A DNA stretch of 64,000 nt from Alphaproteobacteria bacterium. GTDB taxonomy: Bacteria > Pseudomonadota > Alphaproteobacteria > 16-39-46. The stretch spans positions 105,695 through 169,694 of the forward strand of contig JAGYKM010000001.1 in assembly GCA_018401675.1 (NCBI GenBank), written 5' to 3'. Under the pieces are notes generated by a model, which saw only the letters and a list, made by a program, of their open reading frames with translations, did not search any database and was not told the origin of the DNA. Made by a program: the position numbers and the translations under genes. Shown one piece after another: positions 1 to 64,000 of this stretch. Numbering within the stretch: position 1 is the stretch's first letter; each line of letters opens with the position of its first letter.

Positions 1-461
1 TTCCATTTCTTGTGGCTGGAAATGGGGGTTCTGCATCGGATTCCATGCACATTGCGGGAGAATTGGTTGGCCGTTTCCACAAAAATAGAAAGGCATATCC
101 CGTTATTTCCTTGGCAGCTGACTCGGCGGTGCTGACTTGTATAGGAAATGATTTTGGTTATGAAAAGGTTTTTGAACGTCAAGTGGAGGCGTATGGAAAA
201 CCCGGGGGCGTATTTTTGGGGATTACCACTAGTGGAGGGTCACCCAATATACTGAAAGCCTTCGTCAAAGCCCGTGATTTGGGAATGACTACCATTGCCT
301 TAACGGGCGAAAAGGGATTCAAGACCCTTAAAAATCAATGCGACATTTTCTTAGGCGTGCCTACCTCATCTACCCCTCGTATCCAAGAAATTCATGTCTG
401 TTTGTATCACTACTTATGTGAACAAGTGGAAGCTCTTTTGAAATCAGCTGAACCGGGGTGA
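1..461 (+). CDS. gmhA: Phosphoheptose isomerase GmhA (SIS domain), 5'-partial; continues upstream of the window
   Basis: The translation from nt 3 ('FLVAGNGGSASDSMHIAGELVGR...GITTSGGSPNILKA') matches the GmhA core 'SCGNGGSHCDAMHFAEEL...ISTSGNS'. The first ~50 residues of the protein are missing, so the ORF is open at the window edge. Confidence 0.8.
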   Translation, partial: PFLVAGNGGSASDSMHIAGELVGRFHKNRKAYPVISLAADSAVLTCIGNDFGYEKVFERQVEAYGKPGGVFLGITTSGGSPNILKAFVKARDLGMTTIALTGEKGFKTLKNQCDIFLGVPTSSTPRIQEIHVCLYHYLCEQVEALLKSAEPG

Positions 462-463
462 GA

Positions 464-937
464 CTACAAAGCCTCCGGAGTGGCTGGGGTCGAGGATTTG
501 GGGCCTTTACAAAAGGACTCGCAAACCTTTGTTAAGGTAAGTAAATCATAATAACAGACCGCGTCATTTTTCTTCCCGTCGGAGCACATGAGCTGGGCTT
601 GTTCAATCATATACTGAGCGCATCCTGTACCTGACCCATTGCACTTAGAGCAGTCCGACCCGCAGGTCATTAGGACGTAGTCTTCAGCTGTTCGAGGGGT
701 TATTATGGGAGACTTAGTTTGATAAGTTTGGCGAGACAGTGAGTTATGGATATGGGGAGAAAAGAACGAGGGAAATAAAATCGTCGCTAGATAAAAGATG
801 GCAAGAAAGAGAAGAATAATCCCGCCTATTTTTAGAAGCATTTTCATAGTCCTAATACCCTTTATTTTTTTAGTATAACTTTCCCACAAACTCAACCTTA
901 CCAGAAAATAAGTAGTTAGGCTGTATAAAAACCGCAC
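464..937 (-). CDS. Hypothetical small Cys-rich protein with an N-terminal hydrophobic anchor. The true start is probably the internal Met (MKMLLKIGG...)
   Basis: ORF of 157 aa with a hydrophobic segment 'LLKIGGIILLFLAIFYLATILF' and 9 Cys in the C-terminal 60 aa. No recognisable family. Confidence 0.3.
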   Translation of the reverse strand: MRFLYSLTTYFLVRLSLWESYTKKIKGIRTMKMLLKIGGIILLFLAIFYLATILFPSFFSPHIHNSLSRQTYQTKSPIITPRTAEDYVLMTCGSDCSKCNGSGTGCAQYMIEQAQLMCSDGKKNDAVCYYDLLTLTKVCESFCKGPKSSTPATPEAL

Positions 938-1160
938 AAACCACCCGCCGCACTATAAAATAAAAGCGGCTCATTGGAAAACTTCCTGGCCAGAAGCCAT
1001 GATCTTTTAGATCTGCTTGATCACTTCTCGGGATGTCTCCAGGGGATACTTAAATAGCGATTGTTTGATGAAATTTCCCCCAGTCTCTCAATAAAGTCAG
1101 ATGGTTTATGCCTTTTCATCCTAGTTGTTCTGAAGAGAAATTGGCCATTATAAAGGGGAG

Positions 1161-2540
1161 TTAGATTGTATCTGAAGATGTGATAGCACCAACTTCCGCA
1201 TCAATGAATTCTATGAGGATTGAGGTGGGACCTTGGTCTAAGAGTGTGGAGGCTCGAAGAATGGGCTTTGATGTGTGGGCATCTTTTACTAACGCAAAAC
1301 CTTTGCGTAGAATTTTTGAATAGGACGCCGCTTCGAGTAATAAATGTTGTTGTTTGAGGGTGAGCTCGACGACCTGTATGCGCTGTCTTAGGGCACGGAG
1401 GACTCGATCCAGCAGACTCTGAGCATAGCTATTTCCCTCGTGAATTCTGTTTAGGGGGAATCTAAAGCGTTGAAGAGTAGTAAGGAGAGAAATCCTGAGG
1501 AGCGATAACTTTTTTTGCAGACCAGATCTTAACGCATCTGTTAAATCATCAAGCCGCTGAACTTTTGGTTCAAAAAGCCTTAAGGGATTTTTTAGTTTAT
1601 CATTTGTTTTGGCAAAAGTTAGGTGCGCTCGCTGAAGAACATGGTGACTATGGAGAACGAGCAAACGTTGCTTTTCAAGAAGAGCCTCAAAAAGATCTTG
1701 ACGCACAGGGACAACCATTTCAGCTGCTCCGGTAGGAGTCGGTGCTCTTAAATCAGAAACAAAATCTAAAAGAGACGTATCAGTTTCATGACCGATAGCG
1801 GATATGACGGGAATAGTACAAGAGAAAACCTCACGAATAAGAGCTTCATCGTTGAAAGCCCATAAATCTTCTATGCTGCCCCCACCGCGGGCTATAATAA
1901 TGACATCCGGTCGAGGAATAGGGCTGGACGCAGTGAGTGATTCAAATCCCCTTAGAGCGCGAATGATGGATGGGGGAGCGCCCTCTCCTTGGACAGCTAC
2001 GGGCCACAATAATACATGGCGAGGAAAGCGTGCTCGAAGACGGTGAAGAATATCTTGAATCACAGCGCCAGTAGGGGAGGTGATAATACCAATAGTGTTG
2101 GGTATAAAGGGCAAGGATCGTTTATGTTCTTGGCCGAAGAGCCCTTCAGCTCTCAGACGCTCTTTGCGCTCTTGTAATAGTTTAAGTAAGGACCCCTCCC
2201 CAAAGACTTGAGTTTTTTCGACGATTAACTGGTATTGAGAGCGTCCCGGATAAGTGGTTAGGCGTCCCGAGGCAATGATTTCCAAGCCCTCTTCCAAAAT
2301 TACCGATCCACTAGAAACAGTGCCGCGCCAACAGACAGCAGATAAAAGAGTGTCTCCCTCTTTTAAGGAGAAATAAACATGGCCCGAGGTGTGTTTTTTT
2401 AGTCCCGTAATTTCTCCACGTATGCCAATCCCTGAAAAGGTCGTTTCAATTGTTTGTTTTAAGGCCCTGGAAAACTGAGAGACCGTCAGAACAACCGGGG
2501 TATTTGTGGGATAGGAAGGAGAGGCAGAAGAATAGGTCAT
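1161..2540 (-). CDS. xseA: Exodeoxyribonuclease VII large subunit
   Basis: 459 aa. The N-terminal OB-fold 'VSQFSRALKQTIETTF...GEITGLKKHTSGHVYFSLKEGDTLLSAVCWRG' is the canonical XseA signature, followed by the catalytic core and a C-terminal coiled region. Confidence 0.85.
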   Translation of the reverse strand: MTYSSASPSYPTNTPVVLTVSQFSRALKQTIETTFSGIGIRGEITGLKKHTSGHVYFSLKEGDTLLSAVCWRGTVSSGSVILEEGLEIIASGRLTTYPGRSQYQLIVEKTQVFGEGSLLKLLQERKERLRAEGLFGQEHKRSLPFIPNTIGIITSPTGAVIQDILHRLRARFPRHVLLWPVAVQGEGAPPSIIRALRGFESLTASSPIPRPDVIIIARGGGSIEDLWAFNDEALIREVFSCTIPVISAIGHETDTSLLDFVSDLRAPTPTGAAEMVVPVRQDLFEALLEKQRLLVLHSHHVLQRAHLTFAKTNDKLKNPLRLFEPKVQRLDDLTDALRSGLQKKLSLLRISLLTTLQRFRFPLNRIHEGNSYAQSLLDRVLRALRQRIQVVELTLKQQHLLLEAASYSKILRKGFALVKDAHTSKPILRASTLLDQGPTSILIEFIDAEVGAITSSDTI

Positions 2541-2585
2541 GACCGTTCCCTTATATTAAAATGGAAAGTTAAGGGTGCGTAGGGG

Positions 2586-4024
2586 CTATTTTTTTTTATT
2601 TTTTGGTTTTGCGGGACCAAATACCGGACTCCGGTAGTTCCATATTAAACCAAAGAAAAAGGCGCTCATAAGCGAAGAAACAGCAAAAACTATAAAAGCA
2701 GCATCCCATCCCCAATGATCCACAATGATGCCGATGCCCACACCAGCTACACCGGCCCCAATATAACCAAAGGTTCCTGTAAGTCCATTTGCGGCTCCAG
2801 CGGCTTTTTTAGAAGCAAAATCTGCTGCTGCAACGCCTTGAAGGATTTGGGGGCCACTAACAAAAAAGCCTATCATTATCATAACAAAGGAACTTTGGAA
2901 ATTTGAACCAGAGGGAATTTGCCATAGATAGATTAAGAAAAGCATCAAGATAACCATAAAGACCATGGCAATAGGTCCGCGACGTCCTTTGAACGCGCGA
3001 TCTGATAAAGACCCAGCTACAATGCCTCCAAAGATGGCGGCAACATCAAAGCCAACAGTTTGCCAGGACGCACCCACCAAGGTGCTTCCTTTATTTTCTA
3101 TAAGAAAAGTAGGGGCCCAAGTTAAAAGACCAAAACGTAAGACATAAAAAAACATATTGGCCCAGCACATGTACCATACCAGTTTGTTTTTTAGGACACG
3201 ATCGACAAGAATCTCTCTTAAAGAAAGGGTCTGATCGCTCTCTTCTTGGATTACTAAAGAGGCGGATTTCTTTTCTTTATGTTCTTCAATGGACGGAAGC
3301 CCCAGAGATTCAGGGGTATCGCGCAAGCGGTTGTACAAAGCCAAGGCCAAAAAGACCGTAATAATACCTGGCACCCAAAAGGCGCTACGCCAACCCCATT
3401 CTACAATGAGGTATCCGCCGCCTACGGTTACAAGGGCAGCACCTATTTGATGAGAGGAATTCCAAATGGCCCACTTTGTGGCAATCTCTTTGGGATGAAA
3501 CCAGTGGGTAAGCAGTCTTTGACACGGGGGAGCCCCCATAGACTGAAAACACGCATTCAAGGCCCAGAAGAGAAAAATAAATAAATATTAGATATAAACC
3601 CCGTGGCGAAACACACAAAGGCCGACAGACATAAGCCTAGGGACATGAAATAACGGGCATTAGATCGGTCGCTGAAGGTGCCGCTAATAGCTTTTCCAAG
3701 GCCATATATAAAGGCAAATGAACTTCCTATCATCCCTAACTGAGCTTTGGAATAGCCGAATTCCAAACTCATTTGAGGCAGGGCAATGGCTAAGTTCTGG
3801 CGCACCAGATAAAAGGCAGCGTATCCGAACATTAAAGAGTAAAGGATGCGAAAACGCCAATAGCGAAAGGATTTCGATACCGAAGGAGAAGATCCTTGAG
3901 ACTGGGTCACGGGGTTTACAGTAGATAACGGACGGTGACCTGACTCACCAGATGCTCTCATGCCTATTCCTTTCTTGTAAAGTTGAAGTACTGATAGAGG
4001 ATTCTTTGCCAAAAAGCAATTCAA
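2586..4024 (-). pseudogene. GlpT/UhpC-family organophosphate:phosphate antiporter (MFS), interrupted by a frameshift near nt 3557-3575
   Basis: Two adjacent ORFs (3557..4024 and 2586..3560) together align along the full GlpT/UhpC length ('FGYAAFYLVRQNLAIALP', 'SMGAPPCQRLLTHWF', 'DTPESLGLPSIEE'). The junction lies in a T-rich run (sense 'tatttatttattttt'). Confidence 0.7.
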
Positions 4025-4722
4025 ATTACCATGGATAAGGGTTGGTATAGGTCAATTCCCAAAGGAGAGACTTGGCATTTATAGGCACAGGATTCCACAC
4101 CGAGAGATCTGGCTTTTAAAAAACGTATTTTGTACTCGGGGTCAATATCATCATTAAGGGTAAAGGAGGTGACGTCGCTGCGTTGCACTACGAAAACCAT
4201 CATGCTTCTGGCGCCAGAAGCTTTTAGGGTGATTAATTCGTCAAGGTGCTTTCTGCCTCGAGTCGTAGGAGAGTCAGGAAAGGCAGCGTGCTCCTTCCAT
4301 TTCATCTGTACGGATTTGACCTCGACATAACAAGGAGGCAAGCTATCATTTTGTAATTTGAAGTCGAGCCGACTACGGCTAGAAACTTTGGGCTCTCTAT
4401 GGATAAGAGTATATCCTGTTAAAGAAGCAATTCGGTCTTTTAAAAGAGCCTCATAGACTAGTTCATTAGGCAAATGGGTATTAATACCTACTATAGTTTC
4501 TTCTTCTTGCGAGAGCTCCCAGGTGTATGAAAGTTTGCGAGTGGGAGAAGGCGCGTGGCGTACCCAAACGGGCGTCCCTGGCAAGGTGACCCCAAGCATA
4601 GCCCCTGGATTAGGGCAGTGAGCGGTAACCATTTCTCCGGTGGACAGAATTTGAATATCGGCAAGGAAACGCTTATAGCGTTTGATGAGGCGTCCTTGAA
4701 TGAGTATAGAAGGGTAGATCAT
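4021..4722 (-). CDS. sfsA: Sugar fermentation stimulation protein SfsA family
   Basis: 233 aa with 'GRLIKRYKRFLADIQ...HCPNPGAM...YVEVK', typical of SfsA. The start overlaps the glpT/uhpC stop (ATGA). Confidence 0.7.
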   Translation of the reverse strand: MIYPSILIQGRLIKRYKRFLADIQILSTGEMVTAHCPNPGAMLGVTLPGTPVWVRHAPSPTRKLSYTWELSQEEETIVGINTHLPNELVYEALLKDRIASLTGYTLIHREPKVSSRSRLDFKLQNDSLPPCYVEVKSVQMKWKEHAAFPDSPTTRGRKHLDELITLKASGARSMMVFVVQRSDVTSFTLNDDIDPEYKIRFLKARSLGVESCAYKCQVSPLGIDLYQPLSMVI

Positions 4723-4825
4723 TGAAGAGGTCCCTAAGGTGTGAAAGATTTTGTGGGTGACGTACCTCTAAAGAGATACACCTTGACAGGGTTATGAAAC
4801 CTAGGTAGCACAAAAGGAACGGTCT

Positions 4826-4911
4826 GCCCAGGTGGCGGAATGGTAGACGCGCTAGATTCAGGTTCTAGTGAGCTTTAGCTTGTGGAAGTTCGAGTCTTCT
4901 CCTGGGCACCA
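4826..4911 (+). tRNA. tRNA-Leu (anticodon CAG) with long variable arm
   Basis: Sequence gcccaggtggcggaatggtagacgcgctagattCAGgttctag...gttcgagtcttctcctgggcacca. It has a 7-bp acceptor stem, D and T arms, a long extra arm, and an encoded CCA. Confidence 0.85.
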
Positions 4912-4971
4912 TTACTTTTAAGATCGCGCTAGGAACGCCATCACTTAAAGTCTACAAGTCTACGCTCAATT

Positions 4972-5631
4972 ATGGTCTGCAAAGAGAGTTTCCGTATAAT
5001 GAAAATTGAAATCTATCAAAATGATCTTCCTGACAATCACCCTTTTTTGGATCCAAGTTTCTCAAAAGAACTGGCTATAGATACAGAAACTATGGGGTTA
5101 GTGAGTGGGCGCGACCGATTATGCTTGGTTCAACTCTCTGCAGGAGATGGAGGGGCTGTCTTAATTCAATATAAAACACGAGAGCAAGGAGTTGGTCTCA
5201 ATTTGCAAAAGATCCTTCAAGATGAAACCAGGGGAAAAATTTTTCATTTTGCTCGTTTTGACTTACTCGCCCTTCAAACACATTTTAATGTGCCTATAAG
5301 GGGACCTCTATTTTGCACAAAAATGGCTTCTAAAATAGCCCGCACTTCTACTGATAAACATGGATTAAAAGATTTATCAAAATCTTTACTGGATATCGAC
5401 TTGCGCAAAGAGCAGCAAGGTACAGATTGGGGTTCGGATATTTTATCCGAGGAGCAAAAAAACTACGCGGCTAATGATGTGATTTACCTCCACGATTTAA
5501 AAGAGAAACTCACGGTTCTCCTTAAAAGAGAGCATCGTTGGGAAATAGCACAGAAGCTCTTTTCTTTTTTGCCTTTGCTTCTCGAGTTAGATCGCTTAGG
5601 ATTCAAAGCGGAAGAGATTTTATCTCATTAG
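4972..5631 (+). CDS. 3'-5' exonuclease, RNase D-like (DEDDy family), short form
   Basis: 'IDTETMGLVSGRDRLCLVQLS...ANDVIYLHDL' matches the Exo I-III motifs of the RNase D / 3'-5' exonuclease domain. Confidence 0.65.
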   Translation: MVCKESFRIMKIEIYQNDLPDNHPFLDPSFSKELAIDTETMGLVSGRDRLCLVQLSAGDGGAVLIQYKTREQGVGLNLQKILQDETRGKIFHFARFDLLALQTHFNVPIRGPLFCTKMASKIARTSTDKHGLKDLSKSLLDIDLRKEQQGTDWGSDILSEEQKNYAANDVIYLHDLKEKLTVLLKREHRWEIAQKLFSFLPLLLELDRLGFKAEEILSH

Positions 5632-5682
5632 AATAAGAAAACTTCCATCAAAACGTACCAGGGCCTGAGGACCATCGGTTTT

Positions 5683-6687
5683 ATGAATGAGCACACTAAT
5701 AGTACACCCTTACTGGATAGAGAAGAGAAAGAGGTTTTTGATGACCTTGGAGTGGCCCGTGCTGTATTTTCAAAAGAAATGGAAGGTCTTCAGAAAGTTT
5801 ATGCCACACTAGATCATTCTTTTGAGCAAGTGATTTCTTTACTCTATAAGCTAGAAGGTCGCGTCATAGTAAGTGGGATGGGAAAGAGTGGCCACGTGGC
5901 ACGAAAGATCGCGGCAACCCTTTCTTCCACTGGAACACCGGCTTTTTTCGTTCATCCAGGCGAGGCAAGCCATGGGGATTTAGGGATGATAACCCGTCAA
6001 GATTGTATTATCGCCCTCTCGAACTCGGGAAAAACCAAAGAACTTATTGATCTCTTGGAATATGCCCGTAGATCCCGTATCCCTTTAGTGGCTATCACCC
6101 AAAATGAAGATAGCCTTTTAGCGCAGGCTTCTACCATTTCTCTTATATTGCCTCCTTTTGAAGAGGCTTGCCCCAATCATTTGGCCCCAACTACGTCTAC
6201 TACTATAATGATGGTATTGGGGGATGCTATCGCCCTCGCTTTGCTGGTGCGTCAGGGGTTTTCTGCTCATGATTTTAGACGTTTTCATCCAGGGGGAGAA
6301 CTGGGTCGGAAGGTGCTTCAGGCAAGAGATCTGATGCATACTGGCCCCATGATTCCCTTGGTAGACACTAAGATGAAAATTCAAGAAGCCCTACCTTTGA
6401 TGACAGAAAAAAAATTCGGATGTTTGGGTGTGGTCAAGGGTAAAGAGCTGATTGGTGTTATTACCGATGGAGATCTTCGGAGACATTTGGTATTGGGGTT
6501 CTTTGATAAAACCGTAGATGATATTATGACTGCTGGAGGGCAAACCCTAAAGGAGAATGATCTTGCTGTGGACGCATTAGCCTGTATGCAAGAAAAAGGC
6601 ATAACGTCTTTGTTCGTGGTGAATGAAGCCCGGATTCCCGTTGGAATTTTGAATATTCATGACTGTTTGCGATCTGGTCTTATATGA
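5683..6687 (+). CDS. kdsD: Arabinose-5-phosphate isomerase (SIS + tandem CBS), KdsD/KpsF
   Basis: 334 aa with 'GRVIVSGMGKSGHVARKIAATLSSTGTPAFFVHPGEASHGDLGM' (SIS) and C-terminal CBS pairs. The conserved kdsD-lptC-lptA-lptB context follows. Confidence 0.85.
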   Translation: MNEHTNSTPLLDREEKEVFDDLGVARAVFSKEMEGLQKVYATLDHSFEQVISLLYKLEGRVIVSGMGKSGHVARKIAATLSSTGTPAFFVHPGEASHGDLGMITRQDCIIALSNSGKTKELIDLLEYARRSRIPLVAITQNEDSLLAQASTISLILPPFEEACPNHLAPTTSTTIMMVLGDAIALALLVRQGFSAHDFRRFHPGGELGRKVLQARDLMHTGPMIPLVDTKMKIQEALPLMTEKKFGCLGVVKGKELIGVITDGDLRRHLVLGFFDKTVDDIMTAGGQTLKENDLAVDALACMQEKGITSLFVVNEARIPVGILNIHDCLRSGLI

Positions 6688-6714
6688 TATAAAAAGCTGT
6701 GAAGAAAGGGTGTT

Positions 6715-7392
6715 TTGGTGTCAAAAACCTATTTCCATATAAAAAACAATGCGGTAAGGGCGAAAGATATTTTTACCTATCACCGCAAGATGAAGAGATT
6801 GAAGGGCGCATTCTTTCTTGTTGCCGTATTAGGCGGGGCTATTTTTTTGTTTTTTCCCATGGGTGTTAAAAATTTACATTGGATTAAAAAAAAAGAGACG
6901 GCCGTGGAAAGCATTGTGCCTTCGAAGCATGCTCTTACAATGAAAGAGACTCAAGATTTCCAGAAAGAAATGCTTTCGCCGGTATTTACGGGTAAAGATG
7001 CTCAGGATCGACCATTTAAAATCTCAGCCGACTATGCCAAAGAAGAACAAGACGGTGATGTGGACCTCATAGCGCCCAAAGGTGATCTAGATTTGGGAGG
7101 GGGAAATTCATTTACCGTCCGTGCTCTTAAGGGGAAATTTACGAATCATAGAAAAAAATTACAATTAGAAGGTCAAGTTGTCGTGACTTACGGTGATTGT
7201 GCGCTTGAAACTCCTGCAGCTGAGGCAAATCTTTCGTCAGGAGAGGCTAAAGGAGACCTTGAGGTGCGTACCCTTTGTCCTGGGGTTCAAATCCAAGCTA
7301 CAGGATTTACCATGGATAAAGCCAAGGGTACTTTCACCTACGCAGGCAGGCCTCGTGTCCTTTTCACCAAAAGTCCTACTCCATCCTTATAA
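6715..7392 (+). CDS. lptC: LptC-like LPS export protein (N-terminal TM anchor). The start is uncertain and may be the Met at ~6790
   Basis: Position between kdsD and lptA. It has a single N-terminal TM ('AFFLVAVLGGAIFLFF') followed by a periplasmic beta-jellyroll-like region. Sequence similarity is weak. Confidence 0.45.
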   Translation: MVSKTYFHIKNNAVRAKDIFTYHRKMKRLKGAFFLVAVLGGAIFLFFPMGVKNLHWIKKKETAVESIVPSKHALTMKETQDFQKEMLSPVFTGKDAQDRPFKISADYAKEEQDGDVDLIAPKGDLDLGGGNSFTVRALKGKFTNHRKKLQLEGQVVVTYGDCALETPAAEANLSSGEAKGDLEVRTLCPGVQIQATGFTMDKAKGTFTYAGRPRVLFTKSPTPSL

Positions 7393-7409
7393 CTTCGAAA
7401 GATAGCTCA

Positions 7410-8312
7410 ATGTTTTTTTTGCCCTCCTTTATACGTTATAACCAATGGATTCTTGGGGTTGTTTCTTGTCTGGTGGCGATCGTTTCGGTTTTGGGAGGAG
7501 CAGAAGGTATTGATCAAGGGCCCATTGAACTCGTAGCTGATGAGCTAAGGTACGAGGCTGGAGATGAAAAAGTCTTTGCGGAAGGGAATGTAGAGGTCAA
7601 GAAGGGAGAGGCTACCTTGAAGGCCAACAGACTTATTGGTTTAGTCCATAAATCAGCCAAGTTACCGTCTGAGTCCAATTTGGAGGGGAGAATGGAACTT
7701 AGAAAAATAGAAGCTTTTGGGCAAGTACGGTACAGTGCGCCACGCGAAATGGCCAGCGGAGCCCAGGCAACTTACGATACCGAGCGTGATATTCTGGTTC
7801 TTAAGGGAAATCCCGCTGAAGTGACCATGGGAGAGTCAACGTTGAGAGGAGATATTATTGAATTTGATAGGTCGGCTTACACGGTAGTATCTACCCATAA
7901 TGTGGTTCTTTCCGAGCCGGGTCAAATTCTAAAAGCTCAAAGAATAGTCGCGCATTTTAAAGAACAAAAGGACTCTGACGCGCTGGAACAAAAAACACCT
8001 AAGGATAAAAGTAAACTGGTGCTTAAGTATGCCGATGCCGAAGGAGGGGTAGAGATCATAGCGCCTCCTTACAAAGGAGAGGCGGAGACGGCAAGAGTTC
8101 TTGGGGATACCATAACTTTTCAAGGCAAGGTGCGCATAGCTCAAGGTCAGAGTTTGGTGGTGGGAGATTGTGGATGGTACCAAATGAAGGAAAAAACTGG
8201 AGGGGTGCGTCAGTGCCCAACAGATTGCGGGGCTAAGTTAGCCGCCTCAAAGCGAGTGCGCGCACTTTTTTATGCAAAAAAGATGGATTTTAGAAAAAGG
8301 AAGGCTCTTTAG
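7410..8312 (+). CDS. lptA: LptA/OstA-like periplasmic LPS transport protein with a C-terminal extension
   Basis: Signal-like N-terminus and an OstA-type repeat region ('LKANRLIGL...GNVEVKKGE'). It lies immediately upstream of lptB with a 1-nt gap. Confidence 0.55.
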   Translation: MFFLPSFIRYNQWILGVVSCLVAIVSVLGGAEGIDQGPIELVADELRYEAGDEKVFAEGNVEVKKGEATLKANRLIGLVHKSAKLPSESNLEGRMELRKIEAFGQVRYSAPREMASGAQATYDTERDILVLKGNPAEVTMGESTLRGDIIEFDRSAYTVVSTHNVVLSEPGQILKAQRIVAHFKEQKDSDALEQKTPKDKSKLVLKYADAEGGVEIIAPPYKGEAETARVLGDTITFQGKVRIAQGQSLVVGDCGWYQMKEKTGGVRQCPTDCGAKLAASKRVRALFYAKKMDFRKRKAL

Positions 8313-9074
8313 ATGAGTGAAAAACCCCCAGAAACGGGAAACGAAGAAGCGCGCATGTTGAGTTTAGACCGAGTGGGAAAAACCTATGGAAAAAGGCCTG
8401 TTCTGAGGAATATTAGCCTCACTATCCGCCGGGGGGAAGCTGTAGGCTTATTGGGCCCCAATGGCGCAGGAAAAACTACCTGTTTTTATATCATCATGGG
8501 TCTTATTCGTCCTGACTACGGCCAAGTTTTGCTGGATGGAAATGACATCACCATGCTGCCAATGTATCAACGAGCCCGATTAGGGGTGGGTTATTTGCCC
8601 CAAGAAGTATCGATTTTTAGAGGGTTATCAGTTGAGCAGAATATACAAGCTGTACTCGAAATCTCTGGCTTGTCTCGAGACGAGCAAGAAGGTCTTTTAG
8701 ACCATCTTTTGGCTATCTTTTCTATCGGTCATTTGCGCCGTGCGTCAGCCATGTCGTTGTCGGGAGGAGAGCGACGGCGTGTAGAGATTGCTAGGAGCCT
8801 TGCAGCCCGTCCCCAGTTTATTTTACTGGATGAACCTTTGGCAGGTATAGATCCCATTGCCGTGGGCGAGATAAGGGACGTAATCAGTCAGCTGAAAGAA
8901 TTAGGGATAGGTGTATTAATTACCGATCATAATGTCAGAGATGCCTTGGGGATCGTTGATAGAGCTTACATCGTCCATGAGGGGGTAATTATGGCAGAAG
9001 GGCCCCCAGAAGAAGTGACAGTCCACGAAGAGGTGAGAAAGGTCTACTTGGGAGAAAACTTTCAGCTCTCCTAG
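8313..9074 (+). CDS. lptB: LPS export ABC transporter ATP-binding protein LptB
   Basis: Walker A 'GPNGAGKTT', signature 'LSGGERRRVEIARSLA', Walker B 'ILLDEP'. This is near-identical in pattern to LptB. Confidence 0.9.
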   Translation: MSEKPPETGNEEARMLSLDRVGKTYGKRPVLRNISLTIRRGEAVGLLGPNGAGKTTCFYIIMGLIRPDYGQVLLDGNDITMLPMYQRARLGVGYLPQEVSIFRGLSVEQNIQAVLEISGLSRDEQEGLLDHLLAIFSIGHLRRASAMSLSGGERRRVEIARSLAARPQFILLDEPLAGIDPIAVGEIRDVISQLKELGIGVLITDHNVRDALGIVDRAYIVHEGVIMAEGPPEEVTVHEEVRKVYLGENFQLS

Positions 9075-9258
9075 GCACGTGAATCTGCCCGGGCGAGGAG
9101 ATAAAGCCTATAAGCCATATATTTAAAGGCAGAAAAATCAGTAAGTTAGAAAATAAAAAGAAACAAACAGACCCCCAGGGGGTGAAATATCCTAAAGCGG
9201 CATTATATACTATTAGGCGAGGCGTTTTTCAGGCTTTAAAAAATAAGATAAAAAAACC

Positions 9259-9287
9259 CTTGACACTTGAGTGAGCTGACGATATAA
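9259..9287 (+). promoter_or_regulatory. Sigma70-type promoter for the 23S-5S rRNA transcript (TTGACA-17-TATAAA) with an A-rich UP-like element upstream
   Basis: ttgaca (9259-9264), a 17-nt spacer, tataaa (9282-9287), preceded by 'aaaaaataagataaaaaaa'. It lies ~225 nt upstream of the mature 23S 5' end. Confidence 0.55.
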
Positions 9288-9512
9288 ACCCACTCACGCA
9301 TGACCACTGGTTCATGCAACTTGGCTCTTTGAAATTGTAAATATGTAAGATTATAAGGTACTCTGAACCTTTTGTTTTGCGAGTGTCTCTCTGAGAGATA
9401 TTTAAAAATCAAAAGATTTAAGAGAATACAAATGTGTTTTGTTTTTGTAGCGTAAGTTACGGCACAAAACATAAATTAATTAGCGAGAGATTTATCTCTG
9501 TACGCGAAATTG

Positions 9513-12236
<2,724 letters not shown>

Positions 12237-12342
12237 CTTTTTAGCGTACAGAAATAAATCTCTATACTCATTAATTAAGTACAGCCTCATAATCTTACAT
12301 ATTTCTCTTTCTTAGGCAAAGATACAGAATGCTTTAGAATGA

Positions 12343-12458
12343 CTTGGTGGTTTTAGCGAGGGTGTCACACACGATCCCATACCGAACTCGACAGTGAAAC
12401 CCCTCAGCGCCAATGGTACTATGTCTTAAGGCATGGGAGAGTAGGTCGCTGCCAGGTC
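12343..12458 (+). rRNA. rrf: 5S ribosomal RNA
   Basis: 'cttggtggttttagcgagggtgtcacacacgatcccataccgaactcg...gcatgggagagtaggtcgctgccaggtc' is a canonical 5S. It is flanked by a 12-bp perfect inverted repeat (aatgctttagaa / ttctaaagcatt) and then a T9 run. Confidence 0.95.
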
Positions 12459-12683
12459 TTTCTAAAGCATTTTTTTTTGTTTTAAGGTTTTTCATCTAAA
12501 AACCCCATTCCAAGGGCAAAAATCTGAACTAATGGAAAGGAAACCACGACTTTTTCTAGTTCCGCTCTGCTCGCATCCGTACAATTGTGTGAAGGTGTCC
12601 TTAAAATTCATTTGAAATTTGTTCGGCTAAAGCTATAACCTCATAATCTTACTGTATTCTCTACTTAGGCTTCAATAAAATTG

Positions 12684-12712
12684 TTGAACTTTTAGAAAAG
12701 CTCTAGTATATA
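12684..12712 (+). promoter_or_regulatory. Putative sigma70 promoter (TTGAAC-17-TATATA) for the UIM-protein gene
   Basis: ttgaac at 12684-12689, a 17-nt spacer, tatata at 12707-12712, in an AT-rich region. An RBS 'aggag' sits 7 nt before the ATG at 12793. Confidence 0.4.
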
Positions 12713-12792
12713 TTCTTTTATAGTATGCGTATTACTAAATGTCGTTTGGAATTTTATTATTGTATGCGGTTATTTTATATTAGGAGTTATTT

Positions 12793-13800
12793 ATGAAATT
12801 AAAAATTTTTATGGCATCCCTAGCCGGATTGCTTGTGGCTATGGAGCTTATTCCTCCCGTTGCGTCTGCTATGGAGCAAGATCCCAGCGAACAATCAGAA
12901 CGAGCGCGTCGCCGAGCCCAGGTGCTTGAAGCAGCGGAAAGACGAGCTAGAGCTCTTCAACAACCAACGGCTGATGCTGATGTCGTGACTGAAGATTTCG
13001 CAGTTACGCCGGGTGCATTTGGGTCCCAAGTTCCCGGATTAGGTTCTTTGGCGGTACATGAAGAGCCTTCTGATGATGAGGAATCTCTTCGTGAAGCCAT
13101 TGCGATGTCCTTGGGCGCTGTGGGAGACTTGTCCCTTGCTGCGCGAGATTTATCCGCCGTTGCTTTGGTGCCGTCGATGCCGACGGTGGTTGATCAAGAA
13201 GAGGGAGCTGCCTACTTGGAACCCTCAGCGGCATCCGCCGGATGGCCTGGTCAACGCCCTCTAGCCCCTAGAGATTTGAGTGTTCTTTCGGAGGAAGAGC
13301 AAGTGCAGCGTGCTATGGATGAATCCATGGGGTTGCCTTTAGCTCCAGTCCACAATATTGGTCAAGAACAGACGCGCCAACCAGACGCTCCTTATGAAGA
13401 TATTCTTGTTCCCCAAGGTCCCGTCCATGCTAATGCTCAAACATTGGAGTTGTTATCCCATATTCGAGCCCAAGGAAGGCATGAGGTCGTTAAAGAGTAC
13501 GAACGCGTTACCTCTTTAATAGCCGAAAGTTTATCCGCCGAGGCTGAAGTGGATGCACTGAATGCTTCTGCGATTCAGGACGCTCTTCTTCTCGATGTGC
13601 GAGCTGATATGAGAAGAGCTGCTCAGGAGTTAGGTGTTCAAGGTATCGATTTTCTGGGAGATGAAGGGTTATTGGAGGCCATTGAAGCCGCTCACTTTAC
13701 CCAGGTAATTATTCCGATGCTTAGATCAGAAATGCAGTTTACTTTGGGATTGCGTGAAGAGGAAATAGTGCGGATCATGGGAGATCTTGAGATTCAATAA
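12793..13800 (+). CDS. Secreted/membrane-anchored hypothetical protein with two ubiquitin-interacting-motif (UIM)-like segments; candidate host-interaction effector
   Basis: N-terminal hydrophobic signal 'MKLKIFMASLAGLLVAMELIPPVASA'. UIM-like 'DDEESLREAIAMSLG' and 'SEEEQVQRAMDESMG' match the acidic-x-ϕ-xxAϕxxS pattern. The sequence is rich in A/E/R and acidic residues. Confidence 0.5.
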   Translation: MKLKIFMASLAGLLVAMELIPPVASAMEQDPSEQSERARRRAQVLEAAERRARALQQPTADADVVTEDFAVTPGAFGSQVPGLGSLAVHEEPSDDEESLREAIAMSLGAVGDLSLAARDLSAVALVPSMPTVVDQEEGAAYLEPSAASAGWPGQRPLAPRDLSVLSEEEQVQRAMDESMGLPLAPVHNIGQEQTRQPDAPYEDILVPQGPVHANAQTLELLSHIRAQGRHEVVKEYERVTSLIAESLSAEAEVDALNASAIQDALLLDVRADMRRAAQELGVQGIDFLGDEGLLEAIEAAHFTQVIIPMLRSEMQFTLGLREEEIVRIMGDLEIQ

Positions 13801-13849
13801 GGTCAACGTCAGCTTCTAGGTTGACTTAAAAGACATTAATAAACAAGTT

Positions 13850-13886
13850 CAGGCCGTTTTGGAATATCCCAAAACGGCCTGTTTTT
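13850..13886 (+). terminator. Rho-independent terminator downstream of the UIM-protein gene
   Basis: Sequence caggccgttttgg-aatatccc-aaaacggcctg followed by ttttt. Confidence 0.7.
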
Positions 13887-14152
13887 GTCAGGTGATGGTA
13901 TCGGTTAGTTTCATAGGGTTGGAACTCCCCTTGATATAAAGTAAGGGTATATATGATCGAGCACGCAAAAGACGCGAGTTTGTAAGATAAGGAAGAAAAT
14001 TCTTGAAAGGTTTTTCGATAACTGTTGCATAGGCGGTCGAAACTATGTATTTTGAGGGCAAGTAGTAAAAAAGGCGTAAAAAAGGTGGGCAGTGTCCGCC
14101 TCTTTTTTTTTCTAAGGGTCTTTAAACTATAATAATAGAAAGAGGAAAACGC

Positions 14153-14719
14153 GTGGAGAAAGTAACGCTGTTTCAGGAGCAAATAGGGCCTATGCTTGAG
14201 CAAGCTGGGTATGTGTGTATCCTTATGGAACTCAAGGGGCAAGGCCGAAAGATCTTAGAGGTAAGCATAGAGCGGTTAGATGCAGTGTCTGTGGGAATAA
14301 GAGATTGTGTGGCTGTTACCCGTTTAGTGCAAGCGGCTTTAGAAGAGAAAGATCCTTTTGGGGTCGACTTTTCTATTGAGGTGAGTTCTCCAGGACCCAA
14401 TCGGCCCTTGGTAAGCGCTATTGATTTTGAGAGATTTAAAGGGCAACGTATAAAAATTGTTTTAAAGGAAGCTATTTTTGGGCATAAGGTGTATGAGGGT
14501 ATGCTCCAAGGGCTGAATGACGGCGCAGTGGCTTTAGAAAAAGAGCCAGGTTCCCCAGACCCACAAGAGGGGGGGCAGTGGCCAAGTACAATCCCTCAAA
14601 ATTTTATAAAGAGTGCGTGTTTGGCGCCTCTGTCGGAAAAGAAGCGATCTGAATCCCAACACTCGAAAGGGAATGCTTCTAAAAGTCCATCACGGTTAAC
14701 AAAGGTAAAAGAACGATGA
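14153..14719 (+). CDS. rimP: Ribosome maturation factor RimP
   Basis: 'IEVSSPGPNRPL...FERFKGQRIKI' matches the RimP motif. It heads the conserved rimP-nusA-infB operon. Confidence 0.8.
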   Translation: MEKVTLFQEQIGPMLEQAGYVCILMELKGQGRKILEVSIERLDAVSVGIRDCVAVTRLVQAALEEKDPFGVDFSIEVSSPGPNRPLVSAIDFERFKGQRIKIVLKEAIFGHKVYEGMLQGLNDGAVALEKEPGSPDPQEGGQWPSTIPQNFIKSACLAPLSEKKRSESQHSKGNASKSPSRLTKVKER

Positions 14720-16251
14720 GAGATACGATTTCCACATCTGGTGTGCGTCCCGAATTACTCCAAGCGGCAGAAGTAGCGGCGAGGGAAAAAGGGATTGATC
14801 GTAGCGAAATTATCGCGGCTATGGAATTGGCGATTCAAAAAGCCGCCCGTAGTGTTTATGGTGGTGATCTCGATATCAGAGCGCATATTGATACCAAATC
14901 AGGAGAGATACAGATTTGGCGCTATCGGGAAATTGTACCTGAAGTCGGAGATGATGCCCAGCAAATAACCTTGGAAGAGGCTCAAAAAATAGATCCTGAT
15001 CTGGTTGAAGGGGGCACTTTAAAGGAGCTTTTGCCTCCTATTGAGCTCGGGCGTGTTTCGGCTCAAACGGGCAAGCAAGTTATCGTACAGCACATTCGTG
15101 AAGCCGAGAGAGAGCGCCAGTACATTGAATTTAAGGACCGAGTGGGAGATATCGTAAGTGGTTTGGTAAAGAGGGTAGATTATGGATTCGTTACTGTAGA
15201 TTTAGGAGGCCGTGCAGAGGCTATCTTGAAAAAAGAAGAAGGTATTCCAAGAGAAACTTTCAGGCCTGGAGATCGGATACGAGCATACGTGGTTGATGTC
15301 CAGCGAGAAACCCGAGGACATCAAATATTTTTGTCTAGAACCCATCCGCAATTCATGGCGAAACTATTCATGCAAGAGGTTCCTGAGATCTATGATGGTA
15401 TTATTGAGATACGGTCTGTTTCTAGAGATCCGGGAAGTCGTGCTAAGATTGCCGTAACCACAAATGACTCATCTTTGGATCCAGTAGGATCTTGTGTTGG
15501 AGTGCGAGGGGTGCGGGTACAAGCAGTGGTAAACGAGCTTCAAGGAGAGAAGGTAGATATCATTTTATGGGCTCAAGATCCGTCTACTTTTATTGTTAAT
15601 GCTTTGACTCCTGCAGAGGTGTCTAAGGTAGTGATTGATGAAGAGTCCAGGGCAATTGAGGTGGTTGTTCCTGACGATCAGCTGAGTATTGCTATCGGAC
15701 GGCGTGGTCAAAACGTCCGCTTGGCGTCTATGTTGACGGGGTGGACCATAAACATAACCACTGAGTCAGTTGAGTCTGAGAGGCGGTCCAACGAAATGCG
15801 TGAGCGTACGGCCTTGTTCAAAGATTCATTGGATGTGGATGAAGTTATTGCACATTTGTTGGTCAACGAAGGCTTTAATACTTTGGAAGAGATTGCCTTT
15901 GTGGAAAAAGAAGAGCTTACGGAGATAGAAGGTTTCGATGAAACCATTGCTCAAGAGCTCTCTCAGCGCGCTCAAAAAGCCTTGGAGAAAAAATCTGTGG
16001 CTCAAGAAGAAGAATTGAGCGCTTTGAAAATGTTGCCGGATTTGACAAGCCTTGAAATTTCTTTGGACGTGTTGGTTCCCTTAGCTCGGAAGGGCATTTT
16101 GTCCCGGGAAGATTTAGCGGATCTTGCGGCTGACGAAGTAGTAGAATTGTTGGGTTCAGAGGTGCTCTCCCTCGATGAGGCGCAGGTTTTGATTATGAAG
16201 GCCCGTGCTCATTGGTTTGATGAGGACAATAAACCCAGTGAGAAAAAGTAA
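14716..16251 (+). CDS. nusA: Transcription termination/antitermination factor NusA
   Basis: 511 aa with S1 and KH domains and C-terminal acidic repeats. It overlaps the rimP stop (ATGA) in conserved operon order. Confidence 0.9.
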   Translation: MRDTISTSGVRPELLQAAEVAAREKGIDRSEIIAAMELAIQKAARSVYGGDLDIRAHIDTKSGEIQIWRYREIVPEVGDDAQQITLEEAQKIDPDLVEGGTLKELLPPIELGRVSAQTGKQVIVQHIREAERERQYIEFKDRVGDIVSGLVKRVDYGFVTVDLGGRAEAILKKEEGIPRETFRPGDRIRAYVVDVQRETRGHQIFLSRTHPQFMAKLFMQEVPEIYDGIIEIRSVSRDPGSRAKIAVTTNDSSLDPVGSCVGVRGVRVQAVVNELQGEKVDIILWAQDPSTFIVNALTPAEVSKVVIDEESRAIEVVVPDDQLSIAIGRRGQNVRLASMLTGWTINITTESVESERRSNEMRERTALFKDSLDVDEVIAHLLVNEGFNTLEEIAFVEKEELTEIEGFDETIAQELSQRAQKALEKKSVAQEEELSALKMLPDLTSLEISLDVLVPLARKGILSREDLADLAADEVVELLGSEVLSLDEAQVLIMKARAHWFDEDNKPSEKK

Positions 16252-16323
16252 TGAGATTGCCCCATGTAGAATAACAGGTGGTAAGTTTAGGTTAGATATT
16301 CCGTCAGGGAAGATGAAGGTATT

Positions 16324-18873
16324 ATGGCAGATCAAGAAGACAATGGGACTCCAAAAGAGACAAATTCTGGGAGTACTTTAACTCTCAATTCATTGGTGGG
16401 GAAAAAAAATCCTTCCCACCAAGTGCGGCAGAGCTTTACCCAAGGTCGTTCTAAGACGGTCACTGTGGAGGTCCGAAAAAAGCGTACCCTCCAAAGAGGT
16501 ATTTCATCTAAAGTAGAACCAGTTCAAACCACTGTTCAGCCCCAATCCGACGCCATTTCGCATCTCAGCACAAAGGAGCAGAAGGCGCGTGAAAAGGCTC
16601 TTCAAGGATCCCTTGAAGAGGCACAGAACAAGGAAGCTGAGGCAGATATTCAGCCCATTGTGGAAAAAGAAGTTTCTATTCCAGATCAAAGTGCTGACGG
16701 AGAAGAGCCGAGTGCGCCAGGTCTTACTTTTCGTGAACGGCAAGTGGATCTTTCTTATAAAAGCACAAACCCCGTAGAACGCATTGAAGCTTCTGAAGAT
16801 CCAGTGGTGACCGACGAGCCTATTTCTATTGTCTCTGAGGACACTCGGAAGAAAGAAAAGAAAGTAGTCTATGGAGAAGATGAGAAGGAAGGTTCTTCCT
16901 CGACTAAGAAAAAAGTAAGAAGAAAAGAGTACGGAGATGAGGAAAATATTAAGGTTGTCCTGCAGCGGTTGGATCTAAATCGATTAGAGGAGCCTTTAGA
17001 AGAGACTGAAGAGGCTGTTCAGAGCCAGACGCGCCGCCGTGCAGCGCCTTTGCCGAGAAGAATGAGGCCTCATACCCGTCACCAGAAGAGTTCCCAGGTT
17101 AAAAAAGAGCATCAAAAAGTGACTAGAGAGGTGATTATTCCAGAATTTATCACCGTCCAAGAGCTTTCAAATCGTATGGCGATTCAAGGCGCTCAAGTGG
17201 TTAAGATGCTGATGAAAATGGGCATGATGGTTTCTATGAACGAGGCCATTGATGGAGATACAGCGGAGCTGGTGGTAACAGAAGAAGGCCATATTCCCAA
17301 GAGAGTCACCGCGTCGGACAGTGATCTCATCGATATGCCCGACGACACAAAAGAGTCTTTGCTGCCTCGTCCTCCTGTAGTCACGGTGATGGGTCACGTG
17401 GATCATGGCAAGACCTCCTTGTTAGACGCATTGCGTAGCACGGATGTGGTGGCGGGAGAAGCTGGAGGAATTACACAGCATATTGGCGCTTATCAAATAA
17501 CTTTAGGCTCGGGTCAGAAAATTTCCTTTATTGATACCCCGGGTCACGCGGCTTTTTCCCAGATGCGCTTACGGGGCGCACAAGCAACAGATATAGTTGT
17601 TTTAGTAGTAGCTGCTGATGATGGTGTTAAAGATCAGACTGTTGAAGCTATTAATCACGCTAAAGCTGCTAATGTTCCTGTAGTGGTCGCAATAAATAAA
17701 TGCGATAAGCCGTCGGCCAACCCCAAGAAGATAAGAGAGGAACTATTATCCCACGAGATCGTTTTGGAAGAATTTGGCGGCGATGTTCTTGCGGTGGAGG
17801 TTTCTGCAAAGAATAAATCAGGATTAGCCGAGCTAGAAGAAGCTATTTTGCTTCAAGCTGAGATACTCCATTTATCGGCGAACCCAGATAGACCTGCGGA
17901 AGGTGTGGTTGTTGAGGCACGATTGGAAAAAGGCCGAGGTCCCGTGGCGACGGTGCTCATAAAGCGAGGTACTTTGAATAAAAGTGATGTTTTTGTGGCT
18001 GGGGGTCATTGGGGCCGTGTGAGATCTATGCATGATGATTTGGGGACTGTGGTGACTCAAGCATTGCCTTCTACTCCAGTAGAAGTGATTGGGTTTAACT
18101 CGCCTCCTAGCGCGGGTGATGTACTTCACGTGGTAGAGAGTGAAGAAAAAGCTCGAGAAATTGCCCAATATCGTCTGCACCGTGAAAAAGAAGCCCGCAA
18201 TCTCAAGACTTTTGGGACCTCTATGGAGCAAATGTTTTCTCGGGTGAAAATGGGTGGGCTCAAGGAGCTTCCTTTGCTGATAAAAACTGATGTGCAAGGG
18301 TCTTTAGAGGCTATACGAACGGCTCTTGAAAAACTAAGCACAGAAGAGGTTGCTGTGAAAGTGATTCATGGTGGCGTGGGAGGTATCCATGAATCTGACG
18401 TGACTTTAGCCTCGGCTTCTAAAGCCATTGTTGTTGGTTTTAACGTGAGGGCCAATGCTCAAGCGCGACAGGTGGCGGACAAAGATAAAACTGAGATCAG
18501 ATATTATTCCATTATCTATGATTTGTTGGATGACCTTAAAAAGACTCTGGGCGGTATGCTCAAGCCTGAACTCAAGGAAACTACTTTGGGGTATGCAGAG
18601 ATTCGTGAGGTGTTCAACATAACCAAAGTAGGTATTGTGGCAGGATGCTATGTGACTGAGGGAACAGTAAAGAGGGGTGCGAGAGTCCGGTTATTGCGTG
18701 ATAATGTGGTCATCCATGAAGGGGTGCTCAAAACCTTGAGACGCTTTAAAGACGAAGTTAAAGAAGTTAAAGAAACTTATGAGTGTGGTATGGCTTTTGA
18801 AAACTACTCGGACATTCGTGTCAAAGATCAAATAGAATGTTTTGAAGTTGAGAGTATTGCTCGTCACTTATAG
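16324..18873 (+). CDS. infB: Translation initiation factor IF-2
   Basis: 849 aa. G-domain '[19 protein letters not shown]', 'DTPGHAAF', 'NKCD', and a C-terminal beta-barrel domain. Confidence 0.95.
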
Positions 18874-18973
18874 TCCTTTAACTGACTTTTGAAAAAGACC
18901 TAATCCCGTTAGTTACAAGAGTCTTGGGAGAGCCAGGCCATCAAAGCTTGGATTTGAAAAAAAAGGGGAAGCT

Positions 18974-19417
18974 ATGGGAGACAGTTTTAAGCCCACCGGA
19001 AAGTCTAAGAGCAAAGAAAAGCTTCTTTATAAAAGCCACGTTCCAGGCAAAGGCGTACGACCTAAGCGAGTAGCAGAAACCATCCGCCAAGCCATTTCGT
19101 CTCTTTTGGTTCAAGGTCGTGTTGAGAACTTACCCTTAGGAGCGTTTATTACCGTAGGTGACGTGGACGTGAGTCCCGATTTAGCTCAAGCGGCAGTGTA
19201 TGTATCATGGTTTGATGAGTCTAAAGAAGGACGAGAGCGTTTGATTATGGAAGCATTGCGTGATGCAGAGCCTATGGTCCGCAATTTTCTGGCCCAAACT
19301 CTGTTATTGCGCCGCGCGCCTAAGGTAACTTTCAAATATGCCGGAACCCAAGAGAGGGTAGAAAACATAGAAGCTTTATTTAGATCTCCGGTGGTTCAAA
19401 AAGATATCAAGGAATAA
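18974..19417 (+). CDS. rbfA: Ribosome-binding factor A
   Basis: 147 aa with KH-like RbfA signatures ('AFITVGDVDVSPDLAQAAVYVS'), located after infB. Confidence 0.8.
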   Translation: MGDSFKPTGKSKSKEKLLYKSHVPGKGVRPKRVAETIRQAISSLLVQGRVENLPLGAFITVGDVDVSPDLAQAAVYVSWFDESKEGRERLIMEALRDAEPMVRNFLAQTLLLRRAPKVTFKYAGTQERVENIEALFRSPVVQKDIKE

Positions 19418-19433
19418 GCATTTTGAATACAGT

Positions 19434-20423
19434 TTGGTGCAAGGATCTATTATGAAGGGACCCGCACCCGTATTAGCGCATCCTGGCGATCAAGAGCCGT
19501 GCGTGCCAGGATGGTTGGTGATTGATAAGCCTTTGGGGCTGTCCTCCTTTGGTGTGGTGGCACGGTGCAAGGGCATTTTGCGGAATGCCTACTATGAAGG
19601 AAAACGCTTTCCTTTAAAGATCGGTCATGGAGGGACATTGGATCCTCTTGCGACGGGGGTATTGCCCATTGCTTTAGGGTGCGCCACTAAGACGATTTCC
19701 ATGGTTATGGATGCCACGAAGACCTATGTGTTTGAGGTAAAATGGGGAGAAGAACGCCTTACGGATGATGCCGAGGGAGAGGTAACTCGGACTTGTTTAT
19801 CCCGTCCTGACAAAAGAGAGATTCTCGAAGCTCTTGAGCATTTTCAAGGCACCATCCTCCAAAGGCCCCCCTTGTTTTGTGCCCTAAAAGTCAATGGCCG
19901 AAGGGCTTATAAAAGTGCGAGAGAGGGACACACGGTTATTTTGAAGGAGCGGTTGGTTGACATTCATGGACTCAGTCTGCTTAAGTGTACTCAAGAAAGT
20001 GCTTGTTTCGAGATTGAGTGTGGAAAAGGCTTTTATATTCGGGCGTTAGCTCGGGATTTAGCTCATTTTCTAGGTACTTGTGGGTATGTGGCGTCTTTGA
20101 GAAGGACGAGAGTTGGGTCTTTTTCCACTGATAATGCTATTTCACTGGATAATCTTGAAAGACTAGGGCATAAGATTACGAGTCAGATTCTTCCATTTGA
20201 TGTGCTGCTGGACGACATCCCGGCTCTTCATGTGGATCAGGATCAAGCAAAGCGATTATACCAAGGGCAAACCATCCGAGGATGCTGGGAAGGTAAGTCT
20301 GGGGTACCCCATGAAGGGGAAGAAGTCGTTGTGATTAAATCCCAAGGTCAAACTTTGGGGATGGGGACGCTGAGAAGATCTCAAGGCTTCCTTCACCTAA
20401 GTCGTGGCTTTAAGGGGGTGTAA
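19434..20423 (+). CDS. truB: tRNA pseudouridine(55) synthase TruB
   Basis: '[19 protein letters not shown]' is the catalytic Asp motif of TruB, with a PUA-like C-terminus. Confidence 0.85.
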
Positions 20424-20443
20424 CATTTTATACGAGGAGAATT

Positions 20444-20716
20444 TTGATGTCGTTTACAAGAGAAGAAAAACCAAAGATTATCGATAAATATGCCATTAAG
20501 AAGGGCGATACGGGATCTCCTGAAGTTCAAGTAGCGCTTCTAACAGACCGGATTTTGTCCCTTGCGGACCATTTAGAAACTCACAAGAAAGATATGCATT
20601 CTCGCCGCGGGCTTCTCGTTATGGTAGGTCGCAGACGGCGTTTATTAGATTATCTCAAAGCCACAAATACTGAGCGTTATGAGGCTTTGATAGCTTCATT
20701 AGGGTTGCGCCGCTAA
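20444..20716 (+). CDS. rpsO: 30S ribosomal protein S15
   Basis: '[37 protein letters not shown]' is canonical S15. Confidence 0.9.
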
Positions 20717-20771
20717 AACTACGTAGCCATATGAATAAATTGCGCCTCCATAGGCGTCACAGAAGGGAAAA

Positions 20772-22895
20772 TTGATGTTTAAATGTGTTAAAGAGGAAAT
20801 TACCTGGGGAGGAAGACCTCTGGTTTTTGAAACTGGTCGTATGGCTCGTCAAGCTGACGGAGCGGTTTTAATGAGTTATGGTGATACGGTGGTCTTATGC
20901 ACTGTGGTTGCTAATAAAAAAGCGACCCCAGGACTCGATTTTTTTCCTCTTTCTGTTCATTATCAAGAAAAAACTTTTTCTGTGGGTCGTATACCAGGTG
21001 GTTTTTTCAAAAGGGAAGGTCGGCCTAGCGAGAAAGCGACCCTTACTTCTCGGTTGATAGACAGGCCTATTCGTCCTCTTTTCCCGAAAGAGTTTAAAAA
21101 TGAAACCCAAGTCGTATGTACAGTTTTAAGTCATGATCATGAAAATGATCCGGACATTGTTGCTTTAATAGGAGCTTCAGCTGCATTAACTCTCTCAGGG
21201 GTTCCTTTTTTGGGCCCTGTGGCCGCCGCTCGGGTAGGATATAAGGACGGTGCTTATATATTGAATCCGAGGATTGACGAACAAGCAGGATCACTTTTGG
21301 ATTTGGTTGTTGCAGGAACCCAAGAAGGGGTTTTAATGGTCGAATCAGAAGCTTATGAGCTCAGTGAAGAAGTGATGTTAGGTGCGGTTTCTTTTGGACA
21401 TAAAGAGATGGAACCGGTCATTGACGCTATTATTCGTTTAGCGGAGAAGGCGGCCAAGGATCCTTGGGATTTAACAGGAGAAGATCCTATTGAACAAGGC
21501 TTGGTTCAAAAAATCCACACTGTGGCGAAGCAAGATCTAGAAAAGGCTTATCAAGAGCGTGAAAAAGGTGAGCGTTATAAAGCTATTGACGCGGTGCGTG
21601 CCAAGCTTCTTGCTGCTTTTATGGAAGACACGGTGGCCGGTCATGTAAAAACCCATACTTTAGAAAAAGAGTTTGAAGTCCTCCGTGAGGAAATTGTTCG
21701 TGGTGCCTTGATTAAAACCGGGATACGTATTGATGGGCGCGACTCTACTACCATTCGGCCTATTGTAGCTGACGTGCATGTTTTGCCCAAAGCCCATGGA
21801 AGCGCTTTGTTTACCCGTGGAGAAACCCAAGCTTTGGTGGTGACCACCTTGGGAACGGGAGAAGATGAGCAAATAATTGATGCTTTGGAAGGCGAATATA
21901 AAGAGAGATTTATGCTTCATTATAACTTTCCGAGTTTTTCTGTGGGAGAAGTGGGACGTATGAGTTCACCAGGTCGGAGAGAAATTGGCCATGGTAAACT
22001 TGCGTGGCGTGCGCTCCGTCCTATGTTGCCAACCAAGGAAAATTTTCCTTATACCATTCGCGTGGTATCAGAAATACTTGAATCCAACGGATCTTCGTCC
22101 ATGGCTACCGTATGTGGTGCTTCATTGGCTTTAATGGACGCGGGTGTTCCTCTTCCATCTCCAGTAGCTGGAATTGCCATGGGATTGGTTAAAGAAGGAA
22201 ATGATGTGGTTATTCTTTCCGATATCTTAGGAGATGAAGATCACTTAGGAGATATGGACTTTAAAGTAGCTGGTACCCAAAAAGGAATAACCGCCTTACA
22301 GATGGATTTAAAAATTACTAGCATTACCGCTGATATTATGGGCAAAGCTTTAGAGCAAGCTCGTCATGGAAGACAACACATCTTGCAAGAAATGAGTAAG
22401 GGGTTGTCCCAAGCCCGAGAAGATGTGAGCGACAATGCGCCTAGAATTCATACGATCATGGTACCTCGGGATAAGATCCGAGACATCATTGGAACGGGCG
22501 GAAAGGTTATCAGAGAGATCACAGAAACCACTGGGGTTAAGATTGATATCACTGATGATGGAACCACCCGGATTTCTGGTATAGATGAAAAATCCATTGC
22601 AGCGGCTCTTGCACGTATTAATGACATCATTGCTGTAGCTGAGGTCGGAAAGATCTATACAGGTAAGGTTGTCAAAACTACAGATTTTGGTGCCTTTGTG
22701 GCCTTTTTAGGGGCTCAACAGGGTCTTGTGCATATTAGTGAGCTTGCAGCCAACCGGGTAGACAAGGTCACTGATGTGGTGAATGTGTCAGATACGGTGA
22801 AGGTTAAGGTGGTGGGTATTGATGATCAAGGACGTGTGCGATTGAGCATCAAAGCTGTTGATGCGCCTACCCCATCTTCTGCAGAAGGAGCCTAA
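20772..22895 (+). CDS. pnp: Polyribonucleotide nucleotidyltransferase (PNPase)
   Basis: 707 aa with two RNase PH domains plus KH and S1 ('[28 protein letters not shown]'). Confidence 0.95.
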
Positions 22896-22939
22896 GGATT
22901 TTTGTAGTATTATTACTGTCCCTCGAGGTATAGAAAACC

Positions 22940-24337
22940 ATGTCTATTGTATCGCCTCTTTTGTTATCAGGTGCTCAGGTCTTTCCTCTAGTCGAGGGCG
23001 GAAAGGGTGTTGGTGTATCTAATGGTCTAACGGCAGGTGCCTGGGCTAAAGCGGGGGGCGTAGGGACATTTTCTGGAGTTAATGCTGATTTATTGGATGA
23101 TAATGGGGTGTATGTGCCTCTTGTTTATCAAGGCAAAACCCGTCGAGATCGTCATGATGAGATGATTGCCTACTCTATCGAGAGTGGTATTTCTCAGGCT
23201 CGACGTGCTTTTGATGTGGCTGGCGGTGCCGGACGCATCCACATCAATGTCCTGTGGGAAATGGCGGCTGTAGAAAAAGTGCTTCACGGTATTTTGTCTC
23301 GAACCAAGGGCCTGATTCATGGGGTGACTTGTGGTGCAGGTATGCCATATCGTCTGGGAGAAATTGCCGCTCAATACGGGGTTTATTTTTATCCTATTGT
23401 ATCTTCTGGGCGGGCTTTTCGGGCTCTTTGGAAGCGTGCGTATCATAAAACAAAAGACTGGCTGGGTGGCGTGGTATATGAAGATCCTTGGTTGGCAGGA
23501 GGGCATAATGGCCTCAGTAATAGTGAGAACCCTGTAGAACCCCAAGATCCATACCCAAGGGTAGCTGCACTACGCGCCGTGATGAATGAAGCGGGTCTTA
23601 ATCACGTGCCTATAGTGATGGCGGGTGGGGTTTGGTATTTGAGGGATTGGAAAAATTGGATTAACAATGAAGAGCTGGGGCCTATTGCCTTTCAGTTTGG
23701 AACGCGTCCTTTGTTGACTCAAGAAAGTCCTATTTCTGAAGCGTGGAAGAAAAAATTACTGACCTTGAAGCCTGGTGATGTTTATCTCAACGCTTTCAGT
23801 CCCACGGGCTTCTATTCTTCGGCGGTAGATAACGCGTACATTAAAGAACTGAAGGGACGGGCTGATAGGCAGATTGTCTTTTCTGTGGAGCCAAAAGGCG
23901 AGCATTCTACCCCCTTTCCAATTGGGCCACGTCAGCGGTTGGTGTACTTAGTTGAGGGCGATCGTGATCGTGCCCAACAGTGGATGGTCGCAGGGTACAC
24001 TGAGACTCTTAAAACGCCTGATTCTACTTTGATCTTTGTGACGCCGGAAAAAGCCCAAGAAATAAGGCAAGACCAGGTAGATTGTATGGGGTGCTTGAGC
24101 GCTTGCAAGTTTAGTAATTGGGCCCAATCTGAAGAAGGAACCACGGGGAAGAAAGCTGATCCTCGCTCTTTTTGCATTCAAAAAACCCTTCAAGCAATAA
24201 TCCACACGGATGATGTAGAAACTCAGCTTATGTTTGCGGGTCATGGTGCCTATAAATTTGCGTCTGATCCTTTCTACGCCCATGGACATATCCCCACAGT
24301 TCAAGAACTGGTGGATCGGATCTTAACCGGCGACTAA
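22940..24337 (+). CDS. NMO/FabK-family FMN-dependent oxidoreductase (nitronate monooxygenase-like TIM barrel), unusually long at 465 aa
   Basis: The N-terminal 'GGKGVGVSNGLTAGAWAKAGGVGTF' matches the NMO motif 'GGMaggvst.eLaaAVsnAGGlG'. The insertions, length and substrate are unknown. Confidence 0.45.
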   Translation: MSIVSPLLLSGAQVFPLVEGGKGVGVSNGLTAGAWAKAGGVGTFSGVNADLLDDNGVYVPLVYQGKTRRDRHDEMIAYSIESGISQARRAFDVAGGAGRIHINVLWEMAAVEKVLHGILSRTKGLIHGVTCGAGMPYRLGEIAAQYGVYFYPIVSSGRAFRALWKRAYHKTKDWLGGVVYEDPWLAGGHNGLSNSENPVEPQDPYPRVAALRAVMNEAGLNHVPIVMAGGVWYLRDWKNWINNEELGPIAFQFGTRPLLTQESPISEAWKKKLLTLKPGDVYLNAFSPTGFYSSAVDNAYIKELKGRADRQIVFSVEPKGEHSTPFPIGPRQRLVYLVEGDRDRAQQWMVAGYTETLKTPDSTLIFVTPEKAQEIRQDQVDCMGCLSACKFSNWAQSEEGTTGKKADPRSFCIQKTLQAIIHTDDVETQLMFAGHGAYKFASDPFYAHGHIPTVQELVDRILTGD

Positions 24338-24829
24338 GTCTATTTGTTGAAAAATCTCTTTGATCCTCCAAAAAACGCGATTCACAAGCTTGGTGATATA
24401 AGCTTGTGCGTGAGTGTATCCCACACACTAAAAAAGGAGATGGTTATGTGGGGCTAATATGTAAGACAGAACGTAACTCCCAGGTACTTTACTCAGCTAA
24501 CTGGAGAGTGAGGGCATCATAATTCCTATTTAAGTTACTGGCTGGCCTCATAGCTTATGTCTTCAAGCCCAATAAAGTCTCCATTGGCCTCAAAAAACTC
24601 CCGCTTTCAAGGATTGTTTCGTCGAACTCAGATTACTATTTTGCTTGCCCAGGGTTCTTTTTTAATTTCAATAAGAGCCTTCAGCTCTCTCAAATGGTGG
24701 GCGTTGCACAAATCTTACCCTACCACTCGCATAAGTGAAACTTGTGTGACATGTAAGGGTGAGGTAAATTCCAAAATGAGGATAAAAAGAGAGAAGATAC
24801 GATGAGTTGAGGCAACAACTAACCAAAGG

Positions 24830-27202
24830 ATGCAAGCTGTGAATAAAATAGTAAAGATGCTCTTAAGTGTATGCGTGGTTTTCCTAATGGCATCGACCAT
24901 GGTCATGGGGATGCATCAAAGAGGCGGCATGACATTGGATGACGACAGAAGGCCCAGTGAGCATCTGTGTCCTATTACCCTTAACGTGATGAGAGACCCG
25001 GTTGTTGCCGCGGATGGACACTCCTATGAAAGAACTTCTATTGTGGAACAATTTAAACGTAGGGTCCAGAGTCCCATGACAGGCTTGCCCATAACCAGGC
25101 ACCTTTTTGATAATAATGCCCTACGAACAATGATTAGAGAATGGCAAGCGGGTAGGCAAAGTGAGCCTTGTGAGCTAGACACACGAGAGGCAAGCAGCAT
25201 AGCTCAACGGGTCAAAGATGAGTTTGAAAGACATGCGTATCTTTTAACCTCAGAGAAAGGTGCTTTAGGGCAGCATATTGTTGCTTTTTTAGGCAATACG
25301 GGAGCAGGCAAGAGTACCTTAATCAATTTTCTGGCTGGAAAAGCACTTAAGGTAGGTGACTATGGGGAGGATTACGTCTTAAGAGATAGTGGGGACACAA
25401 CAGCCATGATCATTGGACAAGGAGGAAGATCAGAAACCCTTTATCCAAAGTCTATTGATGTGGGAGAACTGCGATTTTTTGATCTTCCGGGGTTTAATGA
25501 CACCGATGGATCAGAGCGGAACTTAGTCAATGCAGCCTTTATTAGGAAGATTCTTTTGGATGCAGAATCGGTACGTTTTGTTTTTGTTGCGGGACAAGAT
25601 CAGTTTACGTCGGATCGGAGTGCTTCTATAAGAAAGATGTTTCAGTCCATTAATCGTCTATTTGTGGGAGAAGAAGAGATCAATTTTACGGATAATGGAA
25701 TATTTGTTGCGACAAAAGTGACTTGTGCTGCGGATAGGGACATAATCCCCTTTTTGTTAAGAAAAACAGATTCTTCTGACAAAGAAGAGCTGCAAGAGCA
25801 GTTGGATGCTTGGTCGAATAACGACAAAATAGGTCGTATGTTTCATCCTTTGCTTGGCGCATCCAATGAAGCCATGGGCGATGAGATCCTAAGACGCATC
25901 CGAAACGTGAGACCAGTGAAGGTTCGAGGCGTTAATGTAAGTGCTCTGTATCCACCCGAAACAAAAACAGCTTTAGAAAGAATGTTTTCGAGTATGATGG
26001 AAGGCGCGTTAGAACAGAAGAGAGCAGCCCCTTTAGAAACACTCAGTCAGTACAACGAAGCCATAAGAGAATACAGAGACGAAAGATTTTGGGAACTGTT
26101 GGATGCTGATCTTTGCGTGAAGGAGCAGGCTATGAGATTGCTGAAAGAGTTTTGCATTACGCCTTACACTAAAGCCCTTAAAGATTTTGAAAAAAACGAG
26201 GCAATAAGGCATCAAGCGCACATTCAGAATCTGGAAGAGAAGAAGCAAGCTCGGGTGAGCGATATTGAGGATAGAACGGAAGAGAGAGCCAAGAGGGTTA
26301 TTGCTTCCATATTTCCAAGACCACAAGGAGAAGATGTTGTGCCTTTTGATTTTGCCTATCACAAAGACTACTACGAAGGGGTATGTGGATCAGTATCAAT
26401 CACCCAGCTGGCTACTGATGCCACGGAACAAGAGCTCGTGAGACAGCATTATGCCGGTGTCATCAGTCGTCATAGTCACGACCAGATGATGCGTTGGCAG
26501 GAAAGATTTAGTGGGGTTGCGGAGCTATTCAGGGAAGTTGCCCAAATGAAAAAGGAATTAGAAGCCTTGCGTGGAGAAAAGGCTGAAGGTGCCACGCTTG
26601 TGGCGCAACCTGAGAGGGTATCGATCCCAGAAGTTGCTTTGGGACACGAAGCGGTTTACGAAAGATTTTTAAAAGGAGTCTTGGTTTATCGCCCAAACCC
26701 AAACAGCGATGAGGGAAAAATAGAGCTCCCTATTGCCGCGTTAGAAAATCCCCTTGAGGGCACCTTTGATTTATCTAACTGTGGTGATGCGGGACAGTAC
26801 TTAAGTATAGCGACAGGGTATCGCAAGTATGTTAATGCTGAAAATGCCAAGAAGGTTGAAATCTGGATCGCACCGAGATTTTTGATAGAAAAGGACATAA
26901 GAGGACCGGCCCGACATCTAGCACCTATCATGGGGGCGTGGGATAAGACTACCGTCCCGGTTGGCCTTTTCTTCAATTGGGGAGGATGGAATGAAATGGA
27001 TTCTTTTGATTATGCCGTCACCCACACGCGCAAGAAGCTATGTAGCATGCATATGCACAGCGTGTATGCATCAGCTTCCGGCGCAGGATTAAACGGGCAT
27101 AAGCCACAAAACAGTTACATCTGTATGGCAAAAGAGTCGAGGTGCCCGGTATGCGTCGTGGCGGAGGTTGGTCATCCAGATCATTTCATGTTTCGTTTAT
27201 GA
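24830..27202 (+). CDS. Chimeric U-box (E3 ubiquitin-ligase fold) + P-loop GTPase (AIG1/GIMAP-/MMR_HSR1-like) protein with a coiled-coil and unknown C-terminal domain; candidate secreted effector
   Basis: U-box: 'CPITLNVMRDPVVAADGHSYERTSIVEQF...LPITRHLFDNNALRTMIREW' aligns motif-for-motif with eukaryotic U-boxes (CPISLELMRDPV..GQTYER.SI..W...P.T...L.PN..LR.LI..W). GTPase: G1 'GNTGAGKST', G3 'DLPGFND'. The N-terminus is hydrophobic. Confidence 0.8.
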   Translation: MQAVNKIVKMLLSVCVVFLMASTMVMGMHQRGGMTLDDDRRPSEHLCPITLNVMRDPVVAADGHSYERTSIVEQFKRRVQSPMTGLPITRHLFDNNALRTMIREWQAGRQSEPCELDTREASSIAQRVKDEFERHAYLLTSEKGALGQHIVAFLGNTGAGKSTLINFLAGKALKVGDYGEDYVLRDSGDTTAMIIGQGGRSETLYPKSIDVGELRFFDLPGFNDTDGSERNLVNAAFIRKILLDAESVRFVFVAGQDQFTSDRSASIRKMFQSINRLFVGEEEINFTDNGIFVATKVTCAADRDIIPFLLRKTDSSDKEELQEQLDAWSNNDKIGRMFHPLLGASNEAMGDEILRRIRNVRPVKVRGVNVSALYPPETKTALERMFSSMMEGALEQKRAAPLETLSQYNEAIREYRDERFWELLDADLCVKEQAMRLLKEFCITPYTKALKDFEKNEAIRHQAHIQNLEEKKQARVSDIEDRTEERAKRVIASIFPRPQGEDVVPFDFAYHKDYYEGVCGSVSITQLATDATEQELVRQHYAGVISRHSHDQMMRWQERFSGVAELFREVAQMKKELEALRGEKAEGATLVAQPERVSIPEVALGHEAVYERFLKGVLVYRPNPNSDEGKIELPIAALENPLEGTFDLSNCGDAGQYLSIATGYRKYVNAENAKKVEIWIAPRFLIEKDIRGPARHLAPIMGAWDKTTVPVGLFFNWGGWNEMDSFDYAVTHTRKKLCSMHMHSVYASASGAGLNGHKPQNSYICMAKESRCPVCVVAEVGHPDHFMFRL

Positions 27203-27215
27203 ACTAAAAAAATGA

Positions 27216-28152
27216 TTAAACAAGTGACCCAGCAGCCACGCATGGACCCAGACTCCAACATGAAAAGAGACTGGGCAGAGACGTTTGCACACAAGATGCA
27301 AACGTCTCGATCGATGATAATCCTAATTTCAGCCAGCGTGTCCATTGATCGATGTACCGACGCAACCGCTTTGTTTTATCAAGGTCAGAAGAAGCCTGTG
27401 CGCGCAACGATAGGAGAAGGTTTTTAAAATAGTCATCACAAGGAGGGGCTTCGTTCACTTGATATAAAGATATATCCCGTGTTTCTGCTTTTTTTTGATA
27501 GCGACGGGAATTGGTCTTCCTGGGCGGGCGCTCATAAAGCGCGCTGGCACGTTCGTGAAAACGCCTGATAGTTTCTTTGGCAAGGAGTATTTTTTTGTGC
27601 TCAAAGTAATAAGCTAAAAAGGTAAAGCCTTGGCTTATTTTTCCAATGTAAGTTTTTGAGGAGTGAAGGTGTAGTTTTAGTTCTGCAATAATCTTATGGG
27701 TACGTCTAACAACCTTACGCAAAGCGGTTTTACTTTTGGCAAAAACCACCCAATCATCCATAAAACGGGAATAAAAAACCATCTTGAATTGTCCCCATGG
27801 CTTGATCAAGAGGCATTAAGTCGATAGCACCAAGCAAGGGAGATCAAGGACTCCCCATAGGAATGCCTTTTTCAAGATAGTCATAGAAAATGCCGCCATA
27901 GGTTTTCGTACGATGGCATGCTTTGCTAATAAGGCTTAAAAGAGCAGGATTCTTAATGTAAGATTCAAGAATGCCCATTAAAACGTCAAAGTTAATGGAG
28001 TCATAGTACCCTTTAATATCACTCCGCATCACGTAATGATAATTAGGTAAAGCCCTATGAGTATCGTGATTACACATTATGGCCTTTGATATGATAACAG
28101 GATTATGGAATATGGTGGCCCATTTGAGATTCAATGGCTTGGGTGATGAGCT
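27216..28152 (-). pseudogene. Degenerate reverse transcriptase (group II intron / retron-like RT), 5'-truncated and frameshifted; retroelement remnant
   Basis: Two out-of-frame ORFs carry RT motif 3 'SDIKGYYDSINFDVLM', motif 4 'GIPMGSP', motif 5 'RFMDDWVVF' (YADD-type) and motif 6/7 'LHLHSSKTYI...GFTFLAY'. The N-terminal motifs 0-2 are absent or degenerate, and no intron domain V was found. Confidence 0.6.
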
Positions 28153-28765
28153 TTAAGGTAATCATATCTTATGAAGCCCAAAGAGAGATAATAGCGTCTT
28201 CTAACACGTAGAGATTAAGAGCGCTAAATTGATACGTTCCCTCATTGAGTTAGCTGAGCATGATGGGTTTGATTTCATTCCAGCCGTGGCGAAGATGCCA
28301 AATATCCGAATTGGGGCCGTGTTTTTTACGAAGAGATACAATCCACAGGTAAGCACGATCCATAGCATCTAGGGTATGTAATAAGGGTTATTTGACAAGG
28401 TGTTATTAATCTCCCTATAAGAGCAGTTAATGGGCATATTAGACAAAGTAATCTCGGTCCGAGGAAATAATCTATGTCAGAATGCATTTGTTTGAAGGCA
28501 AAAGTGAATATATGGATGAAAAAAGAGCAGAACATCCAAGAGGTTGTCTTGCGATCCCAATAAGGTTTAAACTTTGTCGGGTGGTAAGGTGGCTTATAGG
28601 AGAAAGCCCCAAGGGGCTTGGTTTGTTAAGTGTCAGGCTAAAGAACCAAGGCCAAAAAGGCTTTTTTGAGACTAGAAAGTCTGATAATGTTAAAAAGAAT
28701 AAGAATTCCTTGAAAACTCAGGGGGGGTAAGAACCATAATAAACAGTGAGAACGGGAGACTGAAA

Positions 28766-29506
28766 ATGAGAATTTTGTCTTTAAATAAAAGCGTATCGAT
28801 GAGCATCCTAGGGGCCTTAATTCTGGGGGGTGCCTTGACAACACCACTTTTTGCAAAAGAGTATACTCTAAAAAACTCCCAAGTGGTGAGCCAAGGCCCG
28901 GTCTCTAAGTATTTTCCTCATTTTACGGCAAACACGGCAGCCTCCACGCCTTTGAAACAAGTCGAGGAGTGGGCAAGCGCTTACGAAGCTTTTTACCGGA
29001 AAAATAAAGGAAAAGTAGCGCCAGGGGGGCACTGTGTATCTCTTGGTACCTACGATAATAAGACTGGTGATGTATTTCAAAGTACTGTGTATATCAAGGA
29101 GATTACAAAAGAGGGGGTTGTTTTCGAGTCTCGTCCTAACACTCAAAAGGTACGCAATGCAACGGCTCATCCCAAAGCCAGTATGCTTTTTCTAGTAGCC
29201 TATCCTGATCGGGCAGAGCAAGTTGAATTCAGAGGTGTGGTGGAGCCCGTAGAAGATACTAACACAGATGCTCGATCTGATAGAAAAAATATGTGGAAGC
29301 GTTATATTCTTAAGCCAAGAATGGCAACTGTGGCATTGGTTAAATTCTATGATCTAGGGACTGAGGGCAGCATTCTTCCTATTGTGGACAGGGTGTCTTT
29401 TGCCTTGGGAAAAGATGGAAAGTGGGCTAAGAAAAGTCAACCTCCGTATTATGGTGGAAATGATCTTTTGGAAAAGATAGAAAAAGAGCACGATCCTAGA
29501 GGCTAG
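28766..29506 (+). CDS. Secreted PNPOx-like (pyridoxamine-5'-phosphate-oxidase/general-stress-protein-26-like) FMN-binding split-barrel protein
   Basis: Signal peptide 'MRILSLNKSVSMSILGALILGGALTTPLFA'. The core 'ATAHPKASMLFLVAYPDRAEQVEFRGVVEPVED...KNMWKRY' resembles the PNPOx-like fold. Confidence 0.4.
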   Translation: MRILSLNKSVSMSILGALILGGALTTPLFAKEYTLKNSQVVSQGPVSKYFPHFTANTAASTPLKQVEEWASAYEAFYRKNKGKVAPGGHCVSLGTYDNKTGDVFQSTVYIKEITKEGVVFESRPNTQKVRNATAHPKASMLFLVAYPDRAEQVEFRGVVEPVEDTNTDARSDRKNMWKRYILKPRMATVALVKFYDLGTEGSILPIVDRVSFALGKDGKWAKKSQPPYYGGNDLLEKIEKEHDPRG

Positions 29507-29875
29507 GCTACCGAAGAGTATAACTCAAGCGAGGATAGACCTCCGCCTTCAAGAAGGTGGAGGTCGCCAGATATTAGCTGTTCCATTAGATGACCATTTA
29601 TTGATTTTTGTGCTTGTCAAAAACGAGATAGGAGATGTTGCCTAGTATATTGATGGATTGAGAGATCCTTGCTTATTTCAAGATATTTATTGATGAACTT
29701 AAGGAAATTTTCAAAGAAAGTACCGAGTGGCGATTGTGAGTTTCCTTTTTTCCAGTTTCTTGAAAAGAGAATTGCTTCGTAAGATACACTGCCGTATAAA
29801 GAAAGGAACTCGATTAAGCAAGCGCGTTCTTAATGGTATCTTCAGTGGAATCTTTAATAGAAAAGGGTAACGTCA

Positions 29876-31072
29876 ATGTCCGATTTAACAAGAAAACCTC
29901 CAAAAGGGGGAAAGATTTTGTTGGCTGAAGGACCTTGGGGAAAGGATCCACAACGTGGATCTAAGCCAGAGTCTAAGGGGCAAGAAGGAAATGATCCTTG
30001 GGGCTCTCAAGCCGATGGTCTGAAAGATATTGTATCGGGGGCAAAGGAATTTTTTGATAAGTTTTTTAAAGATACCTCTTCCCATCGGAAAAAAAGCAGC
30101 CCCCCTATAAAGGGCTTTAGTCCAAAAGGAATTATTCTTTTAGTCGGAGTTGTATTGCTTGCCCTATGGCTAGGCCAAGGGTTTTACCGAGTGCAGCCTG
30201 ACCAAAAAGGGGTGGTATTGAGATTTGGAAAATGGGTTCGTACCGATTTACCAGGTTTGAATTATCACCTGCCGTTTCCCATAGAAACAGTTTTTTTACC
30301 CAGCGTAACCCGCGTCAATCGAGTGGATATAGGGTTTCGTCCTGGATCCGGTGATGTGAAGCAGATCCCTGAAGAAAGTCTCATGTTGACGGGAGATGAA
30401 AACATAGTCGACATTAACTTTACTGTCTTTTGGCTTATTAAGGATTCTGGGGCTTTCTTATTTAATATAAGATCTCCAGAAGCTACAGTAAAAGCCGCAG
30501 CGGAGAGTGCTATGCGGGAAGTTGTCAGCCATACGCCTATTGCTCAAGCTTTGGCGGAAGGCCGTAAAGTAATTGAAGATGATGTAAGAACACTTCTTCA
30601 AGCCCATCTTAATCAATATGGTTCAGGGATAGAAATAACCGAAGTGCAGCTTCAAAGAGTTGATCCACCAAGTGAGGTCATTGAGTCCTACAGAGATGTT
30701 CAAAGAGCCCGCACGGACTTTAGCCGCCTTAAGAATGATTCGGAAGCTTATCGAAATAAGATTATTCCAGAAGCTCGTGGAGATGCTGAGCGTATTTTAC
30801 AAGAGGCAGAAGGCTACAAAAAAAGTGTGGTAGCTCATGCAGAGGGAGAAGCAAGCCGCTTGAATTCAATTCTAGCTGGGTACGCTACAGCGCCTCAAGT
30901 GACTCAAAAGAGGCTTTACATTGAAGCTATGGAGTCTGTGTTAAAAGGGGCAAAAAAGGTGATTTTGGATAAGTCTGGATCTGGTGTAGTCCCTTATCTT
31001 CCTTTAGACGCTTTAGCGCCCAAATCTTCTGTGGAAGAGAATCCGCAATCTGAAGAAGGAGACGTTTCATGA
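29876..31072 (+). CDS. hflK: Protease modulator HflK (SPFH/band 7)
   Basis: 398 aa with an N-terminal TM and an SPFH domain ('NYHLPFPIETVFLPSVTRVNRVDIG...'). It overlaps hflC (ATGA). Confidence 0.85.
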   Translation: MSDLTRKPPKGGKILLAEGPWGKDPQRGSKPESKGQEGNDPWGSQADGLKDIVSGAKEFFDKFFKDTSSHRKKSSPPIKGFSPKGIILLVGVVLLALWLGQGFYRVQPDQKGVVLRFGKWVRTDLPGLNYHLPFPIETVFLPSVTRVNRVDIGFRPGSGDVKQIPEESLMLTGDENIVDINFTVFWLIKDSGAFLFNIRSPEATVKAAAESAMREVVSHTPIAQALAEGRKVIEDDVRTLLQAHLNQYGSGIEITEVQLQRVDPPSEVIESYRDVQRARTDFSRLKNDSEAYRNKIIPEARGDAERILQEAEGYKKSVVAHAEGEASRLNSILAGYATAPQVTQKRLYIEAMESVLKGAKKVILDKSGSGVVPYLPLDALAPKSSVEENPQSEEGDVS

Positions 31073-31944
31073 TGAACCATTTGTGGGCCCGATTTAAGGG
31101 ACTTATCCTGGTGACGGCAGGCGTTTTGGCAATTTTGGTTTGGGCGTCAGCTTTTATAGTTACTCAATCTGAAATCGCTCTGTTACTGCAAATGGGCCGG
31201 CCTATAAAAGCTGTGGATACGCCAGGCTTGTTTTTTAAAGTGCCTTTTATTCAAAACGTGATTACTTATGATAAAAGATTGATTGATGTGGATCTCCCAT
31301 CAGCTGAGATTATTTCTTCTGATCAAAAGCGATTGGTGGTGGATTCATATGTGCTTTATAAAATTACCAATCCACTCCAATTTTATGAGACTCTGGGTAC
31401 AGAAGAAGTGGCGAGAACCAGGCTCCAAACTCTGGCTGGAGCTAGTTTGAGGCGGGTATTAGGAAACAATCCCCTGGCCAACTTACTTTCGCAAGATCGG
31501 AAGCATATTATGGCGCAGATTCAAGAAGGTGTATGGAAAGCCGCGCAGCCTTTCGGTATTGATGTTGTTGATGTGAGAATCAGGCATGCGGATCTTCCTA
31601 AGGCGAACAGTGAAGCTATTTATCTTCGGATGGAAAGTGAACGCAAGAGAGAAGCTAAGGAGTTTCGGGCTCAAGGAGAAGAAGAAGCACGGAAAATACG
31701 CTCTCATGCGGATAAGGAGCGCATTATTTTGCTTGCCAATGCGGATAAGCAATCTCAAAAACTAAGAGGCGAAGGTGAGTCTGAAGCCATTACACTTTTG
31801 GGTCGTATTTTTTCCAAAGATCCTAAATTCTTTGAATTTTATCGATCCTTAGAAGCCTATAAAAATGCCCTAACCCCGTCAACCACCACCTTGGTGTTAG
31901 AGCCTTCGGGAGACTTTTTTAAATTCTTCAAACGAGGTGCCTAA
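31069..31944 (+). CDS. hflC: Protease modulator HflC (SPFH/band 7)
   Basis: 291 aa with a TM plus SPFH domain, paired with hflK. Confidence 0.85.
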   Translation: MMNHLWARFKGLILVTAGVLAILVWASAFIVTQSEIALLLQMGRPIKAVDTPGLFFKVPFIQNVITYDKRLIDVDLPSAEIISSDQKRLVVDSYVLYKITNPLQFYETLGTEEVARTRLQTLAGASLRRVLGNNPLANLLSQDRKHIMAQIQEGVWKAAQPFGIDVVDVRIRHADLPKANSEAIYLRMESERKREAKEFRAQGEEEARKIRSHADKERIILLANADKQSQKLRGEGESEAITLLGRIFSKDPKFFEFYRSLEAYKNALTPSTTTLVLEPSGDFFKFFKRGA

Positions 31945-32017
31945 GACAAAGTCATCCAAAAAGAGTATTCAAATGAGGGGTATTCTTCAAAGAGTCTAAT
32001 ATCAAGGAAGACATATA

Positions 32018-33609
32018 ATGCAGGGAGTTGCCAAGAAAATAACCCACGAGGGGGGGCGATGGGGAGATAAAATTTGGTTTTTCTCCGGTGCTTCTTGCCC
32101 TTGTTATTATAGGAATATTGGGAAAAACGGCCTCTGAAAAGAACCCGAGAAATGTTCTTGCCGGCATAGTTTTGCAGATGTTGCTCAACAAATACTTCCC
32201 ACTGTGGTTGATGTTTCAGGAACGAGCGCCCCAAGTGAATCGGGGTCGGATGGTGGCTCTTTGGGAGGCGCGCCTCATGGGGATCCCCGGCTTGCTCCAA
32301 GTGGCGGGCATCGCCGCTCCTTGGGAGGCTTTGTAGTAGACCCTTCAGGATATATTTTGACCAACGGACATGTCATTTACGAAATAGAGGCAGTGACCGT
32401 ATCCTTATCTGATGGATCGGTATACCCAGCGGAAGTTATTGGAAAAGATGAACGCACTGACCTGGCTCTTTTGAAATAAAAACGCCTATGAAATTGCCTT
32501 CATTGTCCTGGGGCGACTCCCACCAAGCGCGTGTAGGAGACTGGGTATTAGTGGCAGGAAGTCCTTTTGGATTTGGACGGTCGATTTCTGCAGGTATTAT
32601 TTCAGCTCGAGCTCGTGATATTTCTAAGATGTCGGGAGAGGGAGGACCAGAGGGTTTATTTGTGGGTTATGTGGATGATTTGATTCAAACGGATGCGGCT
32701 ATTAATCTGGGCAACTCAGGAGGGCCCATGGTGGATGTCCAAGGAAATGTGATCGGCGTTAATGTGGCTATTTATTCACCATCGGGGGGAAGTGTAGGTA
32801 TTGGTTTTGCGGTTCCGGCTTGTGTAGCTCAACGGGTGTATGAAGCTTTACGCGCAAAGGGCCATGTGTCTTATGGGTGGATAGGCGTGAGAGTGCAAGA
32901 GGTGGACGATTTTATAGCGACTTCATTGAGGTCACAAGAATACTATAAAAAGGGCGTCAAAGGCGCTTTGGTGAGTGGTATAGACCCGGAAGGATCAGCA
33001 GCAAAAGCTGGTCTGGAGCTTTCGGATATTATTCTTTCATTTGGGGGGCACCCCATAGAATCCTACGATCGTCTCACGCGCATTGTGGGTGAAACGAGTC
33101 CTGGAAAATCCGTTTCAGTTCGTTTTTTACGTGATGGAAAGGTTCTTGATAGAAAAGTAAGGGTGGAGGCATGGTCTTTAGATAAAGGTACTCAAAAAAA
33201 CCTTCCATCTCATGTAGAGCCCTCTTTTCTTCCCTATTCTGCCGATATGCCTGGTTTATTTAGAATGGATCTTTTAGGGATATCTTTGCTCCCATTAACT
33301 GCTTCAATGAGTGGAGCTTTGTACCTACTTGAGGGGACAAAAGGACTGTACGTGGTCCAAAGCAATGGAACAGGTGAGACAGTCTCTATGACGATGGGGG
33401 GTATAAGGGCTGGAGATGTAATTGTGGAGGTTAATAATGAACCAGTGGGGTCTCCTCAGCGCCTGAATGATCTTTTGGCTGCGTGGCAGAAGGAAAATAA
33501 GAGGACGCTTTTGCTAAAAATTTGGCGGCAAGGTCAAGTTCATTACATCGGGGTAGCTTTGCCTTCAGAAAAAAAAGATCATGAAATGAGTTCTAATCTT
33601 TCTTCCTAA
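32018..33609 (+). pseudogene. htrA: Periplasmic serine endoprotease HtrA/DegP (trypsin + 2 PDZ), interrupted by 2-3 single-nucleotide frameshifts (genuine pseudogene or homopolymer sequencing errors)
   Basis: The pieces are in three frames: a signal region 'LLALVIIGILG', 'SFADVAQQILPTVVDVSGT...YILTNGHVI...DERTDLALLK' (catalytic His), then 'GDSHQARVGDWVLVAGSPFGFGRSISAGIISA' (catalytic Ser) plus PDZ domains. The breaks are at the G7 run 32050-56, at ~32135-32170, and at the A-run 32477-32482. Confidence 0.75.
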
Positions 33610-33639
33610 TCACATGGCAATAGTCTAAGGATTTTTGAG

Positions 33640-34632
33640 GTGACCTCAACCCACTCTCCTATTCTTGTTGAAAAAAATCAGGACAAGGCGTTGCCAGTGG
33701 TAATTCTCGCGGGAGCAACAGCCAGCGGAAAATCTGCCTTGGCTTTAGAGATTGCCCAAGCGGTTGGAGCTGTTATTATCAATGCGGATAGTATTCAAGT
33801 TTATAAACAGTTGCCCACACTCACTGCTTTTCCGTCCCAGGAGGAGTGTCTAAAGGTTCCCCATCTGCTTTATGGACAGCTTTCTTTAGAAGTGAAAGCG
33901 ACAGCTGTGTGGTGGCGTGACCAGGTAATGACCTTATTAGGTCGTTGTTACGAAGAAAGACAAGTTCCCATAATAGTAGGCGGCACTGGTTTTTATATCC
34001 GTACATTGCTTCACGGGATAAGCCAGATTCCCTCTGTGGATCCTGTTGTTTTTGACCAAGGGCGCAACAGGTTAGCTTCTGAAGGATCCCAGGATCTCTG
34101 GAGAGCTCTTAAGGAAGTTGATCCCATAAGTGCTTCAAGAATTGAGCCCATGGATTCCCACAGAGTCTTACGGGCTTGGACGGTATGGTGTTCCAGTGGC
34201 CAACCTCTGTCTTCGTGGCAGACTCAAGCCACCGGGGGCATGAATTCAGATCCCCGATTTGAAGGGATTAACGTTTTTTTGAACCCTTCTAGGCCTCTCT
34301 TAAAAGACCGAATCACACAAAGATTAGAACAGATGGAGATGAGGGGTGTAAAAGAGGAAGTGGATCACTTTCTTAATGTCCATCAAGGCGTGATAACACC
34401 GCTCCATAAGGCCGTTGGTGTGGAGGAAATAGGCGGTTTTTTAAGGAAAAAATGGAGCTATGAAGAAGCAAAAGTTCGGATGAATTATAAAACTTGCCAA
34501 TTAGCAAAGAGGCAAGTGACTTGGTTTAAGCATCAATATGATCACTCCATATTATTGTCGGAGCCTGATTATGAAAAAAGCCGCCATCATCTTTCTCCTT
34601 TGCTCCGTCAACTTAAGAAAGTGAGTCGATGA
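33640..34632 (+). CDS. miaA: tRNA dimethylallyltransferase MiaA
   Basis: P-loop 'GATASGKSALALEIA' plus the MiaA core; hflKC-htrA-miaA synteny. Confidence 0.85.
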   Translation: MTSTHSPILVEKNQDKALPVVILAGATASGKSALALEIAQAVGAVIINADSIQVYKQLPTLTAFPSQEECLKVPHLLYGQLSLEVKATAVWWRDQVMTLLGRCYEERQVPIIVGGTGFYIRTLLHGISQIPSVDPVVFDQGRNRLASEGSQDLWRALKEVDPISASRIEPMDSHRVLRAWTVWCSSGQPLSSWQTQATGGMNSDPRFEGINVFLNPSRPLLKDRITQRLEQMEMRGVKEEVDHFLNVHQGVITPLHKAVGVEEIGGFLRKKWSYEEAKVRMNYKTCQLAKRQVTWFKHQYDHSILLSEPDYEKSRHHLSPLLRQLKKVSR

Positions 34633-35069
34633 CAAACTCAAAGAAGAGTAATCTCTTGGTGAGTGCGGGGATCCTTTTTATGAAAAATGGAGTAGCTCTT
34701 GATTCAAAAAAAGCACTAAGCGAAACACCTTTTTTGATGACGTCGAGGCCTTTGGGGAAGTTTATGGAAGGGTACTGGGAGTTTCCTGGAGGTAAGATAG
34801 AGTCAGATGAAAGTCCAAAAAAGGCCTTATGCAGAGAACTTTTTGAAGAAATTAATATTCAGGTTTTTCAAAAAGATTTGATGTTTATCTTAAAACGGAT
34901 TCACGAATATGAGACCTTTTCAGTCACCTTGTATGTATTCAAAGTCCTCAAGTGGGCAGGAAATCTGAAGCCGAAAGAGGGTCAACAAGTGGCATTTATG
35001 ACAAAAGAAGAGAGCTTGACAAAGCCTGTTCTCCCCTCAAACAAAGATCTCTTAAGAGATCTTTGTTGA
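34629..35069 (+). CDS. NUDIX hydrolase (MutT-like)
   Basis: Nudix box 'GYWEFPGGKIESDESPKKALCRELFEEINI'. Confidence 0.8.
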   Translation: MTNSKKSNLLVSAGILFMKNGVALDSKKALSETPFLMTSRPLGKFMEGYWEFPGGKIESDESPKKALCRELFEEINIQVFQKDLMFILKRIHEYETFSVTLYVFKVLKWAGNLKPKEGQQVAFMTKEESLTKPVLPSNKDLLRDLC

Positions 35070-35090
35070 GGAGAAGAAGGCTTAGAAAAG

Positions 35091-36332
35091 TTACTTATCA
35101 CCACCCACTGGGGTTTTTCCAGAAAACTTTTGTTCCAGCTTTTGGAGGAGCCTTTCCGTTTCAGCATTGCTCGACGGAGTGCGCTTCGGTGCCGATAAAG
35201 TTGCTGATAACGGAACACGGGCATGGTTTTTTTGAAGCCCTATTCCTGGACGCCTCTTGCCCTTAGTGCCTGTATTGGTAGGAGAGAGAGGCAGACTCCT
35301 TGATAGCTGATCTGAAGAATAATCGGAGATCCCTTGAGCGTCAGGAGCGAGTTCCGCTTTTGCCGGTTCTTCATCCCTAGCTATTGTACTTTCCTGTTGT
35401 GTTATTCCAGATGCTTCTTCTGACAGGGGCACCACAGGCAAGGCTCTTTGAGGAAATCTTCTGGCAGTCGGTATATTGGCGTAAGCTACTTTAAATGTCT
35501 CAAAAGACTGCAAATCCTGATCTGAATAGGGAAATCCTGTTTCTTGAGATCCTAGATAGATAGGCCCCTTTACGTCTTCATCAAAATGCTCTCCCAGAGC
35601 GGCATAAAGTTTGCTAAGAGCGGGCTTAGCTTGATCCCAGATGGCAAAAAGTTCAGGATCAGATGTGGGAAAAAGAACCTTGGGGTTTTTTAAAGTGGTA
35701 AATCGGTATCCTAACCCAGCGCTTTCAAAGAGATCAGGTTTTTCTACCAGTAATCGACTTAACCGGACAGGGCCATAAGCCTCAGCTAAGCTGCTAAAGT
35801 AATCACTCTTGAGTCCTTGCTCTGGGGCCTCTAGTGAAGCATCCAATTCTTCGGTCAAAGCACTAGAGGCGAGAGCGGAATAGTGAGCCTGGCGTGAGGC
35901 AGAAAATTTTTGCTCCAAGCGGCGCCCGTTACTGTCTCCATATAGCCATGAAGCGTTATAAGGGATCACACCTGATGATTTTTGGAGGCGTGATTCAAAG
36001 GTGTCTCTAATCTCTGAAAGCGTGGTTCGCGCTTCTTGAGAGAGGGGTTGAGTTTCTGTATGCTTATCTATGAGGCCAGAAAAGAGAGAGATTTGATTAA
36101 GAAATAGTAAATCTTCACCGATATCGCTAATGCTTTGTATGTGCTTTGTATGTGCGGCATCATTGGCTTCAACTACTTGAGGGGCTGGTAGAGCCTTTGC
36201 AACTCTTTCTGCACCAGGGTCTTCTGGATTTACTTGCGGTTTGACTGCCATAAGAGGGTTTCCAGTCAAAGACAAAACAAGTGCAGCGAAAGAAAGAGAG
36301 GGTGTATATATTCGAGATGATTTGTTATTCAT
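35091..36332 (-). CDS. Secreted hypothetical protein (413 aa; signal peptide, Pro/Ser-rich C-terminus); candidate surface or effector protein
   Basis: N-terminus 'MNNKSSRIYTPSLSFAALVLSLTGNPLMA'. No recognisable domain. It contains an 11-bp tandem duplication at 36131-36152. Confidence 0.4.
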   Translation of the reverse strand: MNNKSSRIYTPSLSFAALVLSLTGNPLMAVKPQVNPEDPGAERVAKALPAPQVVEANDAAHTKHIQSISDIGEDLLFLNQISLFSGLIDKHTETQPLSQEARTTLSEIRDTFESRLQKSSGVIPYNASWLYGDSNGRRLEQKFSASRQAHYSALASSALTEELDASLEAPEQGLKSDYFSSLAEAYGPVRLSRLLVEKPDLFESAGLGYRFTTLKNPKVLFPTSDPELFAIWDQAKPALSKLYAALGEHFDEDVKGPIYLGSQETGFPYSDQDLQSFETFKVAYANIPTARRFPQRALPVVPLSEEASGITQQESTIARDEEPAKAELAPDAQGISDYSSDQLSRSLPLSPTNTGTKGKRRPGIGLQKNHARVPLSATLSAPKRTPSSNAETERLLQKLEQKFSGKTPVGGDK

Positions 36333-36686
36333 TTAAATATCTCCTATTTTTTTTATTGTTAATAATGATTCTTCTTTTTTACTTTATTAAATTCTACTTT
36401 AGCTATTTAGTTTGTCAAACTATATTTACACAAAGCAATATATCAGTTGGAAAAAATGACAAATAAAAAATCTTTACTTGGGGAGGGTTTTTTTAGTGGA
36501 GAGTGATGGTTTGCGAATTCATGCCAGAGTGTGATTTCTGAACCTCATTCCCCAAAGCTTTGAAATATAGTGAGCTTGAATCTGTGCGAAGGAGTTGCTA
36601 GTTGTGGTTTATGTTGCAATAGTATATTCAGGATTTTAGTAGAAGTGAACTAGATCGCTTCTTATTATGAAGGAAGTAGTATTTAT

Positions 36687-36905
36687 ATGTCTAAAGAAGA
36701 GTTGATGGAGTTTTCAGGGGTGGTTACGGAACTGCTTCCTAATGCAATGTTTCGGGTGCAGTTGGATAATGAACATGTGATTCTAGCGCATACCTCTGGT
36801 AAAATGCGAAAGAATAGAATTAGGGTTCTTCTTGGAGATCGCGTCACAGTAGAAATGACTCCCTACGATTTATCCAAGGGCCGTATTTCGTTCCGAGAGA
36901 AATAG
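36687..36905 (+). CDS. infA: Translation initiation factor IF-1
   Basis: 72 aa with S1-like '[57 protein letters not shown]'. Confidence 0.95.
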
Positions 36906-37051
36906 GTGCTAGGGGTGCGTGTAGCCACTACCAGAGTATAAGAAGGCGAGATGAGCAAGTATCGCCGAGGATCGTGCCGTATTCTGCTTAGCGCTGAGGA
37001 AAAACAGATTTTTAGTGTATTCTAGATTTAAGCGATAGAAATAGGAAAAAG

Positions 37052-37645
37052 ATGTTAATACTTGCTTCCCAATCACCGCGTCGCTCTGCTCTTTTAGGCG
37101 TATTGGGCCTGGATTCCTTTAAGGTTATTCCTTCCCAGTTAGATGAGTCGGCCCAGCCAAAAGAGTTGCCCCAAAAGTTGGTGCGCCGGCTTGCTCAAGA
37201 GAAGGCGGAGAAAGTTTTTCAAGAAACAAGTCAGTTTGGAGAGAAGCGAGTTGTTTTGGCGGCCGATACGTTGGTGAGCATGGGAAGACGCGTGGTGGAG
37301 GCGCCCCATAACGAGGAAGAAGCACGGGCTTGTTTGCGACGTTTATCGGGGAGAAGTCATTGTGTTCATACCTCAGTGGCTGTGATCTCTATTGGGACTG
37401 GGCTCAGACAGAAAAGTGTTCTAACCCGGGTTTCTTTTAAAGTTCTTTCTGAAGAGGAAATACAAAGCTACACAAGAAGTGGTGAAGGTTTAGGTAAAGC
37501 AGGAGGATATTCTATCCAAGGGTTTGCGGGATCTTATGTGAGACGGCTGAATGGTTCTTGGTCTGGGGTGGTGGGATTGCCTTTGCTTGAGACGCGAACT
37601 TTACTCATGAGCGCAGGTGTTCAAGTCTGGCCCACTATACTATAA
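37052..37645 (+). CDS. maf: Maf-like nucleoside triphosphate pyrophosphatase
   Basis: 'LILASQSPRRSALL...AADTLV...KAGGYSIQG' is the Maf signature. infA-maf adjacency is typical of Alphaproteobacteria. Confidence 0.85.
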   Translation: MLILASQSPRRSALLGVLGLDSFKVIPSQLDESAQPKELPQKLVRRLAQEKAEKVFQETSQFGEKRVVLAADTLVSMGRRVVEAPHNEEEARACLRRLSGRSHCVHTSVAVISIGTGLRQKSVLTRVSFKVLSEEEIQSYTRSGEGLGKAGGYSIQGFAGSYVRRLNGSWSGVVGLPLLETRTLLMSAGVQVWPTIL

Positions 37646-37706
37646 GTGAGCAAAAAGAAGAGTAACCAAATAATTTAATAAGAAAAGTGGGAGAAAAGGT
37701 AAAAAT

Positions 37707-38708
37707 ATGAAGCGATATTCTTACTCAGACAAGGCTATAGACCAAGCAGTTGGTACTCTAAGAGACGGCGGGCTCGTGTGCTTTCCCACTGAGACCGTGT
37801 ATGGCCTTGGTGCAGACGCAACAAATGATGAAGCTTGCAAGAATATCTACCGCGTAAAAGGACGCCCTTCTGTTAACCCTCTTATTGTTCATTGTGATTC
37901 CTTAACCCAAGCTGAGTCTATAGGTTTTTTTTCCCCTATGGCAAAGATGCTGGCTACTCTATTTTGGCCTGGTCCATTGACACTTATACTCCCCCTTAAA
38001 AAACCTCTTGCCTGTGCTTCTGTGGTAGTAGCGGGATTGGAGACTGTAGGTATCCGCCTGCCTGCTCATCCGGTGGCCCGAAGGCTTCTTGAAGCTTACG
38101 GTAAACCCATTGCTGCCCCTAGTGCCAATCTTTCGGGTTATCTCTCTCCCACAGCCGCAGATCACGTCGAGAAGTACTTTAAGGATACCCCTGGTATTTT
38201 AATAGAAGGTGGACATTCTTCGGTAGGGCTGGAGTCCACTATTGTGGATGTGACCCAAGATCCTCCCCATATCTTACGTTATGGGGGATTAGATGTGGAT
38301 CGTTTGCTTATGGTTTATCCTTTTATGGAGTTTCAAGGCACTAAGGAGGGGGGTTCAATTACATCTCCGGGTCAACTTCTTGCCCATTATGCGCCTCGGG
38401 TGCCCTTACGATTGAATGCCACTTCGGTTACTAACCAAGAAGCATTGCTGGCCTTCGGCAAACCTTTGAAAGGAGCGAAGGTAACCTTTAATTTGTCTTT
38501 AGAGCAGTCCTTGTTGGAAGCGAGTCATTGTTTATTCCAAGGACTTCATTGGTTAGAGGAACAGCCGGGAATTCAAGGTATTGCGGTGCAATCTATTCCT
38601 GAGATAGGATTGGGTGTTGCCATCAATGATCGATTAAGACGAGGCGCTCAGGGTCCGAAGATTAAAAATGGTGATCTTCCTACTGCCGCGAAGATCTGCG
38701 AGATATAA
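37707..38708 (+). CDS. tsaC: L-threonylcarbamoyladenylate synthase (YrdC domain + Sua5 C-terminal domain)
   Basis: 'GGLVCFPTETVYGLGADATN', 'VKGRPSVNPLIVH', 'AAPSANLSG' are YrdC motifs. The C-terminal ~120 aa is a Sua5-type extension. Confidence 0.8.
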   Translation: MKRYSYSDKAIDQAVGTLRDGGLVCFPTETVYGLGADATNDEACKNIYRVKGRPSVNPLIVHCDSLTQAESIGFFSPMAKMLATLFWPGPLTLILPLKKPLACASVVVAGLETVGIRLPAHPVARRLLEAYGKPIAAPSANLSGYLSPTAADHVEKYFKDTPGILIEGGHSSVGLESTIVDVTQDPPHILRYGGLDVDRLLMVYPFMEFQGTKEGGSITSPGQLLAHYAPRVPLRLNATSVTNQEALLAFGKPLKGAKVTFNLSLEQSLLEASHCLFQGLHWLEEQPGIQGIAVQSIPEIGLGVAINDRLRRGAQGPKIKNGDLPTAAKICEI

Positions 38709-38922
38709 TCCCAGATCTTGAGAAAGAAAGGATATTTTGTCCAAATAAGAACTTGAATTTTACAAGCTGTAATGGTTGACTGATAGGGGACTGCACAGGA
38801 AGAAATAGAAAAGAGTCTTATGCTTACAAAAGTGATATTCTTGCTAAACGTGAGGGCTTCTTTTTTATGTAGTTTAGTCCAAAAGCAATGAACGAGAGAG
38901 CAAAAAATAAAAGGATTATAGT

Positions 38923-39354
38923 ATGACATCACTTTCTTCAGGTTCCTCAATTTCTCCAGACTACAAGCCTACTCCCGACGAACCTTATATGAATCCAATG
39001 CAATTAGCTTACTTTAGACAAAAACTTCTTTCGTGGAGGAATAGTCTTTTGCAAGGCGCAGAGGATACCATTCACCATCTTCAAGAAGAAGATCACAATG
39101 AGCCTGATCCTACCGATAGAGCTGCTTCTGAGACGACCAGGGCTTTTGAATTAAGAACACGGGATAGAGCACGTAAGTTGATTATGAAGATAGATGCGGC
39201 GTTGGAGCGGATTGAAGAGGGCGTATATGGGTATTGCCAAGAGACGGGTGAGCCTATTGGACTCCCAAGATTGAGGGCGCGTCCTATTGCCACGTTATGT
39301 TTGGAAGCTCAAGAAAAGCATGAAAAGCTAGAGCGAATGTATCGAGATGACTGA
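38923..39354 (+). CDS. dksA: RNA polymerase-binding transcription factor DksA (variant with incomplete Cys4 zinc finger)
   Basis: Coiled-coil plus a C-terminal 'GVYGYCQETGEPIG...ATLCLEAQ'. Only 2 of the 4 canonical Cys are present. Confidence 0.7.
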   Translation: MTSLSSGSSISPDYKPTPDEPYMNPMQLAYFRQKLLSWRNSLLQGAEDTIHHLQEEDHNEPDPTDRAASETTRAFELRTRDRARKLIMKIDAALERIEEGVYGYCQETGEPIGLPRLRARPIATLCLEAQEKHEKLERMYRDD

Positions 39355-39490
39355 TCAGTAAGGTGAAGAAGAGTAAAGGCGGTGTTTCCTGCAGGTTCCT
39401 AATGGAATTTAGGTGACGGAAGGTATGTTTTGAAGTGGATTTTCCTCAAAAATGGTCCTTTGTAGATAGATAGAATGAAATAAAAGGACC

Positions 39491-41395
39491 ATGGTTTTGA
39501 GGTATGGTGATGGATTATCGCGTAGAGGAGTAGGGTATAGGCTGTTTGGCCTGGCCGTAGGAATAGGTTTTTGTTTTCCTAAGATCAGTCTGGCCACTCC
39601 CCAAGCTTCTTACTATGAAACCAGACCCATTATGATTCCTGTTTCCACTTCTTTTATAGAGTCTGAAAGTGCCTCTCTTCCTGTTCCCGGAACGAATAAT
39701 AATCCCCTGTATCCCTTAAGTCTATTTGAAGCTCTTCAAGTGAGCCCGGAGTTGTCCGCCGTTAAAACGGCAGGTACTGAAAAAGTACTTTTTCCTGGCG
39801 CACCCTCGGGGGGCAGTTTGGTGGTCTGGGAAGGGGTGGTTCTCAATGATCCATCCACGGTTCGAGGTTCTTTTGATTTTTCCCTACTAAAAGGAGCTTC
39901 TTTTCAGACAGTGAATCTTGAGAGAGGAACAAATCCACTGGTGACCACGGCGGCTATGGGGGGTATTATGACTTTGGAAACTCCCGAGAGACTGTTCCTT
40001 GCCCAGAAAATGGATAGTTCTTCTTTTGTAGGTCAAGGCGACTTGGATTCTATGGGAGGAAGATTTGTTCAGTTAACTCAATTTGTGCCTTTTTCTCAAG
40101 GTGCTTTATATCTTGGAGGTTCCTTTTCCGACACACCTAGATCCCCTGTGGGGACAGCCCCTTTACGAAAACAGTCTCGGAGGAAGGATGAATCTTTATC
40201 CCTTACAGGAAATTATGGATCTGTGGATAAGACCCAATTGGTTTTTCTATGCCGAACCGCTGATGAAAAATTTGATGATGTCTATGATTCCCAAGGTACT
40301 TTCCAAGGTGCTTCTCACTACCTTATTGGTCGTTTAAAGAATCTTTCCCAGGATGGACGGACACGCTCAAGCATGTCGATTGGGCAAATTATGTATGATC
40401 GAAGGGCTTATCATCAAAGTCAAACTCTTTCGAAATATAAAGGTATGAGTCAAACTCTGAAGGTAGATAGCACTCATATTGTGCAAAAAGGGATTCAACT
40501 TCAAGGGGGAATTGAAACTGAAAGGGAATCAGCTAAAGATTATGGCTTCTCAGAAGTGAGGGATACTATAAGCCTTTTTATGGGGCCCAAAGTGAGGTTT
40601 CACGAATATTGGACAAGTGAAGGGTCAATCAGAGTGAATCAAGGTCCCCATGATACCCTAATGGGTATTATGACGGGTGTTGGTTACCAGAGAAAGGGTG
40701 ATGGGTTCTTTATTAAAGCAGATGTGGCCCAAAAAAGACCTAGCCTTTATTATCTGCATGCACAAGACTATTCTTTACCTCAATTTGGGACCTTGCCTCA
40801 GATTTCTTATCCTGTAGGTAACGCGTCTTTAAAAAAGGAGTCCTCTTGGGGGGTACTGACTCGGGTGAGCAAAGGCTACTGGGAAGGCCAAATGGTAGGG
40901 GGGTTCGAGATTTTTTACAGAAAATTTGAGAACTATATTTATCCTACAGCAACCATTCCGCGGACCTATACGCAAGGTGGTGGGGCAAGCACCTGGGGAT
41001 TTGGGCCTAAAGTACAGATTGGAACTCACTCAATTCGGTTTTTGAGTCAAATTCAGTGGTTTCAGGTGTCTCATAGCTCTCAAGTACCGGACTTAGTTTT
41101 GAGTCCAGCTCATGCTCAGGCTCTCAATCAGCTCTCTTATGACTCTCCAGACACGACCTCTCCAAAGTTCGGAGGAATCGTGTCTATTACCACTCACTAT
41201 AAACCCTATTCGACTGTGGGCCAAACGAAGAGCTATTCATTAGTGACCATGGGGATGCACTATGGCATTCAAGAGAATATCCTTGGATTTGTGCGTGTGA
41301 ACAATCTTCTGAATAAACGGATTCAAGACCCCTATGATTCTCTCTTGGAATTGGATCCTTTTAGTTTTAGGGTAGGTATCAAGATAGAACTCTAA
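39491..41395 (+). CDS. Large hypothetical outer-membrane/beta-barrel-like protein (634 aa), uncharacterised
   Basis: N-terminal hydrophobic signal 'LFGLAVGIGFCFPKISLA' and alternating amphipathic beta-strand-like segments toward the C-terminus. There is no TonB box and the protein does not end in a terminal Phe/Trp. Confidence 0.3.
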   Translation: MVLRYGDGLSRRGVGYRLFGLAVGIGFCFPKISLATPQASYYETRPIMIPVSTSFIESESASLPVPGTNNNPLYPLSLFEALQVSPELSAVKTAGTEKVLFPGAPSGGSLVVWEGVVLNDPSTVRGSFDFSLLKGASFQTVNLERGTNPLVTTAAMGGIMTLETPERLFLAQKMDSSSFVGQGDLDSMGGRFVQLTQFVPFSQGALYLGGSFSDTPRSPVGTAPLRKQSRRKDESLSLTGNYGSVDKTQLVFLCRTADEKFDDVYDSQGTFQGASHYLIGRLKNLSQDGRTRSSMSIGQIMYDRRAYHQSQTLSKYKGMSQTLKVDSTHIVQKGIQLQGGIETERESAKDYGFSEVRDTISLFMGPKVRFHEYWTSEGSIRVNQGPHDTLMGIMTGVGYQRKGDGFFIKADVAQKRPSLYYLHAQDYSLPQFGTLPQISYPVGNASLKKESSWGVLTRVSKGYWEGQMVGGFEIFYRKFENYIYPTATIPRTYTQGGGASTWGFGPKVQIGTHSIRFLSQIQWFQVSHSSQVPDLVLSPAHAQALNQLSYDSPDTTSPKFGGIVSITTHYKPYSTVGQTKSYSLVTMGMHYGIQENILGFVRVNNLLNKRIQDPYDSLLELDPFSFRVGIKIEL

Positions 41396-41439
41396 CCATA
41401 ATAAAGTCCTTTACACAAAAACAAGAGAAAGCGAGTGAT

Positions 41440-42345
41440 ATGAAACGACAGAAAATTTCTCTTAGGGGTGTGCCCTGTGGAGTTGGAGCCGGGCAATGGG
41501 GATCTTCCTTTGGGCCAGAGGCCCTTTTCAAAAAAGGAATAAAGGCACGTTTTGAAAGCATGGGCTTTGATGTGAATTGGCGTCTCTTGCCGGACCCACT
41601 GCCACACAAAGAGCCCTTTATTTCAGGATTTCAGCACAAAGAAGCCGTTCTGGCATGGTGTGAGCAGCTGCAAAAAGAAATCCAGAATTGTTTGGCAGAC
41701 CACAGTCTTCCGGTGATTATAGGAGGAGATCACTCAATTTCTATGGGTTCTTTGTCCGGGGTTGCTCAGTACTGTGAAGCCAATGACCATTCGCTAACAG
41801 TGGTATGGCTGGATGCCCATGGAGATTTTAATACCAGTGAAACTTCCCAATCAGGTCATATTCATGGAATGCCCCTAGCCAGTTTATGTGGTCATGGTGA
41901 TGGTGATTTTTTGTCCATGATAGGTAAGACTGGGAAAATCAATCCCAAGGACGTCCATCTGTTAGGTGTACGGGATTTAGATGCTCAAGAAGAGCACCTC
42001 CTTGCGTCTTCGGGAGTTCATACCTATCCTATGGAAGTACTACGGTTGCTTGGTTTTGGGACAGTTTTGCAAGATATTCTAGAAAAAGCACGTTTAAAAC
42101 CATCGCCCCATGTTCATCTTAGTTTTGATCTAGATTTTATGGATGCATCCTTAGCTCAAGGGACAGGAACTCCAGTGCCTAATGGACCCACCTATGGGGA
42201 AGTAAAAGAATTGTTTCAAGTGATAAACAAGTCTGACTTATTGAAGTCAATGGATATTGTGGAATATAATCCCCTTTTAGACGGACAAACACAGACAGCA
42301 GAGGTTCTTTTTGAGCTTCTTACAGTTCTTTTTTCCGTTTCTTAA
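41440..42345 (+). CDS. Arginase/agmatinase/formiminoglutamase-family metalloenzyme
   Basis: Manganese-binding motifs 'GGDHSISMGSLSG', 'DAHGDFN', 'SFDLDFMD'. Confidence 0.75.
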   Translation: MKRQKISLRGVPCGVGAGQWGSSFGPEALFKKGIKARFESMGFDVNWRLLPDPLPHKEPFISGFQHKEAVLAWCEQLQKEIQNCLADHSLPVIIGGDHSISMGSLSGVAQYCEANDHSLTVVWLDAHGDFNTSETSQSGHIHGMPLASLCGHGDGDFLSMIGKTGKINPKDVHLLGVRDLDAQEEHLLASSGVHTYPMEVLRLLGFGTVLQDILEKARLKPSPHVHLSFDLDFMDASLAQGTGTPVPNGPTYGEVKELFQVINKSDLLKSMDIVEYNPLLDGQTQTAEVLFELLTVLFSVS

Positions 42346-42399
42346 AAGAATTGTCAAAAAATAAGAGAGTTTCCATAAGACGTGGTTAGATTTGAGAAA

Positions 42400-42436
42400 T
42401 AAAAAACCCCGAAGGACTTGGTCCTTCGGGGTTTTT
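42400..42436. terminator. Bidirectional rho-independent terminator between the convergent arginase-family and omp25 genes
   Basis: aaaaaa-ccccgaaggac-ttg-gtccttcgggg-ttttt: a perfect 11-bp stem with an A-tract on one side and a T-tract on the other. Confidence 0.85.
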
Positions 42437-42452
42437 GATGGCTTTTTCTAGA

Positions 42453-43163
42453 CTAGAAAGAGTAAGCTACACCAACGCGGAAGATGTTATCGATAGGCTT
42501 AATCTTGGAAGCATAGGGACCAGCTGCTGCGGTCAAAGACACGCCAGAAGTGGCTGATGCAGTTGGGTATACAGTACGGATGTACTCAGCACGCAACTTC
42601 ATTTTGCTTGAGATACATGTTTCCATACCGGCGCCCATGGTGAAGCCCCAAAGAGTATGAGTTTTCTTGTAGTTCACTGCAACACCAGAGTTTGAGCTTA
42701 CGGACTGCTTGAATGAAGTTCCTGCAACACCGAGCTTAATGAAAGCGAGAGTCTTAGGAGCAATCAAGTAACCGAGGCGAGCTGTAGGAGAAACTGAAAG
42801 TCCACGAGTCAACTTAACCGAGTCTCTGCTGCTTCCGGCGATGCCCACTGGTTGAATAGAATCTTCTACTTGGCCACCTTGGAGATCCAAGCCTAGTTCA
42901 GCTCCAACATAGAACTGATTAAAGCATTTGCCCCAACCACCGTAGACCGCACCACCCCAAAGGGTTCCGCCAGAGTTTGAGCTTGAACTGCCGTTTGCGG
43001 CTCCTGCGACGTTACCATTGCGGTCATCATTGACGGTTATTTGAGAGCTAAGAGCATTGAGATCAAGTCCCACACCGGCATAGGCACCACTAAAAGTATC
43101 CGCATTCGCTGCAAAAGGTGCAGCTGCTGCGATGGCAAAAGTTGCTGCAATAAGTTTTTTCAT
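42453..43163 (-). CDS. Omp25/Omp31/RopB-family outer-membrane porin (OmpA-like beta-barrel, PF13505-type)
   Basis: Signal 'MKKLIAATFAIAAAAPFAANA'. The C-terminus 'DNIFRVGVAYSF' parallels Brucella Omp25 '...QDIRVGIGYKF'. The sequence is Gly/Ala/Ser-rich with beta-strand periodicity. Confidence 0.75.
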   Translation of the reverse strand: MKKLIAATFAIAAAAPFAANADTFSGAYAGVGLDLNALSSQITVNDDRNGNVAGAANGSSSSNSGGTLWGGAVYGGWGKCFNQFYVGAELGLDLQGGQVEDSIQPVGIAGSSRDSVKLTRGLSVSPTARLGYLIAPKTLAFIKLGVAGTSFKQSVSSNSGVAVNYKKTHTLWGFTMGAGMETCISSKMKLRAEYIRTVYPTASATSGVSLTAAAGPYASKIKPIDNIFRVGVAYSF

Positions 43164-43414
43164 GTGTAATTCCTTACGTTAAAGAGTTAGGAGATTTAAT
43201 GTCAAAGAACCAAGGTCCTGTCAAAGAATCTAGGTCCTCAAACACGCGTCTCATAGAGCTATGATTAAGAAATATCGCCCTTGCTGTCAACAACGCGGGG
43301 GAACCAGAAGGGTCATTTTCCTGAATATGTGGCCATTAAGTCACGGGTGGAGGGGCTTCCCTGCCCTTGTGCTTGAAGAGCCGATCTCTAGAGTTTCCTA
43401 GAGAATAAAGATAT

Positions 43415-43490
<76 letters not shown>

Positions 43491-43838
43491 TACAATTTTT
43501 CGTGTAGCAACCCTGGGGACAGATGCCCACTTTTGGGTTTCTTTCTTATTTTTAAAGAAGGTTGTTCTTTGTACCTGGCTTTCTATGGTTTGTCACCATC
43601 CAAATAGGGGTAAAAACAAGGTGCTTACCCTTTTGTGTACCTTCTTTACCTAAGAGGTCAATAATTTTACATCATCCTTCTCTAAGAGATTTTCTATCTC
43701 CACGAAACTTCAAAAACAGCGTTTCTAGTCTTAGTTTAAAGGGGGTTCTTTGCAAAAAAATGCCACCCTTGGGGGCAATTAACCAGTGGCAACTGTCCCT
43801 CAAGCAGTATCTTTAGTCTCGGAGTGGTGAGGGCACAA

Positions 43839-44705
43839 TCACAGCTGAGCTCTTGGGTGGAGCCAAGTGGGATGTGGGATCGGGTGAAACGTTTCTTCAG
43901 AGGTGGTGGGGAAGAAGAGGAATCCCCTCCTTTGCTCACGGATCAAGCCTTCCATGAGTTCTGAGAGCATTTTTGAGGTAAAGCCCTGCAATGATCTCAT
44001 AATGTTAAGGACAAATGATTGGGTTTGATGAATGTCTATAGTTTGGGCAAGGGATTGGGTATTAGCAATTTTCTTCTTGAGAAGGGGGTCGTTCATGGAA
44101 GATTTGAGTTTTTCCATGTCAAGGTCTAAAGATGTGGCAATTTCAAAAGCCCGGCTCAAAGTAAGAGGCGTTGTTTCTTTCATCAAAGCATTATGAAATT
44201 CAGCGTATTTTCCTTGTTCTTGAGTGGCTAAAGCCATTAAAGCCAATTTCATGGATAGGGGGCCAAATAAAGGAAGATCCCTGAAGATAACCATAACACG
44301 TGGATCTAAAGCAACTAGTCCCGACAGCTCGCTTGAGAAGGTCTTGCAATAGCCGCATTGGTAATCCGAAAAAGAAACTATCTTAATATCCCCCTCAGGA
44401 TTGCCGATAAAGGGATAGTCTTTGAAATCATATAAATCATGGGCATGAGTTCTAATAGCTGTTTTTTGCTTTATTTCCTGAACTTTTTTCTCTTCTTCTA
44501 AGGATTGGCGCATAGCTGTCAGAAGGAAGGATGGATTTTGAGTTACAAAGCTCTCGATTTGTCTTTCAAAGGAGGGGGTAGGGGTGGGGAGAGAATGCTT
44601 AACATCTTTCTTGGTAAAACAAACATAACTGATAAGAGTGGAAAGGGCCACCGCCACGAGGCAGGTGATGCTATAGCCAATGATAGAATGTTGTTTAGGG
44701 CGCAT
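43839..44705 (-). CDS. DsbA-like thiol:disulfide oxidoreductase (thioredoxin fold, CxxC), membrane-anchored
   Basis: The active site 'DYQCGYCKTF' is embedded in a DsbA-like domain ('NPEGDIKIVSFSDYQCGYCK...'), with an N-terminal TM 'IIGYSITCLVAVALSTLISYVCF'. Confidence 0.65.
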   Translation of the reverse strand: MRPKQHSIIGYSITCLVAVALSTLISYVCFTKKDVKHSLPTPTPSFERQIESFVTQNPSFLLTAMRQSLEEEKKVQEIKQKTAIRTHAHDLYDFKDYPFIGNPEGDIKIVSFSDYQCGYCKTFSSELSGLVALDPRVMVIFRDLPLFGPLSMKLALMALATQEQGKYAEFHNALMKETTPLTLSRAFEIATSLDLDMEKLKSSMNDPLLKKKIANTQSLAQTIDIHQTQSFVLNIMRSLQGFTSKMLSELMEGLIREQRRGFLFFPTTSEETFHPIPHPTWLHPRAQL

Positions 44706-44843
44706 AATTCCTCCTAAAGGATAAAATATAAATAAAAGAAGCGAGACGATGAACTAAAGAGCACAAGGGTCTAAGAAGCGAGTTTAAGAAAAGCATGAAC
44801 TTTTCCAAAGGAGCTAAAACTTATAGACGCATAGATTACTCAT

Positions 44844-46397
44844 TTAAACACGGAACCGCTCACTTGAAACCTGAGCGTCTGAGGGTATTGTTGGGGTTTC
44901 TTCTAAAGATGTCAAGACGTCTTGGGCGCGCATATAGCTCGGATCTTTCTTAGTTAAAAGGGTGTGGGCGCGATGGGCCTGTTTTTTTGCCTCTTCCTTA
45001 TCACCAATGAGACCATAAAATTCACTAAGAGCGAGAGCCGAGGCACCCAGCCTGCCCAGTCTTCCTAAGGCGACCGCTTTTAGTTTCCAACACCAAGGAT
45101 CATCTTTTTCCCTTTTTAGTACACTCTCTAAAATCACGAGTGCATCTCGTGCCGCATGATCTGTAGATAATTCCAAGAGGCAATGGGCATAAGTATAAGC
45201 AATAATGGGGTCATTGGGAGTAAGATCGTGAACCTTCTTATAAATGGAGGTGGCCTCCTTCACTCTCCCCGCGCCATAAAGAATTTGTCCTTTGAGCTCC
45301 ATAAAATAGGGGTCCGTGGGATGAGATGCCAAAAGGATCTCAATTTCTTTGAGAGCTTCTTGGGTATGACTTTTTTTTAAATAGGCTATGGAGCGTGCAT
45401 AAGTAGCCTCAAGACTTAAGTCTGTGGGGGGGTACATTGAAAGGATATGGTCCGGAGGAGAGACGAAAGCCAGGACTTTAATTTTAACGCGGTTAAAACG
45501 TGTGTAGAAATCTGCGGGGAAATCTACCGCGTGGGGGTTCATTTTTTGGCAGTGATCTTCTAAGACTTTAATACGTTCTTGGGTTAAAGGGTGAGTTCGT
45601 ACATAAGGATCTTGATTTTGCGCTAAGAGTAAATCTTGAGACGACATGGTTGCCAATACATCTACAAGCCCTTGAGATGACCATTTCAACTGATCTAAGA
45701 AGCGGAGCGCTGCTTGATCAGCTGCAGATTCTTGTCCCCGACTATGAAGAAGGAAGCTTCTTTCTCCCATGTGCATGCCGCCGTAAAGAGACGCCATAAT
45801 GGCTTCTGGTCCACCGCCAGCGAGAAAAGATACCGCACTACCCAATAAAGAGGCGAGCAAGGAAGGAGCAAGAAGACGGTCTTGGGCATTGATGCCCTTA
45901 ACGATATGTTGCCCTGCCATGTGGCCAATTTCATGGGCCAATACCCCAATAAGTTCTCTAGGTGATTTCACATGGGAAAAAAGGCCCGTGTTTAAAATCA
46001 TTAGATTGCCTATAGTAGCGGCAGCATTAAAATCTGGGTCCACAATAATAATAAATTTCTGCTTTCCTGCAGACAGTCCAGCGACCGAAAATATAGGGTT
46101 AGTATAGGCATACAAGAGGGCAGAAATCTCACTATCTTGGATAATAGCTCCTCTTTTGAAGTCGTAAATAGCGTCACTTTTTCTTAATGAAAGCGACATG
46201 AGAAGGAGGACCGTTAGGATAAAGCTGAGGGGACGTTTCTTTATAAAAGAAGGAAGCCCACACCTGGTTTGTCTAGAGCTAGACTTTTTTAGTATTCCAA
46301 GTAGGGATAACCAGCTCGGCTCCGCTTTTAAAAGGCCTTTTGCCATCAACCCTAAAGAAAATGGTCTGTTCCAAAAGAAAGAGAGGTGTTGAGCCAC
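44844..46397 (-). CDS. bepA: M48-family Zn-metalloprotease with TPR repeats (BepA/YfgC-like beta-barrel assembly-enhancing protease)
   Basis: Zincin motif 'LAHEIGHMAGQH' in an M48 domain, followed by a C-terminal TPR region. The start is probably an internal Met. Confidence 0.7.
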   Translation of the reverse strand: MAQHLSFFWNRPFSLGLMAKGLLKAEPSWLSLLGILKKSSSRQTRCGLPSFIKKRPLSFILTVLLLMSLSLRKSDAIYDFKRGAIIQDSEISALLYAYTNPIFSVAGLSAGKQKFIIIVDPDFNAAATIGNLMILNTGLFSHVKSPRELIGVLAHEIGHMAGQHIVKGINAQDRLLAPSLLASLLGSAVSFLAGGGPEAIMASLYGGMHMGERSFLLHSRGQESAADQAALRFLDQLKWSSQGLVDVLATMSSQDLLLAQNQDPYVRTHPLTQERIKVLEDHCQKMNPHAVDFPADFYTRFNRVKIKVLAFVSPPDHILSMYPPTDLSLEATYARSIAYLKKSHTQEALKEIEILLASHPTDPYFMELKGQILYGAGRVKEATSIYKKVHDLTPNDPIIAYTYAHCLLELSTDHAARDALVILESVLKREKDDPWCWKLKAVALGRLGRLGASALALSEFYGLIGDKEEAKKQAHRAHTLLTKKDPSYMRAQDVLTSLEETPTIPSDAQVSSERFRV

Positions 46398-46412
46398 GTA
46401 TCGTCCTTTTCT

Positions 46413-48782
46413 TTAATCAAGAAGTTTTTGCCACCACCCTTTTCGTCTTTCAAGTGTAGATGGAGATTTCTCCTCAGGTGCTAACGCTTCTCGTGCTCTA
46501 GGGGTTTCCGTGGAAGGTGTTTTAGGAGGTGCTGAAGGAGCGGGGGTGCTAGGGGCACTTTGCGGATTACTTTTAACCGCAGCAGCGCCAACTGCATCTC
46601 CGGTGCGGCGATCTCGACGAACGCGGTTATTAGTAAGTGGATATCGACTTTTTCTCCTAGGGGGAGCCTCACCGGTCGATGATTTTTTATGATTTGAGGA
46701 AGAGGAATCGGTATTCTCAGAAGTAGGTAGTCGTTCACTTCTTGTTTGAATAGGTATAGAAGGAACGTCAGAAGGCGTAGGGACTGGGGTCGTGGGTGTG
46801 ATAGCGCTTGCGGGTGATTGGGAAGAAGTGTTTTCCGATTCAGGAGAAGAAGGATGGGGACTGGTGCGTCCTTTACGACGTCTTTTAGAAAAACCCTCCT
46901 TTGTGGTGGAAGGAGCCGTAGCTTCACTCACGGGAACTTTGGGGCCAGAAGGTCTGGGATGGGGCTTGTTAACAGAACTTGGCGTTGTTTTTGGGAGTGG
47001 AGGAAGAATGTCCGTAAGAGAGGTTCTAAAATCCGGAGTGATTATGGAGTCATCCATGGAGAAGGTGATTTGGAGTCCAAATTTGGACTCTAGACTACAA
47101 AGATGCTCTTTTTTCGTATTAAGAAGATAAAGAGTGACGGGGGTAGGGGCATACACAGTAAAATCCCCAGTCCGATCAGAAAGCCTATTCATATTTTTTT
47201 GCAAAGAGTCTTCTACACTCCGGAGTATATGAAGGGCGTAGGATTCAGTAGACCGAACCAATCCGGTCCCTCCACAGTGGATGCACATAGACGAACTAGA
47301 CTCTAAAAGGGTAGGACGCAGACGTTGCCTGGAGAATTCCAACAACCCGAACATACTAATCCGACCGATTTGAATACGGGCCCGGTCAATCTTCATAGCC
47401 TCCTTCAAGCATCGCTCAACTTGATGGTTATGCTTGGAATCTGTCATATCAATAAAATCAATGACGATCAAACCGGCAATATCTCTTAATCGGACCTGGC
47501 GCGCTACTTCTGCAGCAGCTTCTAAGTTGGTATTTAAAGCCGTCTCATCGATGTGCCGCTCTCTATTAGACCGTCCAGAGTTCACATCCACAGCGGTCAG
47601 GGCTTCTGTAGGATTAATGACAATGTATCCGCCGGATTTAAGCTGTACGATGGGATTGTGGATTTCATCAATCTGTTCTTGGACTCTAAATTTCTGGAAA
47701 AGAGGAATAGTTCCTGTATGGAGTTGAATCTTGCGCGCATGGCTGGGCATAAGGAGTTTCATGAACCCCTTAGCATTGGCGAAGGCATGGTCACCTTCTA
47801 CGTATATTTCTTCAGTGTCTTTTGAGTAAAGATCTCTTAGCGCGCGTTTGATTAAATCTCCCTCTCGATAGATCAAAGCCGGTGCAGTGGACGTCAGAGT
47901 GGTTTCTCGGATGTCGCTCCACAATTTAATTAAATAGTCTAAGTCACGCTTAATTTCAGCTTTGGTACGTTCCATTCCAGCGGTGCGAACAATGACACTC
48001 ATGGAAGGAGGGAGATCAAAATCAGCCAGCAAAGAGCGAAGGCGTTTACGGTTCTGAATGTCAGTTATTTTCCGCGATATTCCTCCACCTTTTAAGGCAT
48101 TGGGCATCAAGACACAGTAGCGGCCCGCGAGAGAGATAAAGGTAGTAAGTGCGGCACCTTTATTGCCACGTTCTTCTTTAGTGGCTTGAATGAGAAGTAT
48201 TTGTCTACTTTTTATGACTTCTTGGATTTTGTATTTGGAATGAAAGATTCTTGATGTATGTGCCCGAACGGGTTTTTCTTCTTCAAAGATTTCGTCTTTG
48301 CCCGGAATGGCATCGAGATAGATGTTGGAGGAAACTTCTGCCTCAGAATCTTGAGTATCGATGACCCGTAAGAAAGACATATCGCTCTTGGTCTCTGGAG
48401 TGTTTTCTCGAGAGATAGATGGCTCAGCCTCTTCTAGGGCTACCGGCGCAAGAGCGCTACCCCCAAGGGATTCGTCGAGGTCTTCTTCGGGGCGGACCGA
48501 GTCTTCGGCCGCCTCTAATCGCTTACGGTCTTCGACGGGAATTCTAAAATAGTCAGGGTGTATTTCATTGAAAGCAAGAAAACCATGTTTTCCTCCTCCG
48601 TATTCCACAAAAGCGGCTTGCAGAGACGGTTCTACGCGAATGACTTTCGCTAAGTAAATATTGCCTTTAATCGACTGTTTATTAGCGGTTTCTATATCAT
48701 ATTCTTCAAGAACGCTTCGATTAACAATAGCAACTCGGGTTTCTTCAGGATGAGATCCGTCGATTAGGATGGTACGTGTCAT
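46413..48782 (-). CDS. rne: Ribonuclease E (N-terminal catalytic S1/DNase I-like/Zn-link; low-complexity P/S/T-rich scaffold C-terminus)
   Basis: 'MTRTILIDGSHPEETRVAIV...GNIYLAKVIRVEPSLQAAFVEYGGGKHGFL' (S1), 'CIHCGGTGLVRS' (Zn-link), and a C-terminal ~250-aa PST-rich disordered region. Confidence 0.9.
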   Translation of the reverse strand: MTRTILIDGSHPEETRVAIVNRSVLEEYDIETANKQSIKGNIYLAKVIRVEPSLQAAFVEYGGGKHGFLAFNEIHPDYFRIPVEDRKRLEAAEDSVRPEEDLDESLGGSALAPVALEEAEPSISRENTPETKSDMSFLRVIDTQDSEAEVSSNIYLDAIPGKDEIFEEEKPVRAHTSRIFHSKYKIQEVIKSRQILLIQATKEERGNKGAALTTFISLAGRYCVLMPNALKGGGISRKITDIQNRKRLRSLLADFDLPPSMSVIVRTAGMERTKAEIKRDLDYLIKLWSDIRETTLTSTAPALIYREGDLIKRALRDLYSKDTEEIYVEGDHAFANAKGFMKLLMPSHARKIQLHTGTIPLFQKFRVQEQIDEIHNPIVQLKSGGYIVINPTEALTAVDVNSGRSNRERHIDETALNTNLEAAAEVARQVRLRDIAGLIVIDFIDMTDSKHNHQVERCLKEAMKIDRARIQIGRISMFGLLEFSRQRLRPTLLESSSSMCIHCGGTGLVRSTESYALHILRSVEDSLQKNMNRLSDRTGDFTVYAPTPVTLYLLNTKKEHLCSLESKFGLQITFSMDDSIITPDFRTSLTDILPPLPKTTPSSVNKPHPRPSGPKVPVSEATAPSTTKEGFSKRRRKGRTSPHPSSPESENTSSQSPASAITPTTPVPTPSDVPSIPIQTRSERLPTSENTDSSSSNHKKSSTGEAPPRRKSRYPLTNNRVRRDRRTGDAVGAAAVKSNPQSAPSTPAPSAPPKTPSTETPRAREALAPEEKSPSTLERRKGWWQKLLD

Positions 48783-49630
48783 TTGAAAGGGTGCTCCAAT
48801 TTATTGTAAAGGATAGATACCCGCTCATCCATGAATTCTCAAGAATTTTTGACTTTGTCACCTTCTTATTTGCTCTTTCCTTCCAAACACGGAAGGGCAT
48901 ATTGCCCAAGAAGGGGACACGCCACAGATGGTTTTTTGGGATGTTTCTAGAGGAATACTGAGAGGCTATTGAATTTAACCTTTCGTATTTAAGGGAAACA
49001 AAACCGATCAGGGCGTCTACGTAAAATTTAAATTCCTTCGAATTTCTCTGCCTAAACACACCTACTGCCTTGGGTATCTTGATAAGATACCTTACATAAG
49101 AAAGAAGCAGTAAGAAGGAATAAGGACTAGAGCGCATCTATCTATATTTCTAATTAAGTTGAGACGACTTTAACTTTCCTTGAGTCTTTTATAAGAAAGC
49201 CGTCAATTAAAAGAGCTCCGCTACTGCGGAGAGTGAAAGATTCGTCGATTTATGTGATTAAAGGACTTGATTGCCAAGCTCTTCTAACATAAAGCACTAG
49301 CTTCGTATCCCAAAAAGTATTCAAAACGAGCCTACCTATACTTCATTCAGGCGTTATAAATAGGTATGGATCCACTTAAGTTGTTGAAAGAAAGAAACCA
49401 TGGCCTAAGGGTAACTTCTTTGGGTCAGAATTCAAGTTACAAAAATCTTAGGTGAGAGTGTACTGACTTTCCATAAAATCTACAATTGGTTTCTTAATTT
49501 TTTTTGTGCTATAAGAAAAAAGTTATTTAAGAGACCTTAAGTGGAAAGCTGGTACAGCTAGGGGTGAATGCGCCTCTTTTGAATAGTATAAGGTAGCCTC
49601 TTTTTGTTAGAAAATTGAAAGTACTCAACC

Positions 49631-50209
49631 ATGATTCACGACGCCCCAAAAACCCCTCTTATGCCTAAGGCAACAGCTGTTTGGTTAATTGAAAACAGCA
49701 CCCTTTCTTTCGAGCAGATCGCTGCATTTTGTCATATGCATCTTCTGGAAATCAAAGCTATATCTAACGGAGAAGCCGCTTTAGGAATAAAAGGGCTCAA
49801 TCCCGTAGATATGGGTCAAATTAGTCAAGAAGATCTGGAGAGATGTCAAAAAGATGATTCTTTAAGGCTCACTTTAGTTGGGGCTGCCCAAAAAGAGCAT
49901 ACTTCGGGAGGAAAAGGCAAAAAAGGCGGAGCCAGTCGGTATACGCCTTTGGCGCGTAGAGGAGATCGTCCTGATGCTATAGCATGGCTTATCAAGCAAT
50001 ATCCCAATTTTTCTGATGCACGGATAATGAGGCTTGTGGGAACAACAAAGCCTACGGTAGAGAGTATCCGCAAAAGAACTCACTGGAACATGGTTAATAT
50101 CAAGTTACGAAGCCCCGTTAGTTTGGGGTTTTGCACCCAAGAAGAGTTAGATGCCTTGGCACTTCTTACATCATCGGGAGAGCTGAAAGAACAAGGCGGT
50201 AAGTTGTAG
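49631..50209 (+). CDS. DUF1013-like conserved alphaproteobacterial protein (two HTH-like repeats)
   Basis: 'MPKATAVWLIENSTLSFEQIAAFCHMHLLEIKAISNGE' and the second repeat 'DAIAWLIKQYPNFSDARIMRLVGTTKPTVESIRKRTHWN' match the conserved alphaproteobacterial DUF1013 pattern as I recall it. Confidence 0.5.
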   Translation: MIHDAPKTPLMPKATAVWLIENSTLSFEQIAAFCHMHLLEIKAISNGEAALGIKGLNPVDMGQISQEDLERCQKDDSLRLTLVGAAQKEHTSGGKGKKGGASRYTPLARRGDRPDAIAWLIKQYPNFSDARIMRLVGTTKPTVESIRKRTHWNMVNIKLRSPVSLGFCTQEELDALALLTSSGELKEQGGKL

Positions 50210-50477
50210 GACCCACCATCCTCCAAAATTTTATTGGGAAAATCGGGAAAAGTGGGAATAGATCTCCGAGGAAACACTAGAGACAGAGGGGTTTCGACGG
50301 TGAAAAATTCTTGCATTTTAAGGTGGAGTGCGGTAAGGACAAGGCTCACTATCCGAAATGATCTTGGGTAAAGCAAAAAGCTTGGTATCTAAGGTCTCAT
50401 ACAATGAGGGTAGCTGAGTCCATTTAAGAGCGTATAAAAGAGTGTGATATGCTTTTCTATTTAACAAAGGAAACGTT

Positions 50478-50663
50478 ATGGCTGTTCCAAAGAAAAAAAC
50501 ATCCCCTTCTCGACGTGGAATGCGTCGTTCTCATCACGCGCTTACACCGGTAACGCATGCTGAGTGTGCCAATTGTGGTGAAATGAAGCGACCCCATCAT
50601 ATGTGTGATGCTTGTGGGCATTATAAAGGTCGTGCTGTTTTGGTATCTGCGTCTGTCCACTAA
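50478..50663 (+). CDS. rpmF: 50S ribosomal protein L32
   Basis: '[23 protein letters not shown]...[23 protein letters not shown]' is canonical L32 with its Zn ribbon. Confidence 0.95.
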
Positions 50664-50704
50664 GGCTTTCTCCTCTTTAAAGGAGAAAGAAGAAAGGCAA
50701 CCTT

Positions 50705-51764
50705 ATGGTAGCAAAGGTAGTGCTTGCATTAGATGGCATGGGAGGAGAGTCTGCGCCAGATGTGGTCGTCCAGGGAGCTGCTTTAGCCTGGAAAAAAGCG
50801 CCTTATCTGAGTTTCAAAGTTTTTGGGGATAGTCAGCGATTGCTGCCATTGGTCAAAAAATATGGAAATAGTGACGTTTTCACAGTGGTTCATACAGATG
50901 GGGTCATTGATGATCATATGAAACCATCTCAAGCCATTCGATCAGCACGAGGCTCGAGTATGGCTCAAGCCATCCAATCAGTAGCTGATCAAGAGACCAT
51001 GGGTGTGGTTTCTGGGGGCAATACGGGAGCCTACATGGCTCTTTCCAAAATTCTTCTTAAAACCATTCCAGGTGTTTCTCGGCCTGCTATTGCCTCTTAC
51101 CTTCCCAACCGCAAAGGAGGCGAGACGGTCTTTCTTGATTTGGGCGCTAATGTGCTGTGTGACGAAGAAAATTTGTCTCAGTTTGCGGTTATGGGAAGTA
51201 TTTTTGCCCAACATGTTTTAGGGATTCATAATCCCCGTATTGGACTTTTAAATATTGGAGAAGAGGAGCTCAAGGGCAATCAAACCCTCAGGAGGGTTTA
51301 CGGTTTACTCAAGGGGCTTCCGTCACTCAATTTTCACGGATACGTAGAAGGGGATGACATCACTGCTGGCATAGTGGATGTGGTGGTGACAGATGGATTT
51401 ACGGGCAATATAGCTCTCAAGACTATTGAAGGCACAGCGCGACTTTTGAAATATTTTCTCAAGCAAGGATTCTGCGGCTCTTTGATGGGACGTTTGGGGC
51501 CTTATGTGTGCATCCTCTGCTCTACGGCAGGTTCAAGAACGAATGGATCCGAGCCGATATAATGGGGCTGCTTTTTTGGGTTTAAATGGGTTGGCCATAA
51601 AAAGTCATGGCTCTACCGATGCGCTTGGGTTTTCTAATGCAGTTGGGGTCGCTCTTGATATGCTTCGCCATGGTTTCAAGGCTCATATTGAGAGAGATAT
51701 AGAAAATTTAAGGGCCTATGAAGCGGCTATCATGTTGGATTCTAATAAAGATAGGTCACCATGA
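50705..51764 (+). CDS. plsX: Phosphate acyltransferase PlsX, C-terminal ~75 aa in a different frame (frameshift near 51500-51512)
   Basis: 50705..51562 encodes the PlsX core 'LALDGMGGESAPDVVVQGAALA...'. The ORF 51504..51764 encodes the C-terminus 'RMDPSRYNGAAFLGLNGLAIKSHGSTDALGFSNAV'. The junction lies in 'ccttatgtgtgcatcc'. Confidence 0.8.
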
Positions 51765-52738
51765 GTCAGAAATATTCTGCCATCATTGGATGTGGAGGAT
51801 GTGTTCCTGAACGGAAGGTATCCAATAAAGATCTTGAGGCTCAGGTGAATACCACTGATGAGTGGATTCGAGAGCGAACCGGTATTGAGACTCGGTACAT
51901 TTCCTCCAAGGAAGAAACGTCCTCTTTTTTAGGGGCTCAAGCCGCTGTAGCGGCTTTGAAGCAAGCGAATATAAATGCTTCGCAGATCGATTTTTTGGTA
52001 TGTGCCACCTCAACACCTGATCTTACTTTTCCCGCCACGGCTACCTTAATTCAAAAAGCCATCGGTATGAAACAAGGGTTTGCCTTTGATCTTCAAGCCG
52101 TTTGTAGTGGCTTTGTATACGGATTGAGCGTGGTGGATGCTATGATGAAGGCAGGCCATGGGCGCCGGGCACTCCTTATCGGGGTAGATGTTTTTTCAAA
52201 AATTGTGGATTGGCAGGATCGAAATACCTGCGTTTTGTTTGGAGATGGGGCGGGGGCCGTTGTTTTAGAGCAAATAGAGACTCAAGATTCTGAAAAACCT
52301 CGGGGTATTTTAGACTCTGCTTTATATTCTGATGGGGCATTTGTCGATTTATTGAGAACCTCAGGCGGCGTGGGAACCACTCAAGAGGGTGGTGTGATTC
52401 TCATGAAAGGTCCAGAAGTATATCGACACGCGGTAGAAAAGATGACCCAATCAGTCCAAGATTTGCTTGATAAAAATAAGCTGTCCATTGACGATGTTAG
52501 GTGGTTAATTCCTCATCAGGCCAATAAACGTATTATGATGGCGGTAGCGACTCGTCTTGGCTTGCCCGAAGAAAGGGTTATTGTCACCGTTGGGATGCAT
52601 GCAAACACCTCTGCGGCAACCATTCCTTTGGCACTGAACGAGGCAGTGAAAAAAGATCTCATTAAGCCCGGAGATTTAGTGGTATTCGAGGCTCTTGGGG
52701 GGGGATTTACCTGGGGTTCTGTCCTGGTTCGCTGGTAA
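51761..52738 (+). CDS. fabH: 3-oxoacyl-ACP synthase III (FabH)
   Basis: Active-site Cys context 'AFDLQAVCSGFVYGL', with 'HQANKRI' and 'GMHANTSAATIPLAL'. It follows rpmF-plsX. Confidence 0.9.
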   Translation: MSQKYSAIIGCGGCVPERKVSNKDLEAQVNTTDEWIRERTGIETRYISSKEETSSFLGAQAAVAALKQANINASQIDFLVCATSTPDLTFPATATLIQKAIGMKQGFAFDLQAVCSGFVYGLSVVDAMMKAGHGRRALLIGVDVFSKIVDWQDRNTCVLFGDGAGAVVLEQIETQDSEKPRGILDSALYSDGAFVDLLRTSGGVGTTQEGGVILMKGPEVYRHAVEKMTQSVQDLLDKNKLSIDDVRWLIPHQANKRIMMAVATRLGLPEERVIVTVGMHANTSAATIPLALNEAVKKDLIKPGDLVVFEALGGGFTWGSVLVRW

Positions 52739-52926
52739 ATAATAAGGGTTAGGGATGGCCATGAGATGGCGAGTCATTCTTGTAATGTAGCCCGCATACA
52801 TACCTAGGAGAGGGTAGCCTAAAGCTCCTATACAAGGATCTTGATAAAATGAGATGCCTTGAGATTGAAACAAAAAAGCCTTTGACTCTTTTTCTAACTT
52901 TTTGAAAAGAACCAAAGGCTTTTGTT

Positions 52927-53403
52927 TTAACGCTTGGAGAATTGGAAACGACGACGAGCCTTCTTATGGCCGTATTTCTTGCGCTCCACCACGCGGGAAT
53001 CTCGTGTTAAGAAACCGTTGGTTTTTAATACAGGACGAAGCTCTGGTTCATATAAGGTCAGAGCCTTGCTGATACCATGACGTACAGCGCCCGCTTGACC
53101 GGAGAGACCGCCGCCAACTACCGTGCATACCACATCAAACTGGGCAGTACGGCTAGCGGTATCAATAGGTTGATTAATAATCATCCGCAACACTGGACGA
53201 GCAAAATAAGTTTCCAAGGATCGACCGTTAACGGTGATAACACCTTTTCCAGGCTTTACCCATACGCGGGCAATGGCATTCTTTCGTTTGCCTGTGGCAT
53301 AGGCGCGACCTTGCTTGTCTAGCTTTTGTACATAAACATGAGGGGAAGAGCCTGAGGTGCCAGTGGTCTCTTCCTTAAGTGTATTAAGAGATACGTTTTC
53401 CAT
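52927..53403 (-). CDS. rpsI: 30S ribosomal protein S9
   Basis: C-terminus '...[17 protein letters not shown]'. Confidence 0.9.
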
Positions 53404-53406
53404 GAC

Positions 53407-53871
53407 CTACTCTGCCTTTTTGTTTTTGCGGTTAAGCGATCCAATATCTAATGGATGGGGTTGCTGTGCTTGGTGAGGGTGAGTGTCTTCAGCATAAACA
53501 AACATATTTTTAAGCTGCATCCGGCCCAAGGTGCCTTTAGGGAGCATGCGCTCTACGGCTTTGCGTAGAACCCTTTCAGGATGGGCGCTCTCTAATAATT
53601 TTCCAACGGTCCTCTCTTTGAGGCCTCCTGGATATCCCGTGTGCCAGAAAAATTTCTTCTGGGCGAGCTTATCTCCAGTTAGGTATACATGTTGTGCGTT
53701 TACCACCACAATATAATCACCACAATCAAGATGGGGCGTAAATTCTGGCTTATGTTTGCCCCGTAAAATAATAGCAAGCTGAGATGCTAAACGACCCAGA
53801 ACCAGGTCTTTCGCATCCACAATGTGCCATTCTTTTTTTATTTCGCTGGGTTTTATAGAAAAAGTTTTCAT
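53407..53871 (-). CDS. rplM: 50S ribosomal protein L13 (start at the internal Met MKTFSIKPSEIKK)
   Basis: 'MKTFSIKPSEIKKEWHIVDAKDLVLGRLASQLAIILRGKHKPEFTPH' is canonical L13. The upstream in-frame extension is probably not translated. Confidence 0.85.
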   Translation of the reverse strand: MKTFSIKPSEIKKEWHIVDAKDLVLGRLASQLAIILRGKHKPEFTPHLDCGDYIVVVNAQHVYLTGDKLAQKKFFWHTGYPGGLKERTVGKLLESAHPERVLRKAVERMLPKGTLGRMQLKNMFVYAEDTHPHQAQQPHPLDIGSLNRKNKKAE

Positions 53872-54027
53872 AAATGATAGCCTCTTATAGAGTGAGTCTC
53901 TAACGGTTTCTTGATACGACATGAATGGTTTTTACAAAACAAAAAGAAAAGTGTCAAGAAAAATGTCTTCTCAATCTCTCCTAGCTCCTATAATCATTGG
54001 AGAGTGGGGGCGGTACCAGGATACCTC

Positions 54028-55449
54028 TCAGCTAAAGTCCTTCTGAAGACGCTTACGAACCTCCTCTAGACCCAGGATCTCCATGAGTTCAAAAAGACTG
54101 GGAGAGACCAAAGAACCTGTGAGCAAAAATCTTAAGGGTTGGGCGATATCCTTTAAAAGAATGTCTTGAGAATGGCAAAATGCTTTGATCTCCCGTTCAT
54201 AATCTGTGTGAGACCAAGGAGTGGGGACGGATTTTGTTGCTTCCTCAAGGGTACGGAGTAGTTTTTCAAGAGTTTCAGATGTAGAACAAGTAAGAAAGCT
54301 CTGACCTTTTTCATCATAGGTGAAGGGGGCATCATCCAAATAAAGGGTGCTTGATACTTCTAAGTCGCATAGGGTTTTAGCCCGGGTTTTTAACGAGGGG
54401 AGTCCTTTAGTGAGTCGCATAATCTCTAGGGAAGACAGGGGAGATTTTTTAATATTCTCTAAAGGGGGCGTCAAAAGAGAGAGAAGATGAGACTCGGGCG
54501 TTTTGGCAAGATAATGGGCGTTAAGGTGACTCAATTTGGCCATATCAAATCGAGAAGGAGAACGTCCTACGTGCTCTAAGGAAAACCAAGAGATGGCTTC
54601 ATCTATGGATATGATCTCATCATCCCCATGACTCCATCCAAGCCGCAAGAGGTAGTTAAAAAGAGCTTCAGGAAGAAATCCCATTTCTTTGTAGGCGTCT
54701 ACGCCCAAAGCGCCATGACGTTTTGAGAGTTTGGCGCCATCAGGGCCGTGAATTAAAGGAATGTGGGCAAAGTGGGGAAGATCCCACCCCATAGCTTGGT
54801 AAATCATGATTTGACGAAAGGTATTGGTGAGATGATCGTCGCCACGGATAACGTGGGAAATGGCCATGTCAAAATCATCCACCACCACAGCCAGGAGATA
54901 AGTAGGGGAGCCATCACTGCGCAGGAGAATCATATCATCCAACTGGTTATTGGCTATTTTGATTTCTCCTTGAATTAAGTCCTGAAGCACGGTGTCTCCC
55001 TCTAAGGGAGTCTTCAGCCGAACCACAGGAGGCAAGTCGGAGGGTGGGGGAGCCAAGGCGCTATCGCGCCAAGGGCTGTGATATCTAAAGGACTTATTTT
55101 CCGCTCTTGCGGCTTCTCTTAAGGTGGCAAGCTCTTCAGGCGAGGTATAGCAATAGTAAGCCGCTCCTTTGGCGACTAAGGCGTGAGCTATTTCTTGATG
55201 ACGCTTCGCCCGTTCATATTGAAAAATAGCCTCCCCATCCCAAGAAAGGCCCATCCAAGTGAGCCCACTCAAGATAGCCGTCACGGCCTCAGGCGTTGAG
55301 CGCTCCCTATCCGTATCCTCAACTCTTAGGAGAAACTGACCACCATGATGACGGGCAAAGAGCCAATTGAATAGGGCGGTACGTAGGGATCCAATATGGA
55401 GATATCCTGTGGGAGAAGGGGCAAAACGAGTGATAACAGTCATGGTCAT
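54028..55449 (-). CDS. gltX: Glutamyl-tRNA synthetase
   Basis: 'RFAPSPTGYLHIGSLRTALFNW' (HIGH) and 'KLSKRHGA' (KMSKS). Confidence 0.9.
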   Translation of the reverse strand: MTMTVITRFAPSPTGYLHIGSLRTALFNWLFARHHGGQFLLRVEDTDRERSTPEAVTAILSGLTWMGLSWDGEAIFQYERAKRHQEIAHALVAKGAAYYCYTSPEELATLREAARAENKSFRYHSPWRDSALAPPPSDLPPVVRLKTPLEGDTVLQDLIQGEIKIANNQLDDMILLRSDGSPTYLLAVVVDDFDMAISHVIRGDDHLTNTFRQIMIYQAMGWDLPHFAHIPLIHGPDGAKLSKRHGALGVDAYKEMGFLPEALFNYLLRLGWSHGDDEIISIDEAISWFSLEHVGRSPSRFDMAKLSHLNAHYLAKTPESHLLSLLTPPLENIKKSPLSSLEIMRLTKGLPSLKTRAKTLCDLEVSSTLYLDDAPFTYDEKGQSFLTCSTSETLEKLLRTLEEATKSVPTPWSHTDYEREIKAFCHSQDILLKDIAQPLRFLLTGSLVSPSLFELMEILGLEEVRKRLQKDFS

Positions 55450-55667
55450 TCCTTAGAAAATCTGATGGATGGGGCGCCTATAAAAGCATTCACACTGAAG
55501 ACAAGGATAAACTTAGATGCACACCATAGTTTATGACCTATGGGTTAATTCTTAAAAAAGCGCCGAGAAGACACTCTTGTCAATTCCCAAAAAATACCTT
55601 AGAGAACAAATACGATAAAAATGTATTTATTATTAATCTTATAGTAAATTCATCGAAGGAATAGGGG

Positions 55668-57683
55668 TTGACCATGATAGATTATTGGAAAAAGAGACTC
55701 CACCCAGAGGCCAATCGATTTTTTTTATGGGGACCTGTCATTTTTGGGATGGGTATAAGTGGGTATTTCTTATGGCCTTTTGAGCCGACGTTGATGGGGG
55801 TAGGGGTGGTATGGACTATTTCTGCAAGTCTTGCTTTTTTAAGTCTTAAAATCAGAAGATCATGGATATGCTTGTGGATAATTGTGTTCTTAAGTGTATC
55901 GGGGTTTTCTTGTATAACCTTGAGGACCTCTTTAATAGGCACAGTACTGGTGCAAGATGCCCAGTGGATTCGTTTGGAAAAAGCATATATTGAATCAATG
56001 GTGCAAAGAGCGAGTGGCTGGCATGCTGATGTGGTGATTGAGAAGTTCACTCCCTACAATATAGGGCATCAAAAGGCGCGAAGAGGTATAAAAGAAAAGA
56101 CACAAGAACGGGCCTTCAAGAAAACCTGGGTTGGGTATTTCAAGAAACCCCATTCTTATGGGGTGGGAGGAACCCCTTCAGCTCGAAACTTAAAAATACG
56201 TGTTTTTATGAAATCCATGCCGCCTTTTGTTCAAGGAAATTCAATAACGGGTGGAATGCACATAATGCCTTTGCCAGAGGCGAATTGCTTTGGAGGATTT
56301 TCTTTGAGACGGCAAGCTTACTACAGCAAATTGGCGGGCTATGGATTTTTTAAGGGTAGGCCCACAGTAGACCTTACTAGGAAACAGGCTAATAAAGAGA
56401 GTTTTTTCTCCCGGAAACGGCAAGCCATTACGCACCATCTTAAAGAAGCGCTTTCTCCTGTGCAATCTGCCATTGGAGAAGCGCTTATTACGGGAAACCG
56501 TTATGGTATTCCACAAAAGTTAGTGGATGACTTCAGTATCTCAGGCTTATCTCATGTCTTGGCGATATCGGGGCTTCATATGAGCTTGATTGCCGCTCTT
56601 ATTTTCTTTGTCATCCAAAGGGTTTTAAACGTTTCTCGATCCGTATATGTAGTGGTTTATGGCCCTAAATTATTGGTGTTTTTGACAGGTGGGGCCTCTT
56701 TTATGTATTTGGGATTATCTGGGTTTAGCTTGTCCGCTTTGCGGGCTTTTTTGATGACGTGTTTGGTTCTCTTGGCGTTCTTGCGCTATGGATGGGTAAT
56801 TTCTTTGCGCAGCGTGGCGATAGCCGCATGGGCTATTTTGATCTGTCTTCCAGAAAGTTTAATGAATCCCAGTTTTTCTCTTTCTTTTGCGGCGGTGACA
56901 GGACTTATTGGCGGATATGAAACGATCAAGATGCCCGTTTTTTTAAAAAAAGAACTTCATAGATCGAAGGTGGTGAAAAGATTCTTTTACAAAATCCTAG
57001 GGTATGGGAGTGGAATTTTTGTGTCCTCTTGTATCGCAAGCATAAGCACCCTTCCCCTTTTGCTTTTTTATTTTCATACCTTCTCAGCCCAAGGGCTTGT
57101 CTCAAATTTTATTGGGATACCCTTGGTGGCTTTTTGGATTCTTCCTTGGGGTTTTTTAGGCACTTTAGTATGCCCTATAGGACTTCACATATATCCTTAC
57201 AAGCTCATGGGACTGGGCATAGACCTTCTTGTCTTCTTTATTCAAGTGATGGCAAAGATCCCCGGGATGACTGTGGTGGTGCCTCATCCTCCCGATGGAT
57301 TCTTGATCGGATCCGTGTTGGGAGGGGCTTGGTTTATTATATGGAAGACACCGTGGCGGAGGGTAGGGTTATTAGGGCCATGTGTGGGGGTGTTTCTTTG
57401 GATTTTTCAAACCTATCCCACACTTATTATCATACCAGACGTCTGTATGATTGGTTTTAAAGATAAAAGTACCCTTTGGGTGGGGGATTTTTCAAAAATT
57501 CAACCAACTACTTTTAAAAAAACCCCGGGGTCATCCGAGAGGATTTTGGATCAGTGGAAAAGGGCTTTAGGATGCACCAACGTCAAGCCTTTAAAGGTTT
57601 GTGGGTCACAAAATTCCCAAGACCCTTGTTATAGATTATCCCAGATATCTTCTCCAAAACCTATAAAGTCACCCTCTCGATAG
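55668..57683 (+). CDS. comEC: ComEC/Rec2-family DNA internalisation-related membrane protein (DUF4131 + competence domain), lacking a C-terminal metallo-beta-lactamase domain
   Basis: Polytopic membrane protein with the competence-domain motif 'ISGLSHVLAISGLHMSLIAALIFF' and an OB-fold-like insert. No HxHxDH motif is present. Confidence 0.65.
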   Translation: MTMIDYWKKRLHPEANRFFLWGPVIFGMGISGYFLWPFEPTLMGVGVVWTISASLAFLSLKIRRSWICLWIIVFLSVSGFSCITLRTSLIGTVLVQDAQWIRLEKAYIESMVQRASGWHADVVIEKFTPYNIGHQKARRGIKEKTQERAFKKTWVGYFKKPHSYGVGGTPSARNLKIRVFMKSMPPFVQGNSITGGMHIMPLPEANCFGGFSLRRQAYYSKLAGYGFFKGRPTVDLTRKQANKESFFSRKRQAITHHLKEALSPVQSAIGEALITGNRYGIPQKLVDDFSISGLSHVLAISGLHMSLIAALIFFVIQRVLNVSRSVYVVVYGPKLLVFLTGGASFMYLGLSGFSLSALRAFLMTCLVLLAFLRYGWVISLRSVAIAAWAILICLPESLMNPSFSLSFAAVTGLIGGYETIKMPVFLKKELHRSKVVKRFFYKILGYGSGIFVSSCIASISTLPLLLFYFHTFSAQGLVSNFIGIPLVAFWILPWGFLGTLVCPIGLHIYPYKLMGLGIDLLVFFIQVMAKIPGMTVVVPHPPDGFLIGSVLGGAWFIIWKTPWRRVGLLGPCVGVFLWIFQTYPTLIIIPDVCMIGFKDKSTLWVGDFSKIQPTTFKKTPGSSERILDQWKRALGCTNVKPLKVCGSQNSQDPCYRLSQISSPKPIKSPSR

Positions 57684-57918
57684 GGGGCCTTGGCTCAAAT
57701 AAGAATCGAAGGACAGTAAGTATAGACTTTAAGAAGGGGAAACTCAACTTTAGAAGGTGTCCACAGGGCAATAAGGGAGGCAAGAAATCTCAAGATAAGA
57801 AAGTCCTAACTTTTAGGATTACCAAGGAGGGGTATTTACAAGAGTGGGTACCGCCGGGATGGACCATAGGAAAAAGACCTTGGGACAGAAAAGGTAAGAG
57901 TTTATGAATTTTTGTGAC

Positions 57919-58353
57919 TCAGATAGCGGGATGATGGGGTGTAAAAACTGTGGGCCAGCAGGTTTCGGTATCTGTGAGATAAAGGGGAGTCTGGCAGGTG
58001 ATAAGGCGCAAGGCCTTATCACCTGCGAAGGTAAATACTAGGGTGTCACGTTCTTGTGATAAAGTGAGCAACACCAGCTGCTCTTCTGGATTACTAGCGT
58101 CGATGGAGTATCTTTGGAGATGAGAAATTTTTGGAATATGGAGGTGGCTTATAATGCGGAGATTATTGTCTGGGGTGCTTGAAGAAGAGGCGCGATGGTA
58201 TCGATATAAAACCATGGTAAAAGTTTCTGAGATTAAATCATGAACAAGCCCCACAGATGGAACCAAAGCATCTTGAAGCAAAGCAGACATAATTTCTATA
58301 TCTTCAAGAGTCTCTGCCTTGATTTTTAGTAAAGAGGGGGTGCTTTTTTTCAT
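57919..58353 (-). CDS. Hypothetical protein (144 aa)
   Basis: ORF with good coding periodicity; no recognisable motif. Confidence 0.3.
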   Translation of the reverse strand: MKKSTPSLLKIKAETLEDIEIMSALLQDALVPSVGLVHDLISETFTMVLYRYHRASSSSTPDNNLRIISHLHIPKISHLQRYSIDASNPEEQLVLLTLSQERDTLVFTFAGDKALRLITCQTPLYLTDTETCWPTVFTPHHPAI

Positions 58354-58643
58354 GGCAATCTTTCATTAAGAGAAATTAGCGAGATATGGTTGAGTACTAA
58401 GTTCTGCTGTCCAGTTCACAACTATTTCAAAGAATAATACCTCTGGAAGGGGAAGGTAAGGTGAGTGAATGCCTCTTTTGAACGAGAGGAAAAATGGAGT
58501 GCAAAAGACAGCTCCTGCATTTTTCTTATGGAATTAAAATACCATAGATTTAAGGGTAATGGTGAATTTTTAGAGTGATTGGGATTATCTAGGGGACCGG
58601 TGAATGGAAGGACCTCATCCTGGATAGGCCTCGGTCTTTTTTT

Positions 58644-59342
58644 TTATTTTCTTTTGGGATTAAGGTCATTGGTGTCGGGGGTATGGTCTATGAGTAAGGG
58701 AACCGGCGTACTTTCTACGCCGTGGTTTTTTTGTATGATGGTGTGGAAGAGTTGATTATGAAAAATTTGTTGGTTTAAAATATAGGACTGATGATTTACT
58801 GATACTTCAAAGGGTTCTTGGGTGGTAAACCGATCTAGGTAGATGTCCCAATGGGTCTTTAGAGCTTGAGGAAGGCCCAGTCCGCGGGATTTAGCTAAGG
58901 CTTCCTTGGCGGTCCAAAGAGCATAAAAACCAAGAGGACCTTTTTTTTCTACGTACTGAGCTTCTTTTTTGGAAAAACCCCAGTGAGCGATTTTTTCGTA
59001 AGGCCTCGTGAGGCTCATGTCTTCAATATCTATGGCACAGGGGAAAGAATAGGAAGACAACAACACGCTCACCCAAGATTGGGAGTGGCTCACACTGATA
59101 TCTGGGAGGCTGGGGGTTTCGGATGAGGGGGCCCATAAATAGGGTTGTCCAGAATTTGCATGTTTAATGACCACTTCTTGTGCTTGGCTTTTTGAAAGCA
59201 AAGGAAAGTGGGTGAGGAGACCTTGGGTGAGGACATGAGCGCGCTGGCGGAGAAGAAATCGGGAGGGACGAAAGGATTTTATAGTGGCACTGCAGTTTGT
59301 TGGTTGCGCAAGGCGACCTAAGGCCACCACAATATTTGACAT
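58644..59342 (-). CDS. 4'-phosphopantetheinyl transferase (Sfp/EntD-type)
   Basis: 'FPCAIDIE' (Mg-binding) and 'WTAKEALAKSRGLGL' (W/KEA motif) are characteristic of Sfp-type PPTases. Confidence 0.65.
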   Translation of the reverse strand: MSNIVVALGRLAQPTNCSATIKSFRPSRFLLRQRAHVLTQGLLTHFPLLSKSQAQEVVIKHANSGQPYLWAPSSETPSLPDISVSHSQSWVSVLLSSYSFPCAIDIEDMSLTRPYEKIAHWGFSKKEAQYVEKKGPLGFYALWTAKEALAKSRGLGLPQALKTHWDIYLDRFTTQEPFEVSVNHQSYILNQQIFHNQLFHTIIQKNHGVESTPVPLLIDHTPDTNDLNPKRK

Positions 59343-59479
59343 GAATAGACTTCCAAGAGTAGAGTGAGACCGGAAACGAAGGGGTGGTATTTCTGCCCGT
59401 AGGTGGTCAGAAAACTTGGGCAGTGGTTCTATTTCTAAGAGTGCAGATAACCATACCTTGGCAAAAAAGGAAACGAAAA

Positions 59480-59650
59480 ATGAACCTTAGACAAACAGTC
59501 AAAAGAATAGGACTGAGTTCAGTCATAATGGTCAGTCTCGGAGGTTGTGGGCATAAAACAGTGCCTATTAGGGCCTTTGATCAAGGATCGCCTTACACAG
59601 CTTCTGTGTTGTCTTTGCAAGAATTTGGAAACCGTATCCAATTCGCTTAA
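59480..59650 (+). CDS. Putative small lipoprotein (56 aa)
   Basis: 'MNLRQTVKRIGLSSVIMVSLGGC' is a lipobox-type signal (L-G-G-C). Confidence 0.3.
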   Translation: MNLRQTVKRIGLSSVIMVSLGGCGHKTVPIRAFDQGSPYTASVLSLQEFGNRIQFA

Positions 59651-59868
59651 TAATTGTACCAAAAGTATGACAACATATATGAGTCATAATTTTTAACGTT
59701 GTTGTGCACAAAAGGGCAGTCAGGTAAGGACTGGGAATAGGTATCGAGACGGCCGTTTGGCCCATAGGGACTAAAGAAGGGACTTTTTGTCCGCCCCAAG
59801 AAGAAATTAGGTTGCCAAGAGGTGGCCAAGGGCGTCGATTGTCAGCTTTGGGAAAACTGAATTCTTAA

Positions 59869-60195
59869 GGCCATGGAACAGCCACTGAATATGGTGATAT
59901 TGCTGAAAGCCAAGCTACCTATAAGGTCTTTGGACAGAAAGTTCCTTTTCATTCACTGAAAAGCTACTTTGGGCATACCTTAGGCGCTTGTGGCGCTCTA
60001 GAAGCTTGGCTGGGGATTGAGATGCTCCATGACCACTGGTGGGCGCCTACTCTTAACTTAGAGACCGTAGATCCTCGCTGTTCTGAGTTGGACTATGTGA
60101 CCAAAACTGGTAGGACTTTAGTCCTCGATACATTTATGACGAATAATTTTGCTTTCGGGGGCATAAACACCAGTTTGATATTCTCAAAAAGGTGA
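59869..60195 (+). pseudogene. 3'-terminal fragment (~108 aa) of a beta-ketoacyl-ACP synthase (FabF/KAS II-like); N-terminal ~300 aa absent
   Basis: Translation 'HGTATEYGDIAESQATYKVFGQ...SLKSYFGHTLGACGALEAWLGIEMLHDHWWAPTLNLETVDPRC..DYV...NNFAFGGINTSLIF' matches the KS C-terminal His-Gly-Thr / Lys / His motifs. An in-frame stop lies immediately upstream. Confidence 0.7.
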
Positions 60196-60280
60196 GTGGA
60201 ATCTAGGTGCGATATGCCAATTTTCATAGCTTGAAAATCCACTATATCTTTTCGGCTTCAAAAACCCGTCACGGGATCCC

Positions 60281-61366
60281 TTAAAGAAGGTTCTTCGGGA
60301 GCATTTTGTAAATAAGAGGGTTTTTAGCATAAAGTTCTTGAAACTCTTTTTTGTAGATAGGCTCGCTCAAGGTTATATCCATCTTGGATACAACCTGTGG
60401 CGTCGTGGCCCATAAGAAAGAGCCTAACCCACCCAAGAGGGGGAGCACATTATCAAGGTTTTCCGCTGCCGGTCCGACGACCTCAAACTCTATGGCATAT
60501 CCTTCACCTTCAAAAATAGAACGGATAATAGCCTGTTGGTAATCCACATGAGGTTGATTAGAGACAAAGACAATGCGACGTATATCTGGATGTTGTTTTA
60601 ACCAAGAGATCAGGTCTAACATCGTGGTTTGAGTGGTGGGTCGAGGAAGATCTCCGGCAGGTGTATCGATAAGGATGAAGGGGAGATTTCTTTGTGATAA
60701 GGGGGAGTCATAGTACAAAGCTTCACCTAATTGGGCCTCAGTCAACAAACGCCAATCATTTTTTCCCATAGCTTGCGCCAAATCATGGAGCGTTTCTTTT
60801 GATCCATCTACGTCAAGGGTGACATACCGCTCTCCTGACAAGAGGATAATGGTACTAGGCGTAAGGCCTTGATCAATTAGAGCATCAACGTAGGCTATCC
60901 GTTCAGCCATCCGATTCCTAGTAGCGCCCAGAATGCAAATAGCATCAGGGTTCTTTATCGTAGGATCTCTAGCGGCCACAAATCCTAAAATAGTGAGATC
61001 TTTTAATACGCTTGAAGTGTTTTTCTCCATCCAAGCTAAAGGTTTTACTTCCCACCGTTCTTGGGTTCCCGTCCGCACCGTAAATTTAGCCTGGGTTTCT
61101 TTTACTAAAGTTAGAAGGTTTTGGATAAGGTGAGATTGTTTTTTTCCACAAGAAAAAGTATCTCTCCACTGAGACTGGTCTATATGAATGTTGGCTTTTT
61201 GGAGAAGGTTATCCAAGGTTTCTTTTTGTTCAGTTGAAGCGAATCCATAACAGGTAAGGGCATCATTCCAGGTATATTTGTTATAATAATGATAAGAGAT
61301 ACCCACGGCTAAAATGCTGGCGATAAGAAATAACCCTAAAAAGAATCTAGTAGAATATTTGCGCAT
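60281..61366 (-). CDS. Membrane-anchored hypothetical protein, possibly DUF218/YdcF(ElyC)-like
   Basis: N-terminal TM 'FFLGLFLIASILAVGI'. 'AICILGA' and 'RIVFVSNQPHVDYQ' resemble DUF218 motifs (VVLGG...LVTSxxHMxRA). Weak. Confidence 0.3.
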   Translation of the reverse strand: MRKYSTRFFLGLFLIASILAVGISYHYYNKYTWNDALTCYGFASTEQKETLDNLLQKANIHIDQSQWRDTFSCGKKQSHLIQNLLTLVKETQAKFTVRTGTQERWEVKPLAWMEKNTSSVLKDLTILGFVAARDPTIKNPDAICILGATRNRMAERIAYVDALIDQGLTPSTIILLSGERYVTLDVDGSKETLHDLAQAMGKNDWRLLTEAQLGEALYYDSPLSQRNLPFILIDTPAGDLPRPTTQTTMLDLISWLKQHPDIRRIVFVSNQPHVDYQQAIIRSIFEGEGYAIEFEVVGPAAENLDNVLPLLGGLGSFLWATTPQVVSKMDITLSEPIYKKEFQELYAKNPLIYKMLPKNLL

Positions 61367-61466
61367 TCATTACTCTCCTTACAATTATGATATCTATATC
61401 TTGTCTGTTGATAAAATTCAAGAAGTTATGGGTGGGCCCTTTAGGGGAGGGCGTCAGCCATGAGAG

Positions 61467-62429
61467 TTAATCTATACCGCTATGGGAGCTTTGCGATTTA
61501 TCTATAAGGGAAGTGAGTTTTTTATTTTCATGGTGAATCACGTAAAAACCTGCCCCAATAATGACGACACTTCCTAATATAGTGATGCCATCTGGAACTT
61601 CTCCCCAAAATAGAAAGCCAAAAAGAACGCTCCATAAAATAGAGGAAAAAATCATAGGGGCTAAGGTAGCTGCAGGGGCATAAGTAACAGCTCTGGTGAT
61701 GCAAAGTTGGCCCATAAGTGCTGCTACGCTTTGTCCGAGAAAACAACCGGCATCTCCCCAACTGGTGATGGGGACCCATCCTTGAAGGAAAAGAAGAATG
61801 CATACCATGGGGAAAGCGAATAAAGCATAACAGTAAATAATAGTATTCATGGGCATCTTTTTAATGAGGAGCTTGGGGGAAATCAAAACGAAAGCATCCA
61901 TCAAGGCCCCGAGAAGAACCACGTAAGAAGCTATATGGACTAAATTGAACAATGTGTGACTGGGTCTAAGGATAATAAGAATGCCCACAAATCCCAATCC
62001 CAGAGCAATCCATTGAGATCCGGAAATTTTTTCCTTGAGAATAGGGATAGCTAGGAGATTAACAAAAAAGATGCCAGAAAAGAGGAGAACCGAAACAGTG
62101 CCTAAAGGCAGATTTTGAACACCATATGCAATACTCCACAAAGAGAGAGCCGCCAGAAGACCTCTAAGGAGTAATAGTCCTTTTGAGGGCACGGACCATA
62201 GAGTTCGCAAGGTAATTTTGTTTTTTCCAAAAAAAGTCATAGGTGTTAAAAGAGCTATGAAAAATACGAATCGCACAAAAAGGATCTCAGCGATGGGAAA
62301 AGAAGTGGCAAGCGTTTTTATGAAAACATTGGCACAGATAAAGAAAAAAATCGCGCCCAGCATCAAGCTGATGCCGTAGATAAAAGATTTTTGACGCAAA
62401 GTGAAGATACGTTTTATGAAAAGCGGCAT
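61467..62429 (-). CDS. EamA/DMT-superfamily transporter (10 TM)
   Basis: Two EamA repeats with typical hydrophobic periodicity; 320 aa. Confidence 0.6.
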   Translation of the reverse strand: MPLFIKRIFTLRQKSFIYGISLMLGAIFFFICANVFIKTLATSFPIAEILFVRFVFFIALLTPMTFFGKNKITLRTLWSVPSKGLLLLRGLLAALSLWSIAYGVQNLPLGTVSVLLFSGIFFVNLLAIPILKEKISGSQWIALGLGFVGILIILRPSHTLFNLVHIASYVVLLGALMDAFVLISPKLLIKKMPMNTIIYCYALFAFPMVCILLFLQGWVPITSWGDAGCFLGQSVAALMGQLCITRAVTYAPAATLAPMIFSSILWSVLFGFLFWGEVPDGITILGSVVIIGAGFYVIHHENKKLTSLIDKSQSSHSGID

Positions 62430-62461
62430 GGGTGCATTTCCAAAAGAAGTAATAAGAGGTT

Positions 62462-63689
62462 TTAAGAGATATTTGCTGTAGAATTTTTCCCGTTGATAAT
62501 CCGCTCTAAAACCATGAGGGGCGTTAGAGGAGAAGGTTCAGCCAACCCTTGATGATAGAGGACTGTGGAGGGTGTAAGGGCTGGGAGTGAATTGGCCTCA
62601 ATGACGATAATCTGGTCAGTGGATGGATTCACAAAACAATCTATGCGGGCATAGTTTATTCCCAAGGCACGGCTATTTTGATAGCGGCTTGTTTGATTTT
62701 GACAAGCGACTCTGGTGAGATCAGGGTGGAGGTGGCGGGGTAATATTCGTACCCGTACCTCCTTGAAACTTTTCTTCTACATTGAGAACCTGATTTGATG
62801 AAACCGTCAGGCTAGGATTAAGGGCGTGGTAGGCTCCATGGGATTCAAATACGGCAATAGTGATCTCCATCCATCCTGAGCGGGGCGTATGGACCAGGGT
62901 GCATCCAGATACTGTGAGTCCATCGGTTTGTAAGAATGGTTCTAGCACATAGGCACTCTGGGAAGCTGTGGAGCTTAATTCTATAATACTTTCTTGGCCC
63001 TTAAAGCTATGGATAGGAATACAAGAAGCCCCTTTGTGAACCAGGTTCATATAAGTTGTAAGATCTTCACTAGACTCTAGAGGAACGATGCCGGAAGAGC
63101 ATCCATCATGTTGGGGCTTAATAATGTAAGGAGGGAGACCTAAGTGATTTTGCAGAGCTGCCCAGTAGGAAGCGATTTTTTCTGGCGTAGGGTTTTTAAA
63201 GGTGGAAGCATGAAGCACATATTTGGGGAGAGCGATGAGGGCAGGATCTGCTATGTGGTTAATGACGTTACCAGTTTCTAGCTTATCCATGCATAAGTGT
63301 GAGGCTTTTTCTCCTGACCCGTTATAAGGAAGACCCGCTAGATCCAACATTTTTTGCCAAGTTCCATTCTCTCCAGAACCGCCATGAAGCGCGATGAAGA
63401 CGAAAGCATGGGCCTTTAGGGCTTTATCCATAAATTCTTCCACGGATATCTTTTCTAAAGAAGCCAAGACAGGGGTTGGATCAAGGCCTAAACGGGTCCT
63501 AATGGTATCCACATAAATATGAGCATCATGAGAATGCCCCAGGCATTTTTTATAGATTTCCTCTACCGTGTGATGAAGACAATAGGCATAGGGAATTTGC
63601 CATAAAAACCCATCGGGATCTAAGAAAAAAGGAGTAGGTTCGTAGCGAGAGGAACGCATGAGTTTTAGCCATACATTGGTTCCGCTCAT
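62462..63689 (-). pseudogene. Ddl-like ATP-grasp ligase (D-Ala-D-Ala ligase family paralog), split by a frameshift near 62700-62725
   Basis: N/central 'VFIALHGGSGENGTWQKMLDLAGLPYNGSG' and 'YIIKPQHDGCSSGIVPLES' match Ddl motifs. The C-terminal ORF 'GINYARIDCFVNPSTDQIIVIEANSLPALTPSTVLY' is in another frame; the alternative-frame read-through 'PDLTRVACQNQTSRYQNSRALGINYARIDCF' restores continuity. Confidence 0.6.
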
Positions 63690-63761
63690 TACAGAAACTT
63701 GTCGTTCAGCGGTATTCCCTCCAAAAACTACCCAGACCGCATCATGTTTGGATGTGGTGGG

Positions 63762-64000
63762 CTATGGGGCGCTATTTAAAGGCAAGCCATATCTGGAACA
63801 GGCATTTGTCATAATGTAGCCCAGAATCTCTTCGTGCTTCATGCCTACATGAGCGGCTTGAAGGAACAAAAAGCTGTTTTGTTCCATGCCGCTAATGGGG
63901 TTAAAATCTGTAAAAAGAATGCGCCCATCCTCCAAGACCCATCCATCGATGCGGACAAAATCTCGCAAGTCAAAAAGGGAAAAGAGGTCTTCGGCTTTTT
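63762..64000 (-). CDS. C-terminal part of a second Ddl-like ATP-grasp ligase (gene continues beyond window end)
   Basis: 'RDFVRIDGWVLEDGRILFTDFNPISGMEQNSFLFLQAAHVGMKHEEIL' matches the Ddl C-terminal 'RVDFFL..DG.IYLNEINTIPG'. The ORF is open at the window edge. Confidence 0.55.
   Translation of the reverse strand, partial: KAEDLFSLFDLRDFVRIDGWVLEDGRILFTDFNPISGMEQNSFLFLQAAHVGMKHEEILGYIMTNACSRYGLPLNSAP

Follow-up and report, generated by a model that had tools for sequence, protein, structure and literature searches.

A probable deletion scar of an aryl-polyene-type gene cluster beside an intact Sfp-type phosphopantetheinyl transferase in a small-genome alphaproteobacterium

Introduction

Aryl-polyene (APE) clusters, made up of the genes apeA to apeR, are said to have been described by Cimermancic in 2014 and by Grammbitter in 2019. 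Clusters of this kind are found in Escherichia coli CFT073 and in Xenorhabdus doucetiae (Johnston 2021, PMC8253772). The first gene of the E. coli cluster encodes the lipoprotein ApeA (PMC8253772). The E. coli cluster runs from apeA to apeR, and where present it ends with KR, an ApeR-type ketosynthase (KS) and acpT. AcpT is an Sfp-type phosphopantetheinyl transferase (PPTase) for two APE-type carrier proteins. In E. coli K-12, AcpT was orphaned by loss of the APE-like cluster beside acpT, O-island 138 (De Lay & Cronan 2006, Mol Microbiol 61:232, as cited in PMC8253772). Among complete E. coli genomes, acpT was found in 5426 of 5426 and the ApeR-type KS in only 841.

Here we describe a comparable locus in a 64-kb stretch of DNA (called the window here), whose source is a small-genome lake alphaproteobacterium of the GTDB order 16-39-46. 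The source metagenome-assembled genome (MAG) measures 1.29 Mb and has a coding density of 81.8% (PMC8382752 supplements). It derives from a Nanopore/Illumina hybrid assembly in which long-read and short-read assemblies were merged (PMC8382752). As with AcpT in E. coli K-12, an Sfp-type PPTase, which would have served two APE-type carrier proteins, is intact after the probable loss of the adjacent cluster. The remnants beside it follow the E. coli layout, with the ApeA lipoprotein first, the ApeC chain-length factor (CLF) early and the initiating KS ApeR last; order and strand agree as well. There are also clear differences. The host is an uncultivated alphaproteobacterium and not E. coli K-12, and the window PPTase is only about 23–30% identical to E. 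coli AcpT. It is divergent from the apeA side, whereas acpT lies downstream of apeR. Beside the orphan PPTase, the window also keeps recognisable stubs of cluster genes: the first, the last and probably the second. Unlike an APE cluster, the locus cannot yield a product, and the cluster itself is gone. The features are as follows:

58644–59342, minus strand: intact Sfp-type (group II) 4'-phosphopantetheinyl transferase, 232 aa (PF01648)
59343–59479, no strand assigned: divergent intergenic region from the PPTase to apeA', putatively the old upstream region of the cluster (blastn to the relative L005)
59480–59650, plus strand: apeA', codons 1–56 of the gene that opens the cluster and encodes a lipoprotein (tblastn and profile)
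59737–59865, plus strand: probable apeC', a 5' piece of the CLF gene of about 40 codons, with the TAA at 59866–59868 next to it (tblastn, profile and blastn)
59869–60195, plus strand: apeR', the last 108 codons and the stop of the terminal KS gene of an APE cluster (NF006587)
60281–61366, minus strand: right boundary, a convergent gene for a 361-aa conserved hypothetical protein, outside the cluster (no Pfam or NCBIfam match)

Results

Positions 59869–60192 (+) encode 108 in-frame residues of a KS C-terminus (GHGTATEYGD...NNFAFGGINTSLIFSKR). The segment is bounded by an in-frame TAA directly 5' (59866–59868) and by the stop TGA at 60193–60195. The sequence-only reading had already placed a C-terminus of about 108 residues directly after a stop codon, which we confirm. 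It had also assigned the segment to KAS II/FabF; the KS C-terminus stands, but the FabF identity does not. Pfam Ketoacyl-synt_C gave 49.5 bits (cutoff 20.8; E 5e-13) over profile positions 51–119 of 119. The NCBIfam model NF006587, which describes the ApeR-type KS that comes last in APE clusters, gave 165.8 bits (E 1.3e-48) over positions 301–406 of 408. The other KS models scored lower: 96.2 bits for PRK07314 (E 2e-27), 94.9 bits for the FabF equivalog TIGR03150 (E 4e-27) and 79.8 bits for FabB. The same ranking of models was obtained with E. coli ApeR. The full-length family protein has about 408 aa, and apeR' is below the curated cutoffs of both NF006587 (470 bits) and TIGR03150 (493.75). 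The top two PDB matches were 4ewg and 7f27 at 139–144 bits, and structures of FabF and FabB reached at most 80 bits. The segment is 58% identical to residues 302–407 of E. coli ApeR (E 4e-39). Its closest database homologues (64–72% identity) are located in APE-type contexts; at the best of them the gene order is LolA_3/MMPL/DUF3261/KS/ApeP/KR, followed by the homologue as the last KS. The segment apeR' is a fragment of an ApeR-type KS gene and not a member protein of that family. It is like FabF/KAS II in belonging to the thiolase-fold KS superfamily, in its C-terminal His-His motifs and in an NxxFGFGGxN-like end. Unlike FabF/KAS II, it is the last quarter of a KS only, it stands in a non-fab context and its FabF score is 70 bits below that for the ApeR type.

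Both active-site histidine motifs (GHGTAT and GHTLGA) are kept in apeR'. The N-terminal domain and the active-site cysteine are missing, and apeR' therefore cannot work as a ketosynthase. Among homologues picked by similarity to the query, 45 positions are at least 95% conserved; apeR' is unaltered at all of them, and its 108 codons carry no frameshift. A 57-aa ORF lies inside apeR' at 60022–60195. The GC content (0.454) and GC3 (0.435) are within the range of the genome; the best protein-level matches come from GC-rich organisms, with GC3 of 0.85–0.92.

The earlier statement that no KS sequence lies upstream also held. ApeR from E. coli and three further loci, together with E. coli ApeO, served as tblastn queries; no KS N-terminal sequence was found upstream in any frame or in the rest of the 64-kb window. 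The sole upstream KS signal, within 59300–60300 in all frames, is a weak extension of apeR' across the stop by about 20 codons, which seems better explained as apeC. A full KS needs about 900 bp upstream, and only 526 bp separate apeR' from the start codon of the PPTase gene. The 5' part of the KS gene is therefore physically absent and not just frameshifted. A weak ApeR match at 51531–51731 (E 0.012) was dismissed; it falls in the C-terminus of a frameshifted plsX.

The 526-bp gap, for which the sequence-only reading gave no features, holds apeA' and probably apeC'. The product of apeA' has a signal peptide and the lipobox LGGC, and the reading frame is ended by a tandem TAA TAA. Residues 1–57 of the ApeA-like protein of L005, the locus of the nearest PPTase relative, matched 59477–59647 by tblastn (40% identity, E 3e-10). 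With an ApeA profile from E. coli, L005 and the second relative L007, apeA' was the top match of the six-frame window (E 4e-4, positions 2–57 of 139). At the nucleotide level, 59448–59483 matched L005 1099–1064 (blastn, 80.6%, E 2e-4), and this match stops at the apeA start.

The CLF of L005 aligned to the apeC' segment with 40% identity over 40 aa, around the core RRLSALGK versus RRRLSPLGK (tblastn, E 0.003 in a 1-kb search space). A CLF profile from nine loci placed the segment first of 2571 six-frame segments, yet with an E of only 0.25. A collinear blastn seed joins 59833–59857 to L005 546–522 (80%), and the order, strand and profile positions (27–68) match expectation. Positions 59737–59865 are probably a 5' remnant of apeC. 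About 20 of the same codons also align, poorly, to ApeR residues 280–300. The main deletion junction lies at approximately 59857–59868; because the apeC' match is weak alone and these codons can be aligned to ApeR, its exact place is uncertain by about 60 bp. Repeats at the junction were at chance level only, as were the matches of promoter and terminator scans. One promoter-like match was seen at 59336–59365 (+), where the number of such matches is that expected by chance. A weak ApeA-like match of 12 residues at 60376–60423 (−) falls within the 361-aa gene and was put down to chance.

The Sfp/EntD-type PPTase that had been noted about 500 bp from the KS segment was recovered as such. Pfam ACPS (PF01648) gave 40.4 bits (cutoff 25), and the length of 232 aa fits the Sfp type (about 220–240 aa) and not AcpS (roughly 120 aa). 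We used as motif criteria (I/L)SxSHS, the Mg-binding D-x-E and (W/F)xxKE(A/S)xxK. All catalytic motifs are present, as ISVSHS, DIED (D105 and E107) and WTAKEALAK, with most positions invariant in an alignment with P0122, P0123 and E. coli AcpT. The nearest PDB match is Sfp (1qr0/4mrt, E 7.5e-4). The protein is under the cutoffs of the AcpT, AusB and HetI equivalog models; the AcpT model NF007676 gave 23 bits (E 4.8e-5) against a cutoff of 174. A word-based search among 5.8e9 proteins returned only three homologues, and a scan of JGI metagenome contigs returned distant PPTases only (at most 36% identity over more than 60 residues). We would describe the enzyme as AcpT-like by context and, judged by its sequence, as no AcpT orthologue. 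It is an orphan in the sense of E. coli K-12 AcpT, because the cognate carrier proteins (ApeE/ApeF type) are gone from the locus.

In the two nearest PPTase relatives with context (50% and 36% identity), the PPTase gene is divergent from apeA–apeC. The closer one, L005, shares with the window, in the same order, the PPTase (50%), DUF2948 (51%) and ComEC (42%); its apeA and apeC are divergent from the PPTase gene, and the sequence ends inside apeC. In L007 (36%, E 1e-27), the PPTase gene is divergent from apeA, C, D, E, F, G, H, I, J, K, L and M, and the sequence ends inside apeM. In both, the apeB methyltransferase is absent between apeA and apeC. The clusters of L005 and L007 start at the place that matches apeA' and the probable apeC' upstream of apeR' on the same strand; the relatives' 3' end is absent from the recovered sequence. 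Among 80 PPTase loci in the genome_contigs collection, which holds one genome per GTDB species and in which the best PPTase match is 36% identical, at least eight have at least three APE genes within 10 kb. This PPTase group is physically linked to APE clusters in the nearest relatives, in several other bacteria and in E. coli (AcpT).

The right side is less informative. No recovered relative has the whole cluster between the PPTase gene and the 361-aa gene, and the right-hand ancestral end is for this reason deduced from cluster collinearity. The 361-aa gene has 85 homologues; the few with a source name are from Alphaproteobacteria, Rickettsiaceae and one Myxococcota, and the family is specific to the alphaproteobacterial group of the source. 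On six contigs that carry homologues, the neighbourhoods are non-syntenic and APE genes are absent. The synteny comparison that had been proposed as a check is positive on the left side, with the divergent PPTase and apeA–apeC, and the right flank gives no view of the ancestral state.

Elsewhere in the window, tblastn with the complete set of 19 E. coli cluster proteins found only apeR' (plus a weaker echo there with the paralogous KS ApeO) and a weak AcpT match to the PPTase. Genes of an APE cluster for ACPs, adenylation, dehydration, reduction, acyl or glycosyl transfer, or export are all missing from the 64-kb window. The core set of such a cluster is KS/CLF (ApeO/ApeC), ApeR, two ACPs, the adenylating enzyme ApeH, the dehydratases ApeI/ApeP, the reductase ApeQ and the export genes ApeL/M/N, and the window does not contain it. 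Of fatty-acid genes, the window has plsX and fabH at a distance of 7 kb from apeR', and acpP, fabD and fabG were not found near it. No exact-product records were found for gltX and the truncated plsX. Our search of the literature on order 16-39-46 and on APE clusters in endosymbionts found nothing relevant.

Discussion

We consider it highly probable that the region is the deletion scar of an APE-type type II PKS cluster, without working function and with the PPTase left intact. This supports and specifies the earlier proposal of an eroded secondary-metabolite or specialised-lipid locus with its PPTase. The reduced host genome (1.29 Mb, 81.8% coding density) and several further broken genes in the window, a frameshifted and truncated plsX among them, point the same way. 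What we observe directly is which genes the fragments come from (probable for apeC'), how they are ordered and oriented, that the PPTase is intact, and how the locus is arranged in the relatives. From these we infer that the ancestor carried a complete APE-type type II polyketide/lipid cluster at the PPTase gene. It would have been read away from the divergent dedicated PPTase, in the order apeA, apeC, apeD, two ACP genes and so on to apeO, apeP, apeQ and apeR. The position of the PPTase beside apeA–apeC in the relatives and the remnants in the gap argue that the stretch between roughly codon 47 of apeC and codon 300 of apeR was deleted, which would have happened in one large event of about 13–15 kb. 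Another loss, smaller at about 170 bp, would have taken the 3' two-thirds of apeA and the start of apeC. What would have been left is apeA' (56 codons), probably apeC' (about 40), apeR' (108) and the untouched PPTase. We read the deletion as presumably recent because apeR' is uneroded. The uneroded state of apeR' fits a recent deletion, and some sequence constraint could also account for it. Outside the window, the genome may contain a second, intact APE cluster or other carrier proteins.

Other explanations have to be weighed. The sequence-only reading offered a disrupted housekeeping fabF (KAS II) as an alternative, by mutation or by a sequencing error behind which a full-length gene would appear. 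The FabF models do match apeR', and indel errors are possible in a Nanopore/Illumina hybrid assembly (PMC8382752). However, the ApeR-type model leads by about 70 bits with a like gap among the PDB matches, the upstream space is too short, and what stands there matches apeA, and probably apeC, and not the neighbours of fabF. The genes acpP, fabD and fabG are absent nearby, and plsX and fabH are 7 kb off. An independent assembly also has the same sequence: a contig from the Logan assembly of SRR14300309 (L001), a read set of the same project, is 100% identical over window positions 58249–60419 and spans the junction. A broken fabF is hardly credible on this evidence. The same contig bears on a chimeric join, by assembly or binning, of a foreign KS 3' end to the PPTase gene. 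This idea draws on the merging of long- and short-read assemblies behind the MAG and on the GC-rich organisms that hold the best protein matches. Against it, the GC and GC3 of apeR' fit this genome and not those homologues, the left side shows synteny with L005, the right-hand neighbour belongs to a gene family found in the same alphaproteobacterial group, and apeA' and apeC' stand in the expected order. We regard such an artefact as very improbable.

A KS fragment that came separately, for example as a horizontally transferred scrap, and lies beside the PPTase gene by coincidence would fit the divergent orientation, since apeR and acpT are co-directional in E. coli, and the lack of any recovered relative with a complete cluster at the site. 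But L005 and L007 show exactly this divergent arrangement of PPTase and apeA–apeC, the three remnants agree in strand and order with one collinear cluster, and their composition is native to the genome. Separate arrival is improbable, if somewhat less so than an artefact. The intact state of the 45 conserved positions and the frameshift-free frame could also mean that the KS piece, or the 57-aa ORF, is retained because it works as a small protein or as a regulatory element. The loss of the catalytic cysteine with the entire N-terminal thiolase half speaks against this, as does the beginning of the fragment right after a stop, without a start codon. The short KS_C-only homologues that we checked on long contigs (P0003 and P0013) were frameshifted full-length genes in noisy assemblies. 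A recent deletion is the simpler account of the conservation, and a retained function has very little probability. A deletion scar of this kind is a case of ordinary genome decay, and a parallel is known from E. coli K-12.

The main value of the finding lies in annotation. The segment apeR' should be labelled as a pseudogene remnant of an ApeR-type synthase and not as fabF, and the PPTase as an orphan, cluster-associated Sfp-type enzyme. What is known of the KS and PPTase families is unchanged. The locus would be a clean, datable case in which a shrinking genome of the alphaproteobacterial GTDB order 16-39-46 has lost an entire biosynthetic cluster by excision, with both ends recognisable. It also indicates that this little-known lineage once had APE-type clusters with a dedicated PPTase in divergent orientation. 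That the fate of AcpT in E. coli is repeated here, in a distant phylum-level context, suggests that such PPTases tend to outlive their clusters.

The PPTase may still serve another carrier protein, or its gene may simply not have decayed yet. PcpS of Pseudomonas aeruginosa activates the fatty-acid AcpP. The PPTase described here might likewise be retained as the sole phosphopantetheinyl transferase of the 1.29-Mb genome, activating AcpP, although we think this unlikely. If it were so, a 'secondary-metabolism' enzyme would have turned essential as its cluster was lost, and, more broadly, the disappearance of the APE pigment cluster would signal the shift of the lineage to host-dependent life.

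Identity of the ketosynthase fragment

The locus under study comprises the following features, in window coordinates:

58644-59342 (-): Sfp-type phosphopantetheinyl transferase (PPTase), 232 aa
59480-59650: apeA', ORF starting MNLRQTVKRIGLSSVIMVSLGGCGHKTVP
59737-59856: probable apeC' remnant
59869-60192 (+): ketosynthase (KS) fragment, apeR', translated as GHGTATEYGDIAESQATYKVFGQKVPFHSLKSYFGHTLGACGALEAWLGIEMLHDHWWAPTLNLETVDPRCSELDYVTKTGRTLVLDTFMTNNFAFGGINTSLIFSKR; in-frame TAA (59866-59868) directly 5' and TGA stop at 60193-60195

The two features named by the sequence-only reading, the KS fragment and the PPTase, were confirmed at the coordinates given there. They are divergently oriented, with 526 bp between them. 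The fragment matches Ketoacyl-synt_C at profile positions 51-119 of 119 (E 5e-13), and the PPTase ORF carries an ACPS / 4'-phosphopantetheinyl transferase domain above the Pfam cutoff.

Bit scores of the KS fragment against family models and structures

NF006587 (NCBIfam model naming E. coli ApeR), positions 301-406 of 408: 165.8
Best PDB chains, 4ewg and 7f27: 139-144
FabF models PRK07314 and TIGR03150: 95-96
FabB model: 80
PDB FabF and FabB structures: 80 or less

NF006587 outscores the FabF and FabB models, and 4ewg and 7f27 outscore the FabF and FabB structures. The fragment is therefore the last (3') quarter of a gene of ApeR type, and the alternative that it is a disrupted fabF was rejected. 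Residues 302-407 of E. coli ApeR align with it at 58% identity (E 4e-39), and ApeO, the other KS of that cluster, shows only 35%. The best 120 database homologues are 63-73% identical. Two of them on long contigs are the last gene of a run LolA_3 / MMPL / DUF3261 / KS / ApeP-like dehydratase / reductase / KS; their short length reflects frameshifts in noisy assemblies, and the full-length genes were rebuilt by tblastn. Both active-site histidines are kept in apeR'. Without a catalytic cysteine or any of the N-terminal half, however, it cannot work as a ketosynthase.

The PPTase and its linkage to aryl-polyene clusters

The PPTase is full length, with the ISVSHS, DIED and WTAKEALAK motifs all kept. 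Its nearest solved structure is Sfp, and it is too divergent to reach the AcpT, AusB or HetI equivalog cutoffs. Only three homologues were detectable in a collection of 5.8 billion proteins: the protein itself, P0122 (50% identity) and P0123 (33%). The contig of P0122, L005, has ComEC (42%), DUF2948 (51%) and the PPTase (50%) arranged and oriented as in the window, which makes it a true relative. Divergent from the L005 PPTase is the gene of a 130-aa homologue of E. coli ApeA (E 2e-12). The next gene, at which L005 breaks off, encodes a chain-length factor (CLF) related to ApeC (E 3e-14).

Among contigs representing one genome per GTDB species, the top PPTase match (L007; 36%, E 1e-27) has the PPTase and, on the opposite strand, apeA, apeC, apeD, apeE, apeF, apeG, apeH, apeI, apeJ, apeK, apeL and apeM, to the end of the stretch examined. 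This order is collinear with E. coli except for a missing methyltransferase. The CLF is divergent from the PPTase in L028, the PPTase lies just upstream of the CLF in five loci (L044, L049, L053, L072 and L084), and in L066 it lies approximately 1.1 kb downstream of apeR, as in E. coli. Linkage to aryl-polyene (APE)-type clusters, at either end, is thus a recurrent feature of this group of PPTases. In distant Geobacteraceae / Desulfuromonadales loci (L015, L022, L026, L032, L042, L094 and L097), gltX lies approximately 2.1-4.1 kb downstream of the PPTase, and in the window the two are approximately 3.2 kb apart; this shared proximity is probably a coincidence.

In E. coli, the ApeR-type gene sits in a complete cluster between yhhT and acpT, which is the APE cluster, apeA to apeR (PMC8253772). 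It runs through a hypothetical lipoprotein, methyltransferase, CLF, acyltransferase, two carrier proteins, COG4648, AMP-binding protein, ApeI dehydratase, glycosyltransferase, thioesterase, LolA-like protein, MMPL, DUF3261, KS, hotdog protein, FabG2 and 'beta-ketoacyl-ACP synthase', then acpT. As cited in PMC8253772, De Lay & Cronan (2006) reported that in E. coli O157:H7 both carrier proteins of the APE cluster are activated by AcpT, and that AcpT is an orphan in E. coli K-12. We found acpT in 5426/5426 complete E. coli genomes and an ApeR-type KS in 841; PPTases that outlive the cluster are therefore common in E. coli. In 16 of the 841, the KS match covers less than 80% of the length, and these may be remnants comparable to apeR'. 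By its context, the window PPTase would be AcpT-like in role, resembling the AcpT of K-12 that was orphaned after cluster loss.

Remnants and proposed deletion history

Two further stubs lie between the PPTase and apeR'. The apeA' ORF aligns with residues 1-57 of the L005 ApeA-like protein (E 3e-10), an alignment that takes in the lipobox and is followed by TAA TAA. It was the sole significant match (E 4e-4) when the whole window was searched in six frames with an ApeA profile of 3 sequences. The segment 59737-59856 resembles the start of the L005 CLF (40% over 40 aa; E 0.003 for a search restricted to 1 kb), with a core of RRLSALGK against RRRLSPLGK. A CLF profile of 9 sequences ranked it first of 2571 (profile positions 27-68), yet with E 0.25; it is a probable apeC' remnant by similarity. 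DNA matches to L005 are collinear, covering the PPTase core (69%) and the apeA start (81%, E 2e-4), with two further, weak seed matches, one inside apeA (59621-59640) and one at the RRLS stretch of the CLF. Approximately 170 bp of L005 between these two seeds are absent from the window. No trace of any other APE gene was found across the 64 kb.

The eroded secondary-metabolite or lipid locus that had been proposed is thus supported and can be narrowed to an APE cluster by the ApeR-type fragment, apeA', the probable apeC' and the APE-linked PPTase relatives. The simplest ancestral locus would be PPTase | apeA ... apeR, from which everything between approximately apeC codon 47 and apeR codon 300 would have been deleted (approximately 13.0 kb by E. 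coli cluster coordinates; approximately 14-15 kb extrapolated from L007). A smaller loss would have taken the end of apeA together with the start of apeC. The event is a cluster deletion that left an orphan PPTase, of a kind already known, in a new lineage.

The fragment shows no frameshifts, with changes at 0/45 positions of at least 95% conservation (mean of other homologues 0.5) and at 2/53 at the 90% level (mean 1.2), the homologues having been chosen by similarity to the query. Within this similarity-selected set, its uneroded state suggests a recent deletion. Its GC (0.454) and GC3 (0.435) fit the genome (GC3 of 24 long ORFs: mean 0.399, maximum 0.454), unlike its GC-rich best database matches (GC3 0.85-0.92), and it is therefore resident DNA rather than a recent import.

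The source genome, M30B67 (JAGYKM000000000), is a metagenome-assembled genome from 3.0 m depth in Lake Shunet (GTDB Alphaproteobacteria, order 16-39-46; 1.29 Mb, 43.1% GC, 81.8% coding density), obtained by hybrid Nanopore/Illumina assembly with Pilon polishing (PMC8382752). The adjacency of KS fragment and PPTase could be an artefact of a chimeric join. This is unlikely because an independent Logan assembly of SRR14300309 contains a contig that matches 58249-60419 at 100% identity, a stretch that takes in the PPTase, the three stubs and the two junction stops, and because the composition is genome-like and the left flank is syntenic with L005.

Signs of gene decay elsewhere in the window

2586-4024 (-): MFS transporter, split into two overlapping ORFs
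9516-12457 (+): 23S and 5S rRNA genes
24830-27202 (+): 790-aa protein with a eukaryote-type U-box (E3 ubiquitin-ligase) and a dynamin/GTPase-like domain
27216-27809 (-): 197-aa ORF with a reverse-transcriptase domain end
32488-33609 (+): DegP/HtrA-like protease ORF
50705-51757 (+): plsX, apparently frameshifted
51761-52738: fabH, intact, directly downstream of plsX
62462-64000 (-): tandem pair of D-Ala-D-Ala-ligase-like (ATP-grasp) genes

The broken genes, the unlinked 23S-5S pair, the alphaproteobacterial markers TrcR and DUF2948 and the U-box/GTPase protein give a picture of a host-associated, shrinking genome, to whose losses the APE scar adds another. Upstream of the 23S-5S pair there is no 16S and no tRNA-Ile/Ala, and an ABC-transporter ATPase gene ends at 9074; such unlinked arrangements are known in Rickettsiales-like alphaproteobacteria. 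The U-box/GTPase architecture would be in keeping with an effector from a bacterium that lives with a host.

The MFS transporter ORFs cover MFS_1 positions 1-89 (3557-4024) and 96-346 (2586-3560), which suggests a frameshift pseudogene. The reverse-transcriptase ORF retains only RVT_1 positions 140-203 of 205 and is followed by approximately 950 bp without long ORFs; the region 27216-28766 resembles the decayed remains of a retroelement or group II intron. The protease ORF opens at Trypsin_2 position 65 after approximately 540 bp without a long ORF (region 31944-33609), and the degP N-terminus may be frameshifted or lost. The downstream ligase-like (ddl-like) gene (approximately 62462-63760) is interrupted twice by frameshifts, around 62730 and again around 62665; the upstream copy has its 3' end at 63762-64000. 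In plsX, a 285-aa ORF spans FA_synthesis positions 1-262 of 324. The rest of the gene, with the conserved C-terminus (including GAAFLGLNGLAIKSHGSTDALGF), carries on in the next frame, and there is no homopolymer at the frameshift. This could mean that an important lipid gene has truly become a pseudogene, or it could be an error left over from the long reads.
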